In this document: piece after piece, positions 1 through 64,000 of the stretch | Layout: each line of letters opens with the position of its first letter | Position numbering within the stretch: the stretch's first letter is position 1 | NCBI RefSeq assembly: GCF_046105845.1 | Contig: NZ_CP151004.1 | DNA: 64,000 nucleotides | Strand: one strand, 5' to 3' | Origin: Escherichia coli | GTDB taxonomy: Bacteria; Pseudomonadota; Gammaproteobacteria; Enterobacterales; Enterobacteriaceae | Translations under genes and position numbers: made by a program | The notes under the pieces: model-generated | The model's input: only the letters and a program-made list of their open reading frames with translations | Database searches by the model: none | What the model was told of the DNA's origin: nothing

Positions 1-13011: not shown

Positions 13012-13050
13012 TACAAAACTTGTTGACAGAAAGTTAAAACAGTTTTGTAA
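13011..13050. promoter_or_regulatory. palindromic candidate operator in the bdcR-bdcA divergent promoter
   Basis: TTACAAAAC...TTGACA...GTTTTGTAA: 9-bp inverted arms flanking a -35-like TTGACA, between the two divergent starts. Confidence 0.55.
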
Positions 13051-13081
13051 TGCATGTTACATAATAAATCAAGGAGTCCTT

Positions 13082-13795
13082 ATGGGCGCTTTTACAGGTA
13101 AGACAGTTCTCATCCTCGGTGGCAGCCGTGGAATCGGTGCCGCTATCGTACGTCGTTTCGTCACCGATGGGGCCAATGTACGATTCACCTATGCGGGGTC
13201 GAAAGATGCCGCTGAACGCCTGGCACAAGAGACTGGAGCGACAGCAGTATTCACAGATAGTGCTGACAGAGACGCTGTTATTGATGTCGTTCGTAAGAGC
13301 GGCGCATTGGATATCCTGGTGGTAAATGCAGGTATTGGCGTCTTTGGCAATGCCCTGGAATTAAATGCCGACGATATTGATCGCCTTTTCAAAATCAATA
13401 TTCATGCTCCTTACCATGCCTCTGTTGAAGCCGCCCGGCAGATGCCCGAAGGCGGGCGCATCTTAATCATCGGCTCCGTGAATGGCGATCGTATGCCTGT
13501 TGCAGGCATGGCTGCTTATGCCGCCAGTAAATCTGCCCTGCAAGGCATGGCGCGCGGGCTGGCCCGTGATTTTGGACCGCGAGGGATCACCATTAACGTC
13601 GTCCAGCCTGGGCCAATAGATACCGACGCTAATCCCGCCAACGGGCCAATGCGCGATATGTTGCATGGTTTTATGGCTATTAAAAGACATGGGCAACCGG
13701 AAGAGGTCGCTGGAATGGTCGCATGGTTAGCAGGGCCAGAAGCCAGTTTTGTTACCGGCGCGATGCATACCATTGATGGCGCGTTTGGCGCATAA
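13082..13795 (+). CDS. bdcA: short-chain dehydrogenase/reductase BdcA (YjgI), c-di-GMP-binding biofilm dispersal protein
   Basis: MGAFTGKTVLILGGSRGIGAAI... Rossmann motif; 237 aa from ATG 13082 with AAGGAG RBS. Confidence 0.9.
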   Translation: MGAFTGKTVLILGGSRGIGAAIVRRFVTDGANVRFTYAGSKDAAERLAQETGATAVFTDSADRDAVIDVVRKSGALDILVVNAGIGVFGNALELNADDIDRLFKINIHAPYHASVEAARQMPEGGRILIIGSVNGDRMPVAGMAAYAASKSALQGMARGLARDFGPRGITINVVQPGPIDTDANPANGPMRDMLHGFMAIKRHGQPEEVAGMVAWLAGPEASFVTGAMHTIDGAFGA

Positions 13796-13926
13796 CCGAC
13801 TACGCTCAATTAAGCCCAGCCATTATCCATGATGTCTGGGTTTTGTTTACTCACGTCGTCCCCCTAAAAGCGGCTCCCGGTAAATATAAATCTTCTGTTC
13901 ATGTCGTAAATCTTGGGGATAACCAA

Positions 13927-14322
13927 ATGGTAGAAAGAACCGCTGTTTTCCCTGCTGGCCGACATTCACTGTATGCTGAACATCGTTATTCTGCGGCTAT
14001 TCGTTCCGGCGATTTGCTGTTTGTTTCCGGGCAAGTAGGAAGTCGAGAGGACGGAACACCAGAACCCGATTTTCAGCAACAAGTCAGACTGGCATTTGAT
14101 AATTTGCATGCGACCCTGGCTGCCGCGGGATGCACTTTTGACGATATCATTGATGTTACGAGCTTTCATACCGATCCAGAAAAACAATTTGAAAACATCA
14201 TGACGGTGAAAAATGAAATATTTAGCGCCCCACCTTATCCAACCTGGACGGCGGTGGGCGTTACATGGCTGGCAGGCTTTGATTTTGAAATTAAAGTGAT
14301 AGCGCGCATCCCTGAGCTATAA
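13927..14322 (+). CDS. yjgH: RidA/YjgF-family protein YjgH
   Basis: 131-aa ORF from ATG 13927 (MVERTAVFPAGRHSLYAEH...). Confidence 0.85.
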   Translation: MVERTAVFPAGRHSLYAEHRYSAAIRSGDLLFVSGQVGSREDGTPEPDFQQQVRLAFDNLHATLAAAGCTFDDIIDVTSFHTDPEKQFENIMTVKNEIFSAPPYPTWTAVGVTWLAGFDFEIKVIARIPEL

Positions 14323-14549
14323 GCAATAGTGTTAGCCGTTCGTTTTCACACTCCGCCCTATAAATCGGATGAATGGAATAAAATGCATTTCTAATTGCGT
14401 GAAAGTGAAAAAGAAAAAAGCAGGAAATGTCTGCAATTATTGATACCGAACGACAGTTCCCCTTCAGAATCACAACAAATAAAAATGCATGTATTTTGAC
14501 TTTTAATTCAAATAAACCGTTTGCGCTGACAAAATATTGCATCAAATGC

Positions 14550-14577
14550 TTGCACCGCTTCTGACGATGAGTATAAT
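14550..14577 (+). promoter_or_regulatory. pyrLBI promoter (-35 TTGCAC / -10 TATAAT)
   Basis: ttgcac ... tataat with about 16-bp spacing, about 30 bp upstream of pyrL. Confidence 0.5.
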
Positions 14578-14602
14578 GCCGGACAATTTGCCGGGAGGAT
14601 GT

Positions 14603-14737
14603 ATGGTTCAGTGTGTTCGACATTTTGTCTTACCGCGTCTGAAAAAAGACGCTGGCCTGCCGTTTTTCTTCCCGTTGATCACCCATTCCCAGCCCCTCAA
14701 TCGAGGGGCTTTTTTTTGCCCAGGCGTCAGGAGATAA
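14603..14737 (+). CDS. pyrL: pyrBI operon leader peptide PyrL
   Basis: 44-codon ORF MVQCVRHFVLPRLKKDAGLPFFFPLITHSQPLNRGAFFCPGVRR spanning the attenuator. Confidence 0.85.
   Translation: MVQCVRHFVLPRLKKDAGLPFFFPLITHSQPLNRGAFFCPGVRR
14692..14717 (+). terminator. pyrBI attenuator (rho-independent terminator within the leader)
   Basis: gcccctcaatcgaggggc hairpin followed by T8, 24 bp upstream of pyrB ATG. Confidence 0.85.
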
Positions 14738-14740
14738 AAG

Positions 14741-15676
14741 ATGGCTAATCCGCTATATCAGAAACATATCATTTCCATAAACGACCTTAGTCGCGATGAC
14801 CTTAATCTGGTGCTGGCGACAGCGGCGAAACTGAAAGCAAACCCGCAACCAGAGCTGTTGAAGCACAAAGTCATTGCCAGCTGTTTCTTCGAAGCCTCTA
14901 CCCGTACCCGCCTCTCTTTCGAAACTTCCATGCACCGCCTGGGTGCCAGCGTGGTGGGCTTCTCCGACAGCGCCAATACATCACTGGGTAAAAAAGGCGA
15001 AACGCTGGCCGATACCATTTCGGTTATCAGCACTTACGTCGATGCGATAGTGATGCGTCATCCGCAGGAAGGTGCGGCGCGCCTGGCCACCGAATTTTCC
15101 GGCAATGTACCGGTACTGAATGCCGGTGATGGCTCCAACCAACATCCGACGCAAACCTTGCTGGACTTATTCACCATTCAGGAAACCCAGGGGCGTCTGG
15201 ACAATCTCCACGTCGCAATGGTTGGTGACCTGAAATATGGCCGCACCGTTCACTCCCTGACTCAGGCGTTAGCGAAGTTCGACGGCAACCGTTTTTACTT
15301 CATCGCGCCGGACGCGCTGGCAATGCCGCAATACATTCTGGATATGCTCGATGAAAAAGGGATCGCCTGGAGTCTGCACAGCTCTATTGAAGAAGTGATG
15401 GCGGAAGTAGACATCCTGTACATGACTCGCGTGCAAAAAGAGCGTCTGGACCCGTCCGAGTACGCCAACGTGAAAGCGCAGTTTGTTCTTCGCGCCAGCG
15501 ATCTCCACAACGCCAAAGCCAATATGAAAGTGCTGCATCCGCTGCCGCGTGTTGATGAGATTGCCACCGATGTTGATAAAACGCCGCACGCCTGGTACTT
15601 CCAGCAGGCAGGCAACGGGATTTTCGCTCGCCAGGCGTTACTGGCACTGGTTCTGAATCGCGATCTGGTACTGTAA
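14741..15676 (+). CDS. pyrB: aspartate carbamoyltransferase catalytic subunit PyrB
   Basis: 311-aa ORF with STRTR and HPLP motifs. Confidence 0.97.
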
Positions 15677-15688
15677 GGGGAAATAGAG

Positions 15689-16150
15689 ATGACACACGAT
15701 AATAAATTGCAGGTTGAAGCTATTAAACGCGGCACGGTAATTGACCATATCCCCGCCCAGATCGGTTTTAAGCTGTTGAGTCTGTTCAAGCTGACCGAAA
15801 CGGATCAGCGCATCACCATTGGCCTGAACCTGCCTTCTGGCGAGATGGGCCGCAAAGATCTGATCAAAATTGAAAATACCTTTTTGAGTGAAGATCAGGT
15901 AGATCAACTGGCATTGTATGCGCCGCAAGCCACGGTAAATCGTATCGACAACTATGAAGTGGTTGGCAAATCGCGCCCCAGTCTGCCGGAGCGCATCGAC
16001 AATGTGCTGGTCTGCCCGAACAGCAACTGTATCAGCCATGCCGAACCGGTTTCTTCCAGCTTTGCCGTGCGAAAACGCGCCAATGACATCGCGCTCAAAT
16101 GCAAATACTGTGAAAAAGAGTTTTCCCATAATGTGGTGCTGGCCAATTAA
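15689..16150 (+). CDS. pyrI: aspartate carbamoyltransferase regulatory subunit PyrI
   Basis: 153-aa ORF with C-terminal zinc-binding cysteines (CPNSNC...CKYCEK). Confidence 0.97.
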
Positions 16151-16222
16151 TTGCGGTTGGTAATAAAAGTCTGGCTCCCTATAATGAGCCAGACTTTTTA
16201 CCGCTGTAATAAAGGAGAAATC

Positions 16223-16609
16223 ATGAGCAAAACTATCGCGACGGAAAATGCACCGGCAGCTATCGGTCCTTACGTACAGGGCGTTGATCTGGGCAATATG
16301 ATCATCACCTCCGGTCAGATCCCGGTAAATCCGAAAACGGGCGAAGTACCGGCAGACGTCGCTGCACAGGCTCGTCAGTCGCTGGATAACGTAAAAGCGA
16401 TCGTCGAAGCCGCAGGCCTGAAAGTGGGCGACATCGTTAAAACCACCGTGTTTGTGAAAGATCTGAACGACTTCGCAACCGTTAATGCTACCTACGAAGC
16501 CTTCTTCACCGAACACAACGCCACCTTCCCGGCACGTTCTTGCGTTGAAGTTGCCCGTCTGCCGAAAGACGTGAAGATTGAGATCGAAGCGATCGCTGTT
16601 CGTCGCTAA
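16223..16609 (+). CDS. ridA: enamine/imine deaminase RidA (YjgF)
   Basis: 128-aa ORF MSKTIATENAPAAIGPYVQG...; ATG 16223 after AAGGAG. Confidence 0.9.
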   Translation: MSKTIATENAPAAIGPYVQGVDLGNMIITSGQIPVNPKTGEVPADVAAQARQSLDNVKAIVEAAGLKVGDIVKTTVFVKDLNDFATVNATYEAFFTEHNATFPARSCVEVARLPKDVKIEIEAIAVRR

Positions 16610-16620
16610 TCTTGATGGAA

Positions 16621-16804
16621 ATCCGGGCTATCATGCCCGGATTAAGTCTGATGACAAACGCAAAATCGCCTGATGCGCTACGCTTATCAGGCCTACGTGA
16701 TTCCTGCAATTTATTGAATTTGTAGGCCGGATTGGGCGTTTACGCCGCATCCGGCATGAACAAAGCTCACTTTGTCTGCAATCTGAATCCGGGCCACCAT
16801 GCCC
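16621..16804. repeat. REP/BIME cluster with flanking hairpins between ridA and mgtA
   Basis: gcctgatgcgctacgcttatcaggcctac and gtaggccggattgggcgtttacgccgcatccggcatg REP units; hairpin atccgggctatcatgcccggat at 16621-16642. Confidence 0.6.
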
Positions 16805-16814
16805 AGTTTATTCT

Positions 16815-19511
16815 TTACTGCCAGCCGTAACGACGGCTATAGAACCCTTTCACCAACTGGGTTAACGTCATATACCCTGCCAGAATCGCAACCAGCCACG
16901 GGAAATAGCTTAACGGCAGCGCCTGCAGCTGCAGATAACTGGCCAGCGGTGAAAACGGCAATGCGATCCCGACAATCATCACGATCACGGTCATGATCAT
17001 TAACGGCCACGATGCACAGCTCTGAATAAACGGTACACGACGGGTGCGGATCATATGCACAATCAGCGTTTGCGACAGTAAGCCCACCACAAACCAGCCC
17101 GACTGGAACAGCGTTTGCGTTTCCGGCGTGTTGGCATGGAATACCCACCACATCAGGCAAAACGTCAGAATATCGAAGATCGAGCTGATCGGTCCGAAGA
17201 AGATCATAAAGCGCCCCAGATCCGCCGGATTCCAACGCTGCGGCTTTTGAATTTGCTCGTCGTCGACGTTATCAAACGGGATCGCCACCTGTGACACATC
17301 GTACAGCAGGTTCTGAATAAGCAAGTGTAACGGCAACATCGGCAGGAAGGGCAAGAAAGCACTCGCCACCAGCACGCTGAACACATTACCGAAGTTAGAG
17401 CTCGCCGTCATTTTGATGTATTTCAGCATGTTGGCGAAAGTGCGACGTCCCTCAATAACCCCCTCTTCCAGCACCATCAGGCTTTTTTCCAGCAGGATGA
17501 TATCAGCCGCTTCACGGGCAATATCTACCGCGCCGTCCACAGAAATGCCGATATCCGCAGCACGTAAGGCGGGCGCATCATTTATACCATCGCCCATAAA
17601 GCCAACCACATGCCCTTCGCGCTTCAGTAAGGTCACAATGCGTTCTTTATGCATCGGCGTCAGGCGAGCAAACAGCGTGGTGCGCTGTGCGAGATTTGCC
17701 AGTTCATCGTCAGATAGCGTTTCAATATCACTACCAATGACCACCTCTCCCGCGTCCAGCCCCACTTCATGGCACACTTTCGCTGCAACTAACTCACTGT
17801 CGCCAGTAAGGATTTTTACGGTAATGCCACTCGCTTTTAATGCCTTCAGTGCCGGAGCAGTTGTCTCTTTTGGCGGATCAAGGAAAGCAATATATCCTTC
17901 GAGGATCAGGTCGGATTCATCCGCTCGCTGGTAATCGCCTTCACGCGCTGGCAGGTATTTCGTCGCCACCGCAACCACGCGCAGCCCCTGACGATTCAGC
18001 GTATCGGTAACCCGCTTAATCTTACGCAGCATGGTGTCATCGAGTGGTACAATCTCGCCATTGTGACGCACCTGCGAACACACATTGAGGATTTCCTGCA
18101 ATGCGCCTTTGCAAACCAGCTGATGGTGTTCGGTATTTTCTGCCACTACCACCGACATCCGGCGACGCTCGAAATCAAACGGAATCTCATCAATTTTTTG
18201 CCAACGGCTGGCCAGCGAGCGCGCTGACTCTTCATCCGTACCTTCGAGCACCGCTGTATCAAGCAGGTTTTTAAGCCCGGTCTGGTAATGACTGTTCAAC
18301 CACGCGCTATGCAGCACGCGTTCGCTGGTTTTACCGGAGATATCGGTATGATTCTCCAGCACAATTTTATCCTGTGTCAGGGTGCCGGTTTTATCAGTGC
18401 ACAGAATATCCATTGCGCCAAAGTTCTGAATGGCATCCAGATGCTTGACGATCACTTTCTGTTTCGACAGCTTTACTGCGCCGCGCGCCAGCGTCGAGGT
18501 AACAATCATCGGCAACATTTCTGGCGTTAAGCCTACCGCGACCGAAAGCGCAAACAGCGCCGCTTCCCACCAGTCGCCTTTGGTGTAACCATTGATTAAC
18601 AGCACCACCGGTGCCATCACCAGCATAAAGCGAATCAGCAGCATACTGACGCGGCTGATCCCTTGCTGAAAGGCATTCGGCTCGCTTTCCTGCTCACTAA
18701 CACGCCCCGCCAGTTGACCAAACCAGGTGTTGGCTCCTGTAGCAATCACCATTGCTTGTGCCGTGCCGCTCACCACGGTGGTGCCCATAAAACACAGGGT
18801 GTCGCACTCCAGTGGATTGCTGTGCTCCGGCTGGCGAGTAGTAGCGGCTTTTTCCACGGGCAGAGACTCACCGGTTAACGACGCCTGAGCGACGAACAGA
18901 TCCCGCGCCTGCAAGATACGTAAATCTGCCGGGATCATATCCCCTGCCGCCAGTTTTATAATATCGCCGGGCACCAGCTGGTCGATCGGGATCTCCAGCC
19001 AGCCATTTTCGCCTTTGTCGTTAATTACGCGCAGCACCGTCGCGGTATTGCTGACCATCGCTTTCAGGGCATCTGCCGCTTTAGTGGAACGTGCTTCCTG
19101 AATAAAGTTCAGCAACGTAGAAATAGCGACCATTAGCGCGATAACGCCCGCGGCAAATAAATCTTCCGTGGCGTAAGAAATAGCGCCGAGAATGGTGAGT
19201 AAAATATTAAAGGGGTTGCGATAGCAGACCCATAAATGTACCCACCACGGCGACGGTTGTTGTGCGGGTAATTTATTATCACCATGTTGTTCGCGGGCAG
19301 ATTCCACTTCCGCCTGATTTAATCCTTCCGGATGGGTGTCGAACGTTTTCCACAATTCTTCTTCGGGCATCACCGCCATTTTCAGGCAATGCGCACTTAA
19401 GGACGGCGGGACCGCCGTATTCACTGTCTGCTGCGCGCCAGGCAATGGATCGCGATGAACCAGACGGGAAGGTAAATGGCGAATGAACCGGGTAAAAATT
19501 TCTTTAAACAT
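16815..19511 (-). CDS. mgtA: Mg2+-importing P-type ATPase MgtA
   Basis: 898-aa ORF with P-type ATPase motifs (DKTGTLT, TGDS, GDGINDAPAL). Confidence 0.97.
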   Translation of the reverse strand: MFKEIFTRFIRHLPSRLVHRDPLPGAQQTVNTAVPPSLSAHCLKMAVMPEEELWKTFDTHPEGLNQAEVESAREQHGDNKLPAQQPSPWWVHLWVCYRNPFNILLTILGAISYATEDLFAAGVIALMVAISTLLNFIQEARSTKAADALKAMVSNTATVLRVINDKGENGWLEIPIDQLVPGDIIKLAAGDMIPADLRILQARDLFVAQASLTGESLPVEKAATTRQPEHSNPLECDTLCFMGTTVVSGTAQAMVIATGANTWFGQLAGRVSEQESEPNAFQQGISRVSMLLIRFMLVMAPVVLLINGYTKGDWWEAALFALSVAVGLTPEMLPMIVTSTLARGAVKLSKQKVIVKHLDAIQNFGAMDILCTDKTGTLTQDKIVLENHTDISGKTSERVLHSAWLNSHYQTGLKNLLDTAVLEGTDEESARSLASRWQKIDEIPFDFERRRMSVVVAENTEHHQLVCKGALQEILNVCSQVRHNGEIVPLDDTMLRKIKRVTDTLNRQGLRVVAVATKYLPAREGDYQRADESDLILEGYIAFLDPPKETTAPALKALKASGITVKILTGDSELVAAKVCHEVGLDAGEVVIGSDIETLSDDELANLAQRTTLFARLTPMHKERIVTLLKREGHVVGFMGDGINDAPALRAADIGISVDGAVDIAREAADIILLEKSLMVLEEGVIEGRRTFANMLKYIKMTASSNFGNVFSVLVASAFLPFLPMLPLHLLIQNLLYDVSQVAIPFDNVDDEQIQKPQRWNPADLGRFMIFFGPISSIFDILTFCLMWWVFHANTPETQTLFQSGWFVVGLLSQTLIVHMIRTRRVPFIQSCASWPLMIMTVIVMIVGIALPFSPLASYLQLQALPLSYFPWLVAILAGYMTLTQLVKGFYSRRYGWQ

Positions 19512-19775
19512 AAGGAGTCCCTCCGTACTGTCTGAAACAGTACAGAAATGTCTTCAGGCGTGGCGAAGCCTTACCTGAAGGTAATAAAGCTGAGCAGGGA
19601 CGTTAAAACGTCACGGCCTTACGCATCCGGTAACGCCGTGAAAAGACGGGCTTACCGGAAAAGTTTTAATCTCCGTCGAGGGAGAGGCGTGGGATCAGGT
19701 TCCATATAACCTCCGGTAAGTGAAAAAAGCGCCGCAAATAATAAGGAGAATCCAATAATATTCGTAGCATCTATG
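19512..19775 (-). promoter_or_regulatory. mgtA 5' leader (Mg2+/proline-responsive regulatory leader containing mgtL)
   Basis: Long untranslated region between the PhoP-box promoter and mgtA ATG, containing the proline-rich mgtL ORF. Confidence 0.6.
19652..19705 (-). CDS. mgtL: mgtA leader peptide MgtL
   Basis: 17-codon [20 protein letters not shown] within the mgtA leader. Confidence 0.75.
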
Positions 19776-19798
19776 GCGATATAATACCTGCTGGCAAC

Positions 19799-19815
19799 TA
19801 AACCAACGATAAACC
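19799..19815 (-). promoter_or_regulatory. PhoP box of the mgtA promoter
   Basis: Minus-strand sequence GGTTTA-tcgtt-GGTTTA: perfect direct hexamer repeat with 5-bp spacer. Confidence 0.65.
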
Positions 19816-19889
19816 AGACTTTACCCATTGCTGAATGCACGGGTAAAGTTAGGCTCAAATAATTAAACAACACGTTACGGGACAACAGG

Positions 19890-20837
19890 ATGCAAAATCG
19901 GCTGACCATCAAAGACATCGCGCGCTTAAGCGGCGTGGGGAAATCTACGGTTTCCCGGGTGCTGAATAACGAAAGCGGCGTGAGCCAGCGCACGCGCGAG
20001 CGTGTTGAAGCAGTGATGAATCAGCATGGATTTTCCCCTTCCCGCTCTGCGCGCGCTATGCGTGGTCAAAGCGATAAAGTGGTCGCCATCATTGTTACCC
20101 GTCTGGATTCGTTGTCAGAAAATCTCGCCGTTCAAACCATGCTGCCAGCGTTCTATGAACAAGGTTACGACCCAATCATGATGGAAAGTCAGTTTTCCCC
20201 GCAATTAGTTGCCGAACATTTGGGGGTGCTGAAACGGCGTAATATCGACGGCGTAGTGCTGTTCGGTTTTACCGGCATAACAGAAGAAATGTTAGCCCAC
20301 TGGCAGTCATCGCTGGTTCTGCTGGCGCGTGACGCAAAAGGCTTTGCTTCGGTCTGTTATGACGACGAAGGGGCAATCAAGATCCTGATGCAACGGCTGT
20401 ATGACCAGGGACATCGTAATATCAGTTATCTCGGCGTGCCGCACAGTGACGTGACGACCGGTAAGCGACGTCACGAAGCCTACCTGGCGTTCTGCAAAGC
20501 GCATAAACTGCATCCCGTTGCCGCCCTGCCAGGCCTTGCTATGAAGCAAGGCTATGAGAACGTAGCAAAAGTGATTACGCCTGAAACTACCGCCTTACTG
20601 TGCGCAACCGACACGCTGGCACTTGGTGCAAGTAAATACCTGCAAGAGCAACGCATCGACACCTTGCAACTGGCGAGCGTCGGTAATACGCCGTTAATGA
20701 AATTCCTCCATCCGGAGATCGTCACCGTAGATCCCGGTTACGCCGAAGCTGGACGCCAGGCGGCCTGCCAGTTGATCGCGCAGGTAACCGGGCGCAGCGA
20801 ACCGCAACAAATCATCATCCCCGCCACCCTGTCCTGA
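19890..20837 (+). CDS. treR: trehalose operon repressor TreR (LacI family)
   Basis: 315-aa ORF with N-terminal LacI-type HTH (LTIKDIARLSGVGKSTVSRVLNN). Confidence 0.95.
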   Translation: MQNRLTIKDIARLSGVGKSTVSRVLNNESGVSQRTRERVEAVMNQHGFSPSRSARAMRGQSDKVVAIIVTRLDSLSENLAVQTMLPAFYEQGYDPIMMESQFSPQLVAEHLGVLKRRNIDGVVLFGFTGITEEMLAHWQSSLVLLARDAKGFASVCYDDEGAIKILMQRLYDQGHRNISYLGVPHSDVTTGKRRHEAYLAFCKAHKLHPVAALPGLAMKQGYENVAKVITPETTALLCATDTLALGASKYLQEQRIDTLQLASVGNTPLMKFLHPEIVTVDPGYAEAGRQAACQLIAQVTGRSEPQQIIIPATLS

Positions 20838-20890
20838 TCGTTTCCTGAACGATAAATTGTGATCTTCGCTGCGTTTCGGGAACGTTCCCG
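20838..20890 (+). promoter_or_regulatory. treBC promoter region with palindromic TreR-like operators and a CRP-like half site
   Basis: Palindromes tcgtttcctgaacga (20838-20852) and cgggaacgttcccg (20877-20890); aaattgtgatct resembles a CRP half-site. Confidence 0.5.
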
Positions 20891-20955
20891 TTTTTAAATT
20901 TTTCCGCGCAATATATTCTGCAGCCAACCAAAAATGTCATCTGCCATGGGGCTTT

Positions 20956-22377
20956 ATGATGAGCAAAATAAACCAAACGGATATCGATCGGTTGATTGAA
21001 CTGGTCGGCGGGCGCGGCAATATTGCGACGGTGAGCCACTGTATAACTCGCCTGCGCTTTGTCCTCAACCAACCGGCCAATGCCAGACCGAAAGAAATTG
21101 AGCAACTCCCCATGGTGAAAGGCTGTTTCACCAATGCCGGGCAATTTCAGGTGGTAATTGGCACCAACGTGGGTGATTACTATCAAGCACTGATAGCGTC
21201 AACCGGACAGGCGCAGGTTGATAAAGAGCAGGTAAAAAAAGCCGCCCGGCAGAATATGAAATGGCATGAGCAGTTGATCTCTCATTTCGCGGAGATTTTC
21301 TTCCCGTTGCTGCCCGCGTTGATTAGCGGCGGTTTGATCCTCGGTTTTCGCAATGTGATCGGCGATTTGCCCATGAGCAACGGTCAGACGCTGGCGCAAA
21401 TGTACCCTTCCCTGCAAACGATCTACGATTTTCTGTGGTTGATCGGTGAAGCGATCTTCTTCTACCTACCGGTCGGGATTTGCTGGTCAGCGGTGAAAAA
21501 AATGGGCGGTACACCGATCCTCGGTATCGTGCTTGGCGTAACGCTGGTTTCTCCACAGCTGATGAACGCTTATCTGCTCGGGCAGCAGCTGCCGGAAGTA
21601 TGGGACTTTGGCATGTTCAGCATCGCCAAAGTGGGCTATCAGGCGCAGGTGATCCCGGCACTGTTAGCCGGGCTGGCGCTGGGCGTTATTGAAACTCGCC
21701 TTAAACGCATCGTGCCGGATTACCTCTATCTGGTGGTGGTGCCCGTCTGTTCGCTGATCCTCGCGGTGTTCCTCGCCCATGCGCTGATTGGTCCGTTTGG
21801 TCGCATGATTGGCGATGGCGTTGCCTTTGCGGTACGTCACCTGATGACCGGCAGCTTTGCTCCGATTGGCGCGGCATTGTTTGGCTTCCTGTACGCCCCG
21901 CTGGTGATCACCGGCGTACATCAGACCACGCTTGCTATTGATTTGCAGATGATTCAAAGCATGGGTGGTACGCCAGTGTGGCCGCTGATTGCGCTGTCGA
22001 ATATCGCTCAGGGTTCCGCCGTGATAGGCATTATCATTTCCAGCCGCAAGCACAATGAACGCGAGATCTCCGTGCCTGCCGCTATCTCCGCCTGGCTTGG
22101 AGTCACTGAGCCTGCTATGTACGGCATCAACCTGAAATATCGCTTCCCGATGCTGTGCGCGATGGTTGGTTCTGGTCTGGCAGGATTGCTATGCGGCCTG
22201 AACGGCGTTATGGCGAATGGCATCGGCGTAGGCGGCCTGCCGGGAATTCTCTCGATTCAACCGAGCTACTGGCAGGTGTTTGCGCTGGCAATGGCTATCG
22301 CCATCATCATCCCGATTGTACTCACCTCGTTTATCTATCAGCGGAAATACCGCCTGGGCACGCTGGACATTGTTTAA
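20956..22377 (+). CDS. treB: PTS trehalose-specific EIIBC component TreB
   Basis: 473-aa ORF with EIIB cysteine motif (SHCITRLR) and a multi-pass EIIC domain. Confidence 0.95.
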   Translation: MMSKINQTDIDRLIELVGGRGNIATVSHCITRLRFVLNQPANARPKEIEQLPMVKGCFTNAGQFQVVIGTNVGDYYQALIASTGQAQVDKEQVKKAARQNMKWHEQLISHFAEIFFPLLPALISGGLILGFRNVIGDLPMSNGQTLAQMYPSLQTIYDFLWLIGEAIFFYLPVGICWSAVKKMGGTPILGIVLGVTLVSPQLMNAYLLGQQLPEVWDFGMFSIAKVGYQAQVIPALLAGLALGVIETRLKRIVPDYLYLVVVPVCSLILAVFLAHALIGPFGRMIGDGVAFAVRHLMTGSFAPIGAALFGFLYAPLVITGVHQTTLAIDLQMIQSMGGTPVWPLIALSNIAQGSAVIGIIISSRKHNEREISVPAAISAWLGVTEPAMYGINLKYRFPMLCAMVGSGLAGLLCGLNGVMANGIGVGGLPGILSIQPSYWQVFALAMAIAIIIPIVLTSFIYQRKYRLGTLDIV

Positions 22378-22385
22378 TTTTCTTC

Positions 22386-22403
22386 GGGGCGCAATTGCGC
22401 CCC
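22386..22403 (+). other. perfect 18-bp palindrome/hairpin in the treB-treC intercistronic spacer
   Basis: ggggcgcaattgcgcccc immediately after the treB stop, with no adjacent T-run. Confidence 0.5.
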
Positions 22404-22426
22404 CTCGCATTTGCAGGAATAACGTA

Positions 22427-24082
22427 ATGACTCATCTTCCCCACTGGTGGCAAAACGGCGTTATCTACCAGATTTATCCAAAGAGTTTTCAGGACACCAC
22501 GGGTAGCGGCACCGGCGATTTACGTGGCGTTATCCAGCGCCTGGACTATCTGCATAAACTGGGCGTTGATGCCATCTGGCTAACCCCCTTTTATGTCTCT
22601 CCCCAGGTCGATAACGGTTACGACGTAGCGAACTATACAGCGATTGATCCCACCTACGGCACGCTGGACGATTTTGACGAACTGGTGACACAGGCAAAAT
22701 CGCGCGGGATTCATATCATTCTCGATATGGTGTTTAACCATACCTCTACCCAACATGCCTGGTTTCGCGAGGCGCTGAACAAAGCAAGCCCTTACCGCCA
22801 GTTTTATATCTGGCGCGATGGAGAACCAGAAACGCCACCGAACAACTGGCGTTCAAAATTTGGTGGTAGCGCGTGGCGCTGGCATGCGGAAAGCGAACAG
22901 TACTATTTGCATCTCTTTGCACCAGAACAGGCGGATCTCAACTGGGAGAATCCAGCGGTACGCGCAGAGCTGAAAAAAGTCTGTGAGTTCTGGGCCGATC
23001 GTGGGGTCGACGGGTTGCGCCTGGATGTGGTGAATCTGATCTCCAAAGACCCGCGTTTCCCTGATGACCTGGATGGCGACGGGCGTCGCTTCTACACCGA
23101 CGGGCCACGAGCACACGAGTTTTTGCACGAGATGAACCGCGATGTGTTTACGCCACGCGGGTTAATGACCGTAGGTGAAATGTCCTCCACCAGCCTTGAG
23201 CATTGCCAGCGATACGCGGCACTGACAGGCAGTGAATTGTCGATGACCTTTAATTTTCATCACCTGAAAGTCGATTATCCCGGTGGTGAAAAATGGACGC
23301 TGGCTAAACCTGACTTTGTAGCGTTGAAAACATTGTTCCGCCACTGGCAACAAGGAATGCACAACGTGGCATGGAATGCCTTGTTCTGGTGTAACCACGA
23401 TCAGCCGCGCATTGTTTCTCGCTTTGGTGATGAAGGTGAATACCGCGTGCCTGCGGCAAAAATGCTGGCGATGGTGCTGCATGGCATGCAGGGAACGCCA
23501 TATATCTACCAGGGCGAAGAGATTGGCATGACTAACCCACATTTCACGCGCATTACTGACTATCGCGACGTGGAGAGCCTCAATATGTTTGCCGAGCTGC
23601 GCAACGATGGGCGTGATGCCGACGAGTTATTGGCAATCCTCGCCAGTAAATCCCGTGACAACAGCCGCACGCCCATGCAATGGAGCAACGGCGATAATGC
23701 CGGGTTTACGGCTGGCGAACCGTGGATTGGCCTGGGCGATAACTATCAGGAAATCAACGTAGAAGCCGCGCTGACCGATGAGTCCTCGGTGTTTTACACC
23801 TACCAAAAGTTAATCGCACTGCGTAAGCAAGAAGCCGTTCTGACATGGGGCGATTACCAGGATCTGCTGCCAAACAGCCCTGTATTGTGGTGCTATCGCC
23901 GTGAATGGAAGGGGCAAACCTTGTTGGTCATTGCCAACCTTAGCCGTGAGATCCAACCCTGGCAGCCAGGGAAAATGCTCGGCAACTGGCAGCTTGTGAT
24001 GCATAACTACGAAGAAGCCTCACCACAACCCTGTGCCATGACTTTACGGCCTTTTGAGGCTGTCTGGTGGTTACAGAAGTAA
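22427..24082 (+). CDS. treC: trehalose-6-phosphate hydrolase TreC (GH13)
   Basis: 551-aa ORF from ATG 22427 (MTHLPHWWQNGVIYQIYPKSF...) with alpha-amylase family motifs (GVDGLRLDVV, FWCNHD). Confidence 0.95.
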   Translation: MTHLPHWWQNGVIYQIYPKSFQDTTGSGTGDLRGVIQRLDYLHKLGVDAIWLTPFYVSPQVDNGYDVANYTAIDPTYGTLDDFDELVTQAKSRGIHIILDMVFNHTSTQHAWFREALNKASPYRQFYIWRDGEPETPPNNWRSKFGGSAWRWHAESEQYYLHLFAPEQADLNWENPAVRAELKKVCEFWADRGVDGLRLDVVNLISKDPRFPDDLDGDGRRFYTDGPRAHEFLHEMNRDVFTPRGLMTVGEMSSTSLEHCQRYAALTGSELSMTFNFHHLKVDYPGGEKWTLAKPDFVALKTLFRHWQQGMHNVAWNALFWCNHDQPRIVSRFGDEGEYRVPAAKMLAMVLHGMQGTPYIYQGEEIGMTNPHFTRITDYRDVESLNMFAELRNDGRDADELLAILASKSRDNSRTPMQWSNGDNAGFTAGEPWIGLGDNYQEINVEAALTDESSVFYTYQKLIALRKQEAVLTWGDYQDLLPNSPVLWCYRREWKGQTLLVIANLSREIQPWQPGKMLGNWQLVMHNYEEASPQPCAMTLRPFEAVWWLQK

Positions 24083-24094
24083 ATCTTCCCTAAG

Positions 24095-24124
24095 CCCCGG
24101 TAATGCCGATCATTCCGGGGTTTT
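24095..24124 (+). terminator. rho-independent terminator of treBC
   Basis: ccccggtaatgccgatcattccgggg hairpin followed by TTTTG. Confidence 0.7.
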
Positions 24125-24146
24125 GTCTGTCAGCATGTTGTTTTTG

Positions 24147-24329
24147 TTGATTTTTCAACCAGCAAATTCATTAAAAAATTTACATATCGCTGTAGCGCCC
24201 GTCATCCGTACGCTCTGCTTTTTACTTTGAGCTACATCAAAAAAAGTTCAAACATCCTTGATGCAAAGCACTATATATAGACTTTAAAATGCGTCCCAAC
24301 CCAATATGTTGTATTAATCGACTATAATT
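24147..24329 (+). promoter_or_regulatory. nrdDG promoter region with FNR-like and NrdR-box-like motifs
   Basis: TTGAGctacATCAA (24227-24240) is one mismatch from the FNR consensus; AT-rich palindromic boxes cactatatatag and cccaatatgttgtat; tataat at 24324-24329. Confidence 0.45.
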
Positions 24330-24475
24330 GCTACTACAGCTCCCCACGAAAAACGTGCGGCGTTGTGGATAAGCGGATGGCGATTGCGGAAAGCACCGGA
24401 AAACGAAACGAAAAAACCGGAAAACGCCTTTCCCAATTTCTGTGGATAACCTGTTCTTAAAAATATGGAGCGATC

Positions 24476-26614
24476 ATGACACCGCATGTGATGAAACGAG
24501 ACGGCTGCAAAGTGCCGTTTAAATCAGAGCGCATCAAAGAAGCGATTCTGCGTGCAGCTAAAGCAGCGGAAGTCGATGATGCCGATTATTGCGCCACTGT
24601 TGCCGCGGTTGTCAGCGAGCAGATGCAGGGCCGCAACCAGGTGGATATCAACGAGATCCAGACCGCAGTTGAAAACCAGCTGATGTCGGGTCCATACAAA
24701 CAACTGGCTCGTGCTTACATCGAGTACCGTCACGATCGCGACATTGAACGTGAAAAACGCGGTCGCCTGAACCAGGAGATCCGTGGCCTGGTCGAGCAGA
24801 CCAACTCCTCGTTGCTCAACGAAAACGCCAACAAAGACAGCAAGGTGATTCCAACCCAGCGCGACCTGCTGGCCGGGATCGTGGCTAAACACTATGCACG
24901 CCAGCACCTGCTGCCGCGTGACGTGGTGCAGGCACATGAACGTGGCGATATTCACTATCACGATCTCGATTACTCGCCGTTCTTCCCGATGTTCAACTGC
25001 ATGTTGATCGACCTGAAAGGCATGCTGACCCAAGGCTTTAAGATGGGGAACGCCGAGATTGAACCGCCGAAGTCGATCTCTACGGCAACCGCTGTAACTG
25101 CGCAGATTATTGCTCAGGTCGCCAGCCATATTTATGGCGGCACCACCATTAACCGTATCGATGAAGTGCTGGCACCGTTTGTCACCGCCAGCTACAACAA
25201 ACATCGCAAGACCGCAGAAGAGTGGAACATCCCGGACGCCGAAGGCTACGCTAACTCTCGTACCATCAAAGAGTGCTACGATGCCTTCCAGTCGCTGGAG
25301 TACGAAGTAAACACCCTGCACACCGCCAACGGTCAAACACCGTTTGTGACCTTTGGTTTTGGTCTGGGCACCAGCTGGGAGTCGCGCCTGATTCAGGAAT
25401 CTATCCTGCGTAATCGTATCGCAGGCCTCGGTAAAAACCGTAAAACTGCGGTGTTCCCGAAACTGGTGTTTGCGATTCGCGATGGCCTGAACCATAAAAA
25501 AGGCGATCCGAACTACGACATCAAACAGCTGGCGCTGGAGTGCGCAAGCAAGCGCATGTATCCGGATATCCTGAACTACGATCAGGTAGTGAAAGTCACC
25601 GGTTCGTTTAAAACCCCGATGGGCTGCCGCAGCTTCCTCGGCGTGTGGGAAAATGAAAACGGCGAGCAGATCCACGATGGTCGTAACAACCTCGGCGTGA
25701 TCAGCCTGAACCTGCCGCGTATTGCTCTGGAGGCAAAAGGCGATGAAGCCACCTTCTGGAAGCTGCTGGATGAACGTCTGGTGCTGGCACGTAAGGCGCT
25801 GATGACCCGTATCGCTCGTCTCGAAGGCGTGAAAGCGCGCGTGGCCCCGATCCTCTATATGGAAGGTGCTTGTGGCGTGCGTCTCAATGCTGACGATGAT
25901 GTTTCTGAAATCTTCAAAAACGGTCGTGCGTCTATTTCGCTGGGTTACATCGGCATCCACGAAACCATTAACGCGCTGTTCGGCGGCGAGCATGTTTACG
26001 ACAACGAGCAGCTTCGCGCGAAAGGTATCGCGATTGTTGAACGTCTGCGTCAGGCGGTGGATCAGTGGAAAGAAGAAACGGGTTATGGTTTCAGTCTCTA
26101 CAGCACGCCAAGTGAAAACCTGTGCGACCGCTTCTGCCGTCTCGATACCGCTGAGTTTGGCGTGGTGCCGGGCGTGACCGATAAAGGTTACTACACCAAC
26201 AGTTTCCACCTTGATGTGGAGAAAAAGGTGAACCCGTATGACAAGATCGACTTTGAAGCGCCTTACCCGCCGCTGGCGAACGGTGGTTTCATTTGCTACG
26301 GCGAGTATCCAAACATTCAGCACAACCTGAAGGCGCTGGAAGATGTCTGGGATTACAGCTATCAGCATGTACCGTATTACGGCACCAATACGCCGATCGA
26401 TGAGTGCTACGAGTGTGGCTTTACCGGCGAGTTTGAGTGCACCAGCAAAGGCTTCACTTGTCCGAAATGTGGTAACCATGACGCCTCCCGTGTGTCGGTG
26501 ACTCGCCGCGTGTGCGGATATTTAGGTAGCCCGGATGCACGTCCGTTTAACGCTGGTAAGCAGGAAGAAGTTAAGCGCCGCGTTAAACATTTGGGAAATG
26601 GGCAGATAGGTTAA
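24476..26614 (+). CDS. nrdD: anaerobic ribonucleoside-triphosphate reductase NrdD
   Basis: 712-aa ORF with N-terminal ATP-cone, C-terminal Cys-rich zinc site and the glycyl-radical region. Confidence 0.97.
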   Translation: MTPHVMKRDGCKVPFKSERIKEAILRAAKAAEVDDADYCATVAAVVSEQMQGRNQVDINEIQTAVENQLMSGPYKQLARAYIEYRHDRDIEREKRGRLNQEIRGLVEQTNSSLLNENANKDSKVIPTQRDLLAGIVAKHYARQHLLPRDVVQAHERGDIHYHDLDYSPFFPMFNCMLIDLKGMLTQGFKMGNAEIEPPKSISTATAVTAQIIAQVASHIYGGTTINRIDEVLAPFVTASYNKHRKTAEEWNIPDAEGYANSRTIKECYDAFQSLEYEVNTLHTANGQTPFVTFGFGLGTSWESRLIQESILRNRIAGLGKNRKTAVFPKLVFAIRDGLNHKKGDPNYDIKQLALECASKRMYPDILNYDQVVKVTGSFKTPMGCRSFLGVWENENGEQIHDGRNNLGVISLNLPRIALEAKGDEATFWKLLDERLVLARKALMTRIARLEGVKARVAPILYMEGACGVRLNADDDVSEIFKNGRASISLGYIGIHETINALFGGEHVYDNEQLRAKGIAIVERLRQAVDQWKEETGYGFSLYSTPSENLCDRFCRLDTAEFGVVPGVTDKGYYTNSFHLDVEKKVNPYDKIDFEAPYPPLANGGFICYGEYPNIQHNLKALEDVWDYSYQHVPYYGTNTPIDECYECGFTGEFECTSKGFTCPKCGNHDASRVSVTRRVCGYLGSPDARPFNAGKQEEVKRRVKHLGNGQIG

Positions 26615-26620
26615 TCCTTC

Positions 26621-26660
26621 CACCCTCACCCTAACCCTCTCCCTCAAGGGAGAGGGTACC
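26621..26660. repeat. GC-rich palindromic intergenic repeat (boxC-like), copy 2
   Basis: caccctcaccctaaccctctccctcaagggagagggtacc, near-identical to 2726-2762; begins 7 bp after the nrdD stop. Confidence 0.5.
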
Positions 26661-26794
26661 GTTCCGTGCCCCTTCCTGATTCCCGACATAATGAATTGCC
26701 TCTGGCCAGTTGGTGTCGTCGCAAGGTGGCCGTAGCATCGGGGGACTTCGCCCGTACGCACCAGAGCAGTCATGGCGTCAATTGAGAAGCGAAA

Positions 26795-27259
26795 ATGAAC
26801 TTTCATCAGTACTATCCTGTCGACATCGTCAACGGCCCCGGCACTCGCTGCACCCTGTTTGTCTCCGGGTGTGTTCATGAATGCCCCGGTTGCTATAACA
26901 AAAGCACATGGCGGGTAAATTCCGGTCAGCCATTTACCAAAGCAATGGAAGACCAGATCATTAACGATCTGAATGACACTCGCATCAAACGCCAGGGGAT
27001 TTCCCTCTCCGGCGGCGATCCGCTGCATCCGCAAAACGTGCCGGATATTCTGAAACTGGTACAACGCATCCGCGCCGAATGTCCGGGTAAAGACATTTGG
27101 GTGTGGACAGGCTATAAACTCGACGAACTCAACGCTGCGCAAATGCAGGTTGTTGATTTGATTAACGTACTGGTCGACGGCAAATTTGTGCAGGATTTAA
27201 AAGACCCTTCCCTGATCTGGCGCGGCAGCAGCAATCAGGTGGTGCATCATTTGCGATGA
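26795..27259 (+). CDS. nrdG: anaerobic RNR activating protein NrdG (radical SAM)
   Basis: 154-aa ORF with CxxxCxxC-type cluster (CVHECPGCYN). Confidence 0.95.
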   Translation: MNFHQYYPVDIVNGPGTRCTLFVSGCVHECPGCYNKSTWRVNSGQPFTKAMEDQIINDLNDTRIKRQGISLSGGDPLHPQNVPDILKLVQRIRAECPGKDIWVWTGYKLDELNAAQMQVVDLINVLVDGKFVQDLKDPSLIWRGSSNQVVHHLR

Positions 27260-27263
27260 TAAG

Positions 27264-27295
27264 TTCCCTGTTACCTGAGTGCAGGCAACAGGGAA
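27264..27295. terminator. bidirectional terminator hairpin between convergent nrdG and cybC
   Basis: ttccctgtt acctgagtgcaggc aacagggaa inverted repeat between the two stop codons. Confidence 0.6.
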
Positions 27296-27303
27296 ATAAG
27301 GAA

Positions 27304-27693
<390 letters not shown>

Positions 27694-27872
27694 TCACTTC
27701 CTTTTTTATTTACACTTCATCCTTCACACTGCCTCATCGACGGCTACGCTCATTCGCCCGGGTCACGTACTGCGAGTACGCTCCCCGGCTCTCATTCACT
27801 TTTCGTCTCGATGCAGTGCGAATGATTTTGTGTAATTTTTTAGTTTATAGCGCGGCAGGTCGCGCCAGTTTT

Positions 27873-29225
27873 TTACTGCCCGGCGATTTTCATCTCCGGC
27901 AACAGCACAGAACCACACTGTATATTACTGCGTGTTTCAATATCGTTACCGACGGTGACAATATTGCGCCACATATCTTTTAAATTACCTGCGATGGTGA
28001 TTTCGCTCACCGGATACTGAATTTCGCCATTCTCTACCCAGAAGCCCGCTGCACCACGGGAATAATCACCGGTAATGGCACTCACGCCCTGGCCCATCAG
28101 CTCCGTCACCACCAGCCCTGTGCCCATCTCTTTGAGCATTTGTTCGAAGCTTAGCCCTTGTCCGGCAATCCGCCAGTTGTGAATACCGCCCGCATGTCCG
28201 GTGCTTTTCAGCCCCAGTTTCCGCGCCGAATAGCTGGTCAGCAGCCACTGAGTCAGGATGCCATCTTTAATAATATCGCGACGCTCGGTGCGCACACCTT
28301 CGCTGTCGAATGGCGTCGACGCCAGCCCTTTCAGCAGATGCGGATGCTCTTCAATGGTCAGCCAGTCCGGCAGAATTTGTTTACCCAGCGAATCCAGCAG
28401 GAAGGTAGATTTACGGTAAACCGATCCACCCGCTATCGCCCCCACCAGATGGCCAAAAAGCCCGGTTGCCACTTCATTGGCAAAAATGACCGGCGCTTTC
28501 ATGGTGGAGAGTTTACGCGGTGACAGGCGCGATAAAGTGCGGCGAGCACAGTCGGCCCCGACCCACTCTGGCGTTTGCAGATCGCTCATCGCACGACCAA
28601 TGGTGTAGGCGTAATCACGCTCCATATCGCCATTTTCTTCGGCAATTACACAGCTGGAGAGCGAATGACGCGTTGAGCAGTAACCCTGCAACATGCCGTG
28701 GCTGTTGCCAAAAACTTTGACACCGTAGTGGCTGTTAAAGCTGCCACCTTCGGTATTGGTGATGCGTTTATCCGCCTGCAATGCCGCCTGTTCAGCGCGG
28801 GCCGCCAGTTCAATGGCTTCATCCGGGGAAACTTCCGCAGGGTGGAACAAGTCGAGATCCGGTGCGTCAAAGGCCAGCAGCTCTTTGTCTGCCACGCCGG
28901 CACAGGGATCTGGCGAGGTATAACGGGCAATATCCAGCGCCGCCTGTACGGTGCGGGCAATGGCCTGCGGGCTTAAATCGGTAGACGATGCGCTACCTTT
29001 GCGGTTCTGGTGATAAACAGTGATCCCCAGCGCGCCATCGCTATTGAATTCAACATTCTCCACTTCACCATAACGCGTGCTTACGCTAATGCCGGTGGTC
29101 TTGCTGACGGCAACTTCCGCACCGTCCGATTTGCCTGAGGCCAACTCCAGCGCAGTGGAAACTGCTTCTTCCAGAATCTTGCGCTGCGCTTCAACTTGAG
29201 AGATTACTTTCATTGCAAGTGCCAT
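27873..29225 (-). CDS. pmbA: metalloprotease PmbA (TldE)
   Basis: 450-aa [25 protein letters not shown]..., TldD/PmbA family. Confidence 0.95.
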
Positions 29226-29318
29226 AATGTAGAGAGTTTCTCTGAAGTCTAACAGAGAACCGTTTTTCAGTGCGCATCTTAACTGGTAACATTAGCCTCT
29301 TTTTTTAAGGAGCCTGAG

Positions 29319-29870
29319 ATGACTAAGCAGCCCGAAGACTGGCTCGACGACGTTCCCGGTGATGACATCGAAGACGAAGACGATGAAATTATCTGGGTCA
29401 GTAAAAGTGAAATTAAACGTGATGCCGAGGAGCTAAAACGCCTTGGCGCGGAAATTGTTGATCTGGGGAAAAACGCGCTGGATAAGATCCCGTTAGATGC
29501 GGATCTGCGCGCGGCTATTGAGCTCGCCCAGCGTATTAAGATGGAAGGTCGCCGCCGCCAGTTGCAGCTCATCGGTAAGATGCTGCGCCAGCGCGACGTA
29601 GAGCCTATTCGTCAGGCGCTGGATAAGCTGAAAAACCGTCACAACCAGCAGGTGGTACTGTTCCATAAACTGGAAAACCTGCGCGATCGTCTGATCGATC
29701 AAGGTGATGATGCCATCGCTGAAGTATTGAATCTGTGGCCCGATGCCGATCGTCAGCAGCTGCGTACTCTGATCCGCAACGCGAAGAAAGAGAAAGAAGG
29801 GAATAAGCCGCCGAAATCCGCACGCCAGATTTTCCAGTATCTGCGCGAACTGGCGGAGAATGAAGGGTAA
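29319..29870 (+). CDS. darP: ribosome-associated protein DarP (YjgA, DUF615)
   Basis: 183-aa charged [38 protein letters not shown]...; AAGGAG RBS. Confidence 0.9.
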
Positions 29871-29896
29871 TTTTCGTTGTTGATGTGAGTATGGTT

Positions 29897-29929
29897 TGCC
29901 GGATACGGTGTAAACGCCTTATCCGGCAA
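29897..29929. repeat. REP element
   Basis: tgccggatacggtgtaaacgccttatccggcaa between the yjgA and mpl stops. Confidence 0.6.
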
Positions 29930-29952
29930 TGCTATATCAGGCTGAGGCCGAA

Positions 29953-31326
29953 TTACTGCGCAGCTTCCGCCTTCTTCGCCAGCCCATCCAGCAGTTTCTG
30001 ATGGATCCCACCAAAACCGCCGTTGCTCATCACCAGAATATGGTCGCCAGGCTGAGCGGTTTTCACCACCATATCTGCCAGCGTATCCACATCGCCGCTC
30101 CAGTGTGCAGGCTGAACGCAGGCTTCTGCCACTTCTGCCACCTGCCACGGAATATGCGACGGTTGCAGCAGGAAGACTTCATCGGCACGACCTAGTGACG
30201 GTGCCAAATCATCTTTGCAGATCCCCATTTTCATGGTATTCGAACGCGGCTCCAGCACAGCAATAATGCGCGCCGTACCACCAACTTTGCCACGCAGCGC
30301 CGCCAGCGTTGCCAGAATCGCAGTCGGGTGATGGGCGAAATCGTCATATACCGTCACGCCATTGGCTTCACCACGCAACTCCAGACGGCGACGAGCATTA
30401 ATAAACGAACCCAGCGCGTTAGCGGCATCTGCCGGCGCTACGCCAACATGGCGGGCCGCCGCAATCGCCATCAGGCCATTATGCATATTATGTTCGCCTA
30501 CCAGCGACCATTTCACTTCGCCCACTTTTTCGCCATCCAGCAAGACTTCCCATTCGGAAGCATCGGTGGTTAGCTTTTTCGCCTGCCAGTGACCCTGCTC
30601 GCCCACCAGCTCCTGCTCGCTCCAGCAGCCCATCGCCATGGTCTGTTTCAGGTTGATGTCGTTTTCCGGCCAGATAATACGGCCCTGCCCCGGAACGATA
30701 CGCACCAGATGGTGGAACTGTTTCTGGATCGCTTTCAGGTCGTCAAAGATATCGGCGTGATCGAACTCAAGGTTGTTGAGGATCAGCGTACGCGGGCAGT
30801 AATGGACAAATTTAGAGCGTTTGTCGAAAAAGGCGCAGTCGTACTCATCCGCTTCGATAACAAAGAAGTCGCTTTCGCCCAGACGCGCCGAGACCTCAAA
30901 GTTCCCCGGCACACCGCCGATCACAAATCCGGGTTTGTAACCGCACTGTTCCAGAATCCAGGTCGCCATTCCCGCCGTGGTGGTTTTGCCGTGTGTACCG
31001 GCGACGGCCAGCACCCAGCGGTCGCGCAGCACAAAATCGTGCAGCCACTGCGGACCTGACATATAAGGGATGTTTTTTTCCAGTACCGCTTCCACACACG
31101 GATTTCCACGGGTCATGGCGTTGCCAATAATCACCAGATCCGGCTGCGGGTCGAGCTGGCTGGCATCGTAACCCTGAATCAGTTCAATGCCTTGCTTCTC
31201 AAGTAAGGTGCTCATCGGCGGATACACATTGGCGTCCGAACCCGTTACTTCATGGCCTAACTGGCGCGCCAGCATCGCCAGACCGCCCATAAACGTGCCA
31301 CAAATTCCTAAAATATGAATGCGCAT
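29953..31326 (-). CDS. mpl: UDP-N-acetylmuramate:L-alanyl-gamma-D-glutamyl-meso-DAP ligase Mpl
   Basis: 457-aa Mur-ligase family ORF (GTHGKTTT P-loop). Confidence 0.95.
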   Translation of the reverse strand: MRIHILGICGTFMGGLAMLARQLGHEVTGSDANVYPPMSTLLEKQGIELIQGYDASQLDPQPDLVIIGNAMTRGNPCVEAVLEKNIPYMSGPQWLHDFVLRDRWVLAVAGTHGKTTTAGMATWILEQCGYKPGFVIGGVPGNFEVSARLGESDFFVIEADEYDCAFFDKRSKFVHYCPRTLILNNLEFDHADIFDDLKAIQKQFHHLVRIVPGQGRIIWPENDINLKQTMAMGCWSEQELVGEQGHWQAKKLTTDASEWEVLLDGEKVGEVKWSLVGEHNMHNGLMAIAAARHVGVAPADAANALGSFINARRRLELRGEANGVTVYDDFAHHPTAILATLAALRGKVGGTARIIAVLEPRSNTMKMGICKDDLAPSLGRADEVFLLQPSHIPWQVAEVAEACVQPAHWSGDVDTLADMVVKTAQPGDHILVMSNGGFGGIHQKLLDGLAKKAEAAQ

Positions 31327-31501
31327 ACGTCACTATCCTTTTTTAATCTGCCGCTCATTTTACGCATATGTCGGGCAAGTGAGAAACGCATTTCAGGATA
31401 ATCCGTAATTTGCTGGCGCGATTCACCTGAGCGCAACATTGAGATTATTTGTTAAGATTGTTGCGGTCGCTTTACTCCATAAACATTGCAGGGAAAGTTT
31501 T

Positions 31502-32500
31502 ATGAAAACGTTAGGTGAATTTATTGTCGAAAAGCAGCACGAGTTTTCTCATGCTACCGGTGAGCTCACTGCTTTGCTGTCGGCAATAAAACTGGGCGCC
31601 AAGATTATCCATCGCGATATCAACAAAGCAGGACTGGTTGATATCCTGGGTGCCAGCGGTGCTGAGAATGTGCAGGGCGAGGTTCAGCAGAAACTCGACT
31701 TGTTCGCTAATGAAAAACTGAAAGCCGCACTGAAAGCACGCGATATCGTTGCAGGCATTGCCTCTGAAGAAGAAGATGAGATTGTCGTCTTTGAAGGCTG
31801 TGAACACGCAAAATACGTGGTGCTGATGGACCCCCTGGATGGCTCGTCCAACATCGATGTTAACGTCTCTGTCGGTACCATTTTCTCCATCTACCGCCGC
31901 GTTACGCCTGTTGGCACGCCGGTAACGGAAGAAGATTTCCTCCAGCCTGGTAACAAACAGGTTGCGGCAGGTTACGTGGTATACGGCTCCTCTACCATGC
32001 TGGTTTACACCACCGGATGCGGTGTTCACGCCTTTACTTACGATCCTTCGCTCGGCGTTTTCTGCCTGTGCCAGGAACGGATGCGCTTCCCGGAGAAAGG
32101 CAAAACCTACTCCATCAACGAAGGAAACTACATTAAGTTTCCGAACGGGGTGAAGAAATACATTAAATTCTGCCAGGAAGAAGATAAGTCCACCAATCGC
32201 CCGTATACCTCGCGTTATATCGGCTCACTGGTTGCGGATTTCCACCGTAACCTGCTGAAAGGTGGGATTTATCTCTACCCAAGCACCGCCAGCCACCCGG
32301 ACGGTAAACTGCGTTTACTGTATGAGTGCAACCCGATGGCATTCCTGGCGGAACAAGCGGGCGGTAAAGCGAGCGATGGCAAAGAGCGTATTCTGGATAT
32401 CATCCCGGAAACCCTGCACCAGCGCCGTTCGTTCTTTGTCGGCAACGACCATATGGTTGAAGATGTCGAACGCTTTATCCGTGAGTTCCCGGACGCGTAA
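31502..32500 (+). CDS. fbp: fructose-1,6-bisphosphatase class 1 Fbp
   Basis: 332-aa ORF from ATG 31502 ([15 protein letters not shown]...), FBPase motifs. Confidence 0.97.
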
Positions 32501-32508
32501 TCCCCTGC

Positions 32509-32534
32509 GCCTCTCCACACGGAGAGGCGTTTTT
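32509..32534 (+). terminator. rho-independent terminator of fbp
   Basis: cgcctctccacacggagaggcg hairpin followed by TTTTT. Confidence 0.8.
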
Positions 32535-33528
32535 ATCGCTGCGCAATGTTGACTCTTGTCACTGGCGAACTCTGACGATTCTCCCACAGCACTGTTAATC
32601 CACGCTGTAATGCTATAAAAATAAACAACAAAATGCCGATGGCGATTTTCGTCCACCAGGAACTCAGCGTACCGTCAAAGTTGATATATGTCTGAATCAG
32701 TCCCTGAATCGCCACACCAAATAGCGTTCCCAGCACCGTTCCTACCCCACCACTTAACAACGTACCGCCAATCACCACCGACGCGATGGCGTCCAGTTCC
32801 ACACCTACGCCCGCCAGCGCATATCCGGCCTGGGTATAAATCGAGAAGACAATCCCCGCCAGCGTTGCCAGTCCGGTGGAAAGCATATAAATGCGAATAG
32901 TGGTGCTGCGCGTGGAAATCCCCATCAGGTTCGCCGACGTTGTGTTGCCGCCAATGGCGTACACCTGATTACCAAAACGCGTACGATGCGCGAGGAATAT
33001 GCCGATAACCACCACCGCCAGCATCAGCAGCCCCATCGCACTTAAACGACCGCCGCCAGGGATTTTCCATGCAAGGCTTGAGAGCGTGTCATAAACAGGA
33101 TGATTTATCGGGATCGACTCTTCCGAAACGAGATAGCTGACGCCACGCAAAAAGAACATTCCTGCCAGAGTAATGATAAACGCCGGGATCTTCAGGGCGT
33201 CGATCAAAAGCCCCATAAATGCGCCAAAGGCACAGCCCATCACCAGCACCAGTGGAAACGCCAGCAGCGGCGAGAGGCCGAAATCGCCAATCACTTTTGC
33301 CAGAAACACGCCGGTAAAGGCGATCACCGAACCGACGGAGAGATCGATCCCACCGGAGAGGATCACAAAGGTCATGCCAACAGCGATGATCCCCAGAAAA
33401 GCGTTATCGGTCAGGATATTGCAGATCACTCTTGTGGAAGCAAAACCGGGAAACTGGGTCAGGCAGTAGAAATAACCCAGCACAAAGACGCCGATGGTGA
33501 TCATCAGTGGCAAATTACGTTTTATCAC
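32533..33528 (-). CDS. yjfF: galactofuranose ABC transporter permease YjfF
   Basis: 331-aa multi-pass ORF; GTG start at 33526-33528; overlaps ytfT stop. Confidence 0.9.
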   Translation of the reverse strand: MIKRNLPLMITIGVFVLGYFYCLTQFPGFASTRVICNILTDNAFLGIIAVGMTFVILSGGIDLSVGSVIAFTGVFLAKVIGDFGLSPLLAFPLVLVMGCAFGAFMGLLIDALKIPAFIITLAGMFFLRGVSYLVSEESIPINHPVYDTLSSLAWKIPGGGRLSAMGLLMLAVVVIGIFLAHRTRFGNQVYAIGGNTTSANLMGISTRSTTIRIYMLSTGLATLAGIVFSIYTQAGYALAGVGVELDAIASVVIGGTLLSGGVGTVLGTLFGVAIQGLIQTYINFDGTLSSWWTKIAIGILLFIFIALQRGLTVLWENRQSSPVTRVNIAQR

Positions 33529-34540
33529 GGCTACGCACTCCTTTAATCAGACTGATAAAGCGTTGCGACTGGACAATCAGCACGCAAAGCACCACCACCG
33601 CTTTCACCACCTGGTTCATCTCCGGCGGAAAGCCCGAAAGCAAAATTCCGGTGTTCATCCCCTGAATAATCAGCGCCCCCACCACCGAAAGCAGTAGGTT
33701 AAAACGTCCGCCCATCAGCGAACCACCGCCAATCACCACCGCGAGAATGGCGTCCAGCTCCAGCCATAATCCGGCGTTGTTGGCATCGGCACCGCGAATA
33801 TCCGCCGCCACGATAATGCCCGCAATCGCCGCACACAGCCCGCTCAACACGTAGGTGAGCATGACGATGATTCGCGTGTTGACTCCGGCATTTTTTGCCG
33901 CCCGAATGTTGATACCAACGGCTTCGATAAACATCCCCAGCGCCGTTTTGCGGGTCAACAGCCAGAACAGGAGAAGCGTCAGCACCGCGATAATGACCGG
34001 CGTTGGCAGGAACAATAGCGATCCGCTGCCAAACCATGAGAGATCCGGCGAGTTAAACGTGACGATCTGTCCGGAGGTGATCAGTTGCGCCACGCCGCGC
34101 CCGGCGACCATCAGGATCAGGGTGGCAACAAACGGCTGAATTTTGAGGATCGCTACCAGTATGCCGTTCCACAATCCCGCCAGGATGCCAGTGCCCAGGG
34201 AGCTTAACAAAACAATCGGCAGGCTGAATCCAGCGACCGTCATCGCAGCCGTTGTGGCTCCGGCGATAGCCATCACCGCCCCCACGGAGAGATCAATCCC
34301 ACCAGTGGCGATCACCAGCGTCATACCAATCGCCAACAGCGCAACGGGGGCGGCGCGATTAAGAATGTCGATAGGGCTACCGAACAAACGCCCATCCTGA
34401 AGCACCACCTGCCAGAAATGCGGGGCTACCAGGCTGTCGACCAGCAGCACCAGCAATAGTGCTACCAGCTGCGGCATTCCTGTTGGCCAGCGAAAGCGCC
34501 TTTTCGGCGGCGTAGTGTCCGGGAGAGATTGAGGCATCAC
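33515..34540 (-). CDS. ytfT: galactofuranose ABC transporter permease YtfT
   Basis: 341-aa form from GTG 34538-34540 (MMPQSLPDTT...) with AAGGAG RBS; track start 34561 is a TTG further upstream. Confidence 0.9.
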   Translation of the reverse strand: MMPQSLPDTTPPKRRFRWPTGMPQLVALLLVLLVDSLVAPHFWQVVLQDGRLFGSPIDILNRAAPVALLAIGMTLVIATGGIDLSVGAVMAIAGATTAAMTVAGFSLPIVLLSSLGTGILAGLWNGILVAILKIQPFVATLILMVAGRGVAQLITSGQIVTFNSPDLSWFGSGSLLFLPTPVIIAVLTLLLFWLLTRKTALGMFIEAVGINIRAAKNAGVNTRIIVMLTYVLSGLCAAIAGIIVAADIRGADANNAGLWLELDAILAVVIGGGSLMGGRFNLLLSVVGALIIQGMNTGILLSGFPPEMNQVVKAVVVLCVLIVQSQRFISLIKGVRSRDKT

Positions 34541-34550
34541 ACTGTTCTCC

Positions 34551-36053
34551 TTACGCCGCAATGGCGTTCATGATCGCCGGAACGGAAAGCTCTGCCAGCG
34601 GGATCTCCGCTACCTGTTTGCGATCGCGCATGATAATCACCCGGTCGGCATAGCCCACCAGCTCTTCCAGCTCGGAGGAGATCACCAGCAGCGCCAGTCC
34701 ATCGGCGCACAGCGTTTCAATCAGGCGGATGATCTCGGCGTGGGCACCAACATCAATTCCGCGCGTTGGCTCGTCGAGGATCAGAAATTGCGGTCGGGTC
34801 AGTAGCCAACGTGAAAGCAACACTTTTTGCTGATTGCCGCCGGAGAGAAATTCAATCGGTTGTTCGGTTGAAGGTGTGCGAATGCCAAGCTGGCGGATAA
34901 AGCGTTGGGCAATCTCTTGCTGTTCTTTGCGGGAAATCGGTCGTAGCCAGCCGCGCTGGGCCTGGAGAGCGAGGATGATATTTTCCCGCACCGAGGCGGC
35001 GGCGATGATGCCATCGGTTTTCCTGTCTTCCGGGCAGAAGCCGATGCCCAGTACCGAAGCCTGATGTGGCGATCGCAGGGTTTGCGGTTTGCCTTTGATC
35101 AACGCCGTGCCGCTATCAGCTGGTTTGATACCGAAGATCACTTCGGCAGTTTCGGTACGTCCTGATCCCAGCAAGCCTGCCAGACCGACGATCTCGCCGG
35201 GGCGTACTTCGAGATCAAACGGTGCGATCGTTCCTTTTTTGCCGTAATTTTTGAACGCGGCAACGGGTTTGTCGCTCAGCAATGTTCGTCCGGCACGCTG
35301 TAGCGCGTGGGTGTCCAGCTCGCGCCCCAGCATCATTTTTACCAGTTCGATCTGCGGTAGCTCGCGGGTTTCCCGACAGCCTACGAAACTGCCGTTGCGT
35401 AAGACGGTGATCCGATCGCTGACCTGATAGACCTGATCGAGAAAGTGAGTAACGAAGATCAGGCTGACGCCGCGATCGCGCAACTGACGCATCAGGCCAA
35501 ACAGTAACTCTACTTCCTGAGTGTCGAGGCTGGCGGTGGGTTCATCGAGGATCAGCACTTTGGCGGAGAGATCGATGGCCCGGCAAATGGCGACGATTTG
35601 CTGCATCGCGACTGAAAAGCGGTTGAGCGGTTCGCGCACGTCGAGGGAGAAACCGTAAGATGCCATCAGTTCGGTGGCGCGCTTTTCCATCTCTTTACGG
35701 CGTAGAAGGCCGAAACGTTTGGGTTCGCGACCTATGAATAGATTATCAGCGACCGACATATTGGGTAGCAGGTTGACTTCCTGATAGACGGTGCCGATGC
35801 CGAGTTGTTGTGCATGGGCGGTATTTTTCGGTGAAATAGTCTGGCCTTCCAGCCAGATGGTGCCACGATCGGCGTGGTAGACACCGGTTAATGCTTTGAT
35901 TAGCGTTGATTTTCCCGCCCCGTTTTCACCGAGCAGCGCCATGATTTCACCACGGCGCAGGCTGAAATCAACGTTGTCTAACGCTTTGACACCGGGGAAA
36001 AATTTACTTAATCCTTCGGTGCGGAGGATTTCCTGGTGTTGGTTAGTATTCAT
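34551..36053 (-). CDS. ytfR: galactofuranose ABC transporter ATP-binding protein YtfR (duplicated ABC domains)
   Basis: 500-aa form from ATG 36051-36053 (MNTNQHQEILRTEGL...); two Walker A/ABC signature sets. Confidence 0.9.
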   Translation of the reverse strand: MNTNQHQEILRTEGLSKFFPGVKALDNVDFSLRRGEIMALLGENGAGKSTLIKALTGVYHADRGTIWLEGQTISPKNTAHAQQLGIGTVYQEVNLLPNMSVADNLFIGREPKRFGLLRRKEMEKRATELMASYGFSLDVREPLNRFSVAMQQIVAICRAIDLSAKVLILDEPTASLDTQEVELLFGLMRQLRDRGVSLIFVTHFLDQVYQVSDRITVLRNGSFVGCRETRELPQIELVKMMLGRELDTHALQRAGRTLLSDKPVAAFKNYGKKGTIAPFDLEVRPGEIVGLAGLLGSGRTETAEVIFGIKPADSGTALIKGKPQTLRSPHQASVLGIGFCPEDRKTDGIIAAASVRENIILALQAQRGWLRPISRKEQQEIAQRFIRQLGIRTPSTEQPIEFLSGGNQQKVLLSRWLLTRPQFLILDEPTRGIDVGAHAEIIRLIETLCADGLALLVISSELEELVGYADRVIIMRDRKQVAEIPLAELSVPAIMNAIAA

Positions 36054-36074
36054 AGTTTCCCCCGTTGTAAAGCG

Positions 36075-36180
36075 TGCGCCAGATAAGACACAACAGCGTC
36101 GCATCAGGCATCTCGCACAACCGCCGGATGCGGCGTGAATGCCTTATCCGGCGGCCCACAAGTCGGCATCAGGCATTGAT
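36075..36180. repeat. REP/BIME cluster between ytfR and ytfQ
   Basis: gccggatgcggcgtgaatgccttatccggc and flanking gcatcaggc motifs. Confidence 0.55.
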
Positions 36181-36185
36181 GCCCC

Positions 36186-37142
36186 TCAATACCCCATGTT
36201 TTTCTTCTTCTCTAACTCTTCTTTTGCGGTATCAGGCAGGTAAAGGGTGGACTTGGTCAGGGTCAGCTTTTCAGGCATGGTGCCGTCTTTTTTATATTTC
36301 TCCAGCGCATCAAAAGCGGGGCCTGCCATGTTCGGCGTCAGTTCAACGCTGGCGTTCGCTTCGCCATCAATCATCGCTTTGTAGATGTCCGGCACGCCGT
36401 CGATAGAGCCTGTCAGGATATCTTTGCCCGGTTTCAGGCCCGCTTCTTTAATTGCCTGAATTGCACCAATCACCATGTCATCGTTATGGGCGTAAACCAT
36501 GCAGATGTTTTTGCCGTTGTTTTCCGCTTTGATAAAGCTCTCCATGACTTCTTTGCCTTTACTGCGGGTGAAGTCACCTGACTGCGAGCGGATAATTTTG
36601 ATATTTGGCGCATTCTTTATGGCTTCGGCAAAGCCTTTCTTACGGTCAATGGCGACGCTGGCCCCAACAGTGCCCTGCAGCTCCACCACGTTGCATGGTT
36701 TGCCATTCACTTCTTTTACCAGCCAGTCACCAATCAACTTGCCTTCGAGGATGTTGTCGGCAGTGACGGTGGTCATATAGAGAGACTTGTCTTTCACATC
36801 GATGGAACGATCGAGCAAGAAGACCGGGATTTCGGCATCTTTCGCCTCTTTTAATACCGGCTCCCAACCGGTCGCTACCACTGGAGCGATAAAGATCGCA
36901 TCCACCCCTTGTGCAACGAAGGAACGTACCGCTTTAATCTGGTTTTCCTGCTTTTGTTGACCATCGGCGATTTTCAGTGTGATACCGCGTTTTTCGGCTT
37001 CACTTTTCGCCACGTTGGTTTCAGCGGCACGCCAGCCGGATTCCGATCCGACCTGCGAAAATCCAACGGTTAATGGAGCGGCCAACGCCATAGACGACAT
37101 GGCTGCCGAGACTGCAGAGACTACAAGTAAGCGTTTCCACAT
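36186..37142 (-). CDS. ytfQ: periplasmic galactofuranose-binding protein YtfQ
   Basis: 318-aa ORF with signal peptide MWKRLLVVSAVSAAMSSMALA, sugar-binding protein fold family. Confidence 0.92.
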   Translation of the reverse strand: MWKRLLVVSAVSAAMSSMALAAPLTVGFSQVGSESGWRAAETNVAKSEAEKRGITLKIADGQQKQENQIKAVRSFVAQGVDAIFIAPVVATGWEPVLKEAKDAEIPVFLLDRSIDVKDKSLYMTTVTADNILEGKLIGDWLVKEVNGKPCNVVELQGTVGASVAIDRKKGFAEAIKNAPNIKIIRSQSGDFTRSKGKEVMESFIKAENNGKNICMVYAHNDDMVIGAIQAIKEAGLKPGKDILTGSIDGVPDIYKAMIDGEANASVELTPNMAGPAFDALEKYKKDGTMPEKLTLTKSTLYLPDTAKEELEKKKNMGY

Positions 37143-37212
37143 AGGGTTGTCCTCGTCGGGGTAATTATTATTGGTGAAAAGATGTTCGCGAAAAAACTAT
37201 AGACAATTCGTT

Positions 37213-37233
37213 ATGTAACGGATTGCGTTACAT
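37213..37233. promoter_or_regulatory. perfect palindrome ATGTAACG-N5-CGTTACAT upstream of the ytfQRT-yjfF operon (candidate operator)
   Basis: 8-bp perfect inverted arms with 5-bp spacer, about 70 bp upstream of ytfQ start, in the ytfQ/ppa divergent region. Confidence 0.4.
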
Positions 37234-37451
37234 CACACTTCAAAAAAGTAAATAAAACGTTAATCACAAGTTTGTAATCGCTTTCATCTCACTATGAAAA
37301 ATGCGGCTACGGTTATGGATTTTCCTGCTCTTTAAACCACCTTAAAACTGGCTAAAAAGGAAAATGAAGAAGAAAACAAGCGAAGACATTCGGCGCGAGT
37401 TGGCTATAATACTCGGCACTTGTTTGCCACATATTTTTAAAGGAAACAGAC

Positions 37452-37982
37452 ATGAGCTTACTCAACGTCCCTGCGGGTAAAGATCTGCCGGAAGACATCT
37501 ACGTTGTTATTGAGATCCCGGCTAACGCAGATCCGATCAAATACGAAATCGACAAAGAGAGCGGCGCACTGTTCGTTGACCGCTTCATGTCCACCGCGAT
37601 GTTCTATCCGTGCAACTACGGTTACATCAACCACACCCTGTCTCTGGACGGTGACCCGGTTGACGTACTGGTCCCGACTCCGTACCCGCTGCAGCCGGGT
37701 TCTGTGATCCGTTGCCGTCCGGTTGGCGTTCTGAAAATGACCGACGAAGCCGGTGAAGATGCGAAACTGGTTGCGGTTCCGCACAGCAAGCTGAGCAAAG
37801 AATACGATCACATTAAAGACGTTAACGATCTGCCTGAACTGCTGAAAGCACAGATCGCTCACTTCTTCGAGCACTACAAAGACCTCGAAAAAGGCAAGTG
37901 GGTGAAAGTTGAAGGCTGGGAAAACGCAGAAGCCGCTAAAGCTGAAATCGTTGCCTCCTTCGAGCGCGCAAAGAATAAATAA
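37452..37982 (+). CDS. ppa: inorganic pyrophosphatase Ppa
   Basis: 176-aa [41 protein letters not shown]... Confidence 0.97.
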
Positions 37983-38000
37983 GTTCTTCTAGCGCAATAA

Positions 38001-38036
38001 CCCTGAACGCCGGGCTTCGGTTAGTAAGGGTTTTTT
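38001..38036 (+). terminator. probable ppa terminator
   Basis: Imperfect GC-rich stem followed by T6 (ccctgaacgccgggcttcggttagtaagggtttttt). Confidence 0.5.
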
Positions 38037-38060
38037 ATGCCCGCGATAAATAAACACGCC

Positions 38061-38411
38061 TTATTCCACCACCGCCTGCAAACGTAATAACGCCTCTTCC
38101 ACCACTTCACCCGCAGCCAGACCAATACGCTTTGCCAGCCGGGCGCGTAGATCCATCATCCGCACCTGATTCACCAGCACCACGCCGTGCACATCGCCTT
38201 CTTCGCAATGTAAAGGAACGCTGAATCCTGCATAACGGGCAAAATTTCCGCCCTGCGTAATGGGGGCCACCAGCGTCATTCCCAGTTGATTAAAGGCTTG
38301 AACGGAGAGCACAAGCGCAGGTCGACCAGCACCTTGCTGTTCATGGCCGCTTGCTGGATCAAAGCCAACCAGCACAATGTCTCCCCGTTCAAATTCACTT
38401 TTCTTTACCAT
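38061..38411 (-). CDS. chpB: MazF-like endoribonuclease toxin ChpB
   Basis: 116-aa PemK/MazF-family ORF (MVKKSEFERGDIVLVGFDPASGHEQQGAGRPALVLS...). Confidence 0.9.
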   Translation of the reverse strand: MVKKSEFERGDIVLVGFDPASGHEQQGAGRPALVLSVQAFNQLGMTLVAPITQGGNFARYAGFSVPLHCEEGDVHGVVLVNQVRMMDLRARLAKRIGLAAGEVVEEALLRLQAVVE

Positions 38412-38656
38412 ATTTCGTCACCCGCAGGGGTGGATTTACCCCAGACATCCTGCTCGCTAAGTTCCGTGGCGTTCATGTCACACTGTGCCAGCAGTTCATC
38501 AAGCGAGTAGCGCCTGGAGATGGGTGTCAGAATCAGTTGATTGTTGCTCACTTGCGCCTCCACGCTCTGCCCCGGCCGTAAGTTAAGTTCTTTCATCACA
38601 ACATTAGGAATGACCATACCTGAACTATTCCCCCATCTTTTTATGGTAATACGCAT
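38405..38656 (-). CDS. chpS: antitoxin ChpS (AbrB/MazE-like)
   Basis: 83-aa ORF MRITIKRWGNSSGMVIPN... from ATG 38654-38656 with AAGGAGG RBS; stop overlaps chpB start. Confidence 0.9.
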   Translation of the reverse strand: MRITIKRWGNSSGMVIPNVVMKELNLRPGQSVEAQVSNNQLILTPISRRYSLDELLAQCDMNATELSEQDVWGKSTPAGDEIW

Positions 38657-38670
38657 CTGCACCTCCTTAA

Positions 38671-38687
38671 GTTATACAAAGTATAAC
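38671..38687. promoter_or_regulatory. palindromic candidate operator of the chpSB promoter
   Basis: GTTATACaaaGTATAAC perfect 7-bp inverted repeat 15 bp upstream of chpS. Confidence 0.5.
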
Positions 38688-38828
38688 TCACGGTGCTACA
38701 GGAAACGTTTTACCCCTGCGCATTTGTGAACGCCAGCAGAGTTTTTTATGCGTTAACAGATATGGAAAGCGGCTCGGAGAGAAAAGCAAAAGGTGAGGGA
38801 ATTACAAAACAGAATGCGAGTCGTCTCG

Positions 38829-38856
38829 CAAAAAACAACGCCACCCGAAGGTGGCG
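38829..38856 (-). terminator. rho-independent terminator of the tamA-tamB-ytfP operon
   Basis: Minus strand: cgccaccttcgggtggcg hairpin followed by TTGTTTTTTG, 6 bp past the ytfP stop. Confidence 0.7.
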
Positions 38857-38861
38857 TATGG

Positions 38862-39203
38862 TTACTTATCCCTGTCTAACCAGTCGCCGCTTTCAATTAG
38901 CTTTAATCCATCGACGGGTCGTTGATAAACGTACATCCATGCACTCCCGTACGGCGTCTGAATCAACTGGCGCGCGTATTCACCGCCCCTGGTGCGCAAG
39001 GCATCAAGTTCGGCCAGCGTGGCGTTGTCAATACGATAAACTTCACCGTGTACTGTTCCGTTCCCCGGAACTGCGCCTGGATAGTGGCCCAGGCTATACA
39101 ACTGGTAGTTATCGATACTGAAATCGCCCAGTAACTGGGCATTGGTCATCCAGTGACTGTTGCCTTGTTTGTGGCGTAAACTGCCGTAGACAAATATTCG
39201 CAT
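38862..39203 (-). CDS. ytfP: gamma-glutamylcyclotransferase-family protein YtfP
   Basis: 113-aa ORF MRIFVYGSLRHKQGNSHW... (GGCT/AIG2-like YGSL motif). Confidence 0.9.
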   Translation of the reverse strand: MRIFVYGSLRHKQGNSHWMTNAQLLGDFSIDNYQLYSLGHYPGAVPGNGTVHGEVYRIDNATLAELDALRTRGGEYARQLIQTPYGSAWMYVYQRPVDGLKLIESGDWLDRDK

Positions 39204-39205
39204 TG

Positions 39206-44757
<5,552 letters not shown>

Positions 44758-44920
44758 TTAAACGGCTTAACAAAAATCCAGTAATATGGATTAAAAAGCA
44801 GACTAAACCCCAAATATTTCTTATGTTTTACTTTAGACCTATTCACAGCGGTTATTGTGTGCAAATACGCCTCTTGTTACAACCTTAACCCCAATGACCG
44901 ATTTTCGGGAGAGCGACACC

Positions 44921-45559
44921 ATGAGTTTATTTGATAAAAAGCATCTGGTTTCCCCCGCCGATGCCCTGCCTGGACGTAACACCCCGATGCCCGTAGCCAC
45001 GCTGCATGCGGTCAACGGTCACTCAATGACCAATGTACCTGACGGAATGGAGATTGCCATTTTTGCGATGGGTTGTTTCTGGGGTGTGGAGCGTCTGTTC
45101 TGGCAGTTACCCGGCGTTTACAGCACCGCCGCAGGCTATACCGGCGGCTATACGCCAAATCCGACTTATCGGGAAGTGTGTTCCGGTGATACTGGTCATG
45201 CCGAAGCGGTACGCATTGTTTACGATCCTTCCGTCATCAGCTATGAGCAGTTGCTACAGGTATTTTGGGAGAATCACGATCCCGCCCAGGGAATGCGTCA
45301 GGGCAATGACCACGGCACGCAGTATCGTTCAGCGATTTATCCACTGACCCCAGAACAGGATGCTGCTGCTCGCGCCAGTCTGGAACGTTTTCAGGCGGCG
45401 ATGCTTGCCGCCGATGACGATCGTCACATCACCACGGAAATCGCGAACGCCACACCGTTTTATTATGCCGAAGATGACCACCAGCAATATCTGCATAAAA
45501 ACCCGTATGGTTACTGTGGAATTGGCGGAATTGGCGTCTGTCTGCCGCCGGAAGCATAG
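44921..45559 (+). CDS. msrA: peptide methionine sulfoxide reductase MsrA
   Basis: 212-aa form from ATG 44921 ([12 protein letters not shown]...) with GCFWG active-site motif; track ORF begins upstream. Confidence 0.95.
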
Positions 45560-45599
45560 CGTTACGGGTACAAATGTAGATTGTTGATAAAGTGCTATT

Positions 45600-45710
45600 T
45601 GTCTATGCCGGATGCGGCATAAACGCCTTGCCAGGCCTACAAAACCCTCCAAATTCAATATATTGCAGGGACTTCGTAGGCCTGATCGGCATAGCGCATC
45701 AGGCAGTTTT
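45600..45710. repeat. REP/BIME cluster downstream of msrA
   Basis: tgccggatgcggcataaacgccttgccaggcctac and gtaggcctgatcggcatagcgcatcaggca in inverted orientation. Confidence 0.6.
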
Positions 45711-45881
45711 TCATTTATCAACAGTCTGAATTTTAACCCTCTGGCGGCTTTACAGTACCTTACGCTATACTAGCCACTGAAAATGCCGGTTCACTTTCTT
45801 CGAATCGGCTTTCAATGTGTATTTCACACAAATTAATCAACTTCCCCTTCCGAGGATCTGGCCTGAAAGGTCGGATAAGAT

Positions 45882-47225
45882 ATGTTAAACAGTATTTTAG
45901 TCATACTCTGTTTGATCGCTGTAAGTGCGTTCTTCTCGATGTCCGAGATCTCGCTTGCCGCCTCACGCAAAATCAAACTTAAACTGCTGGCTGATGAAGG
46001 CAATATAAATGCCCAACGCGTTCTGAATATGCAGGAAAATCCCGGCATGTTCTTTACCGTGGTCCAAATCGGTCTGAACGCAGTGGCGATTCTCGGCGGT
46101 ATCGTCGGTGATGCGGCATTTTCTCCAGCTTTTCACAGCCTGTTCTCCCGCTATATGTCGGCAGAACTCTCTGAGCAACTGAGCTTTATTCTCTCTTTCT
46201 CGTTAGTGACTGGCATGTTTATCCTGTTTGCGGATTTAACCCCGAAACGCATCGGTATGATTGCGCCAGAAGCGGTGGCTTTGCGTATCATCAACCCGAT
46301 GCGCTTCTGCCTGTACGTTTGCACCCCGCTGGTGTGGTTCTTCAACGGACTGGCGAACATAATCTTCCGTATTTTCAAACTGCCAATGGTACGTAAAGAT
46401 GACATCACTTCTGATGACATCTACGCGGTAGTGGAAGCCGGTGCGCTGGCGGGCGTGTTACGTAAACAGGAACACGAGCTGATTGAAAACGTCTTTGAAC
46501 TAGAATCCCGTACCGTTCCGTCTTCAATGACACCGCGTGAAAACGTGATTTGGTTTGATCTCCACGAAGATGAGCAAAGTCTGAAGAATAAGGTGGCGGA
46601 ACATCCGCACTCTAAGTTCCTCGTCTGTAATGAAGATATTGACCACATCATCGGCTATGTCGATTCTAAAGACCTGCTGAACCGCGTGCTGGCTAACCAA
46701 AGCCTGGCACTGAACAGCGGCGTACAAATTCGCAACACGCTGATTGTGCCGGATACGTTAACCCTTTCAGAGGCGTTGGAAAGTTTTAAAACCGCAGGTG
46801 AAGACTTCGCGGTGATCATGAACGAGTACGCGCTGGTAGTGGGGATCATCACCCTCAACGACGTGATGACCACGCTGATGGGCGATCTGGTCGGTCAGGG
46901 GCTGGAAGAGCAGATTGTCGCCCGTGATGAGAACTCATGGCTGATTGACGGCGGCACTCCGATTGACGACGTCATGCGCGTGCTGGATATTGACGAGTTC
47001 CCGCAGTCGGGCAACTACGAAACCATCGGCGGCTTTATGATGTTTATGCTGCGTAAGATCCCGAAACGCACCGATTCGGTGAAATTCGCCGGCTACAAAT
47101 TTGAAGTGGTGGATATCGATAACTACCGCATCGACCAGCTGCTGGTGACCCGAATCGACAGCAAGGCCACCGCCCTTTCGCCAAAACTGCCTGACGCTAA
47201 AGATAAAGAAGAAAGCGTCGCGTAA
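45882..47225 (+). CDS. ytfL: UPF0053 inner membrane protein YtfL (DUF21-CBS-CorC/HlyC family)
   Basis: 447-aa ORF with N-terminal TM domain, CBS pair and CorC_HlyC C-terminus. Confidence 0.92.
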   Translation: MLNSILVILCLIAVSAFFSMSEISLAASRKIKLKLLADEGNINAQRVLNMQENPGMFFTVVQIGLNAVAILGGIVGDAAFSPAFHSLFSRYMSAELSEQLSFILSFSLVTGMFILFADLTPKRIGMIAPEAVALRIINPMRFCLYVCTPLVWFFNGLANIIFRIFKLPMVRKDDITSDDIYAVVEAGALAGVLRKQEHELIENVFELESRTVPSSMTPRENVIWFDLHEDEQSLKNKVAEHPHSKFLVCNEDIDHIIGYVDSKDLLNRVLANQSLALNSGVQIRNTLIVPDTLTLSEALESFKTAGEDFAVIMNEYALVVGIITLNDVMTTLMGDLVGQGLEEQIVARDENSWLIDGGTPIDDVMRVLDIDEFPQSGNYETIGGFMMFMLRKIPKRTDSVKFAGYKFEVVDIDNYRIDQLLVTRIDSKATALSPKLPDAKDKEESVA

Positions 47226-47240
47226 CCCCCAGAAACATCA

Positions 47241-47263
47241 ACGGCTCCTGAATCAGGAGCCGT
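47241..47263. terminator. hairpin between convergent ytfL and ytfK (putative terminator)
   Basis: acggctcctgaatcaggagccgt inverted repeat; weak T-tract. Confidence 0.55.
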
Positions 47264-47286
47264 CTTATTACTGCATAGCACTTTGG

Positions 47287-47493
47287 TTAAGCCATCTCTG
47301 TTTGCAGACGCATAACCTGACGGTTAACTTCGGACATCACTGACAAATGCAGCTTATCCTTCACTTTTGGGATAAGAATCTTACCCTTATCAAATTCAAA
47401 AGCGCCAACGTCCTTGATGTATAACCGTCCACGGAACAGGATCTTTACGTACTTCGCCACCTGAAGTGGGTTGTACCGTTGGAAAATTTTCAT
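47287..47493 (-). CDS. ytfK: small protein YtfK (DUF1107)
   Basis: 68-aa form from ATG 47491-47493 ([20 protein letters not shown]...) with AGGAG RBS; track ORF extends upstream. Confidence 0.85.
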
Positions 47494-47817
47494 TGTTATC
47501 TCCTGCTGAGTATTACGCCTGTGCGGTGCCACAATCGGCCCAACTATTATGAGGCGCAAATTTTAATGCCTAGTGACTATAGACTATCCGGGCAATGTTT
47601 CCACCGCGTATAACTTTTTTTACCTAAAGGTTACAATTATTCAGAATTATCTTTTTACCGAAGCGCGGTCTTCAGTATAAGCATTCATTTTTCATATGAT
47701 TTGTGCGCTTGACCGCAAACTGGCATCACACTTGCGGGAAATTCGATAAATAGCACATATGATTAAAACTCAGACCCAAGTGGTCGGATCACCTGCATAT
47801 CATAAGAAGGAAACACC

Positions 47818-48372
47818 ATGACCCTACGCAAGATTCTGGCACTCACCTGCCTGCTGTTGCCGATGATGGCTTCCGCACATCAGTTCGAAACCGGTCAGCG
47901 AGTGCCGCCGATTGGCATTACCGATCGTGGCGAGTTGGTGCTTGATAAAGATCAGTTTAGCTACAAAACCTGGAACAGCGCGCAGTTAGTGGGAAAAGTG
48001 CGAGTACTGCAACATATTGCTGGTCGCACCTCTGCAAAAGAGAAAAACGCGACGCTGATTGAAGCGATTAAATCAGCAAAGTTACCGCACGATCGTTACC
48101 AGACCACCACCATTGTTAACACCGACGACGCGATTCCGGGTTCCGGCATGTTTGTGCGCAGCAGTCTGGAGAGTAATAAAAAGCTTTATCCCTGGTCGCA
48201 GTTTATTGTCGATAGCAATGGCGTCGCGCGCGGTGCCTGGCAGCTGGATGAAGAAAGTTCCGCTGTAGTGGTGCTGGATAAAGACGGTCGCGTGCAATGG
48301 GCCAAAGACGGGGCGCTCACACCGGAAGAGGTACAGCAAGTGATGGGCCTGCTGCAAAAGTTGCTCAAATAA
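47818..48372 (+). CDS. ytfJ: periplasmic protein YtfJ (DUF1434)
   Basis: 184-aa ORF with signal peptide MTLRKILALTCLLLPMMASA; AAGAAGGA RBS. Confidence 0.9.
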   Translation: MTLRKILALTCLLLPMMASAHQFETGQRVPPIGITDRGELVLDKDQFSYKTWNSAQLVGKVRVLQHIAGRTSAKEKNATLIEAIKSAKLPHDRYQTTTIVNTDDAIPGSGMFVRSSLESNKKLYPWSQFIVDSNGVARGAWQLDEESSAVVVLDKDGRVQWAKDGALTPEEVQQVMGLLQKLLK

Positions 48373-48461
48373 TGGCAATAACATAAATTCTGCAAAAATA
48401 ATTTTCCCCTATCGTTATCTATGGGATAGGGGAATTAAGCCTCTGAGTTCTTACGCCGAAC

Positions 48462-49373
48462 TCATACTGGTAACGCTAGTTGCTTTTTTTTAAACGCCTC
48501 AATGGTCGATTTATATTTCTCGCAAATCTTTTCTTCGGTAATATCACTATCTGCGGCCAGATTCGCACTTACTATCGCATCCACTTGTTCGGCTAATTCG
48601 ACTTGTTGGCAACCTGCATTAACCAGAAAATTATAAATAAGAGAGTAATCTTCATCCTCCAAAACAACAGAGGAACCATTACGAAAACGTTCATCCCCTC
48701 CATAGATTTTAAGCGCAAAGCCCAAAGATTCTATGACTATGGCAAAATTATCATCAATTATTTTTTCGTAAATATACCATCCATCGCATTCTTTAATTCC
48801 ACCTCCTGGAATTTGGAGGTCAAATTTACCCCGTTTTAATTTACTTACTATATCATCCAATACAGCATAACCTAAAGACACGTCACCAAACGCCTGGCGA
48901 ATATAACCTTTAATCCTTTCCGGTATGTCAGACTGTTTTTTCTGCAAAATATCCCAGGCATACAATCTTCTGTTTTGTTCTAACGGAAACTCGCGGTTTT
49001 TGAAATCCATGAATGAGTTATACTCATTTATTGTTATGGGAATTTCTTCGTATTCAAATCCACTGCCTCGCAATGTCATTATATATTCGGCACCGTTATC
49101 TTTAAGGCTGAAACTGATAAGAAACTTATCCATGGTGTTAACAGTTTCATTTTTTGATGAAAGTACCTGATAACTATTTTTATCAATCTGAGTTGCGCAA
49201 CGAAAGAACTCCCGCAAAGTTAACAGGCTATCATAATTTGAAATCCAATCTTTTTTATTAAATGCATGCTGGATATTGTTAAAAAAATTGTTTGAATGTG
49301 TTTTTGTATGCGATGATTTTATAAATAACTCCACCGCACCAATAAAATTATTGTGTCTGATCCTGGGTAACAT
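48462..49373 (-). CDS. ytfI: uncharacterized AT-rich protein YtfI
   Basis: 303-aa ORF, low GC, no recognisable motifs. Confidence 0.8.
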   Translation of the reverse strand: MLPRIRHNNFIGAVELFIKSSHTKTHSNNFFNNIQHAFNKKDWISNYDSLLTLREFFRCATQIDKNSYQVLSSKNETVNTMDKFLISFSLKDNGAEYIMTLRGSGFEYEEIPITINEYNSFMDFKNREFPLEQNRRLYAWDILQKKQSDIPERIKGYIRQAFGDVSLGYAVLDDIVSKLKRGKFDLQIPGGGIKECDGWYIYEKIIDDNFAIVIESLGFALKIYGGDERFRNGSSVVLEDEDYSLIYNFLVNAGCQQVELAEQVDAIVSANLAADSDITEEKICEKYKSTIEAFKKKQLALPV

Positions 49374-49584
49374 ATGGCTACCTTATTTTATTTGGTTATT
49401 TTATGTCGCCATTAAATATCTCATTATAGAAGTAAACTATCAAAAAACGCTCATTATTAAAATGTAACTTATTAGCAATTGAATTTTTGCACTTTAAATA
49501 CAATCTCTTTTTATTTATAACTTTTTAGGTTGGGAGAAATCAGGATGGCAGAATCAGGAAATACACTGTTTCTGCCATCTGAAT

Positions 49585-50325
49585 TTAGTAAATAGACACT
49601 CTGAATCCCGGATTCAGGAACGACTCGCGCGGAGTGTAATCCAGCGGTTTACCCTGCCAGTCGTGAACGTGCGCTCCGGCAGCTGCGGCCACAGCATGTC
49701 CAGCGGCGGTGTCCCAAATATTCGTTGGTCCGAAGCGCGGGTACAGCTGCGCCTGTCCTTCCGCCACCAGGCAGAATTTCAGCGAAGAGCCGATGGACGT
49801 GGTCTGATGTTCGCCAAGCTGTTGCAGATACTCTTTCAGCTCCGCATCTGCATGGGAACGGCTGATAACCACCAGCGGCGGGCGCGCATCGCGGACCTGA
49901 ATCTGCTTGCGCACACCGCACTCTTCTTTCCAGGCTTTGCCTTCTGCCGCGCTGTACATTACGTTCATTACCGGCGCATACACCACACCTAAAATCGGTT
50001 TTCCATGGTCAATGAGCGCAATGTTAACGGTGAATTCGCCATTACGTTTAATAAACTCTTTAGTACCATCCAGTGGGTCTACCAGCCAGTAACGCTGCCA
50101 GTGCTGACGGACTTCCCAACCGGGAGGATCTTCTTCAGAAAGGACCGGAATATCCGGTGTCAGCGTACGTAAACCGTCCATAATAACGGTGTGAGCGGCA
50201 ATATCCGCTGCCGTTACCGGAGAATTGTCCGCTTTGCTGACGACGTCCATCGGTTTCGTCCCGTCGTAGACCTGCATAATGGCATCGCCTGCATTCCGTG
50301 CAAGCTGGCATACTTGATCTAACAT
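49585..50325 (-). CDS. cysQ: 3'(2'),5'-bisphosphate nucleotidase CysQ
   Basis: 246-aa ORF with inositol monophosphatase-family motifs (DPLDGT, WDTAAG). Confidence 0.95.
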
Positions 50326-50514
50326 TTCTCCACCTCGTCTCTGTGAGCGGTGTTAACTTATTGTTTTACTTATACCCTATCGTTAATGAATGCGCCAACT
50401 GTGATAGTGTCATCATTTTCAAAGCGTAAAATTGTGGCATTCTTCACTGTTCTATAAGTAAGACGTTTATTCTCCCTTTTCTTTCGTATTCCCGATGATA
50501 AAAGGATGTCCCTG

Positions 50515-52458
50515 ATGATTAAGTTTAGCGCAACGCTCCTGGCCACGCTGATTGCCGCCAGTGTGAATGCAGCGACGGTCGATCTGCGTATCATGGAAAC
50601 CACTGATCTGCATAGCAACATGATGGATTTCGATTATTACAAAGACACCGCCACGGAAAAATTCGGACTGGTACGTACCGCAAGCCTGATTAACGATGCC
50701 CGCAATGAAGTGAAAAACAGCGTACTGGTCGATAACGGCGATTTGATTCAGGGGAGTCCGCTGGCCGATTACATGTCGGCGAAAGGTTTAAAAGCAGGTG
50801 ATATTCACCCGGTCTATAAGGCATTAAATACGCTGGACTATACCGTCGGCACGCTTGGCAACCACGAGTTTAACTACGGTCTGGATTACCTGAAAAATGC
50901 GCTGGCGGGAGCGAAATTCCCTTATGTAAATGCCAACGTCATTGACGCCAGAACCAAACAGCCAATGTTTACACCGTATTTAATTAAAGACACCGAAGTG
51001 GTCGATAAAGACGGAAAAAAACAGACGCTGAAGATTGGCTATATTGGCGTCGTGCCGCCGCAAATCATGGGCTGGGATAAAGCTAATTTATCCGGGAAAG
51101 TGACGGTGAATGATATTACCGAAACCGTGCGCAAATACGTGCCTGAAATGCGCGAGAAAGGTGCCGATGTTGTTGTCGTTCTGGCGCATTCCGGGCTGTC
51201 TGCCGATCCGTATAAAGTGATGGCGGAAAACTCAGTTTATTACCTCAGTGAAATTCCGGGTGTTAACGCCATTATGTTTGGTCATGCTCACGCCGTTTTC
51301 CCGGGTAAAGATTTTGCTGATATCGAAGGGGCTGATATCGCCAAAGGCACGCTGAATGGTGTTCCGGCGGTAATGCCGGGCATGTGGGGCGATCATCTTG
51401 GTGTGGTCGACTTACAACTCAGTAATGACAGCGGTAAATGGCAGGTGACGCAGGCGAAAGCGGAAGCAAGACCGATTTACGACATCGCTAATAAAAAATC
51501 CCTCGCGGCGGAAGACAGCAAGCTGGTAGAAACACTCAAAGCCGATCACGATGCCACACGCCAGTTCGTCAGCAAGCCAATCGGTAAATCCGCCGACAAT
51601 ATGTATAGCTATCTGGCGCTAGTGCAAGACGATCCGACCGTGCAGGTGGTGAACAACGCGCAAAAAGCGTATGTCGAGCATTACATTCAGGGCGATCCGG
51701 ATCTGGCAAAACTGCCGGTGCTTTCAGCTGCCGCACCGTTTAAAGTTGGTGGTCGCAAAAATGACCCGGCAAGCTATGTGGAGGTGGAAAAAGGCCAGTT
51801 GACCTTCCGTAATGCCGCCGATCTTTATCTCTACCCCAATACGCTGATTGTGGTGAAAGCCAGCGGTAAAGAGGTGAAAGAGTGGCTGGAGTGCTCTGCC
51901 GGACAGTTTAACCAGATTGATCCTAACAGCACGAAACCACAGTCACTCATTAACTGGGATGGTTTCCGCACTTATAACTTTGATGTGATTGATGGTGTGA
52001 ATTATCAGATTGATGTTACCCAGCCCGCCCGTTATGACGGCGAGTGCCAGATGATTAATGCCAATGCGGAAAGGATTAAGAACCTGACCTTTAACGGCAA
52101 GCCGATTGATCCGAACGCCATGTTCCTCGTTGCCACCAATAACTATCGCGCTTACGGCGGCAAATTTGCCGGTACGGGCGACAGCCATATCGCTTTTGCT
52201 TCACCGGATGAGAACCGCTCGGTGCTGGCAGCGTGGATTGCTGATGAGTCGAAACGTGCGGGGGAAATTCACCCGGCGGCAGATAACAACTGGCGTTTAG
52301 CACCGATTGCTGGCGATAAGAAACTGGATATCCGTTTCGAAACCTCTCCGTCAGATAAAGCCGCAGCGTTTATTAAAGAGAAAGGGCAATACCCGATGAA
52401 TAAAGTCGCGACCGATGATATCGGGTTTGCGATTTATCAGGTGGATTTGAGTAAGTAA
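50515..52458 (+). CDS. cpdB: 2',3'-cyclic-nucleotide 2'-phosphodiesterase / 3'-nucleotidase CpdB
   Basis: 647-aa form from ATG 50515 ([19 protein letters not shown] signal peptide), calcineurin-like phosphoesterase and 5'-nucleotidase C domains; ATG 50506 is an alternative start. Confidence 0.95.
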
Positions 52459-52469
52459 TACACTTCTTT

Positions 52470-52585
52470 TTCGGCCTATAAATCATCAACCGCATCCGGC
52501 ACTTTTGTCGGATGCGATGCTGGCGCATCTTATCCGTTCTACAAGCCATGCACCGTTGGCCGGATAAGCGCAGCGCATCCGGCAG
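52470..52585. repeat. REP-like palindromic elements downstream of cpdB
   Basis: ccgcatccggcacttttgtcggatgcg and ggccggataagcgcagcgcatccggcag. Confidence 0.55.
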
Positions 52586-52966
52586 TTATGCCGCACGTTC
52601 ATCCCGCACCGCTAACACCTCGGGCAAATTCAGCTCAATCCAGTCCGCCAGTGCAGCAACCTTTTCGCTCACCTGCTCGCCCAGCGGCGTGAGGCTATAT
52701 TCCACATGCGGCGGCACCACCGGATACGCGATACGGTTAAGAAAACCATCCTGCTCTAGCGCCTGTAACGACTGCGCAAGCATCTTTTCACTTACCCCGC
52801 CGATTTTGCGCCGCAGGTCGCTAAAGCGATGAGTACCTTCGCGTAGCGCCACCAGAATCAACACCCCCCAACGGCTGGTGACGTGTTTCAAAACCTCGCG
52901 CGACGGACACTGTTCAGCGAAGAGATTTCCCTCTTTCAGTTGTTGCGACAGGCTAACCTGACTCAT
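52586..52966 (-). CDS. ytfH: HxlR-type transcriptional regulator YtfH
   Basis: 126-aa form from ATG 52964-52966 (MSQVSLSQQLKEGNLFAEQCPSREVLKHVTSRWG...). Confidence 0.85.
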   Translation of the reverse strand: MSQVSLSQQLKEGNLFAEQCPSREVLKHVTSRWGVLILVALREGTHRFSDLRRKIGGVSEKMLAQSLQALEQDGFLNRIAYPVVPPHVEYSLTPLGEQVSEKVAALADWIELNLPEVLAVRDERAA

Positions 52967-52989
52967 CTCATACTTACCTTTTTGTACGT

Positions 52990-53006
52990 ACTTACTAAAA
53001 GTAAGT
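52990..53006. promoter_or_regulatory. palindromic candidate operator in the ytfH-qorB divergent promoter
   Basis: ACTTAC-taaaa-GTAAGT perfect 6-bp inverted repeat between the two starts. Confidence 0.45.
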
Positions 53007-53054
53007 TTAGGTGTTAGCGTATTTAAACACAAGACAAAACGATGGAGACTTCCT

Positions 53055-53915
53055 ATGATCGCAATTACTGGTGCCACTGGCCAACTTGGTCACTATGTTA
53101 TTGAATCCTTGATGAAAACGGTTCCTGCCAGCCAAATAGTGGCTATCGTTCGTAATCCGGCAAAAGCCCAGGCCCTGGCAGCACAAGGCATTACCGTGCG
53201 TCAGGCTGACTACGGCGATGAAGCCGCACTGACATCTGCACTACAGGGAGTGGAAAAACTACTGCTGATCTCTTCCAGCGAAGTGGGTCAACGTGCCCCG
53301 CAGCATCGTAATGTTATTAATGCCGCAAAGGCGGCTGGCGTGAAATTTATCGCTTATACCAGCCTGCTACATGCAGATACCTCCCCGCTCGGCCTCGCCG
53401 ATGAGCACATCGAGACGGAGAAAATGCTGGCTGATTCTGGCATCGTTTACACCCTGCTGCGCAACGGCTGGTACAGCGAAAACTACCTCGCCAGCGCCCC
53501 GGCAGCACTGGAACACGGCGTATTTATCGGTGCCGCGGGCGATGGCAAAATTGCCTCGGCAACGCGGGCAGATTATGCGGCAGCTGCGGCGCTCGTGATT
53601 AGCGAAGCCGGTCACGAAGGCAAGGTTTACGAGCTGGCGGGCGATAGTGCCTGGACGCTGACACAGTTAGTGGCAGAGCTGACCAAACAGAGCGGAAAAT
53701 CGGTTACCTATCAAAATCTGAGCGAAACCGATTTCGCTGCGGCGCTGAAAAGCGTTGGCCTGCCTGACGGACTGGCGGATATGCTGGCGGATTCTGACGT
53801 TGGCGCATCGAAAGGCGGTCTGTTTGATGACAGCAAAACGCTGAGCAAATTGATTGGCCGCCCAACGACAACGTTAGCCGAAAGCGTAAGCCATCTTTTT
53901 AATGTTAATAACTAG
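53055..53915 (+). CDS. qorB: NAD(P)H:quinone oxidoreductase QorB (YtfG)
   Basis: 286-aa NmrA-like ORF with MIAITGATGQLG Rossmann motif. Confidence 0.92.
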   Translation: MIAITGATGQLGHYVIESLMKTVPASQIVAIVRNPAKAQALAAQGITVRQADYGDEAALTSALQGVEKLLLISSSEVGQRAPQHRNVINAAKAAGVKFIAYTSLLHADTSPLGLADEHIETEKMLADSGIVYTLLRNGWYSENYLASAPAALEHGVFIGAAGDGKIASATRADYAAAAALVISEAGHEGKVYELAGDSAWTLTQLVAELTKQSGKSVTYQNLSETDFAAALKSVGLPDGLADMLADSDVGASKGGLFDDSKTLSKLIGRPTTTLAESVSHLFNVNN

Positions 53916-54013
53916 TTAATTAAAGTGGCATCCTCCCGTATCCTCTCTGATAATGACGGGATGCGGGGAGCAATCATGTCTGCTTCCTGAACTTTCTTCT
54001 GACAGACCAATGG

Positions 54014-54988
54014 ATGCCAGTAATGATTAGCGGCGTGCTGTACGCCCTGTTAGCAGGGTTGATGTGGGGGCTTATTTTTGTCGGGCCGTTGATCGTGCCG
54101 GAATACCCGGCGATGTTGCAGTCGATGGGGCGTTATCTGGCGTTAGGGTTAATTGCGCTGCCCATTGCCTGGCTGGGACGCGTGCGTCTGCGTCAGTTGG
54201 CGCGTCGCGACTGGCTTACCGCCTTGATGCTCACCATGATGGGCAACCTCATCTATTACTTCTGCCTTGCCAGTGCCATTCAACGTACTGGCGCGCCTGT
54301 TTCCACGATGATTATTGGCACCCTGCCGGTGGTGATTCCCGTTTTTGCCAATCTGCTTTATAGCCAGCGCGACGGCAAACTCGCGTGGGGAAAACTCGCC
54401 CCGGCACTGATTTGTATTGGCATCGGCCTGGCGAGTGTGAATATTGCTGAGTTAAACCACGGACTCCCCGATTTTGACTGGGCACGTTATACCTCTGGCA
54501 TCGTGCTGGCGTTAGTTTCCGTGGTCTGCTGGGCATGGTATGCCCTGCGCAACGCCCGCTGGCTGCGGGAAAATCCCGACAAACATCCGATGATGTGGGC
54601 GACGGCGCAGGCGCTGGTCACGCTGCCGGTTTCGCTTATCGGCTATCTCGTCGCTTGTTACTGGCTGAATACGCAAACGCCGGACTTCTCCCTACCTTTT
54701 GGCCCCCGTCCGCTTGTATTTGTTAGCCTGATGATTGCGATAGCTGTGCTTTGCTCATGGGTCGGCGCACTTTGCTGGAACGTCGCCAGCCAGCGATTAC
54801 CAACGGTGATTCTCGGGCCACTGATTGTCTTCGAAACGCTGGCAGGTTTGCTGTACACCTTTTTGTTACGCCAGCAAATGCCGCCACTAATGACGCTGAG
54901 CGGTATCGCACTGTTAGTGGTTGGCGTGGTCATTGCGGTCAGAGCAAAACCAGAAAAACCTTTAACTGAATCTGTTTCAGAAAGTTGA
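54014..54988 (+). CDS. ytfF: inner membrane transporter YtfF (EamA/DMT family)
   Basis: 324-aa ten-helix-type hydrophobic ORF; an alternative ATG at 54023 is possible. Confidence 0.85.
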   Translation: MPVMISGVLYALLAGLMWGLIFVGPLIVPEYPAMLQSMGRYLALGLIALPIAWLGRVRLRQLARRDWLTALMLTMMGNLIYYFCLASAIQRTGAPVSTMIIGTLPVVIPVFANLLYSQRDGKLAWGKLAPALICIGIGLASVNIAELNHGLPDFDWARYTSGIVLALVSVVCWAWYALRNARWLRENPDKHPMMWATAQALVTLPVSLIGYLVACYWLNTQTPDFSLPFGPRPLVFVSLMIAIAVLCSWVGALCWNVASQRLPTVILGPLIVFETLAGLLYTFLLRQQMPPLMTLSGIALLVVGVVIAVRAKPEKPLTESVSES

Positions 54989-55046
54989 CACGCTGGCAGT
55001 GAGTTAAATAAGCCTCTGCTACGTAAGGGTTATAGCTTTTGCCTTA

Positions 55047-55069
55047 AAGGTGCATTTAAAATGAATCTT
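55047..55069 (+). promoter_or_regulatory. NsrR-type operator upstream of ytfE
   Basis: AAGGTGCATTT-a-AAATGAATCTT: 11-bp inverted half-sites resembling the NsrR consensus (AAGATGCATTT), about 30 bp upstream of ytfE. Confidence 0.5.
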
Positions 55070-55095
55070 ATCTTATTAAGAATGAGGTATCAGCT

Positions 55096-55758
55096 ATGGC
55101 TTATCGCGACCAACCTTTAGGTGAACTGGCGCTCTCTATTCCTCGCGCTTCGGCTCTGTTTCGTAAATATGATATGGATTACTGCTGCGGCGGTAAGCAA
55201 ACGCTGGCGCGTGCGGCGGCACGTAAAGAACTGGATGTTGAGGTCATTGAAGCTGAGCTGGCAAAGCTTGCTGAACAACCGATTGAGAAAGACTGGCGTA
55301 GCGCCCCGCTGGCAGAAATCATCGACCATATCATCGTGCGCTACCACGATCGTCACCGCGAGCAACTGCCGGAGCTGATCCTGCAAGCGACTAAAGTCGA
55401 ACGCGTTCACGCCGACAAACCGAGCGTTCCAAAAGGGCTGACAAAATACCTGACTATGCTGCATGAAGAGCTTTCCAGCCACATGATGAAAGAAGAGCAG
55501 ATCCTCTTCCCGATGATCAAACAAGGCATGGGCAGCCAGGCAATGGGGCCAATCAGCGTAATGGAAAGCGAGCACGATGAAGCGGGTGAACTGCTGGAAG
55601 TAATCAAACACACTACCAATAACGTCACACCGCCGCCGGAAGCCTGCACCACCTGGAAAGCGATGTATAACGGCATTAATGAACTGATTGATGACCTGAT
55701 GGAGCACATCAGTCTGGAAAACAATGTGCTGTTTCCGCGCGCACTGGCGGGTGAGTGA
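55096..55758 (+). CDS. ytfE: iron-sulfur cluster repair di-iron protein YtfE (RIC)
   Basis: 220-aa ORF with ScdA_N domain (DMDYCCGG) and hemerythrin-like histidines. Confidence 0.95.
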
Positions 55759-55765
55759 TCTAAAA

Positions 55766-55790
55766 GCTGGATGGCATTGCGCCATCCAGC
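55766..55790. terminator. bidirectional terminator hairpin between convergent ytfE and cycA
   Basis: gctggatggcattgcgccatccagc perfect inverted repeat between the two stops. Confidence 0.7.
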
Positions 55791-55802
55791 ATGATAATGC
55801 GG

Positions 55803-57215
55803 TTATTTCCGCAGTTCAGCAGCCCGCTTCTTACCAATAAACAACCAGCCCAGCCCCAGAGCGATAAACCACAGCGGGGTAACCAGCAGCGCCTGGCGGG
55901 TATCATCTTCCAGTGTCAGCAGCACGACCACGAACACAAAGAATGCCATACATACCCAGCACATCAGCTTGCCGAGCGGCATCTTGTAGATTGATTTCTC
56001 ATGCAGGTGCGGACGCTGTTTGCGATACACCAGGTACGAGCAAAGGATAATCGTCCAGACGAACATAAACAGAATCGCGGAAACGGTTGTAATCATCGTG
56101 AACGCGCCAATCACGCTGGGATTCACATACAACATCACCACGCCGCCGAGCAGGCAGATGCAGGAGAAGGTCAGCCCTTTCGCGGGTACTGCGCGCTTAG
56201 AGAGTTTAGCGAACGCTTTCGGTGCCACACCTTCCTGCGCCAGACCAAACAGCATACGACTGGTAGAGAAGACGCCGCTGTTAGCGGAAGACGCCGCAGA
56301 GGTCAGCACCACAAAGTTGATCACGCTGGCAGCCGCAGGCAAACCTACCAACACAAACAGCTCAACGAACGGGCTTTTCTCCGGGACTACCGAACTCCAC
56401 GGCGTCACGGACATAATCACAATCAGCGCGAAGACGTAGAACATAATGATACGGATCGGAATGGAGTTAATCGCGCGTGGCAGTGATTTCTCTGGATCTT
56501 TGGTTTCCGCAGCTGTTGTACCTACCAGCTCAATCCCTACGAAAGCGAAAACCGCTATCTGGAATCCGGCAAAGAAGCCACTTAAACCTTTCGGGAACCA
56601 GCCGCCATCATTCCACAAATGCGCGAATGACGCTTCCACACCGGTCGGTGACTGAAAGTGCATCGCCACCATGACCAGGCCGACGACAATCAGCGACACA
56701 ATGGCGACGATTTTGATCATCGCAAACCAGAACTCCATCTCACCGAACATTTTCACGGTGGCGAGGTTGAGCGTCAGCAGCAGCACTATCACCGCCAGCG
56801 AGGCGACCCAGTCGGAGAGCTCGGGGAACCAGAACTGAGCATAAGCCGTGATCGCCACCACGTCTGCCATACCGGTTACAACCCAGCAGAACCAGTAAGT
56901 CCAGCCGGTGAAATATCCTGCCCACGGCCCGAGTAAATCGGAAGCGAAGTCACTAAAAGATTTGTATTCCAGATTCGAAAGCAGCAATTCCCCCATTGCC
57001 CGCATCACGAAAAAGAGCATAAAACCGATGATCATATAAACGAAAATGATCGACGGCCCGGCAAGGCTAATCGTTTTGCCGGACCCCATAAACAACCCCG
57101 TACCAATGGCACCGCCAATGGCAATAAGCTGAATATGTCGGTTTGTGAGATTGCGCCGTAGCGACTGTTCAGCCGGAGCCTGATCATCGGCAACGACTTT
57201 TACCTGATCTACCAT
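55803..57215 (-). CDS. cycA: D-serine/D-alanine/glycine:H+ symporter CycA (APC family)
   Basis: 470-aa 12-TM amino-acid permease ORF. Confidence 0.95.
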   Translation of the reverse strand: MVDQVKVVADDQAPAEQSLRRNLTNRHIQLIAIGGAIGTGLFMGSGKTISLAGPSIIFVYMIIGFMLFFVMRAMGELLLSNLEYKSFSDFASDLLGPWAGYFTGWTYWFCWVVTGMADVVAITAYAQFWFPELSDWVASLAVIVLLLTLNLATVKMFGEMEFWFAMIKIVAIVSLIVVGLVMVAMHFQSPTGVEASFAHLWNDGGWFPKGLSGFFAGFQIAVFAFVGIELVGTTAAETKDPEKSLPRAINSIPIRIIMFYVFALIVIMSVTPWSSVVPEKSPFVELFVLVGLPAAASVINFVVLTSAASSANSGVFSTSRMLFGLAQEGVAPKAFAKLSKRAVPAKGLTFSCICLLGGVVMLYVNPSVIGAFTMITTVSAILFMFVWTIILCSYLVYRKQRPHLHEKSIYKMPLGKLMCWVCMAFFVFVVVLLTLEDDTRQALLVTPLWFIALGLGWLFIGKKRAAELRK

Positions 57216-57523
57216 GTTTTTTTCTTCCTGTACCTGTCTGTGTTGTTCAGGCTCTACGGCCTTTAGTCAGTCTATGATACGACGAATCTGTATCGGGACT
57301 CATCGATATTAGGTAACAATACGCGGGATGAATACTAAGATTTAGATCTAATGTTAATTTTATGTTTAAAGTGAGTGTCATATCACGGTGATAACGCGAA
57401 ACAGCTCACAAAAATACACGCTTACGCGGTCTTTGCAACACAAAATAGCGCCGTTTGGCAAACTGAAGGGGTTATTGCTGAATGCCTGCTCCCCTCTGGC
57501 TCGAGGGGAACAGAATGCGCTGC

Positions 57524-58144
57524 TTAGAGGATTTCCAGCAGTTCGACTTCAAACACCAGGGTGCTGAACGGAGGGATGGACGCGCCTGCGCCACGCTCGC
57601 CATATGCCAGTTCCTGCGGGATAGTCAGTTCCCATTTAGAACCTACCGGCATCAGAGTCAGTGCTTCAATCCAGCCAGGGATCACGCCGTTAACCGGGAA
57701 TTCAGCTGGCTCGCCGCGAGCAACGGAGCTGTCAAACACGGTGCCGTCGATCAGTTTTCCGGTGTAATGAACACGAACGCGGTCGGTACGTGCCGGAATT
57801 GCGCCTTCGCCCTGGTTGATCACGCGGAATTGCAGGCCAGATTCGGTGCTATTTACACCTTCTTTTTTGGCGTTTTCTTCCAGGTATTTCACACCTTCAG
57901 CAGCCATCGCCTGGAAACGCTGACGACGAACGGCATCGGCGCGTTCGTGGATTTCACGCAGCGCGCGGTGCACCACATCAACCGGAACAGCCGGATGTTT
58001 GCCTTCCAGCGCATCAGCAATGCCTGCAACCAGTGCTTCTGGCAGCAGCCCTTCCAGGCCAGATTCACTTAGTTGTTGCCCTACCTGCAAACCAATGCCG
58101 TAGCTTGCTTGCGCTTCGATGGTGTCAAAAGTTGGGGTGGTCAT
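57524..58144 (-). CDS. fklB: FKBP-type peptidyl-prolyl cis-trans isomerase FklB
   Basis: 206-aa form from ATG 58142-58144 ([18 protein letters not shown]...) with AGGAAA RBS; track ORF begins upstream. Confidence 0.95.
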
Positions 58145-58361
58145 CGTATTTCCTTTCTTAGGGTATAAAGTAGCGGGCAGCATATCAGCCACACTTCTTT
58201 GGGTAAAACTTTGTCGCGGGAATGATGACAAATCCCGGGGAAAAAGAAACAATAGCAATATCCCGTATGAATATAATAAAGGCGGGTTTACCACGGACAT
58301 CATAGCGTTAGCTTATTCATAGGCTATGATTGAGGAACAAGACGCGGAGCAGGAGGAAACC

Positions 58362-59000
58362 ATGCCCGGGCGCTTTGAACTAAAACCAACCCTGGAGAAA
58401 GTCTGGCACGCGCCGGACAATTTTCTCTTCATGGACCCGCTGCCGCCGATGCATCGTCGGGGGATCATTATTGCCGCCATTGTATTGGTGGTCGGATTTC
58501 TGCTTCCATCTGATGATACGCCCAACGCGCCGGTGGTGACGCGTGAAGCGCAGTTAGATATTCAGTCGCAATCACAACCACCGACAGAAGAACAGCTGCG
58601 GGCGCAATTAGTCACGCCACAAAATGATCCTGATCAGGTGGCTCCGGTCGCTCCAGAACCAATACAGGAAGGCCAGCCAGAAGAGCAGCCGCACCCCCCC
58701 CAAACGCAACCATTCCAGCCAGATAGCGGAATTGATAATCAATGGCGCTCTTACCGTGTCGAACCCGGTAAAACGATGGCACAGCTGTTCCGCGACCACG
58801 GGCTGCCCGCTACCGATGTCTATGCAATGGCGCAGGTAGAAGGCGCGGGTAAGCCGCTGAGTAATTTGCAAAACGGGCAGATGGTGAAAATCCGCCAGAA
58901 CGCCAGCGGCGTGGTGACGGGCTTAACCATTGATACGGGGAATAATCAACAGGTCCTGTTTACCCGTCAGCCGGATGGCAGTTTTATTCGCGCGCGGTAG
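58362..59000 (+). CDS. ytfB: cell division protein YtfB (OapA/LysM-like C-terminus)
   Basis: 212-aa form from ATG 58362 with AGGAGGA RBS ([21 protein letters not shown]...), TM segment and Pro/Gln-rich linker. Confidence 0.85.
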
Positions 59001-59088
59001 ATGAAGGGTCAACCAGAAGCCAGCTAAGGAGCGTCTCTTTGATGACCTTACGTCTGGCTTCCAGTGCCTGGGGTGAAACCATACTGAT
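58984..59088 (-). pseudogene. ytfA: ytfA C-terminal fragment, separated from its N-terminal part by the IS insertion
   Basis: Minus-strand frame reads [38 protein letters not shown]; joins in frame to the N-terminal fragment at 60834-61055 if about 1745 bp are removed. Confidence 0.45.
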
Positions 59089-59100
59089 ATGTTGACATCC

Positions 59101-59122
59101 TCCACGCCCTGAAGGACGTGGA
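59101..59122. repeat. IS subterminal hairpin at the tnpB-proximal end
   Basis: tccacg-CCCTGAAGGA-cgtgga; partner hairpin ccccg-CCCTGAAGGA-cgggg at 60804-60823 with identical loop on the same strand. Confidence 0.6.
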
Positions 59123-59134
59123 TCCCTGCTACGT

Positions 59135-64000: not shown

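Follow-up and report, generated by a model that had tools for sequence, protein, structure and literature searches.

The 378 bp that separate treR from mgtA (positions 19512-19889 of the window, by which we mean the whole 64-kb stretch of DNA that was analysed) are very probably the native two-tier mgtA control region of the Escherichia coli chromosome. The mgtA leader region found here is an already known, intact and fully typical copy. Its identity is secure, as it rests on four independent lines: a match to the Rfam family RF01056, the RefSeq annotation, the NCBIfam equivalogs of the flanking genes and an arrangement kept in 79 species. The region is a textbook case of layered control, in which a two-component promoter is combined with a leader where transcription elongation is coupled to the translation of a very short ORF. 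As a discovery it is of little weight, and the comparative work is of modest value: the comparison of 79 species documents quantitatively that every published element is under selection. The residual interest lies only in the terminating mechanism of E. coli and in a little-discussed, covarying hairpin that is predicted to occlude the Shine-Dalgarno sequence of mgtA.

Identity and conservation of the locus

The mgtA gene lies on the minus strand (16815-19511, ATG at 19511, 898 aa in the ORF list) and its product belongs to the NCBIfam equivalog TIGR01524, the magnesium-translocating P-type ATPase, with a score of 1608.9 bits for a cutoff of 610.75. The divergent treR gene lies on the plus strand (19890-20837, 315 aa in the ORF list) and its product is assigned to the equivalog TIGR02405 with 590.7 bits. 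Between them, a scan of all 4227 Rfam families across the window placed RF01056 (the magnesium-responsive RNA element) on the minus strand, from 19605 to 19720, with 125.8 bits against a gathering threshold of 40 and an E-value of 5.5e-25. The match is full-length (model positions 1-115) and the 3' end of the element is found 94 nt upstream of mgtA. The same family was matched at the same relative position in 18 of 18 sampled genera.

The region is equally ordinary within its own species: the 378-bp intergenic region, with mgtL annotated beneath it, is present in 5425 of 5426 complete E. coli genomes, with a best identity of 99.7%. RefSeq gives the gene order treB, treR, mgtL, mgtA both in K-12 and in the best match, the best E. 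coli match over 8 kb being 99.2% identical. Compared with K-12, the intergenic region of the window presents four base differences, at 19879, 19847, 19794 and 19526. For the comparison between species, mgtA loci were collected from 80 enterobacterial species; the comparison covers 79 species, which together with the window make 80 sequences. In all but one of the 79 (78 species) treR and mgtA are divergent genes, and the length of the intergenic region is similar.

The Rfam scan also returned further matches above threshold in the window, on the minus strand the antisense RNA Ysr276 (1760-1954), naRNA4 (36077-36153), ES239 (50392-50514) and the RpsF leader (63708-63792), and on the plus strand ES036 (45641-45683) and STnc450 (45763-45820). 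An ORF of 113 aa at 19652-19993, in frame with mgtL, crosses the promoter and the treR start and was set aside as an artefact of ORF calling.

The PhoP box and the mgtA promoter

The PhoP box is a direct repeat, GGTTTA-TCGTT-GGTTTA (GGTTTATCGTTGGTTTA), which occupies the -35 position at 19799-19815. A first-pass annotation of this DNA had pointed out this repeat, and we confirmed that it is present, that it is read on the minus strand and that it is unique, since GGTTTATCGTTGGTTTA is the sole exact match in the 64-kb window and none of 100 dinucleotide-preserving shuffles contains the repeat. Compared with the pattern (T/G)GTTTA-N5-(T/G)GTTTA, the box of the window matches at 12 of 12 positions, in direct orientation. 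When up to one mismatch is tolerated, KGTTTA-N5-KGTTTA occurs three times in the window, where 0.97 occurrences would be expected, and three or more are found in 8 of 100 shuffles; PhoP-box-like sites at 50966 and 57352 were rejected, their frequency being at chance level. Among the 80 sequences, the best box upstream of mgtL agrees with the pattern at 12 of 12 positions in 41, at 11 in 18, at 10 in 16 and at 9 in 5.

The -10 hexamer, TATTAT, was read from the sequence at 19781-19786 (minus strand). It is separated from the box end at 19799 by 12 nt, which bears out the -35-like placement that had been proposed for the box, and this geometry (box, 12 nt, TATNAT) is kept in nearly all of the 79 species. 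The mgtA transcription start is inferred at 19773-19775 (minus strand), 7-8 nt downstream of the -10 hexamer, and the numbering used in PMC11552253 (nt 152-163 corresponding to GUAAGGCCGUGA; C175) maps +1 to position 19773 of the window. In Salmonella, PhoP promoters of architecture I carry a single direct box 12 nt from the -10 and start 7 nt after the -10 (PMC3335776). The mgtA promoter of the window presents this geometry, with the box 12 nt upstream of the -10 and overlapping a poor -35. Salmonella enterica mgtA has the same box orientation, the same 12-nt spacing to the -10 and a leader of the class of about 264 nt, the length given for the Salmonella mgtA leader itself being 264 nt (PMC3335776). 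A generic sigma-70 scan found no -35/-10 consensus promoter in the intergenic region, which is in keeping with an activator-dependent promoter, in which the PhoP box takes the place of the -35. Finally, an identical 19-mer, tGGTTTAtcgttGGTTTAg, is listed for Shigella flexneri as the PhoP site of mgtA, and also as that of treR, in inverse orientation (PMC5775216).

The leader RNA and the mgtL peptide

The mgtA 5' leader extends over 19512-19775 on the minus strand, that is 262-264 nt depending on the start, which refines the earlier estimate of approximately 260 nt. Its minimum free energy is -87.3 kcal/mol (z = -4.95), and none of 200 shuffles folds as well; in the corresponding fold, the three-way junction of the Rfam model (A) is accompanied by stem-loop B and by two hairpins towards the 3' end. 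The leader carries mgtL, of 17 codons and a stop (19652-19705, minus strand, ATG at 19705 and TAA at 19654-19652), with the sequence ATG GAA CCT GAT CCC ACG CCT CTC CCT CGA CGG AGA TTA AAA CTT TTC CGG TAA and with a Shine-Dalgarno sequence GGAGG at 19710-19714. The proline-rich ORF of 17 codons described in the first-pass annotation stands at 19705-19652, and mgtL is the RefSeq annotation of the homologous place. MgtL contains 4 prolines among its 17 residues, and its gene is embedded in stem-loop A.

All 79 loci with enough upstream sequence contain an ORF that starts with M-D/E-P-D/E-P-T/A-P. Across species, mgtL usually has 16-17 codons and is located 185-218 nt upstream of mgtA in most. 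That of Salmonella also has 17 codons (MDPEPTPLPRWRIFLFR in locus L019); the Escherichia peptide starts with MEPDP and the Salmonella one with MDPEP.

Around this conserved core, several variations were observed. The segment between the transcription start and stem A lacks conservation: E. coli E69 (L004) and E. whittamii (L038) have 10-12 nt fewer there (at about 2230-2290 of these loci), and it is about 30 nt shorter in Kosakonia (the group of L039, L054, L057 and L068), where the distance from mgtL to mgtA is also about 95 nt longer (291-295 nt, vs 194-200). In many species whose mgtL carries CGA-TGG (Arg-Trp), a second short ORF in the +2 frame begins about 29 nt past the mgtL ATG (L006-L020 and others), spanning the switch region of stems A, C and B (e.g., MEKQPFPVSLSFTVLPEQ; MENFPFPVSLPLLSYRFVRQ in Salmonella). 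This second ORF is absent in the window, where mgtL reads CGA-CGG, and it may well be incidental.

Two mutually exclusive folds

Stem-loop A (19651-19720, minus strand), present in the Rfam alignment and in the minimum free energy fold, is a three-way junction enclosing the mgtL Shine-Dalgarno sequence and most of mgtL. Its arms form a perfect inverted repeat of 9 bp, and 96.4% of cells are paired in the alignment of 80 sequences. The helix is near-invariant and so shows no covariation; what speaks for its pairing is conservation, the folding energy and the Rfam model. Stem-loop B (19612-19640, minus strand), which belongs to the "high Mg2+ / OFF" conformer, is given by the fold, by covariation and by RNAalifold: folded alone it reaches -17.2 kcal/mol (z = -3.1), compensatory changes are found at 6 of its 10 pairs, and 98.5% of cells are paired. 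Stem-loop C (19627-19658, minus strand), the "low Mg2+ / ON" conformer, was detected as an inverted repeat and joins the 3' arm of A to the 5' arm of B. In register, 90.7% of its cells are paired vs 13-48% when the partners are slid, and two of its pairs are compensatory. The same control applied to the 5' core of the 80-sequence alignment gave for the A + B structure 96.5% of paired cells vs 39-49% with 3' partners slid. The inverted repeats that make the arms of A, B and C were all found by a repeat finder, and RNAalifold recovers A and B without supplied structures.

When the two conformers are forced on the window sequence, A + B reaches -38.9 to -40.0 kcal/mol and C -38.9 kcal/mol; as they are isoenergetic within about 1 kcal/mol, they present the balance expected of a switch. 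Folding in the presence of crude ribosome footprints over mgtL codons 3-18 cleanly selected neither C nor B, in an equilibrium model without co-transcriptional order. The alternative stem-loops, whose absence from folding predictions would have counted against the reading of the first-pass annotation, are present, isoenergetic and evolutionarily supported. The comparison with the Salmonella leader, which the same annotation had suggested, leads in the same direction: both leaders share helices A, B and C as well as the pair of 3' hairpins, and in a 4-way alignment with a mean column identity of 84% the divergence between Salmonella and the window falls outside the helices. The Salmonella locus L019 scores 119.6 bits with RF01056 and has a divergent treR, as in the window.

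Directly 3' of stem B, a small hairpin, GACGU-UUUA-ACGUC (19599-19612, minus strand), presents compensatory changes at 3 of its 5 pairs and is paired in 95.5% of cells. A peculiarity of Escherichia is found at the stem B pair 19633/19617, which is a G.G mismatch (A.G in L003) in this genus and C-G in nearly all others. The same G of Escherichia is also mismatched in stem C, and both conformers are in this way weakened together.

Hairpins in front of mgtA

Between the switch and the mgtA start codon, the leader folds into two further hairpins. Hairpin E (19552-19580, minus strand), CUUCAGG..GGC-UUC-GCC..CCUGAAG, is defined by covariation: in the alignment of the last ~100 nt, compensatory changes occur at 5 of its 7 outer pairs and at all 3 inner pairs, and its core is recovered by RNAalifold. 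Hairpin F (19520-19548, minus strand) is given by the fold, by covariation and by RNAalifold recovery. It reaches -14.6 kcal/mol (z = -4.9) with 8 of 13 pairs compensatory, and the covariation support for it equals that for stem B. Its 3' arm runs into the mgtA Shine-Dalgarno sequence (GGAGGG, 19519-19524), and the folding model predicts that hairpin F would occlude it. No discussion of this hairpin was found in the searchable open-access literature, and it seems less discussed than the rest of the leader.

Within E. coli, the pair 19542/19526 of hairpin F is C-G in L003 and L004, U.G in K-12 and U-A in the window. The window allele at 19526 is rare, as only strains AST215 and FCI1 carry it among 5419 complete genomes, and it is energetically neutral, hairpin F having -14.6 kcal/mol with both alleles.

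Termination signals within the leader

A terminator scan found no intrinsic terminator in the leader, the only match of the scan being inside treR. Stem B is followed by ACGUUUU, with four U only, 3 nt past the stem, and this U-run is not conserved. Further downstream, the stretch at 19576-19610 (minus strand) is C-rich and G-poor (32-36% C vs 8-16% G in 25-nt windows) and is a candidate Rho loading region. For the related corA leader, PMC11552253 places the rut site in the pyrimidine-rich sequences that flank stem B.

Term-seq data for K-12 give two 3' ends, at 4467490 and 4467576, the latter being flagged as Rho-affected with bicyclomycin and labelled riboswitch (PMC7815308 supplement). On the window, the end at 4467490 corresponds to 19646, 5 nt after stem A closes, and that at 4467576 to 19560, which lies within hairpin E, at roughly nt 214-216 of the leader and at -49 relative to mgtA. 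The 3' end at 19560 lies close to the long-lived pause that is reported for Salmonella near position 218.

Proposed mechanism and alternative readings

What this analysis shows is the presence and arrangement of the sequence elements, the alternative helices with their near-equal energies, and the conservation and covariation of these features; the literature supplies the binding of PhoP, the response to Mg2+, the destabilisation of ribosomes and the terminating factor. Put together, they suggest control on two tiers. In the first tier, PhoQ would sense low external Mg2+, and phosphorylated PhoP would bind the repeat that replaces the -35; the bound PhoP would activate transcription, which would begin about 7-8 nt past TATTAT. 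In the second, the leader would fold either as A + B or, exclusively, as C, with mgtL inside A. When cytoplasmic Mg2+ is sufficient, mgtL would be translated to its stop, leading to the B-containing state, and transcription would end short of mgtA. At low Mg2+, or with limiting proline-tRNA, ribosomes would stall at the N-terminal EPDP and the proline codons or drop off there, upon which stem C would form and RNA polymerase would read through into mgtA. Of the two hairpins 3' of the switch, the second would occlude the mgtA Shine-Dalgarno sequence.

Several published results underlie this scheme. A response to cytoplasmic Mg2+ mediated by the leader has been reported for both E. coli and Salmonella (PMC11552253, PMC11282234). 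In the model summarised in PMC11552253, high Mg2+ goes with stem-loops A and B, efficient mgtL translation and repression of mgtA, and low Mg2+ with the formation of stem-loop C. The ribosomes of E. coli dissociate at the EPDP of MgtL when Mg2+ is low, an effect counteracted by EttA, and mutation of Glu2 and Asp4 of MgtL abolishes the expression of an mgtA fusion (PMC11282234). The first-pass annotation had described an attenuation arrangement sensing Mg2+ and proline. The arrangement is indeed a known one, with two qualifications. As the scan found no intrinsic terminator in it, the leader does not qualify as a classical attenuator. In the model now current for E. coli, moreover, ribosomes are destabilised at EPDP in a manner that depends on Mg2+ and is modulated by EttA (PMC11282234, PMC11552253), and proline limitation is not the sole signal.

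Three other readings of the region have to be weighed against this scheme. That the repeat and the short ORF arose by chance, with no regulatory function, is a reading to which we give practically no credit, given the absence of the repeat from all shuffles, the E-value of RF01056 and the box, spacing, ORF and helices kept in 79 species with compensatory substitutions. It is also quite improbable, in our opinion, that the leader is a pure riboswitch, whose RNA would bind Mg2+ directly and switch between C and A + B without mgtL translation, mgtL being secondary. Rfam does class the element as a riboswitch aptamer, according to PMC11552253 the Mg2+-dependent folding of the RNA is enough by itself to modulate, in vitro, the termination by Rho in Salmonella mgtA, and the same paper considers the mode of Mg2+ sensing as incompletely understood; since the conformers are isoenergetic, even a small effect of a ligand could tip the balance. 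Such a reading is difficult to reconcile with the presence of mgtL in 79 of 79 species with an acidic and proline N-terminus that is invariant at the peptide level, with the loss of mgtA fusion expression in the Glu2/Asp4 mutant, and with the action of EttA via mgtL translation (PMC11282234). The preferred reading remains that the two folds are selected by the translation of mgtL.

The third reading concerns the way transcription ends. Rho dependence has been shown for Salmonella and is disputed for E. coli: termination in the Salmonella mgtA leader depends on Rho, PMC11552253 notes that evidence of Rho is lacking for E. coli mgtA, and for E. coli the evidence is conflicting, PMC5499598 standing against PMC7815308. 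Transcription in the E. coli leader might end by other means than Rho, i.e., by pausing and RNase cleavage, by a weak intrinsic signal, or by control through the Shine-Dalgarno hairpin followed by decay. The observation most in line with this comes from ChIP on the rho R66S mutant, in which mgtA has a termination score of 1.0 despite a drop of RNA polymerase occupancy along the gene (PMC5499598); its authors nevertheless allow that R66S may leave the mgtA terminator unaffected. The conserved hairpin occluding the mgtA Shine-Dalgarno sequence and the ACGUUUU after stem B also fit. Against this, the scan accepted no intrinsic terminator, and the U-run that follows stem B lacks conservation. As the 3' end at -49 is Rho-affected after bicyclomycin (PMC7815308 supplement) and a C-rich, G-poor stretch lies downstream of stem B, we consider termination by means other than Rho to be unlikely. 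A related idea, which we put forward very tentatively, is that E and F form a separate control module of mgtA, gating the initiation of translation or, as does stem E of the corA leader, shielding the transcript from Rho right ahead of the coding sequence. If true, such a module could explain the conflicting Rho results in E. coli.

Relation to other leaders

Genes for Mg2+ transporters are likewise under the control of the M-box (ykoK) of Firmicutes, which responds to cytoplasmic Mg2+. Its RNA fold is unrelated to that of the mgtA leader, and the scan of 4227 Rfam families gave no M-box match in the window. Much closer is the layout of the corA leader of E. coli and Salmonella, with the uORF corL in a three-way junction, stem-loops A + B opposed to C, pyrimidine-rich rut flanks and Rho-dependent termination (PMC11552253). 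The likeness is one of published description, and corA differs by its locus and by its constitutive promoter devoid of a PhoP box; corL has a single conserved proline (PMC11552253). The attenuators of trp, his and leu share with mgtA the principle that the efficiency of leader-peptide translation selects the hairpins that decide on read-through. They differ in that the mgtA leader has no intrinsic terminator (GC hairpin and U-run), and in that its signal is the stability of the ribosome at acidic and proline codons together with Mg2+, and not solely the supply of one charged tRNA (PMC11282234).

The treR side of the intergenic region

Only 74 bp separate the PhoP box from the treR ATG. Reportedly, a study of mgtA and treR by Yamamoto et al. 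in 2002 dealt with the sharing of the region with the treR promoter. In the first-pass annotation, the 378-bp region was also said to hold the divergent treR promoter. Its length and the divergence of treR are as described; the promoter itself is a candidate. Conservation across genera between the PhoP box and treR delimits blocks at 19816-19856 (plus strand), the best-conserved columns being the 15 nt that abut the box (CAATGGGYAAAGTCT / CAATGGGTAAAGTCT, on the mgtA strand) and the GAGCCTAA block. These blocks probably are, judging from the sequence, the core-promoter elements of treR, placed back-to-back with the PhoP box. A candidate -35 (TTTACC or TTACCC, 19820-19826) is followed after 17-18 nt by a candidate -10 (TAAAGT, 19844-19849). 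The pattern TTKMCY-16..19-TAnnnT fits 30 of 75 loci only, with no single treR promoter register, and a generic promoter scan found no treR promoter.

Just upstream of the PhoP box, the window presents a perfect 9-bp inverted repeat, with its arms at 19818-19826 and 19841-19849. The repeat is imperfect in K-12, which has at 19847 C and not A on the plus strand (G and not T on the mgtA strand), and it is lost outside Escherichia, Citrobacter and Salmonella; on these grounds we rejected it as an operator for a transcription factor or as an RNA hairpin. It is better read as the overlapping candidate -35 and -10 elements of treR.

Follow-up and report, generated by a model that had tools for sequence, protein, structure and literature searches.

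The window, by which we mean the whole 64,000-nucleotide stretch of Escherichia coli DNA that was analyzed, carries the trehalose genes treB and treC one after the other on the + strand. treB is the upstream cistron and encodes the PTS trehalose EIIBC protein of 473 residues (20956 to 22377), with its TAA stop codon at 22375-22377. treC is the downstream cistron, encodes the trehalose-6-phosphate hydrolase of 551 residues and runs from an ATG at 22427 to 24082; both assignments come from the open reading frame list and RefSeq. The stretch from 22300 to 22500 was matched in 5424 of 5426 complete E. coli genomes, with treB and treC annotated by RefSeq on its two sides. The arrangement in K-12 is identical, and the spacer there bears no annotated feature. 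Between the treB stop codon and the treC start codon lie a pyrimidine-only tract, TTTTCTTC (22378-22385), the palindrome GGGGCGCAATTGCGCCCC (22386-22403) and a gap of 23 nucleotides (22404-22426) that contains the treC Shine-Dalgarno sequence AGGAA (22415-22419), whose AGGA columns are 99-100% identical in an alignment of 78 spacers. The treB transcription start lies at 20926 on the + strand, a position converted arithmetically from the SMRT-Cappable-seq start at K-12 4466210 (Rich_TTS, 8155 reads) with the offset counted from the treB stop codon. The operon ends in a canonical terminator at 24095-24126, in which the hairpin CCCCGGTAATGCCGATCATTCCGGGG is followed by TTTTGT; its mapped 3' end falls at about 24126 (K-12 4463010 by Term-seq and 4463009 by SMRT-Cappable-seq). 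No promoter-like site for treC was found on the + strand in a consensus scan, and an Rfam scan of 19-26 kb with E-values up to 10 returned nothing at the spacer (22378-22426).

Two other features were observed upstream of treB. The Rfam scan gave a full-length match to the Mg2+ riboswitch RF01056 on the minus strand at 19605-19720 (125.8 bits, E 6e-26), which places it in the mgtA leader, ahead of an 898-residue P-type ATPase reading frame (16815-19511, minus strand). The palindrome CGGGAACGTTCCCG (20877-20890), located between treR and treB, is terminator-like by scan and lies at about -49 to -36 relative to the treB start. It is symmetric about a central CG, as LacI-family operators are, and is more likely to be the TreR operator than a terminator.

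The treB-treC palindrome had been described in the initial annotation as a perfect 18-bp element placed 8 nucleotides after the treB stop codon and 23 nucleotides before the treC ATG with no T-tract behind it. All of this holds exactly: GGGGCGCAATTGCGCCCC is identical to its own reverse complement, the distances are correct, the sequence that follows is CTCGCATTTG, and a simple terminator scan makes no call. As RNA the palindrome is predicted to fold into a hairpin in which the arms GGGGCGC (22386-22392) and GCGCCCC (22397-22403) form seven G/C pairs around the four-nucleotide loop AATT (22393-22396), with a predicted free energy of -15.0 kcal/mol. Such a stem matches those of intrinsic terminators, which are rich in G/C, about 5-12 bp long and closed by a short loop. 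The tail is U-poor in E. coli (CUCGCAUUUG in the window, CUCGCAUUCG in K-12), with 3-4 U per 10 nucleotides and at most 4 T in 8 nucleotides, which falls below the U-tract of at least about 5 U in 8 nucleotides of an intrinsic terminator. With our own implementation of a d'Aubenton-Carafa style terminator index, in which the threshold is 0, the hairpin scored -23.5 in the window and -24.4 in K-12.

On window statistics the palindrome alone is unremarkable. Two perfect palindromes of at least 18 bp were observed when about 0.3 are expected per 64-kb dinucleotide shuffle, and the motif GGGGCGC-N4-GCGCCCC with up to two mismatches was found once when 0.30 matches are expected in the 64-kb window. 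The reality of the feature therefore rests on its conservation and on the mapped RNA ends. A repeat of the REP/BIME kind was rejected, as there is one match in the 64-kb window and the motif occurs at a median of one place per genome in 5423 E. coli genomes. The only longer perfect palindrome in the window is the 24-bp AAGGCCGGAGCATGCTCCGGCCTT at 6166-6189, which is preceded by AAAACG, followed by TTTTAT and located between the convergent reading frames 3290-6145 (+) and 6199-7422 (-); it looks like a textbook bidirectional intrinsic terminator.

The 3'-end mapping that had been proposed as a check is available in published data and is positive. The Term-seq study of MG1655 by Adams (2021; PMC7815308, supplementary file 1) gives treB a "primary" 3' end at K-12 4464728 (-), which corresponds to 22408 in the window, five nucleotides beyond the stem, with a mean of 425,606 reads; the flanking sequence printed for it is ...GCGCCCCCUCGC. 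The end at the treC terminator (4463010) has 64,109 reads in the same study, so that the treB end is 6.6 times higher. The treB and treC entries occur only in the sheet for LB at OD 0.4, where the operon is expressed, and both genes are absent from the table of Rho termination derived from the bicyclomycin dataset. The offset of +5 past the stem at the treB hairpin resembles that of +6 at the canonical treC terminator, both being the few nucleotides at which intrinsic terminators form 3' ends in vivo. A terminator serving the minus strand was also considered and rejected: on that strand GAAGAAAA would follow the hairpin, and the sole Term-seq 3' end at 44647xx is on the treBC strand. The same Term-seq tables contain a 3' end 5 nucleotides inside the treB reading frame at about 20960 (K-12 4466176; 47,785 reads, Rho call "No") and four to five more treB-internal ends, several with 24,000-49,000 reads. 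Pausing or premature termination near the beginning of treB could explain the early one.

A second map was reported by Yan (2018; PMC6131387, Supplementary Data 1) using SMRT-Cappable-seq, which sequences full-length 5'-triphosphate transcripts. In rich medium, two transcripts share the start at 4466210 (8155 reads). One contains treB (b4240) only and terminates at 4464727 (22409 in the window, so that both mapped ends lie in the tail CTCGCA at 22404-22409); 514 reads end exactly there, 6108 end in the 50 bp that follow and 54 are counted as "passing through". The other contains treB and treC and terminates at 4463009, where 1148 reads end, with 684 more ending in the next 50 bp and 309 reading through; both sites are labelled "novelTTS". 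The reads sum to about 6,600 at or within 50 bp past the hairpin and about 2,100 at the operon end, although the column totals are not fully reconcilable. What the counts robustly indicate is that some three quarters of the primary transcripts stop at or just past the hairpin, whereas about a quarter continue to the operon end. The treB-only mRNA thus outnumbers the full-length treBC mRNA, with the qualification that steady-state 3'-end counts blend the rate of formation with stability. Additionally, Dar and Sorek (2018; PMC5927463) included treC-treB among the 390 operons analyzed for differential decay (table S2), judged it to be without an internal terminator motif and left it out of the 47 that they report as differentially decaying (table S3). 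The earlier proposal that a stable hairpin inside the operon affects RNA processing or stability, or the levels of treB relative to treC, is supported by the mapped ends together with the conservation described below.

To examine conservation, treB loci were collected from 80 species-level Enterobacteriaceae genomes, the treB-treC spacers were extracted and 78 of them were aligned; the taxa covered are the Enterobacteriaceae and Edwardsiella, taken from the closest 120 protein matches. The hairpin was found at the same position in essentially all of the Enterobacteriaceae spacers sampled, and its 7-bp stem is the sole consensus structure predicted by RNAalifold from the 78-spacer alignment. 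Column identity is 97% in the stem, 65% in the loop and about 70% in the flanks. Across 76 distinct sequences the helix is 98.9% paired, with double (compensatory) changes at three of the seven pairs, and none of 500 shuffles matched the observed pairing or covariation. Such changes are not numerous and group by clade, so the covariation is best described as good but not overwhelming. In several genera the stem has been replaced at the same position by a different complementary one: GGGGCC..GGCCCC in Buttiauxella, GGGGTGC..GCACCCC in C. gillenii, AGGCGCGG..CCGCGCCT in Franconibacter, GGGGAGCG..CGCTCCCC in Cronobacter and ACGGGCGG..CCCGCCCGT in Mangrovibacter. The loop is four nucleotides long and occurs in 19 variants; AATT, which is needed for a perfect 18-bp palindrome, occurs in only 5 of 74 distinct relatives. 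The symmetry noted in E. coli is therefore real but incidental, and what is conserved is a 7-bp stem with a four-nucleotide loop. Pairing that is restored by compensatory change while the loop is free to vary is the signature of a structured RNA under selection. Because three of the stem pairs show such changes, the selected object is, as far as the alignment can tell, an RNA (or single-strand) hairpin of seven G/C pairs and a tetraloop and not a DNA dyad.

The surroundings of the hairpin were compared as well. In the 74 distinct relatives the distance from the treB stop codon to the hairpin is 5-15 nucleotides (median 9), and the eight positions before the hairpin are 58-89% T with the remainder mostly C, except for position -1, which is 32% T and 66% C. 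On the downstream side, positions +1, +2, +7 and +8 are T in 68-85% of the 74 sequences. The terminator index exceeds 0 in 24 of the 78 spacers and has a median of -0.7, that is, at the threshold, and runs of U5-U7 are found in the tails of several relatives (loci L055 of Enterobacter sp. kpr-6, L080 of ENT03, L058 and L047).

The hairpin has been altered or lost in some lineages. At the Salmonella enterica locus (L082, 3920-3968), the sole Salmonella locus examined, the 3' arm is GCCTCCC in place of GCGCCCC, which introduces one C-C mismatch and one G-U pair; the predicted free energy is -7.2 kcal/mol and the tail, AACGCACUUG, is U-poor. From this one locus the hairpin appears to be decaying in the Salmonella lineage. 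An equivalent hairpin was looked for in Edwardsiella and is absent. Enlarged spacers were observed in three genomes. In Mangrovibacter phragmitis (L085, 3920-4140) the spacer has grown to 221 nucleotides, with two almost identical copies of another hairpin, TCACGGGCGGCTTACCCGCCCGT and TCACGGGCAGCTTACCCGTCCGT, on either side of an insert that carries a canonical hairpin and T-run terminator; this arrangement resembles the outcome of a duplication or insertion at the hairpin. The spacers of Buttiauxella sp. B2 (L061) and B. agrestis (L065) measure 129 and 98 nucleotides, and the former holds a REP-like sequence, GTAGGTCGGATTAGCGTTAGCGACATCCGAC, and a new hairpin, GAGGCC-GTGAT-GGCCTC, the ancestral GGGGCC hairpin having been replaced. 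Within E. coli, the 41 nucleotides around the hairpin are 100% identical in 4963 of 5423 genomes, and a recurrent variant changes an outer C to T, which retains the pairing as G-U. One isolate, SL124 (L088, NZ_CM194971.1), carries a 16-bp deletion between short repeats (GCGCCCCCTCGCATTT, or equivalently in another register), which takes away the 3' arm and leaves the treC Shine-Dalgarno sequence in place; since this deletion occurs in nature, the hairpin is dispensable.

We favor the explanation, to which we give a probability of about 0.5, that the hairpin is a leaky, U-poor terminator-like element that both generates the treB 3' end and protects the message. Transcripts would begin at the treB promoter and the majority would end 5-6 nucleotides or a few tens of nucleotides beyond the hairpin, giving a treB-only mRNA, while a minority would continue through treC to the canonical terminator beyond it. 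The result would be more treB than treC message from a single promoter. The hairpin would act as an intra-operon attenuator that was ancestrally nearer to a real terminator and is perhaps factor-assisted in E. coli, and the same structure would then guard the treB message against 3'-to-5' exonucleases. Judged by its position, the hairpin probably gives rise to the treB 3' end, and we infer that some of these ends come from termination rather than trimming; the two routes are not mutually exclusive. It is presumed that protein ratios track the treB:treC mRNA ratio. Termination had been left aside earlier for want of a T-tract; the tail is indeed U-poor in E. coli, but many relatives have U-rich tails that make the hairpin a borderline to good terminator. 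Leaky termination is therefore a live mechanism even though E. coli has no T-tract. In favor of termination, neither a Rho region nor differential decay has been reported for treBC (PMC7815308, PMC5927463). Against precise intrinsic termination, the long-read ends look diffuse, with far fewer reads at the site (514) than within the next 50 bp (6108). The degraded stem in Salmonella, the absence of the hairpin from Edwardsiella, the SL124 deletion and the judgment that treBC is free of terminators (PMC5927463) also count against the preferred reading.

The main competitor is a purely post-transcriptional exonuclease barrier of the malE-malF/puf type, in which the polymerase reads through into treC. 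Endonucleolytic cleavage downstream, or diffuse termination, would be followed by trimming by PNPase or RNase II that stalls a few nucleotides 3' of the stem, leaving a stable treB-only decay intermediate. A stable hairpin with a U-poor tail in E. coli suits this model, as do a 3' end a few nucleotides beyond the stem, which is where a stalled exonuclease would leave it, and SMRT-Cappable-seq ends that are far more numerous over the next 50 bp than at the site itself. The sequence also shows AU-rich flanks and a context resembling an RNase E site, RN|WUU (UAA|UUUU), and the mechanism is well established for E. coli operons (PMC5927463). The model has to accommodate the fact that treBC was analyzed and did not emerge as differentially decaying in that same study, and that neither treB nor treC has a reported Rho-dependent region (PMC7815308); it also leaves the conserved U-richness after the stem in the relatives unexplained. 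We regard the pure barrier as a tentative alternative and favor a weak terminator-like element combined with a stabilizing hairpin over it. A quite different possibility is that the hairpin is now functionless in E. coli, a decaying remnant of an ancestral terminator. The 3' end would then be an incidental by-product of mRNA decay that leaves protein output unaffected. The erosion of the U-tract in Escherichia and Citrobacter, the eroded stem at the Salmonella locus and the existence of a natural deletion strain would all fit a remnant. This reading is unlikely given the near-uniformity of the 41-nucleotide region within E. coli, where the common variant keeps its pairing, a stem that is much better conserved across genera than the loop or flanks, and a treB-only transcript that is the major species.

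Three further readings assign the hairpin a function of another kind. It could be a translation-sensing attenuator by which treC transcription is gated by treB translation without a dedicated regulator. A ribosome terminating on treB close behind RNA polymerase would cover the 5' arm and permit read-through into treC, and the hairpin would fold and transcripts would end when TreB translation or membrane insertion lags. Such occlusion is conceivable because the hairpin starts 5-15 nucleotides (8 in E. coli) past the treB stop codon in every genus examined, but we consider the model improbable. It could also be a translational device in which the upstream pyrimidine tract pairs with the treC Shine-Dalgarno sequence, the hairpin serves as a clamp and treC is translated only once a ribosome completing treB has opened the fold. 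The minimum-energy fold of the 81-nucleotide region does pair UUUCU with AGGAA, and the pyrimidine tract is conserved. The pairing was nevertheless rejected on ensemble probabilities and pair counts: the probability of Shine-Dalgarno pairing in the ensemble is low (median 0.05 over the 78 spacers, 0.14 in E. coli), pairing in the helix reaches only 77.6%, largely through G-U and A-U pairs and without convincing covariation, and RNAalifold predicts no such helix. This model would also leave the mapped 3' end without an explanation, and the translational device is accordingly very unlikely. Least likely of all is a site that acts as DNA, through binding of a dimeric protein, recombination or replication. 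The perfect 18-bp dyad of E. coli and the highly conserved stem sequence invite such a reading, but the center of the dyad varies freely (the dyad is perfect only in the few relatives with an AATT loop), stems have been swapped for different and still complementary sequences, the motif is single-copy in E. coli, and the element lies within a transcription unit exactly at mapped RNA ends.

The treB hairpin would thus be an ordinary in-operon terminator or stabilizer that lowers the treC message relative to that of treB, a reading adopted because a conserved hairpin adjoins the place where the published maps end most tre transcripts. The treB 3' end is already present in two genome-wide tables (PMC7815308, PMC6131387), and the element does not open a new class. 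A full-text literature search for a treB/treC hairpin, with the 1994/95 tre papers outside its coverage, found no paper on the element, and treB is not mentioned in PMC6156199. The significance of the hairpin is that it would explain how a single promoter controlled by TreR and CRP can give unequal messages for the transporter (treB) and the hydrolase (treC). Additionally, the relatives form a graded series that runs from a good terminator in some genera through the U-poor hairpin of E. coli to the eroded stem of Salmonella, and this series could be used to study how the strength of an in-operon terminator is tuned.

Leaky intrinsic terminators and attenuators within operons include the rplL-rpoB attenuator and T1 of rpsU-dnaG. 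The treB hairpin is likewise a G/C hairpin between cistrons with a 3' end just after it and partial read-through, its relatives have U-rich tails, and the site itself was classed as a "novelTTS" (PMC6131387). It differs from these terminators in that the E. coli tail, with its 3-4 U per 10 nucleotides, fails the consensus criteria. Within the window, the treB hairpin and the terminator at 6166-6189 are both perfect G/C-rich palindromes directly after a stop codon. The latter has an A-tract upstream, a T-tract downstream and convergent genes, whereas the former has a T/C tract upstream, no downstream T-run and a co-oriented gene 23 nucleotides away. The comparison with the malE-malF REP, the puf hairpins and the structures of PMC5927463 is also close, since in each case a stable intercistronic stem-loop ends a more abundant upstream segment. 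Hairpins of the malE-malF/puf type are expected to give more upstream than downstream message, as is seen for treB and treC, and the treB hairpin, a stable structure, lies 5 nucleotides before the dominant 3' end. In contrast to the malE-malF/puf type, it is single, short, single-copy and unrelated to REP/BIME elements, and treBC is not reported to decay differentially (PMC5927463). The processed 3' ends of Rho-terminated transcripts (Dar and Sorek 2018, PMC6061677) likewise combine a hairpin free of a U-tract with a sharp Term-seq end, but treB and treC have no listed Rho region (PMC7815308) and a translated gene begins only 23 nucleotides away. The E. coli tail falls short of an intrinsic-terminator U-tract, and the protective class calls for an upstream cistron that outlives the downstream one; the element is therefore filed no further than as a terminator-like hairpin at which a 3' end forms.

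Follow-up and report, generated by a model that had tools for sequence, protein, structure and literature searches.

The only furanose-specific sugar importer known in E. coli is that of the ytfQRT-yjfF operon, the promoter of which is known to integrate galactose, arabinose and cAMP. Among the sites described for regulators of this kind of promoter and for other dimeric regulators, GalR operators are 16-bp pseudo-palindromes with half-sites 9 bp apart and a central CG. In CytR operators, GTTGCATT octamers are adjacent to tandem CRP sites ~52-53 bp apart or lie between them. TyrR boxes (TGTAAA-N6-TTTACA) and UvrY/GacA boxes (TGTAAG-N6-CTTACA) both contain inverted TGTAA/TTACA pentamers that are read by dimers. 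For ytfQRT-yjfF itself, induction dependent on AraC and arabinose has been described, as has co-regulation with mgl by GalR/GalS (PMC10191376, PMC11127945), and in a delta-cya strain expression of ytfQ was 3.6-fold lower and that of ytfR 5.2-fold lower (PMC4512719). At ppa/ytfQ, GalR gave a ChIP-chip peak (ratio 22) that ranks third in strength genome-wide and was attributed to the site GTGGAAACGCTTACT (PMC5110547).

The window (the whole stretch of E. coli DNA that was analyzed, 64,000 nucleotides of contig NZ_CP151004.1) was found to contain the palindrome ATGTAACGGATTGCGTTACAT at positions 37213-37233. It lies within the 309-bp divergent region between ytfQ (36186-37142, minus strand, 318 aa) and ppa (from 37452, plus strand). 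As ytfQ is on the minus strand and starts at 37142, the near edge of the palindrome is 71 bp upstream of the ytfQ ATG, in agreement with the distance of about 70 bp given in the original prediction. The perfect inverted arms of 8 bp (ATGTAACG/CGTTACAT) and the 5-nt spacer were likewise borne out by the sequence of this strain. The original prediction also held that no regulator gene is adjacent; none was found in the window, nor in the 5-kb flanks of related loci. The palindrome by itself is not beyond chance. Perfect inverted repeats with 8-bp arms and a spacer of 0-10 nt number 45 in the window (nested ones counted), with 11.5 ± 4.8 expected per 64 kb from Markov-shuffled sequence. A pattern search found a single occurrence of the exact pattern in the 64-kb window, although uniqueness of this kind is a post hoc test. 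It is the conservation of the arms that raises the palindrome above chance.

To describe this conservation, 80 loci with YtfQ relatives were gathered (one genome per species), and the upstream regions of 23 Enterobacteriaceae were aligned with that of the window, giving 24 sequences from Escherichia, Citrobacter, Enterobacter, Pseudocitrobacter, Phytobacter, Superficieibacter, Pluralibacter, Mangrovibacter and several MAGs. The core, ATGTAAC (37213-37219)-N7-GTTACAT (37227-37233), is centred on 37223, and 22 of the 24 ytfQ upstream regions agree at all 14 of its arm positions. These 22 carriers are spread over Escherichia, Citrobacter, Enterobacter, Pseudocitrobacter, Phytobacter, Superficieibacter, a Pluralibacter sp. 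and Mangrovibacter. One Enterobacter has a single arm change (GTAACAT), and in Pluralibacter gergoviae both arms are gone, with TGTGA, GCA and TTGTCTATAG retained. In an ungapped comparison anchored on the downstream block, four of the seven spacer positions and the six bases 3' of the right arm vary freely, and no indel was found from GAA-TGTGA to TTGTCTATAG in 23 sequences. Most E. coli carry the inner C-G pair; T, A or C takes its place in the majority of other genera. The window's 45-mer is present unchanged in 4613 of 5426 complete E. coli genomes and the K-12 allele in 373; the site of K-12 MG1655 (ATGTAACGCAATCTGTTACAT, NC_000913.3 4449871-4449891) has 7-bp arms only.

The conserved unit is 7-N7-7, and the perfect 8-bp arms are strain-specific. 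The suggestion that the size and symmetry of the site are those of a dimeric operator was upheld as regards the two-fold-symmetric arms, which are invariant across genera and decayed jointly in P. gergoviae, but not as regards the unit, which is not 8-N5-8. As in dimeric operators generally, symmetric arms are conserved beyond the spacer and flanks and hold a fixed position relative to the predicted promoter. Because the arms never vary, they offer no covariation by which reading by a protein could be separated from other constraints. The site was not found upstream of ytfQ in Pantoea, Erwinia, Tatumella, Rahnella, Serratia or Pectobacterium, nor in Brenneria, Yersinia, Budvicia, Aeromonas or Vibrio, and in these taxa ppa is not the neighbour of ytfQ.

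The register of the palindrome can be given relative to a predicted ytfQ promoter. The block TTGTCTATAG (37196-37206, minus strand) is invariant in the 24 sequences and contains TATAGT (37201-37196), which, taken as the -10 hexamer, would place the start near 37189. With this predicted start, the palindrome would span about -44 to -24, with its centre at about -34, a position typical of repressors. In the ytfQ sense the palindrome is directly preceded by GAAnTGTGA and followed by the six variable bases and then TTGTCTATAG. The TGTGA (37237-37233), which is invariant in all 24 sequences including P. gergoviae, opens a CRP-like site, TGTGA-TGTAAC-GCAAT (37222-37237, minus strand), centred at 37229.5. 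This site agrees with the 22-bp consensus at 13 of 22 positions; its left half is perfect and its right half (GCAAT) weak. As no indel occurs between TGTGA and the -10 block, the CRP-like centre would be at about -40.5 and that of the palindrome at about -34. The spacing to the predicted -10 fits a class II CRP site (centre -41.5/-40.5), and the overlapping TGTGA-N6-GCAAT is a plausible candidate CRP site. The two elements are interleaved: the perfect TGTGA shares one base with the palindrome, the left arm of the palindrome is the N6 spacer of the CRP-like site, and the conserved spacer bases GCA belong to the weak right CRP half, so that GCAAT corresponds to the palindrome spacer and not to a palindrome arm.

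The palindrome had been described as lying upstream of the operon; it is upstream of ytfQ, but it is inside the predicted core promoter and interleaved with the CRP-like site rather than isolated. Since P. gergoviae lost both arms and kept the CRP half-site and the -10, the palindrome can be regarded as one unit that is separate from these, and a core promoter retaining TGTGA, GCA and TTGTCTATAG can exist without it. A consensus promoter scan returned no promoter on the ytfQ strand and only a ppa promoter at 37383-37410; this is explained by the poor -35 of ytfQ, as expected for an activator-dependent promoter. Further upstream, a T-tract follows the conserved sequence TTAAC-N6-TT(T/C)AC; this distal block (37248-37263, minus strand, about -59 to -74) may act as an UP-like element, as a direct repeat of the response-regulator type or as the site of a further factor. 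The AC dinucleotides of this block are phased approximately one helical turn apart.

The other regulators of this control region were not named in the original prediction; two GalR/GalS-type operators and an AraC site are present. A GalR matrix was built from 18 ChIP-defined sites (Qian et al., 2016, PMC5110547) with the ytfQ site left out, the training sites scoring 14.4-22.1 bits. The two best scores in the 64-kb window were those of O2 (18.8 bits) and O1 (15.3 bits). O2, GTGGAAACGCTTACT(T) (37126-37141, minus strand), is the published ppa/ytfQ site (PMC5110547, Tables 3 and 4), whereas O1, ATGAAAGCGATTACA (37273-37287, minus strand, centre about -91), is absent from the sites given there for ytfQ. 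O1 is conserved in 24 of 24 sequences with palindromic variation. As O2 overlaps the ytfQ start codon, its conservation is partly a coding constraint (MWKRLL). The ytfQ start itself (37137-37142) reads ATGTG, an AUGUG overlapping-start context, and ytfQ is mentioned in PMC9841429. The centres of O1 and O2 are 147 bp apart with the palindrome between them, and the pair could enclose the promoter in a repression loop of the gal type. The ChIP-chip peak of GalR covers the whole region, at a resolution which cannot separate sites 90 bp apart (PMC5110547). Some caution is needed with this published peak, as it spans at least three distinct symmetric sites.

An AraC I1-I2-like direct repeat, GAGCAGGAAAATCCATA-ACCG-TAGCCGCATTTTTCATA (37293-37330, minus strand, about -104 to -141), is conserved 60 bp upstream of the palindrome, and in many genera it is 80-95 bp further away. 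Its pattern (nAGC-N7-TCCATA, 4 bp, TAGC...) matches that of the K-12 sites at araBAD, araFGH and araE. The insertion of 80-95 bp was found in 11 loci, between O1 and the distal block, and in these genera the distal block stays with the CRP/palindrome/-10 module. An additional insertion of ~110 bp is located in the leader of one locus, downstream of the -10. These insertions indicate that the AraC/O1 and CRP/palindrome/-10 modules tolerate very different spacings.

The reading which we favour, with a probability of roughly 50%, is that the site is the operator of a dimeric repressor, encoded elsewhere, which would compete at the ytfQ promoter with both CRP and RNA polymerase. A symmetric dimer is suggested as the reader because the arms are invariant, the centre is variable and both arms were lost together. 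Each subunit would read one ATGTAAC arm, the arms being 14 bp apart from centre to centre. The operator would cover about -44 to -24 of a sigma-70 ytfQ promoter; the left arm would double as the class II CRP spacer and the right arm would overlie the -35 region. Since it would overlie both the CRP site and the -35 region, a bound protein would be expected to exclude cAMP-CRP and RNA polymerase and to repress ytfQRT-yjfF. Such a repressor would act in addition to GalR/GalS, which would work through O1 and O2, probably by looping, and to AraC, which would activate from upstream. We infer the start site, and with it the positions, as well as the occupancy by CRP, the sign of the regulation and a protein as the reader of the arms. 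The operator is supported by the identity of the arms in 22 of 24 sequences, by the constant register to the -10 block, by the all-or-none loss in P. gergoviae, by the cAMP-dependent expression of the operon, by a poor GalR score and by the lack of signs of an RNA role. Against it, it would be uncommon for a factor to have a single target and none at its own gene, this count of targets referring to the ~15% of K-12 that was scanned.

The explanation that comes closest to the favoured one, although it is itself rather unlikely, is that GalR, GalS or the spacing-tolerant paralogue CytR uses the arms in a non-canonical manner, as a third operator that aids an O1-O2 complex or as a CRP anti-activator. 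The sequence ATGTAAC resembles the best GalR/GalS half-sites (TGTAAnC; mglB site TTGAAAGCGGTTACA, PMC5110547). The likeness to GalR extends to the start of the half-site (TGTAA), to the standing of ytfQ as a GalR ChIP target with the ratio of 22 at ppa/ytfQ, to the position between O1 and O2 and to a promoter position that fits repression. However, the palindrome reaches no more than 7.2 bits with any 15-mer, compared with at least 14.4 for the ChIP-defined sites. The GalR/GalS geometry (nTGnAAnCGnTTnCAn, 16 bp, central CG) also differs from that of the palindrome, which is 21 bp long and of odd length, with A/T at the dyad and half-sites 14 bp apart, i.e., half a turn (5 bp) more than in any GalR operator. 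With this score, and with O2 as the published site, the palindrome is neither the published nor a canonical GalR site.

For CytR, the palindrome abuts the CRP-like site, as CytR operators do, and it is one base per half away from the octamer. Yet a comparison with GTTGCATT gave 6 of 8 matches per half, the discriminating T (TGTAAC and not TGCAAC) is invariant in all species, and there is no flanking pair of CRP sites 52-53 bp apart; a second TGTGA 31 bp upstream is confined to Escherichia, Citrobacter and Enterobacter. P. gergoviae lost the palindrome and kept O1 and O2; these elements thus evolve independently, which argues against the use of the arms by a LacI-family protein.

Slightly less likely again is a positive or architectural role for the bound protein, which would act together with CRP from another face of the helix or relay the AraC signal. 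The centres of the CRP-like site and the palindrome are offset by 6.5 bp, which would put them on different faces. AraC is bound far upstream, yet arabinose strongly induces the operon, and a bridging mechanism is plausible for this reason. A centre near -34, over the -35 region, would nevertheless be unusual for an activator, and the bending of DNA by CRP together with the interleaved contacts makes co-occupancy unlikely.

It is improbable that no separate factor is involved and that CRP, RNA polymerase (alpha and sigma) and DNA-shape constraints account for the conservation, the dyad being incidental. The left arm does lie wholly in the CRP 22-mer, the right arm is where sigma region 4 and alpha contact class II promoters, and no second copy was found in the scanned sequence (700 kb of K-12). 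On the other hand, CRP spacers normally vary and TGTAAC is invariant, and at none of the allowed spacings does the right arm resemble a -35. In P. gergoviae both arms have decayed while TGTGA, GCA and the -10 persist, and the arms are therefore dispensable for the core promoter. An exact 7-bp dyad in 22 genomes is also not expected from asymmetric constraints. Nor is the palindrome a CRP dyad in its own right; the CRP dyad is TGTGA-N6-TCACA and the arms are TGTAA-N9-TTACA, with nine and not six bases between the pentamers.

An RNA hairpin in a long leader, whose AraC-dependent promoter would lie immediately downstream of AraC I2, is highly improbable. In its favour, the AraC site and O1 remain adjacent despite the 80-95 bp insertion that follows them, as a separate upstream module would; the pair TTCATA-16 bp-TACAAA might act as a weak promoter; and the centroid fold contains the 8-bp hairpin. 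The putative leader of 120 nt has, however, a z of -0.11 against shuffles and a minimum-energy fold without the hairpin. There is no Rfam match above chance, no compensatory change was seen, the inner pair is lost in K-12 and in many genera, and the register is fixed to the -10 block and not to an RNA feature. An intrinsic terminator was rejected along with structured RNA, as no terminator-like site was found.

Regulation of ppa or of a divergent promoter instead of ytfQ is similarly improbable: the palindrome does occur only in genera with ppa as the divergent neighbour of ytfQ, but the sole consensus ppa promoter is 150 bp away, and the distance to ppa varies between genera (219 to ~310 bp) while that to the ytfQ -10 never changes. 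Owing to the insertion, 269 to 408 bp separate ytfQ from the start of ppa in different genera, and since the register to the -10 is fixed while the distance to ppa varies by ~90 bp, the site belongs to the ytfQ promoter module. The site goes with ytfQ rather than with ppa.

The palindrome was also compared with the sites of other regulators. The AraC half-sites (nAGC-N7-TCCATA, 17 bp, 4 bp apart) do not occur in it. TyrR and UvrY/GacA boxes have inverted TGTAA/TTACA pentamers, as does the palindrome, but with eight and not nine bases between them; the sixth base of the palindrome is C, and the regulons are unrelated to sugar transport. None of ~100 E. coli regulator consensus sites is known to fit both the half-site and the N7 spacing, including those of TyrR, UvrY, ArcA, OmpR, RstA, CpxR, HexR, DeoR, GlpR and GntR, and likewise those of CRP, CytR, LexA, NagC/Mlc, IscR and PadR-type regulators. 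The NsrR site (11-1-11, AAGATGyATTT-n-AAATrCATCTT) was rejected, since the palindrome shares only GATGTA with the hmp site; in the K-12 hmp site (AAGATGCATTTGAGATACATCAA) the ATG/CAT cores are 4 bp closer together than in the palindrome, and a literature search found no link of NsrR to ytfQ regulation. The PlaR/KdgR box (IclR family, ATnTGAAACnnnGTTCAnTT) has a spacing of N3 compared with N7 in the palindrome, and ytfQ is not among the reported targets (PMC6958661). For YfeC, the "ytfQ" site obtained by ChIP-exo (U00096.2 4448117-4448149, signal/noise 18.7, also bound by RNAP; Gao et al., 2021) is inside the coding region, ~130-165 bp after the ytfQ ATG and ~200 bp downstream of the palindrome. 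The PPTP-seq, Kim 2012, Gao 2018 and Conway 2014 datasets gave no usable ytfQ regulator or start-site entry, and a full-text literature search with both strands and both alleles gave no match to the palindrome sequence.

A motif search of the kind that had been proposed as a check found the exact pattern at ytfQ, but no second N7 copy with two or fewer mismatches in the window, the related loci or 700 kb of K-12. With up to two mismatches allowed in the 14 arm positions, only ytfQ sites were recovered from the window and 81 loci (844 kb), and none was found in fourteen 50-kb pieces of K-12 (700 kb, ~15% of the genome). These pieces were taken from around mgl/galS, ara, gal, galP, galR/araE, yph, xyl/plaR, rbs and als/mel, and from around sgc/yjh/uxu, dgo/yid, gat/yeg and srl/asc/ygb.

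When metagenomes were scanned for the pattern, with the ytfQ context excluded, at least 120 matches were obtained, most of them unrelated. On at least six unrelated high-GC contigs, (C)ATGTAAC-N7-GTTACAT(G) lies on the start of ~150-aa genes of the Rrf2 family (Pfam E-values 1e-27 to 1e-32). In six such loci the Rrf2 genes begin within CATGTAAC-N7-GTTACATG, downstream of a TTGAC motif, an arrangement suggestive of leaderless, autoregulated genes, the AT-rich spacer resembling a -10. These putative autoregulatory operators share the identical core and the 7-N7-7 geometry with the ytfQ site and lie over promoter and start codon, but their host organisms are unrelated to E. coli. The operator reading of the ytfQ site gains some support from them, as ATGTAAC-N7-GTTACAT would serve elsewhere as the operator of a winged-helix dimer; the E. 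coli protein is not named thereby. E. coli is not known to have Rrf2-family members other than IscR and NsrR.

A bolder proposal, put forward tentatively, is that the palindrome is the single high-affinity target of an Enterobacteriaceae regulator which is new or mis-assigned and which would bring a third signal to the galactofuranose/arabinofuranose transporter beyond galactose (GalR/GalS) and arabinose (AraC). This regulator may be a winged-helix protein like those at the Rrf2 genes with the identical core, and the site may have arisen when ytfQ was placed beside ppa in the family ancestor. As far as its sequence allows it to be classed, the object is of an ordinary kind, a putative transcription-factor operator, but unusually well conserved in a well-studied organism. 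Control by GalR/GalS, AraC and cAMP-CRP is already known at ytfQ, and the candidate dimer operator would, on evenly balanced odds, be new on top of these. A deeply conserved operator in the ytfQ core promoter, beyond the motifs of the known regulators, would mean that regulation at this gene is not yet fully charted even in a model organism. The 21-bp site, which was unique in everything scanned, would be a clean bait for finding its factor.

Several further symmetric sites were noted. Two alpha-proteobacterial homologues of ytfQ have a different palindrome of equal 7-N7-7 geometry, ATAGTCA-N7-TGACTAT, located at about -109 in one and about -118 in the other. An AraC-family gene lies upstream of the ytfQ homologue in the former, and the neighbours of these homologues offered no transferable candidate. 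A 23-bp palindrome, CATGTAACGTATTACGTTACATG, with 8-bp arms and a 5-nt spacer like those of the window site, is near-identical in seven unrelated high-GC contigs from the metagenome scan and is found mostly just after stop codons. No regulator was found in the contexts examined, and this palindrome may be a repeated intergenic element or a terminator-like hairpin. In the window itself, the sequence CTGGCATCGTTTACA at 53437-53451 scores 14.7 bits on the GalR matrix and is the qorB site predicted in Table 4 of PMC5110547. Another perfect palindrome with 8-bp arms, AGTTATACAAAGTATAACT at 38670-38688, lies just upstream of the toxin-antitoxin genes chpS-chpB and is probably their autoregulatory operator.

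Follow-up and report, generated by a model that had tools for sequence, protein, structure and literature searches.

The chpSB toxin–antitoxin operon between ytfP and ppa in Escherichia coli and a conserved palindrome as its putative autoregulatory operator

Gene content and setting of the chpSB locus

We analyzed a toxin–antitoxin locus within a 64-kb (64,000-nucleotide) stretch of Escherichia coli DNA (contig NZ_CP151004.1), referred to here as the window. The segment of interest, 38061-38687, begins at the stop codon of chpB and ends at the outer edge of a palindrome upstream of chpS, and both genes lie on the minus strand. The genes and the features that frame them are:

38405-38656, minus strand: chpS, an 83-aa antitoxin whose N-terminal DNA-binding domain is of the AbrB/MazE type and whose C-terminal tail is acidic (open reading frame, Pfam, NCBIfam)
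38061-38411, minus strand: chpB, a 116-aa MazF/PemK-family endoribonuclease toxin (open reading frame, Pfam, NCBIfam)
38405-38411, minus strand: overlap of the chpS stop and chpB start, 7 nt, ATGGTAA (ATA TGG TAA in one frame, ATG GTA A in the other; read directly from the sequence)
38662-38668, minus strand: chpS Shine-Dalgarno sequence AAGGAGG, 5 nt upstream of the ATG at 38654-38656 (sequence)
38815-38857, minus strand: two tandem terminator-like hairpins downstream of ytfP, dividing tamAB-ytfP transcription from chpSB (terminator scan)
37996-38035, either strand: hairpin in the gap of 78 nt that separates the convergent stops of ppa (37982) and chpB (38061), with a T-run on the ppa side only (repeat search, sequence)
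38046-38705, either strand: segment specific to chpSB-bearing strains, in place of which ~43% of complete E. coli genomes have a decayed remnant of ~170 bp (alignments)

A sequence-only reading of the window had described an AbrB-like antitoxin followed by a MazF-family toxin of a known family. Consistent with this description, both proteins pass Pfam and NCBIfam equivalog cut-offs. ChpS matches the Pfam family MazE_antitoxin (PF04014; 1.5e-11, 44.5 bits against a cut-off of 24.7, residues 5-49) and the NCBIfam equivalog NF008463 over its whole length (192.8 bits, cut-off 101, residues 1-83 of 83). ChpB matches PemK_toxin (PF02452; 3.7e-25, 88.7 bits, cut-off 23.1) and the equivalog NF007320, again over its whole length (226.8 bits, cut-off 129, residues 1-116 of 116). 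Since the NCBIfam equivalogs for MazE and MazF score under their cut-offs (62.7 against 120 for MazF), we assign the toxin as ChpB rather than MazF. The two proteins are thus ChpS and ChpB equivalogs, encoded by the same genes as b4224 and b4225 of K-12 MG1655, and the module is an already known and ordinary one.

Among solved structures, the best match of ChpB is Kid (1m1f, 6.3e-21) and the best match of ChpS is MazE (1mvf/1ub4, ~7e-7), whose structures align to ChpS residues 4-83; a search of the PDB found no structure of ChpB, ChpS or their complex. ChpB R30 and T52 are invariant when ChpB homologues are aligned with Kid and E. coli MazF, and they align with MazF R29 and T52, which we take to form the MazF active site.

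The arrangement of the genes is that of a type II module, with small adjacent genes on one strand, the antitoxin first and a 7-nt overlap. The overlap of the chpS stop and chpB start had been noted from the sequence and is likewise annotated in RefSeq genomes, implying that translation of the two genes may be coupled. The program-made list of open reading frames starts chpS at a GTG (38662) that lies inside the Shine-Dalgarno sequence; the annotated 83-aa protein starts at the ATG at 38656, in agreement with RefSeq chpS in K-12 and other strains. The GGAGG of this Shine-Dalgarno sequence is kept in Enterobacter asburiae and in pemI.

The placement of the module between ppa and tamAB-ytfP was read correctly, as the order tamB-ytfP-chpS-chpB-ppa-ytfQ in the window matches MG1655. 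Using a 1-kb query and alignment over at least 80% of it, we found an intact ytfP–chpS–chpB–ppa arrangement in 3097 of 5425 complete E. coli genomes (57%), at 95-99% identity, with the genes named chpS and chpB in RefSeq and K-12 MG1655 among the carriers. The allele in the window is matched best by strain 2012C-4221 (98.8% over 1 kb). In ~2300 genomes the decayed remnant includes the last chpB codons and a 94-nt piece of chpB (38276-38370) at 74% identity, with the rest deleted up to 38705. A scan of one genome per species yielded at least four loci, including those of Escherichia whittamii and Enterobacter asburiae, both in the ytfP–ppa slot; among the matches listed, ChpB is 97% identical in E. 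whittamii and 78% identical in E. asburiae, where ChpS is 75% identical. Because the same slot is occupied in Enterobacter, and because E. coli genomes without the module retain a remnant of it, these comparisons show that chpSB has long resided at this site and did not insert there recently. As a clean natural case of toxin–antitoxin decay, the locus could help studies of how chromosomal modules are lost. E. coli records labelled as plasmids that carry chpSB proved to be chromosomal fragments, with tamB-ytfP and ppa-ytfQ on either side of the module.

Of the two hairpins downstream of ytfP, the one at 38838-38857 is conserved in Enterobacter. The hairpin in the convergent gap (37996-38035), at which the terminator scan made no terminator call, is probably a 3' end structure shared by ppa and chpB.

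The module had also been singled out as the only defence- or addiction-type module in the window besides tnpB. As a statement about addiction-type modules, this is consistent with the closest annotated genome, which is colinear with the window save for a few indels. That genome has an additional type II pair of the RelE/RelB family between nrdG and cybC, a site that is empty in the window (~27255-27295). The window for its part carries a 1.7-kb insertion (59091-60839) with genes for a 402-aa TnpB and for a truncated TnpA of the IS200 type. The term ‘defence’ gained no support: at E ≤ 0.001, neither ChpS nor ChpB is hit by a PADLOC model, and E. coli RNA phages show no depletion of the ChpB sites ACG and ACU (PMC12151602), so the label is unsupported for this locus, and ‘addiction-type’ is a family label only.

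The chpSB module, known since 1993, belongs to the standard E. coli K-12 set of toxin–antitoxin loci. It is among the canonical type II loci deleted in the K-12 Δ5 and Δ10 strains (PMC2814082). ChpBK cuts before or after the A of ACY/ACD, leaving a 2',3'-cyclic phosphate, and is a mild toxin that lowers protein synthesis only to ~60% of normal (PMC5408214; PMC5888573). It acts independently of the ribosome (PMC2814082) and is neutralised by the chpSB antitoxin (PMC5408214; PMC2814082). Toxicity, cleavage specificity and neutralisation are predicted for the present allele from this K-12 literature. We counted 14 ACD sites in chpS (5.6 per 100 nt) and 10 in chpB (2.9 per 100 nt) – denser in chpS, as published – though neither count departs from synonymous-codon shuffles.

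A palindrome upstream of chpS

The region immediately upstream of chpS contains nested symmetric elements and a putative promoter hexamer:

38670-38688, either strand: core palindrome AGTTATAC-AAA-GTATAACT, 19 bp with perfect 8-nt arms, the putative operator for ChpS or ChpS–ChpB (repeats, parD homology, conservation)
38671-38687, either strand: the same core with 7-nt arms, GTTATACaaaGTATAAC, 14 nt upstream of the chpS ATG
38657-38701, either strand: extended 45-bp quasi-palindrome with 21-nt arms (38657-38677 and 38681-38701) that are 76% complementary, taking in the Shine-Dalgarno sequence (inverted-repeat search)
38680-38685, minus strand: TATACT, putative −10 hexamer for chpSB, situated in the palindrome's upstream arm, with a predicted transcription start near 38672-38674

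The sequence-only reading had reported GTTATACaaaGTATAAC as a perfect palindrome 15 bp upstream of chpS. The palindrome is there and is perfect, at 38671-38687; its distance from the ATG is 14 nt rather than 15, and the perfect arms reach 8 nt rather than 7. A palindrome of 7-nt arms is by itself weak statistical evidence. Perfect inverted repeats of this arm length, with spacers of 0-6 nt, number 62 in the 64-kb window, and when the 205-nt ytfP–chpS intergenic region is shuffled, one turns up in 5.5% of the shuffles. Since such repeats are not rare, the case against chance depends on conservation and on homology to a characterized operator.

Conservation is pronounced at two depths of comparison. 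Of the 3097 E. coli genomes carrying the 61-nt segment 38650-38710, 2818 have it without a single difference, although identity over the 1-kb locus is typically 95-99%. Between Escherichia and the syntenic locus of E. asburiae, the palindrome is identical at 16 of 17 positions, whereas the intergenic region outside it reaches 47%; no other 17-nt stretch of that region scores as high. Both arms are unchanged in Enterobacter and the central spacer base alone differs (TTT to TAT); at a 47% background, the chance of all 14 arm positions remaining unchanged is ~3e-5. More distant homologues from Burkholderia (on plasmids), Massilia and Rheinheimera, with ChpB at 55-62% identity, have other short repeats and no GTTATA half-sites, as would be expected if operator and antitoxin co-evolve.

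The homology is to parD (kis-kid). Upstream of pemI/kis on an IncF plasmid we find GTTATATTTTTATTAAAC, 33 bp, GTTATATTTAAATATAAC, 17 nt and then the ATG, the two elements corresponding to parD regions II and I; upstream of chpS the arrangement is GTTATAC-TTT-GTATAAC, 14 nt before the ATG. Region I and the chpS palindrome have common outer half-sites (GTTATA…TATAAC), adjoin the Shine-Dalgarno sequence and overlap the −10, which is putative at chpS. In hydroxyl-radical footprints, Kis alone and the Kid–Kis complex protect regions I and II, and region I overlaps the (extended) −10 with its left half; Kid itself does not bind DNA and strengthens Kis binding (PMC1865072). Because of the homology to region I, the conservation in Enterobacter and the near-identity within E. 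coli, we predict that the palindrome is the binding site of ChpS and the operator of the operon, a reading that this comparative evidence makes likely. The earlier suggestion that the layout fits autoregulation by the antitoxin–toxin complex thus gains backing from the parD operator and the phylogenetic footprint, which point to the same site.

TATACT is the most likely −10 of the chpSB promoter. It matches TATAAT at five of six positions, has a G at −14 and takes up the position at which the −10 of parD overlaps the left half of region I, and TACAAT stands at the equivalent distance from the Shine-Dalgarno sequence in the Burkholderia and Massilia homologues. A sigma-70 consensus scan of 37900-38950 called no minus-strand promoter, as the −35 is poor, so the assignment of the −10 rests on homology. 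A search of Rfam found no match at E ≤ 1 in 37400-39300. As a terminator the palindrome is ruled out by its AT-rich stem and by the absence of a T-run after it. We also looked for a second operator resembling parD region II. The best candidate, GTTAACGCATAAAAAAC (~38743-38759), matches at 8 of 14 arm positions and lies 55 bp away; we rejected it, as it is variable within E. coli and not conserved in Enterobacter.

We propose the following mechanism, in which ChpS binding to the palindrome, the position of the −10 and the enhancement of repression by the toxin are extrapolated from parD (kis-kid) and mazEF. chpS and chpB would be co-transcribed on the minus strand from a weak promoter whose −10 (TATACT) lies in the upstream arm of the 19-bp palindrome, with chpB translation coupled to that of chpS through the 7-nt stop/start overlap. 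ChpB would act as a ribosome-independent MazF-family endoribonuclease, a comparatively mild toxin cutting single-stranded RNA at ACD (ACA/ACG/ACU), and would be neutralised by the acidic C-terminal tail of ChpS. ChpS would dimerise by means of its AbrB/MazE-type N-terminal domain and bind the palindrome, with tighter binding probable for a ChpS–ChpB complex, and the bound protein would occlude the −10, exclude RNA polymerase and repress the operon. Loss of the labile antitoxin would then de-repress the operon and free ChpB.

In the searchable literature we found no paper containing the phrases chpB, chpS, chpSB or chpBIK promoter, and no direct study of DNA binding by ChpS. The chpSB operator thus seems never to have been defined experimentally, and the comparison narrows it to a 19-bp site.

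Alternative explanations

The extended symmetry of the region raises the question of whether the palindrome acts mainly as RNA. Instead of or besides serving as a DNA operator, it could allow transcripts started further upstream to fold a 45-nt hairpin that buries the chpS Shine-Dalgarno sequence, and translation would then be limited to transcripts starting inside the palindrome. The predicted fold is stable (−22.9 kcal/mol, z −4.2), with none of 200 shuffles as stable, the AAGGAGG region is paired, and with G·U counted, 18 of the 21 arm positions form pairs. The left flank of the palindrome in E. asburiae, moreover, differs from ours yet again complements, in the same register, the Shine-Dalgarno sequence of that locus (GCCTC…GAGGC). 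Such complementarity could be coincidence, as only two lineages are compared, and the conservation of the AT-rich core arms is explained equally well by protein binding. The supply of upstream transcripts is a further difficulty: ytfP is separated from the palindrome by two terminator-like hairpins, and the consensus scan of 37900-38950 found no promoter-like site upstream. Transcription of parD starts inside or downstream of region I, and if the same holds here the hairpin would never be transcribed whole. We therefore regard a mainly RNA-level role as improbable. A dual function, in which the 19-bp core is the ChpS operator at the DNA level and the surrounding 45-bp quasi-palindrome sequesters the Shine-Dalgarno sequence on upstream transcripts, appears similarly improbable; if it were true, synthesis of ChpS and ChpB would depend strictly on the operon's own repressible promoter.

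The 45-bp quasi-palindrome has been made perfect in one O111:H2 strain by five clustered changes, and this single strain suggests that its symmetry may be a hotspot for template-switch mutation.

The symmetry could also have no regulatory role, being an AT-rich promoter or −10 that is symmetric by chance in an operon that is controlled elsewhere or not autoregulated. The frequency of comparable repeats (62 in the window, 5.5% of intergenic shuffles) would allow this, as would our finding no ChpS binding data in the searchable literature. A plain −10 would constrain one arm only, however, and both arms are exact in Enterobacter against flanks at 47% (~3e-5 for 14 positions), while parD has the same half-sites at the same position as a footprinted operator. 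We consider a palindrome without function very unlikely. Slightly less likely still is that the module in the present strain is a decaying or inactive copy, like those that occupy this site in many other E. coli. That ~43% of complete genomes keep only a degraded chpB remnant marks the locus as dispensable and prone to loss, and the toxicity of ChpB is reported to be weak (PMC5408214). Against decay here, the open reading frames are full length; the overlap, Shine-Dalgarno sequence and palindrome are intact; both proteins score far over their equivalog cut-offs; and the substitutions (two in ChpB relative to MG1655, four in ChpS relative to K-12-type ChpS) all avoid invariant columns.

Taken together, the family assignment, the identity with the MG1655 genes, the synteny, the conservation of the palindrome and its homology to parD support the chpSB operon with an operator at its promoter. 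We put the probability at roughly 85% that the locus is the intact chromosomal chpSB (chpBI/chpBK) type II operon of Escherichia in its ancestral ytfP–ppa slot, with the palindrome as its putative autoregulatory operator.

Comparison with characterized toxin–antitoxin systems

The closest characterized relative is chpSB of K-12 MG1655 (b4224/b4225), which has the same genes in the same order, the same 7-nt overlap and the same ytfP–ppa location. ChpB of MG1655 is 98% identical to that of the window, which differs by R90H and G103D, and K-12-type ChpS, taken from a K-12-like strain whose protein accession recurs in other E. coli, is 95% identical, with S12A, V19I, R27Q and T64A in the window. 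The palindrome, the Shine-Dalgarno sequence and 100 nt upstream are essentially identical in the two strains. Nearby, they differ by a 6-nt indel just after the ytfP stop codon, beside its terminator hairpin, and by 1 nt in the T-run that follows ppa.

The parD/pem systems of plasmids R1 and R100 (kis-kid, equivalent to pemI-pemK) are likewise antitoxin-first and encode homologous proteins, with PemK ~44-45% identical to ChpB and PemI 37% identical to ChpS. The resemblance of the operators is incomplete. Region I of parD is 18 bp with no spacer (GTTATATTT followed directly by AAATATAAC), whereas the chpS site is 17 bp with half-sites 1 bp closer, and parD has a region II 33 bp upstream of which we found no conserved counterpart at chpS. 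Because of these two differences, the stoichiometry model developed for parD may not transfer to chpSB. The toxins also diverge: at L79 and N81, the residues aligned with R73 and D75 of Kid, ChpB follows MazF rather than Kid. The systems differ in their setting as well, parD being plasmid-borne and stabilising plasmids while chpSB is chromosomal and syntenic across genera. Cross-talk between chpSB and plasmid-borne parD/pem through the shared GTTATA half-sites is a possibility.

The mazEF (chpA) operon of E. coli has its two Pfam families and its operon logic in common with chpSB. The toxins are only 34% identical, although MazF R29 and T52 align with ChpB R30 and T52, and MazF, which cuts at ACA, is more toxic than ChpB (PMC5408214). 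The regulatory regions differ in design: mazEF has two promoters and an ‘alternating palindrome’ as its operator (PMC3879964), whereas chpSB has a single short palindrome.

Presence and loss of chpSB in E. coli

The chpSB locus is polymorphic within the species: it is intact in 3097 of 5425 complete E. coli genomes. In the remaining genomes, the site equivalent to window 38046-38705 is occupied by ~170 bp of decayed chpB, which comprises the chpB 3' end and a 94-nt internal chpB piece (74% identity) – chpS having been lost. One example comes from E. coli W5-6 (comparison sequence L001):

L001 1640-1800, decayed chpB remnant, counterpart of window 38046-38705

The remnant, at the same site in genomes without intact chpSB, shows that the module is an old occupant that was later lost, rather than an insertion.

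E. coli records in the PLSDB plasmid collection that carry chpSB, including NZ_AP023207.1 (L013), also hold tamB-ytfP-chpS-chpB-ppa-ytfQ. What has been filed as plasmids is therefore chromosomal DNA, either a segment or an entire chromosome (e.g., NZ_CP134663.1, a 4.9 Mb record with a ChpB 100% identical to that of the window).

The chpS palindrome and its upstream flank

E. coli O111:H2 08-3342 (L014), the one genome of the 3097 that falls in the 90-95% identity band, differs at positions 410-455, the counterpart of the quasi-palindrome at window 38657-38701. Five clustered substitutions convert its left flank from CTGTAGCACCGTGA to CTGCACCTCCTTAA, which matches the right flank's reverse complement exactly, and the site is thus a perfect 45-bp palindrome. 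The pattern suggests a mutation by template switching (‘quasipalindrome correction’).

Allowing up to three mismatches, the chpS palindrome pattern has five matches in the window versus 1.35 expected. One site near the yjgM start, GTTAAACTATGAATAAC at 7580-7596, fits the pattern with two mismatches and is probably a chance match.

Upstream of the chpS promoter, window 38706-38800 (minus strand) – the old K-12 ‘yzfA’ area – shows 95% conservation even in E. coli lacking chpSB, and its blocks CGAGCC.CTTTCC and CTGCTGG..TTCACA are kept in Enterobacter too. This stretch had no Rfam match and a promoter scan of it gave no call.

Differences from strain 2012C-4221

In strain 2012C-4221, the closest annotated genome, nrdG and cybC flank a type II toxin–antitoxin pair of the RelE/RelB family; the corresponding window site (27255-27295) is empty. 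A segment just 90% identical to that strain contains a 608-aa ORF (9873-11699, minus strand) and ~155 extra nucleotides at 10946-11101; the corresponding hypothetical protein of 2012C-4221 has 555 aa, and PADLOC gave no match for the 608-aa ORF. Relative to the same strain, the window also carries a 1.7-kb insertion (59091-60839) with two genes:

59135-60343, minus strand, TnpB (402 aa)
60351-60638, plus strand, truncated IS200-type TnpA (95 aa)

In PADLOC the TnpB matched Cas12f/Cas12u models, as expected from homology.

Follow-up and report, generated by a model that had tools for sequence, protein, structure and literature searches.

The gene ytfI of Escherichia coli is best explained as the cargo of an old, AT-rich insertion of about 1.22 kb that is restricted to Escherichia and lies at the stop codons of ytfJ and cysQ. 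The inserted DNA would be coated by H-NS, would encode a protein, and would exist as a presence/absence polymorphism; a probability of roughly 0.8 was given to this reading as a whole. The gene itself, its orphan status and the binding of H-NS were already on record. New here are the exact insertion point, the family-wide ancestral empty state, the two-state distribution in E. coli, and evidence for an old islet that is still under purifying selection.

The stretch of DNA analysed (64,000 nucleotides, referred to as the window) was assigned to the E. coli chromosome by matching RefSeq genomes, and the gene order at the locus was, as in those genomes, paeA (ytfL), ytfK, ytfJ, the ytfI ORF, cysQ and cpdB. 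The core flanks ytfJ (47818..48372, plus strand; Pfam YtfJ_HI0045) and cysQ (49585..50325, minus strand; named after the annotation of the matching RefSeq genomes) are convergent. Between them, and in the same direction as cysQ, the ORF list contained a frame of 303 codons with an ATG start at 48462..49373 on the minus strand, which a sequence-only reading of the window had already described as an orphan gene. This ORF was assigned to the known y-gene ytfI of strain K-12 (b4215). The 312-amino-acid form of YtfI (P0001) and the window protein were 95% identical over 100% of the query, and the two alleles were 96.2% identical at the DNA level. Slot, orientation, upstream spacer and flanking hairpins were the same in K-12 and in the window, whereas the window allele is nine codons shorter (303 versus 312 amino acids, TGA replacing TTA). 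In RefSeq, the 312-amino-acid form of a K-12-type genome (strain AML002_ev02) is labelled 'protein YtfI' (WP_000937655), and the 303-amino-acid form merely 'hypothetical protein' (WP_217800902). The window protein has a mass of 34.9 kDa, a pI of 5.3 and no predicted membrane segment.

The GC content was 0.27-0.38 across positions 48350-49550 (segments of 300 nt) and about 0.5 on both sides. For the islet (about 1.22-1.23 kb) a GC content of 34.2% was obtained, compared to 51% for the window overall and to a mean of 50.6% (standard deviation 4.9%) for segments of 1230 bp from the whole sequence; the 211-nt spacer upstream of ytfI had 28%. The ytfI ORF had a GC content of 0.354 and a GC3 of 0.322, as against a GC3 of 0.49-0.69 in the core ORFs of the window. 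A CAI-like index, for which the core genes of the window itself served as reference, was 0.56 versus 0.685 ± 0.052 (z = -2.4). The codon ATA was used 33 times per 1000 codons in ytfI and 2.9 times in core genes (11 times more), and AGA plus AGG 16.5 versus 1.6 times. Low GC content with AT-rich flanks, as claimed in the sequence-only reading, was thus recovered together with non-core codon usage; the combination of broad conservation and core-like codon usage, which had been named as counter-evidence, was looked for and was not observed. At the base composition of the islet a stop codon is expected about every 15 codons, and an open frame of 303 codons would arise with a probability of about 1e-9, so the ytfI ORF is not a chance feature. 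The remaining five frames over ytfI contained 10-39 stops.

The most AT-rich stretch of the window was an ORF of 608 amino acids at 9873-11699 (minus strand; GC 0.32, GC3 0.31). Like ytfI, it lies amid core genes and has no Pfam domain; its sequence is unrelated to ytfI, and it is double the size. This ORF is probably the 'first islet' implied by the sequence-only reading, and we assume from the K-12 map that it is possibly yjgL. Also amid core sequence, a 264-amino-acid DUF2686 protein was encoded at 61406-62200 (plus strand; GC 0.42, lowest codon-adaptation value of the window) and a 407-amino-acid DUF898 protein at 6199-7422 (minus strand; GC 0.37).

Empty sites of E. coli 600468, E. whittamii, Citrobacter, Salmonella and other taxa served as the reference for delimiting the islet to 48369..49589. 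The span from the start of ytfJ to the start of cysQ was 2508 bp here and 1288 bp in an empty genome, a net difference of 1220 bp. In genomes without ytfI, the 3' ends of the convergent genes ytfJ and cysQ share 11 bp, and the insert sits exactly at these overlapping stop codons. The sequence AAATA(A/G) was found at both islet junctions (48367-48372 and 49590-49595) and as a single copy in empty sites, and the islet boundaries are therefore uncertain by a few bases. With 5-6 nt, the pair was the sole candidate for a target duplication; it is compatible with one, being too short and too AT-rich for proof. Filled and empty haplotypes are not alike in the final codons of ytfJ or in its stop codon: the C-terminus of YtfJ reads LLQKLLK in the window versus LLHKLINK or LLHKLLNK in empty haplotypes.

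The ancestral state of the junction was assessed in 80 species loci that were fetched with a YtfJ query, with ytfJ, cysQ, cpdB and YtfI being located by tblastn. The gap between the last aligned residues of ytfJ and cysQ exceeded 26 nt in only eight of the 80 loci. In about 70 non-Escherichia species of the Enterobacteriaceae, including Citrobacter, Salmonella, Klebsiella, Raoultella, Enterobacter, Kosakonia, Kluyvera and Pluralibacter, ytfJ and cysQ directly adjoin each other or overlap, and tblastn detected no relative of YtfI in these loci. Empty junctions of the ancestral type were also found in E. whittamii and in Escherichia sp. E1V33, MOD1-EC7003 and E69. The junction sequence CTGCTGCAyAAryTnCTCArTAAATAG was recognisable in Salmonella, Citrobacter, empty-site E. 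coli and E. whittamii. An architecture shared from the outgroups to E. coli indicates that the empty state is ancestral and that ytfI is an insertion. An origin of the empty sites by deletion between short CTGC repeats was considered and rejected, since the outgroups show the empty architecture to be ancestral.

Besides its single ORF, the islet contained no transposase, integrase, tRNA or convincing terminal repeats, and it qualified neither as an IS element, nor as an integrative element, nor as a prophage remnant. With no mobility genes, repeats, tRNA or donor at hand, its horizontal origin is argued solely from composition and distribution. The proposal that the locus is a small islet of foreign DNA in core sequence agrees with the outlying composition and codon usage and with the empty ytfJ-cysQ junction of the sister taxa. 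The word 'foreign' appears supported with a qualification: the insertion would be old and co-diverged with its flanks, with no identifiable donor and no mobility genes.

Other DNA was observed in the same slot. In Escherichia albertii NBRC 107761 (L015:5556-7059), the ytfJ/cysQ slot holds a different insert of 1.5 kb with 33% GC, which encodes a pentapeptide-repeat protein of 385 amino acids (Pfam Pentapeptide, E = 8e-12) unrelated to YtfI; this type of insert was also present, with 99.2% identity, in two of 5,426 complete genomes labelled E. coli. Insertions of independent origin were seen in two other genera. Citrobacter youngae ATCC 29220 (L042:5560-7680) carries a two-gene insert of 2.1 kb at the junction, the products being a membrane protein with a Cys/Gly/Ser-rich tail and a protein that, as judged by eye, resembles a radical-SAM enzyme. 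Two Kluyvera species (L058, L064) have an insert of 0.9 kb with an ORF that by eye resembles a D-Ala-D-Ala carboxypeptidase. The ytfJ/cysQ junction appears to be a recurrent insertion point.

The distribution within E. coli was determined in 5,426 complete genomes, in 5,418 of which the locus was matched. Since O157 strains and laboratory derivatives of K-12 are abundant in this collection, the share of genomes with ytfI (1,621 of 5,418, about 30%) is not a population frequency. An uninterrupted ytfJ-cysQ junction was found in 3,795 genomes (about 70%) and different cargo in two, which accounts for all 5,418 and leaves essentially two states in E. coli. Presence and absence of the gene, which the sequence-only reading had suggested to check, were thus patchy, with an intact empty site in all but two of the genomes lacking it. 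Grouped by identity to the window, 392 of the genomes with ytfI fell into the band of at least 99%, 1,179 into 95-99%, 29 into 90-95% and 21 into 80-90%. The highest band includes the window-like 303-amino-acid allele, which belongs to a second allele group, and the K-12 and O157:H7 alleles sit in the band of 95-99%.

Two loci from genomes labelled E. coli (L009 and L004; SCPM-O-B-8794 and GCA_031785095) were 89-90% identical to the window in paeA, ytfJ and cysQ and 93% in cpdB. At this distance, which matches that of E. whittamii, both records probably come from a cryptic Escherichia species. In L004 and in a further locus, L005, the place next to ytfI where ytfJ is expected is taken by an IS-type transposase gene (DDE_Tnp_1/DUF772). 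In E. coli B95.deltaA (L091, NZ_CP085842), ytfJ and cysQ are annotated as adjacent and non-overlapping (1488/1489), unlike natural empty sites. We take this strain to be an amber-free recoded strain, and its junction is probably an engineered replacement of the ytfJ TAG stop.

As the sequence-only reading had stated, no domain was recognisable in YtfI. With a cut-off as loose as E <= 10, the window protein still gave no match in Pfam or NCBIfam, and the best match among PDB sequences had E = 0.9. A search of 5.8 billion clustered proteins returned 18 YtfI clusters; E. coli and Shigella were the only sources named for these matches, and the lowest identity was 70%. A profile search against 1.84 billion representatives returned only fragments of YtfI and one TPR-like protein (P0034, 1,441 amino acids, Pfam TPR), the 13 weak matching stretches of which were dismissed as a repeat or compositional artefact. 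Phage databases contained no relative of ytfI, and 'plasmid' matches were traced to mislabelled chromosomes or large chromosomal fragments. Judged from these searches, the distribution of ytfI is limited to the genus Escherichia, including Shigella.

Several borderline profile matches were treated as noise. A match to the PADLOC profile Cas6b (18.5 bits, E = 3e-4) aligned residues 112-152 to positions 84-124 of 240, and YtfI matched no PADLOC-DB defence profile over most of its length. The Cas6b match was present in all seven YtfI alleles, which are not independent of one another. The match to phrog_3250, an uncharacterised family, was short (E = 1e-3), and Pfam LisH was borderline in five of seven alleles (best E = 7e-4) and absent from the window allele. 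Rfam gave no match inside the islet. AlphaFold2 models reached a pLDDT of 41.7 for full YtfI, calculated with an alignment of seven alleles, and of 45.8 for the better conserved N-terminal 164 residues. With these values both models are unusable, and no fold comparison is possible.

Variants of YtfI with 88%, 77% and 70% amino acid identity were all located between cysQ and ytfJ, in hosts whose flanking genes were about 98%, 95% and 90% identical to the window. For the host of the 70% variant, the distance from E. coli matches that of E. whittamii or Escherichia sp. E1V33. Values of dS (Nei-Gojobori) for ytfI versus cysQ were 0.70 versus 0.67, 0.35 versus 0.22, and 0.11 versus 0.07. The dS of ytfI tracks that of cysQ, from which it follows that the islet is old and has diverged in step with its flanks. 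The presence/absence polymorphism would predate E. coli, given that the alleles found in this slot in diverged Escherichia lineages are correspondingly diverged. Either the polymorphism outlived the splitting of species, or the filled haplotype moves from lineage to lineage by homologous recombination in the flanks; the two alternatives are not separable here.

For ytfI, omega was 0.22-0.44, with bootstrap 95% intervals that excluded 1 in every pair. The flanking genes gave 0.01-0.03 (cysQ), 0.02-0.11 (ytfJ) and 0.02-0.04 (cpdB), and purifying selection on ytfI was thus 10-30 times weaker than on its neighbours. Residues at about 30-150 were the most constrained (omega 0.06-0.28). Omega rose up to 0.9 in some windows of the C-terminal half and exceeded 1 in none; the C-terminal tail varies in length and sequence between alleles. 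The reading frame was kept open across 22% nucleotide divergence. On these values, the ytfI ORF is best regarded as a real protein-coding gene under relaxed purifying selection. Truncated or frameshifted forms are common in databases (P0007, 251 amino acids with 729 member sequences; P0009 and P0018, frameshifted), which indicates that ytfI is dispensable and is decaying in some lineages.

The spacer upstream of ytfI occupies 49374..49584 (minus strand). It contains a Shine-Dalgarno-like AAGG at 49384-49381, 7 nt before the ATG, and a promoter-like arrangement of TTGATA, 17 nt and GATATT with an upstream TG, from 49443 to 49415 on the minus strand (42-70 nt upstream). The TTGATA hexamer was kept in five of five alleles. 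A consensus scan for promoters found 4 sites versus 4.6 expected in shuffled sequences, and this arrangement is put forward as a ytfI promoter by way of proposal only. The identity of the spacer to other alleles was higher than that of the ORF in four of four comparisons (98.1 versus 96.1%, 98.1 versus 92.5%, 89.5 versus 85.1% and 83.8 versus 78.1%).

Inverted repeats were found at both ends of the insert. A hairpin at 49537..49586 (minus strand; inverted repeat I1) follows directly after the cysQ stop inside the insert. Its folding energy as RNA was -21.4 kcal/mol (z = -5.6), none of 200 shuffled sequences was as stable, and its stem was identical in the five alleles compared. Its U-tract is weak (CCUGAUUUCUCCC). 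This hairpin is likely to act as the cysQ terminator and to shield ytfI from read-through. Between the stops of ytfI and ytfJ, a perfect 10-bp hairpin (TTCCCCTATC...GATAGGGGAA) was located at 48404..48434 (inverted repeat I15). The 68-nt segment with this hairpin gave -18.4 kcal/mol (z = -2.3), and its stem is largely conserved across alleles. On the minus strand the hairpin is followed by AAAAUUAUUUUU, and it is therefore likely to be the ytfI terminator. Outside the islet, in the divergent intergenic region of cysQ and cpdB, a full-length match to the Rfam sRNA ES239 was found at 50392-50514 (minus strand; 157 bits, E = 6e-32).

The sequence-only reading had also proposed a likely H-NS-silenced locus. 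Binding of H-NS to ytfI in K-12 has been observed by ChAP-seq, in a segment described as K-12-specific and chosen by that study as its worked example (Higashi et al. 2016, PMC4720273), and the K-12 allele is 96% identical to the window at the nucleotide level; silencing would follow from this binding. The H-NS signal on cysQ, cpdB and ytfK in K-12 was not seen in SE11 and SE15, two strains without ytfI; a supplementary table ascribes this signal to ytfI, and the legend of S10 Fig adds ytfJ (PMC4720273). The same study reported a raised dN of H-NS-bound genes (PMC4720273), which agrees with the omega of ytfI measured here. There, ytfI was strain-specific among three strains, whereas here it is an old genus-level polymorphism, present in 30% of the E. 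coli genomes sampled. The published 10-nt high-affinity H-NS motif TCGATAAATT (at most 2 mismatches) occurred 75 times in the window versus 69 expected and twice in the islet, where it is not enriched; binding presumably rests on general AT-richness.

In the literature that mentions ytfI, no de-repression in an hns mutant was found, and apart from the H-NS study the gene is mentioned only in passing. Overexpression of ytfI from the ASKA clone was a hit for HOCl resistance in one screen (PMC8228696), and ASKA-cloned YtfI was expressed for a proteome chip and appears in the lactoferricin-B list (PMC3229523). A sigma-32 ChIP peak at ytfI is disputed (PMC2996942, PMC3870955), and a mutation in ytfI is listed for strain JM83.

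The following course of events is proposed. About 1.22 kb of DNA would have been inserted at the overlapping stop codons of the convergent genes ytfJ and cysQ, bringing one gene with the region upstream of it, flanked on either side by a hairpin. Through these hairpins, cysQ and ytfI, and possibly ytfJ, would each have a terminator-like structure of their own in place of the overlapping stops. An AT-richness far above that of the chromosome would lead to H-NS coating, as seen for the K-12 allele, and the coat would spread onto the neighbours. Under laboratory conditions the gene would be silenced, as suggested by H-NS binding. The product would be a soluble, acidic protein of 35 kDa with a more constrained N-terminal half.

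The chromosomal location of ytfI, its constant slot, the lack of mobility genes and a dS that tracks the flanks would also suit an ancestral enterobacterial core gene that was deleted in most E. coli and is only incidentally AT-rich. Such a history is scarcely credible in view of the roughly 70 non-Escherichia species of the Enterobacteriaceae with conserved overlapping stops and no YtfI by tblastn, and of the billion-scale protein searches, which found no homologue outside Escherichia and Shigella. Moreover, the empty E. coli junctions resemble those of the outgroup and not deletion scars. It is quite unlikely that the ORF is non-functional, a neutral relic or a spurious frame, and that the islet matters only as an H-NS-binding tract. 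Omega was significantly below 1 in every comparison, and a frame of 303-312 codons stayed open across a dS of about 0.7 in DNA of 34% GC (chance about 1e-9). Upstream of the frame lie a Shine-Dalgarno-like site and conserved sequence, and the ASKA clone yielded protein for the chip and, in one screen, a phenotype upon overexpression (PMC3229523, PMC8228696). These points have to be set against an omega 10-30 times that of the neighbours (0.5-0.9 in some windows of the C-terminal half), a variable C-terminal tail, frequent truncated and frameshifted variants, the 70% of E. coli genomes without ytfI, and the lack of a confidently predicted fold, all of which would fit a gene without function.

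The islet is variable and AT-rich, contains a single gene, lies between core genes, and has divergent alleles at its slot, where E. albertii, C. youngae and Kluyvera have other cargo. These features would also be in keeping with a single-gene anti-phage defence, immunity or conflict function whose presence/absence polymorphism and rapid evolution are maintained by balancing or diversifying selection; the weak Cas6b match in seven of seven alleles (E = 3e-4, 41 residues) points the same way. Such a role is nevertheless considered very unlikely. The Cas6b match covers one sixth of the profile with 18.5 bits, in alleles that are non-independent, omega was above 1 in no window of YtfI, neither phage or plasmid relatives nor a partner gene were found, and the literature search yielded no experimental phage link for ytfI.

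The insertion of an old, H-NS-coated and coding islet is therefore the preferred reading. Within it, our best guess is that YtfI is a conditionally useful accessory protein that would be expressed once H-NS silencing is relieved and that would not have a housekeeping role. A more far-reaching version was regarded as unlikely, in which YtfI is a functional Escherichia-only protein, possibly with a new fold, and the polymorphism predates the separation of E. coli from cryptic Escherichia clades and has been kept by balancing selection. If this version were true, it would imply a conditionally advantageous and costly function gated by H-NS, e.g. phage defence, immunity or HOCl tolerance. The finding as such changes little and opens no new question by itself. 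The ytfI locus offers a clean example of a xenogeneic gene in the chromosome, and may serve as a test case for the persistence of H-NS-silenced orphans.

Follow-up and report, generated by a model that had tools for sequence, protein, structure and literature searches.

A conserved two-site element between ytfH and qorB of Escherichia coli is a likely operator for the HxlR-type regulator YtfH

Introduction

The divergent genes ytfH and qorB of Escherichia coli are separated by a short spacer that contains a perfect palindrome. This raises the question of whether the palindrome is a site through which YtfH, one of those E. coli transcription factors for which neither a binding site nor a signal is yet defined, controls its neighbor. 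An initial annotation of the DNA had put it forward as a candidate YtfH operator. Here we analyze the palindrome in a 64,000-nucleotide stretch of E. coli DNA (the window) and in the related loci of other genomes.

Results

The ytfH-qorB locus

The window includes the cpdB-ytfH-qorB-ytfF region of E. coli, and the E. coli annotation agrees with the gene assignments. The features of the two divergent genes are:

52586 to 52966, minus strand: ytfH, encoding a 126-aa HxlR/DUF24-type winged-helix regulator with a single cysteine (Cys20)
53055 to 53915, plus strand: qorB (ytfG), encoding an NmrA-family NAD(P)H:quinone oxidoreductase (PF05368, E 6.5e-24), the presumed target
53044 to 53047, plus strand: Shine-Dalgarno sequence GGAG of qorB, kept in 68-76 of 79 aligned spacers

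The gene starts at 52966 and 53055 define an 88-bp spacer (52967-53054), as initially annotated. Compared with E. coli K-12, the spacer has only two differing positions, both outside the conserved element described below.

The ytfH-qorB segment (52586-53915) has a top identity of just 98.1% to any of 5,426 complete E. coli genomes. Compared with the E. coli representative (L001), the QorB protein is ~93% identical and YtfH 98%, and there seem to be diverged qorB alleles within Escherichia. Between cpdB and ytfH, whose 3' ends converge, positions 52460-52585 are filled by GC-rich imperfect palindromes of the REP/BIME type, recognized by eye (e.g., GCCGGATAAGCGCAGCGCATCCGGCA).

The palindrome by itself

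The palindrome is one feature of the spacer:

52990 to 53006, no strand: site B, a 7-3-7 palindrome ACTTACT-AAA-AGTAAGT, with the consensus ACTTAC-N5-GTWAGY and with TACT-N7-AGTA at 52989-53003

The segment reads ACTTACTAAAAGTAAGT. It is a perfect palindrome, as first described, with arms of 7 nt and a 3-nt spacer rather than arms of 6 nt. Its centre, at 52998, lies at a distance of 32 bp from the start codon of ytfH and 57 bp from that of qorB. Thus, the earlier placement of the palindrome within the spacer holds, and its description as midway does so only roughly. The hexamer centres are 11 bp apart and the invariant positions are dyad-symmetric, as in the short dyads of DUF24-type regulators.

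Taken alone, the palindrome is no more than chance expectation. There are 80 perfect inverted repeats in the window with arms of at least 7 nt and spacers of 0-8 nt, compared with ~40 in Markov simulations, and at least one such repeat occurs in ~11% of simulated 88-bp sequences of the same composition (P about 0.11). Furthermore, perfect symmetry is not the conserved feature of the site. The perfect palindrome is a minority state, found in 20 of 81 distinct sequences, and the right arm is mostly AGTTAGT.

Two adjacent dyads in a conserved block

A single scan of ~100,000 species genomes with YtfH recovered 80 loci, from Enterobacteriaceae plus Proteus and Morganella. The qorB gene is divergent from ytfH in 78 of the 80, and the spacers are 84-105 bp long. 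Alignment of 79 Enterobacterales spacers revealed a conserved block that contains the palindrome and a second dyad:

52972 to 52989, no strand: site A, an imperfect dyad ACTTAC-CTTTTT-GTACGT with the skeleton AC..AC-N6-GT..GT, directly abutting site B
52970 to 53006, no strand: conserved 37-bp block (sites A and B), the proposed two-dimer operator region, with 25 of 37 columns invariant

Thirty of the 37 columns are conserved at 95% or more, and the palindrome of the initial annotation is one of two adjacent dyads in this element. As a neutral control we used 38 fourfold-degenerate qorB sites in the same genomes; their mean major-allele frequency is 0.62 and none is invariant. Outside the block, the ytfH N-terminal codons and the rest of the spacer vary across the 79 spacers.

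The left arm of site B, ACTTAC, is invariant in all 81 distinct sequences, as are all eight skeleton positions of site A. The sequence TACTTAC is repeated directly, 18 bp apart, as the left half-sites of A and B. In each site, the dyad-symmetric invariant positions of the 81 sequences read A, C, A, C in the left half and G, T, (A/G), G/T in the right half. Between the half-sites, the spacers vary (AAA, TTT, TTA, TAA and ATA in site B; in distant homologues TTTTT, AAAAA, TTTAT, TTCAG and AGAAT for the N5 core of site A). The inner two positions of the half-sites also vary, and they do so uncompensated: 53003 is A or T, the pair 52993:53003 is T:T in 56 of 81 sequences and the pair 52990:53006 is A:C in 19 of 81. 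Freely varying spacers without compensatory changes fit a dyad bound by protein and do not fit an RNA hairpin. The two dyads differ in spacing (N6 in A, N5 in B). Among the remotest homologues, site B has a degenerate right arm (GTCAGC, GATAGC) and both left arms are invariant. Thus, recognition may be less symmetric than that of a textbook palindrome.

We considered two larger symmetries and found neither to be supported. One large palindrome centred on GTACGTAC is broken by an A/G polymorphism at 52986 that disrupts GTACGTAC in 25 of 81 sequences, and the outer H1:H4 pairing lacks covariation across the 81 sequences.

Of 5426 complete E. coli genomes, 5406 have a single copy of a 43-bp block, which is identical in 3903 records and has a one-base difference in ~1500. 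No annotated feature was found on this block in the E. coli genomes. No second copy of the operator was found in the 64-kb window, and a search of 529 kb of loci gave no further match to the single-site patterns. Five places on plasmids match part of the 43-bp block. One (H20, NZ_CP157326.2, 171045-171073; 93% over 29 nt) is on a 360-kb plasmid in an E. coli J53 transconjugant. These matches suggest that large plasmids carry a ytfH-qorB-like module or a fragment of one.

Some database entries extend YtfH across the spacer to 138-212 aa, and the window contains a 163-aa GTG ORF. We rejected a coding reading of the spacer because its length differences between species are not multiples of 3 and because the block is invariant at all three phases. 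In addition, reading of the sequences shows an in-frame TAA 33 nt upstream where the ATG abuts the block.

On the minus strand, positions 52963-52971 (ATGAGATGA) form a two-codon mini-ORF (ATG AGA TGA) with a stop codon that overlaps the annotated ytfH ATG (52966-52964); the K-12 counterpart of this region is ATGAAATGA. Elsewhere in the Enterobacteriaceae, ytfH itself mostly starts at the ATG adjoining the conserved block. The Escherichia start seems to have shifted by 5 nt, with the old ATG retained as a start-stop uORF.

The element in distant homologues and rearranged loci

Using representatives of 50%-identity clusters, we obtained contigs of eight YtfH homologues with 52-69% identity. In seven of the eight, the gene is divergent from an NmrA-type reductase gene or the contig is too short to show the neighbor. 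All seven, with YtfH homologues of 54-69% identity, carry the element in the same register. It is found in DNA of 52-67% GC beside the distant homologues and also in Proteus, at 33% GC. In a contig of 66% GC it reads ACTTACC-AAAAA-GTGCGT-ACTTACC-AAA-AGTAAGC, and in one of 67% GC, the neighboring genes of which look alphaproteobacterial, it reads ACTTAC-AAGAAT-GTGGGT-ACTTAC-GTTTT-GATAGC.

The full skeleton, AC..AC-N6-GT..GT-AC..AC-N5-G..AG, is present exactly once in 88 of 94 fetched loci, always just upstream of the ytfH homologue. The six loci that lack it are L053, L042, L088/L089 and L093/L094. In L053 (2440-2500) qorB is deleted and the block is retained with one change in the skeleton. 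In L042 (2440-2500, Lelliottia nimipressuralis CCUG 25894) qorB is also deleted, site A is decayed and site B survives. This is the only sequence with a left arm other than ACTTAC; the arm is ACTAAC and mirrors the right arm GTTAGT, so that ACTAACT-AAA-AGTTAGT is a perfect palindrome of an alternative half-site allele. L088/L089 and L093/L094 come from one organism, whose regulator has 52% identity and is not adjacent to the NmrA gene. On the L093 contig (metagenomic, 44% GC) the YtfH homologue is ~2.3 kb from the NmrA-type gene and not divergent from it. Upstream of the NmrA-type gene, at 3343-3367, is a site-A-like sequence (GTACGCAC-CAAAA-GGTAAGT) followed by an ATG and a 17-codon ORF, which looks like a relic of site A and of the old regulator start.

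In another distant locus (L085, CP093323.1) a second HxlR-family gene begins ~1.5 kb downstream of the YtfH homologue (3426 onward) and adjoins genes of the short-chain dehydrogenase and YCII types. Paralogous redox regulator/reductase pairs may be clustered here.

YtfH and its effect on qorB

The assignment of YtfH to the HxlR type, made earlier from the sequence, is borne out by a match to the HxlR domain PF01638 (E 2.6e-32; 110.9 bits compared with a cut-off of 20.8). Relatives in the PDB are 1yyv (E 3e-70), which is the solved structure of the Salmonella YtfH orthologue, as well as HxlR, HypR/YybR and YodB. The single cysteine of YtfH is in a Cys20-Pro-Ser sequence and is invariant in 88 orthologues and homologues. 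It aligns with the sensing Cys-Pro of YodB and with a Cys of HxlR, and alignment offsets place it at Cys14 of HypR. The recognition helix is co-conserved among the homologues examined. In some databases the Citrobacter orthologues of YtfH are labelled 'QorR'.

We found no study of YtfH binding in the literature searched, and a preprint of December 2025 describes YtfH as lacking prior binding data (bioRxiv 10.64898/2025.12.20.695731). In that work, CRISPRi of ytfH raised qorB by log2 4.6 (~24-fold), and qorB was the sole differentially expressed gene (bioRxiv 10.64898/2025.12.20.695731, supplementary note 6); the rise was seen in just ~4% of cells (bioRxiv 10.64898/2025.12.20.695731). The dependence of qorB on ytfH, which had been suggested as a check of the operator idea, is thus in the published record (bioRxiv 10.64898/2025.12.20.695731), and the direction of the effect indicates repression. 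A caveat for the operator reading is that qorB could be perturbed directly by dCas9 sitting close to a divergent promoter.

Promoter architecture

Predicted and conserved promoter features around site B are:

53012 to 53020, plus strand: putative extended -10 of the qorB promoter, TG-t-TAGCGT, from a conserved TGnTAnnnT 8 bp downstream of site B
52992 to 52997, plus strand: putative weak -35 of the qorB promoter (TTACTA), assigned from its spacing of 17 bp to the downstream -10 and falling within the left arm of site B; its columns are invariant
53026 to 53028, plus strand: conserved AAC, in 77-79 of 79 spacers and 74-77 of 81 distinct sequences
53016 to 53021, minus strand: possible -10 of ytfH (TACGCT) sharing the qorB -10, suggested by sequence symmetry; A53016 and T53020 are invariant

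Within the -10 feature, T53012, G53013, T53015, A53016 and T53020 are invariant in 79 spacers. The distance of 8 bp between site B and TAnnnT is the same in 79 of 81 distinct sequences, and TG is at -15/-14 in 75 of 81. The putative -10 is retained in the distant loci (L081-L085), where its forms are TATGAT, TAGTAT, TATGCT, TATTCT and TATAGT. We predict from these elements that qorB transcription starts near 53027, 7 nt after the -10, which would place site B at about -37 to -21 and site A at about -55 to -38 of qorB. More tentatively, ytfH transcription may start near 53009, with site B at about +3 to +20. A bidirectional promoter is the weaker part of this model because the minus-strand -12 T is present in only about 36 of 81 sequences. 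In L042, a fresh TATTAT/ATAATA lies beside site B, consistent with ytfH having its promoter there.

A SELEX peak of the sigma-70 RNA polymerase holoenzyme was reported in the qorB/ytfH spacer (PMC3946193). The qorB promoter listed in that study (TCGACA-15-TACATT) is absent from the whole 6-kb K-12 region, and we used the peak position alone. The supplements of Cappable-seq and SMRT-Cappable-seq contain no entries for the spacer region. A simple promoter scan did not call the predicted qorB promoter. Its sole hit, AAGACA-17-TATGAT (53031-53059), was set aside because it overlaps the qorB ATG and is not conserved.

The nearly symmetric -10 sequence fits the bidirectional sigma-70 promoters described by Warman et al.: its plus-strand form, TAGCGT, overlaps a minus-strand TACGCT, and positions 2 and 6 of the two hexamers pair. 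Overlapping -10 elements with divergent start sites ~18 bp apart are the commonest bidirectional arrangement (bioRxiv 10.1101/2020.01.31.928960). It differs in that the minus-strand -12 T is present here in fewer than half of the sequences, and both start sites here are predicted.

Discussion

Proposed mechanism

The proposal that the palindrome is a YtfH operator is supported by conservation, by linkage to ytfH, by a match to the YodB box (see below) and by the CRISPRi result. We extend it as follows. The palindrome is probably the promoter-proximal half of a two-site YtfH-dimer operator (52972-53006) through which YtfH would repress both qorB and ytfH and respond via Cys20. The sequence of the element, its conservation, the dyad skeleton, the linkage to ytfH and the family features of YtfH are direct observations on which this proposal builds. 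Direct binding by YtfH, the promoter and start positions, occupancy by two dimers, autoregulation and the chemistry at Cys20 are inferred.

Reduced, unmodified YtfH would bind each dyad via its winged-helix domains in two successive major grooves. Half-site centres 11-12 bp apart would suit contact by a YtfH dimer. Site B would cover the -35 and spacer of the extended -10 qorB promoter, and site A the region from -55 to -38. YtfH positioned over the qorB -35 and spacer would exclude RNA polymerase, and we propose that qorB is repressed in this way. The same complex would lie just downstream of, or over, the ytfH transcription start and could bring about negative autoregulation. By analogy with YodB, QsrR and QorR, quinones, other thiol-reactive electrophiles or oxidants may modify Cys20, by S-alkylation or through a Cys20-Cys20' disulfide. 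Such modification would release YtfH from the DNA and induce the quinone reductase QorB.

Several points weigh against this mechanism. Part of the conservation may reflect other functions, given that the left arm of site B lies over the putative -35 and, in Enterobacteriaceae, the left arm of site A lies over the ytfH Shine-Dalgarno sequence and start. The unequal spacings (N6 and N5) and the decayed right arms of site B indicate that simple palindromic recognition may be an incomplete description. Also, some members of the HxlR family (HypR, HxlR) are activators.

Alternative explanations

The main rival to a YtfH operator is that the block is conserved only for core expression signals (the qorB -35 or a UP-like element, the ytfH leader, and its Shine-Dalgarno sequence and start), with no dedicated regulator. 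The other candidates, namely a different protein, an RNA structure and chance, are less likely. The overlap of the site B left arm with the putative -35 is consistent with conservation for expression, as is the ytfH ATG abutting ACTTACC in most Enterobacteriaceae, where AAAAAGG is a possible Shine-Dalgarno sequence. Furthermore, RNA polymerase holoenzyme alone binds the spacer in SELEX (PMC3946193). However, a promoter with an extended -10 normally tolerates variation in its -35, but here there is no departure from ACTTAC in 81 of 81 sequences, and the conserved positions form two dyads with free spacers. ACTTAC also persists at a separation of 2-11 nt or more from the ytfH start and despite replacement of the A/T run that would serve as Shine-Dalgarno sequence (L081, L084, L090), and the AT-rich block persists in genomes of 66-67% GC. 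Given that knock-down of ytfH de-represses qorB, a repressor site must be somewhere in the spacer. Thus, we consider it unlikely that expression signals are all that the block contains.

Slightly less probable again is that the block serves as operator for a different transcription factor, for instance some other redox or electrophile regulator. The sequence does not by itself identify the binding protein, and YtfH as the binder is a prediction. It is favored over another factor by the co-occurrence of the element with ytfH homologues across very different genomes and neighborhoods, by the resemblance of the element to operators of YtfH's own family together with the co-conserved recognition helix, and by the specific response of qorB to ytfH knock-down.

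The palindrome could instead act as an RNA hairpin in the ytfH leader, with a role in stability, attenuation or masking of the Shine-Dalgarno sequence. A ytfH start near 53009 would give a leader with ACUUACU-UUU-AGUAAGU, and the minimum-free-energy fold pairs ACUUACUUUU with AAAAAGGUAAGU, which contains the Shine-Dalgarno sequence. Against this, the fold energy is ordinary (z = -0.54; 51 of 200 shuffles fold as well), and comparison with Rfam gave no hit with an E value of 1 or less. Compensatory changes are absent across the 81 sequences, as seen in the T:T central pair (56 of 81) and the A:C outer pair (19 of 81), and the long-range H1:H4 pairing fails likewise. In L081 the pairing between the A-run and the T-run is lost. 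We rejected the hairpin and Shine-Dalgarno masking on the basis of the z-score, the lack of covariation and the lack of an Rfam hit, and regard a role of this kind as very improbable.

That the palindrome is a functionless chance feature of an AT-rich spacer is scarcely credible, despite the ~11% of simulated spacers with an inverted repeat of 7-nt arms and the 80 such repeats in the window, and it is conservation alone, not palindromicity, that leads us to reject it: the block is near-invariant in 79 spacers and in distant homologues when neutral sites are saturated, and it is identical or one base off in 5406 of 5426 E. coli genomes.

Implications

The YtfH operator mechanism is as expected from the protein family and would not surprise a specialist. 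What the analysis contributes is a well-supported and precise candidate site, a second site beside it, a promoter model and unusually deep conservation. The candidate operator corresponds to K-12 positions 4434073-4434107, with core half-sites ACTWAC, and the likely sensing residue is Cys20. Thus, the hint from single-cell CRISPRi that ytfH represses qorB becomes directly testable. If the mechanism is true, a quinone/electrophile-responsive module joins the E. coli network beside NemR, MarR and SoxR. The deep conservation also yields a ready-made position weight matrix with which this switch could be annotated across many Proteobacteria.

A broader possibility, which we consider less likely than not, is that the 37-bp element is a composite of a two-dimer operator and a shared bidirectional -10, and that it represents a widespread Gram-negative quinone/electrophile switch built on the single-Cys YtfH and QorB. 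The persistence of left half-sites beyond that of right ones could reflect non-canonical, asymmetric or head-to-tail recognition by a pair of winged-helix dimers.

Comparison with related regulators

For YtfH, with its one Cys, the best model of the mechanism is QsrR of Staphylococcus aureus, a quinone-sensing repressor of the YodB family. Ji et al. in 2013 reportedly found that repression by QsrR is released by S-quinonisation of a single N-terminal Cys, and that its short dyad is bound in two successive major grooves. The QsrR operator differs in sequence from the ytfH-qorB element, and we found no QsrR motif in PMC7845598.

HypR (YybR) of Bacillus subtilis, a member of the same family, has as its operator a 7-2-7 inverted repeat, GTATCAAAATTGATAC, located at its target and in the leader of its own gene, and it activates hypO from an upstream site at -53 to -95 (PMC3351151). 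Like the YtfH candidate, this is a short AT-rich inverted repeat with 7-nt arms that is also downstream of the regulator's own promoter, and Cys14 of HypR corresponds in position to Cys20 of YtfH. The two operator sequences are unrelated, however, and HypR activates, whereas the YtfH candidate site overlaps the core promoter and ytfH knock-down raises qorB.

YodB of B. subtilis, with an operator at azoR1, has the preferred site TACT-N7-AGTA (PMC8063818). An exact match, TACT-TACTAAA-AGTA, is present at 52989-53003 and is the only one in 64 kb (0.09 expected; 9 of 100 shuffles have one). Among the 81 distinct sequences the exact box is found in 23, and TACT-N7-AGTW in 77. The two proteins belong to a common Pfam family, their N-terminal Cys-Pro sequences align, and the YodB helix ISQKMLAERL and the YtfH helix VSEKMLAQSL have the motif S-x-KMLA in common. 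The target of YodB is a quinone-detoxifying reductase that is repressed, as qorB appears to be by YtfH given the CRISPRi result. YodB and YtfH are nevertheless distant relatives (E 9e-10). The YodB box ends in AGTA where most YtfH sites have AGTT, and the YtfH element has a second adjacent dyad and is within a divergent promoter. The disulfide route of YodB needs two cysteines and is not available in that form to YtfH, which has one.

The gene arrangement is similar to that of QorR, a DUF24 protein of Corynebacterium glutamicum. In 2009, Ehira et al. reportedly found qorR to be divergent from qor2, with QorR repressing both genes and depending on one essential N-terminal Cys. Here too a regulator is divergent from a quinone oxidoreductase gene, as for ytfH and qorB, although both the phylum and the oxidoreductase family may differ. 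The element is most likely the operator of an HxlR/DUF24 repressor, itself uncharacterised, that acts on a divergent quinone reductase gene, comparable to YodB-azoR1 and QorR-qor2.

Follow-up and report, generated by a model that had tools for sequence, protein, structure and literature searches.

A likely allele of the ytfE NsrR operator in Escherichia coli with one lineage-level and one strain-private base

Results and Discussion

The 23-mer AAGGTGCATTTAAAATGAATCTT, which is located at positions 55047-55069 of the 64-kb stretch of E. coli DNA analysed here (the window) and ends 26 nt before the ATG of ytfE, is with a probability of about 0.9 the NsrR operator of ytfE in the form carried by this strain; this kind of site is already known. 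Two of its bases differ from the operator of strain CFT073. The G at position 4 is a minor allele that was inherited in the lineage of the window, and the A at position 18 reads as a recent change in this strain.

Features of the ytfE upstream region

The site consists of two arms of 11 nt around one central base. Nine of the 11 positions pair between the arms, and the mismatches are in the pairs 4/20 and 6/18 (for the coordinates of all features see Table 1). When the window was searched with the perfect palindrome AAGATGCATTTNAAATGCATCTT and up to three mismatches were allowed, there was a single match in 64 kb, at 55047-55069, and 100 dinucleotide-preserving shuffles of the window gave no match at all. 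The general repeat search did not list this position. Since its exact seeds are unsuited to arms that are only 1 nt apart, this is no evidence against the inverted repeat.

Table 1. Features in and around the ytfE operator (positions in the window)
Feature	Position	Strand	Basis or remark
NsrR operator of ytfE (very probable), 11-1-11 inverted repeat AAGGTGCATTT-A-AAATGAATCTT	55047..55069	.	sequence, position, matrix, conservation
Left half-site AAGGTGCATTT	55047..55057	+	off consensus at position 4 only
Right half-site, minus strand AAGATTCATTT	55059..55069	-	off consensus at position 6 only (operator position 18 on the plus strand)
G, operator position 4 (-8 from the centre), lineage-level minor allele	55050..55050	+	allele counts
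A, operator position 18 (+6 from the centre), apparently strain-private C>A	55064..55064	+	same-lineage comparison
ytfE, iron-sulfur cluster repair di-iron protein, 220 aa	55096..55758	+	ORF; Pfam ScdA_N + Hemerythrin; RefSeq orthologues
ytfF (EamA/DMT transporter), upstream neighbour, bounds the 107-nt intergenic region	54023..54988	+	ORF, Pfam
GAGG, ribosome-binding site of ytfE	55084..55087	+	sequence; kept in 16/16 aligned species
TAAAAT, candidate -10 hexamer in the invariant operator centre	55057..55062	+	by inspection of the sequence
Second conserved upstream block AAGGGTTATAGC	55025..55036	+	11-22 nt upstream of the operator; conserved in 16 Enterobacteriaceae sequences, flanks not

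The downstream gene is ytfE, since its product has the ScdA_N and Hemerythrin domains, and the gene order in the window (ytfH, qorB, ytfF, ytfE, cycA) is as in E. coli. The same operator was recovered in a scan of species-representative genomes in 15 other Enterobacteriaceae, 25-27 nt from ytfE. According to our tblastn search no NsrR homologue is encoded within the 64-kb window; judged from the K-12 map, nsrR presumably lies about 19 kb beyond its end.

The half-site consensus of NsrR, which is reportedly due to Partridge in 2009, is AANATGCATTT. The consensus used here combines this sequence with the sites tabulated in PMC5320621. Each half-site of the window agrees with it at 10 of 11 positions, and the spacing between them is exactly 1 nt. 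The 11-1-11 layout, a matrix score in the proper range and a location in a promoter of the NsrR regulon are all found. When the bases are numbered from the central one (position 12), position 6 is -6 and position 18 is +6. The pair G-6/C+6, which belongs to the core gATGyAT-N5-ATrCATc, is not present in both half-sites, because the left one has G at position 6 and the right one A at position 18. Nor is the operator identical to that of K-12 or CFT073, from which it differs at three and two positions, respectively.

Comparison with known NsrR sites

The ytfE operator AAGATGCATTTAAAATGCATCTT of strain CFT073 (Mehta et al. 2015, PMC5320621, Table 4) has the same locus, length, 11-1-11 layout and spacing to the ATG. 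It is identical to the operator of the window at 21 of 23 bases, and the flanking 131 bp are essentially identical. The differences are G for A at position 4 and A for C at position 18; thus the perfect palindrome of CFT073 becomes one with 9/11 complementary positions in the window. In CFT073 the operator lies under an NsrR ChIP-seq peak with 9.65-fold enrichment and is the top-scoring 11-1-11 site of the genome, and ytfE shows 70-fold induction under nitrate/NO conditions (PMC5320621).

The K-12 operator AAGATGCATTTAAAATACATCTT (sequence from BW25113) is orthologous, can be aligned base for base and has the same spacing to the ATG. It differs from that of the window at positions 4, 17 and 18, K-12 itself being imperfect at position 17. 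This site was reportedly described by Bodenmiller and Spiro in 2006 and by Partridge et al. in 2009. Binding of NsrR in K-12 was detected by ChIP-chip, as cited in PMC5320621.

Two further E. coli alleles share one of the two bases each. The allele AAGGTGCATTTAAAATGCATCTT (G4 allele) belongs to the window's own lineage (e.g. GCA_018024015.1, strain 2012C-4221); it has C at position 18, is otherwise identical and is the immediate ancestor state of the operator in the window. The allele AAGATGCATTTAAAATGAATCTT (A4/A18 allele), present in E. coli FDAARGOS_1285, 98203 and isolate 624, shares the C>A at position 18, but in a background with A at position 4. The scan of species-representative genomes revealed AAGATGCATTTAAAATGAATCTT also in another bacterium, at 5993-6015 of locus L091, 17 nt upstream of a 285-aa ORF which is not ytfE. 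This ORF starts with MSDFVCYKRMPIWQKN and is TehB-like in appearance, as far as we can presume.

Both half-sites of the window have counterparts elsewhere in the NsrR regulon. The left half of the published ygbA site is identical to AAGGTGCATTT, and the right half-site type AAATGAATxTT also occurs in the ChIP-bound c0118/c0233 site and in the predicted ynfL site. The c0118/c0233 site AAGTTTTACTTCAAATGAATGTT of CFT073 has T at position 6 and A at position 18, and with approximately 9-11-fold ChIP enrichment it resembles ytfE (PMC5320621). Since this site is bound although it lacks the pair G-6/C+6 in both halves, the pair is not obligatory in E. coli.

More distant NsrR sites also help to place the base at position 18. 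A cross-phylum core motif, gATGyAT-N5-ATrCATc, was described for NsrR, and in the Neisseria sites T and A replace the symmetric G and C (Rodionov et al. 2005, PMC1274295). The right half-site of the operator in the window, with A at +6, is in the state described for Neisseria. In the NsrR-hmpA1 operator of S. coelicolor (Rohac et al. 2022, PMC9338935), likewise a pseudo-palindrome of 23 bp, both halves have the pair G-6/C+6; in the window, the left half-site has kept it and the right one has A at +6. In the remaining part of the site the sequence preference of the S. coelicolor protein differs from that of E. coli NsrR.

For scoring, we built a weight matrix from 25 published CFT073 NsrR sites, omitting ytfE; the training sites span 12.2-26.0 bits. 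The operator of the window scores 28.1 bits, compared to 30.8 bits for CFT073 ytfE, 30.0 bits for K-12 ytfE and 29.7 bits for the G4 allele. The best other known site is that of hcp with 26.0 bits, so that the site in the window outranks every known NsrR site except the other ytfE alleles. Because of this score, the operator is most likely still functional and predicted to be at most slightly weakened. The second-best position in the 64-kb window, at 8757, reaches 18.4 bits only. We rejected it (8757-8779, ATCATACATATAAATTGAATTTT) as an NsrR site, since it is an AT-rich palindrome in a region of tandem ARG boxes (ArgR operator). This region (8740-8800) shortly precedes a gene for ornithine carbamoyltransferase (8813-9817), which is probably argI.

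Frequency of the operator alleles in E. coli

Megablast needs an exact 28-mer, and exact queries of 33 nt therefore count the operator alleles directly. The 201 bp around the site are present in 5,415 of 5,426 complete E. coli genomes. The K-12 type of operator is the majority allele (4,176 of the 5,426 genomes), followed by the CFT073 type with 960, the G4 type with 75 and the A4/A18 type with 3. The exact 33-mer of the window was found in none of the 5,426 genomes, and the same holds for a form with A at both positions 17 and 18. Approximately 201 of the 5,415 genomes that contain the region (3.7%) match no exact operator type tested. Among 48 metagenome contigs with the ytfE promoter, 33 have the K-12 type, 13 the CFT073 type and two the G4 type; neither the 33-mer of the window nor a pattern requiring A at position 18 was detected in metagenome contigs. 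From an alignment of three sequences we had the impression that the operator is the sole polymorphic part of the intergenic region. This had to be given up, because larger samples revealed several polymorphic positions just upstream.

The best match of a 10-kb segment among the 5,426 complete genomes is only 98.6% identical. Most of the differences affect third codon positions; in ytfE there are seven nucleotide and no amino-acid differences. Judged from this level and pattern of divergence, the window represents a natural lineage outside the set of 5,426 complete genomes.

The first-pass annotation had described an inverted repeat of the NsrR type upstream of ytfE. This description holds, since the repeat aligns with the CFT073 and K-12 sites, has 28.1 bits and is unique in the window. 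The annotation had also pointed to a G in the left half-site where A was remembered, and had asked whether this is strain variation or the native base. The base at 55050 is indeed G, while K-12 and CFT073 have A, and the counts given above speak for strain variation: the operator is neither identical in all strains nor, in the window, equal to a published one. G4 is present in all near relatives of the window, and the corresponding position is occupied by A, C, T or G in other species and by A (20), T (21) or G (9) in the half-sites used for training. Considering the 75 genomes, the near relatives, the variability across species and the identical half-site of ygbA, we conclude that G4 is an ordinary inherited minor allele of E. 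coli at a position of low information. That the left half-site is variant was thus correctly seen. The description was incomplete in taking the right half-site as native, since the A at 55064 is the only strain-private base.

The base at position 18

At 55064 the window has A, while K-12, CFT073 and all eight of the eight same-lineage assemblies that we read have C. To fetch such assemblies, the exact QorB protein of the window was used as a lineage tag. In four of them (L172, L175, L176 and L177), 3.8-6.9 kb could be compared, and each agrees with the window at every base but 55064, where it has C. In the comparison with GCA_018024015.1, 55064 is the sole difference over 20,861 bp (43055-63915). 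Further 13,477 bp (27850-41326), which were reached via a look-up with Mpl, are identical in this assembly and in the window. Two more assemblies differ from the window at 4 and 16 positions, in each case including 55064. Exact-protein look-ups with Mpl, a 447-aa protein (45882-47225) and NrdD yielded mostly unrelated lineages, and for one ORF there was no exact record. On the basis of these comparisons, A18 is to be read as a recent derived C>A that is private to this strain and represents one SNP in approximately 34.3 kb of otherwise clonal sequence.

The same base is found in an unrelated background. When the right half was used as a query, G17/A18 was detected in three complete genomes originating from the USA, Egypt and Spain. 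These are the A4/A18 genomes. They belong to one clone, with 0-1 differences in 6 kb and A at position 4, and over the 6 kb around the locus this clone and the window share only 96.6% identity. The A4 background and the 96.6% identity indicate that the same C>A arose independently, at least twice. The three genomes differ from each other at a single base (locus position 2126). In two of them, FDAARGOS_1285 (L193) and 98203 (L194), ytfF (locus 1973-2938) is annotated as a pseudogene with an internal stop; in isolate 624 it is intact.

How much weight should be given to position 18 in NsrR binding? In the ytfE-linked operators it is C in 19 other Enterobacteriaceae genomes and T in one distant homologue. 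Over 162 strong matches in the species-representative genomes there are 118 C (73%), 37 T (23%), 7 A (4%) and no G. The equivalent position 6 of the training half-sites is G in 28, A in 10, T in 9 and C in 3 cases, and the matrix penalty for A18 is 1.5 bits. We infer for the right half-site no more than a modest weakening of about 1.5 bits, which would correspond to an approximately three-fold effect under an additive model. The crystal structure of the S. coelicolor NsrR-hmpA1 complex shows few base-specific contacts, among them one of Lys45 with G-6, and Thr41 closely approaches the base at +6 (PMC9338935). When T was modelled in place of C+6 it caused a clash, and the authors suggest that binding could be abolished (PMC9338935). 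Since position 18 is conserved and corresponds to a base-specific contact in the S. coelicolor complex, the weakening by A18 could be larger than the matrix suggests.

Promoter context and proposed mechanism

NsrR is a repressor of the Rrf2 family with a [4Fe-4S] cluster, which is nitrosylated by NO, whereby the protein is released from the DNA (PMC5320621, PMC9338935). At the orthologous site NsrR is bound, and ytfE is derepressed under NO-generating conditions (PMC5320621). A scan of 54900-55150 for sigma-70 promoters and terminators found neither, and a full-text literature search gave no usable description of a ytfE transcription start or promoter. Between the end of the operator and the ribosome-binding site GAGG there are only 14 nt, and therefore a workable transcription start should lie within or just after the operator. 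This geometry suggests that NsrR acts by occlusion of the core promoter.

Thus, in the mechanism that we propose, a [4Fe-4S]-NsrR dimer would occupy both 11-bp half-sites. The operator would cover the core promoter together with the region of the transcription start, and bound NsrR would exclude RNA polymerase. Upon nitrosylation of the cluster by NO, NsrR would leave the DNA, ytfE would be transcribed, and its product would repair damaged iron-sulfur clusters. If TAAAAT is the -10 hexamer, position 18 would lie two bases past its downstream end, a place where C suits the contact with sigma region 1.2 least. Speculatively, A18 could then affect promoter strength in addition to NsrR binding.

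The conserved block at 55025-55036 is probably a part of the ytfE promoter or a site of another regulator, to judge by its conservation. Its pattern across the 16 aligned ytfE promoters is AAAGGG(T/G)TATA, and with TAAAAT as the -10 hexamer its place would be at about -40 to -44. In several genera the block reads AGGGGTA, which we take to be a perfect NarL/NarP heptamer (AKRRGTA). Further upstream, Citrobacter, Enterobacter and Kluyvera have a CRP-like palindrome TGTGA-N6-TCACA, where E. coli has the end of ytfF.

Possible explanations for A18

Most simply, A18 would be a neutral or nearly neutral point mutation. The window and GCA_018024015.1 are not identical clones, since the tract 20473-27710 (treR/treBC-nrdDG-cybC area) is diverged by 1.1-1.4% between them, and thus a few point differences are to be expected. 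This tract is probably the result of recombination between two close relatives. It also contains an alignment gap at approximately 26620-27295, and a RelB/ParE toxin-antitoxin pair is located nearby. Somewhat uneasy for a purely neutral reading is the chance that a single random SNP hits the 23-bp operator, which is 23/34,338 or approximately 7e-4, although this figure was calculated after the fact.

Alternatively, the A at 55064 may have entered the source record through wrong base-calling, faulty assembly or editing. It is a singleton when compared to the eight same-lineage assemblies, and neither the 5,426 complete genomes nor the metagenome contigs contain the haplotype with A18. On the other hand, the remaining compared sequence is free of errors, and A18 is genuine in another clone, of which three genomes were sequenced independently. 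A base-calling error linked to methylation at ATGCAT was considered and rejected, because ATGCAT occurs six more times in the compared 34.3 kb and is intact each time, which argues against any systematic error connected to this motif. Altogether, we regard an artefact as unlikely.

It is also conceivable that the change is adaptive. It would provide a weaker NsrR half-site, a better base beside the putative -10 hexamer, or both, and so raise basal expression of ytfE in a lineage that meets host nitric oxide. This would be in line with the observations that no other base separates the window from the nearest assembly in the 34.3 kb compared and that the change lies inside the 23-bp operator (7e-4), that it hits the +6 base pair, which is a base-specific contact and otherwise conserved in the ytfE operators, and that a distant clinical clone (USA, Egypt, Spain) acquired the same base independently. 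However, in more than 5,400 genomes there are just two origins, the matrix predicts a small loss of 1.5 bits, and good binding of E. coli NsrR in vivo is seen at sites that have A at +6. Moreover, the chance argument is post hoc and concerns a site that was already flagged, and the role beside the -10 hexamer depends on a putative hexamer and on the literature on sigma region 1.2. We therefore find selection on this base quite unlikely. The more general proposal that C>A at +6 is a recurrent, positively selected operator-down (or promoter-up) mutation with at least two origins in clinical or surveillance E. coli appears more doubtful still. If it were true, basal YtfE would be raised, and the response to nitrosative stress would be tuned without touching the global regulator NsrR.

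Could the two deviations, one in each half-site, have inactivated the operator, so that ytfE is constitutive in this strain? Neither half-site of the window is a perfect consensus, and according to Partridge in 2009 both 11-bp motifs are reportedly needed for maximal repression of ytfE, which would count for a dead operator. This is nevertheless highly improbable, since each half-site still matches the consensus at 10 of 11 positions, the total score is above that of every validated site outside ytfE, and both variant half-sites occur in known NsrR targets. Finally, it is hardly believable that the palindrome is a chance AT-rich repeat, a terminator of ytfF or a binding site for a different regulator, e.g. 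IscR. Apart from the AT-richness of the region and the moderate scores that AT-rich palindromes of other regulators can reach (18.4 bits for the argI ARG box), we found no support for this. Against it, the shuffles gave no chance match, there is no terminator-like structure, a loop of 1 nt is too short for a hairpin, NsrR occupies the orthologous site in ChIP, and the 23 bp are conserved across genera.

Additional observations

Between ytfJ and cysQ, the window harbours a segment of approximately 1.2 kb (48359-49585) with an ORF of 303 aa (48462-49373, minus strand) that has no Pfam match. The segment is present in the lineage of the window and absent from six other E. coli loci, and it looks like a lineage-specific insertion. 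Downstream of ytfB, an insQ/tnpB gene of the IS605 family (59135-60343, 402 aa) adjoins a truncated gene of the TetR family. The relatives (L190-L192) vary in whether a Y1 transposase gene is called beside insQ/tnpB. In E. coli 09A19CPO004B (L197, NZ_CM151352.1; 1600-2150) the ytfE coding region is gone and an orphan operator is left. The sequence breaks right after the NsrR operator (...ATCTTATTAAGA) and is followed by a nikR fragment and rhsB.

Conclusions

The base at position 4 that was queried initially is ordinary variation in the textbook NsrR operator of ytfE, and its significance is small. Mildly surprising is the private and recurrent C>A at the +6 contact position. Together, the K-12, CFT073, G4, G4+A18 and A4+A18 forms constitute a natural allelic series at one operator, which includes a change at a contacted base. 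This series lets the contribution of single positions to repression by NsrR be tested in vivo, and it bears on the question whether clinical E. coli tune single members of a regulon via operator mutations.
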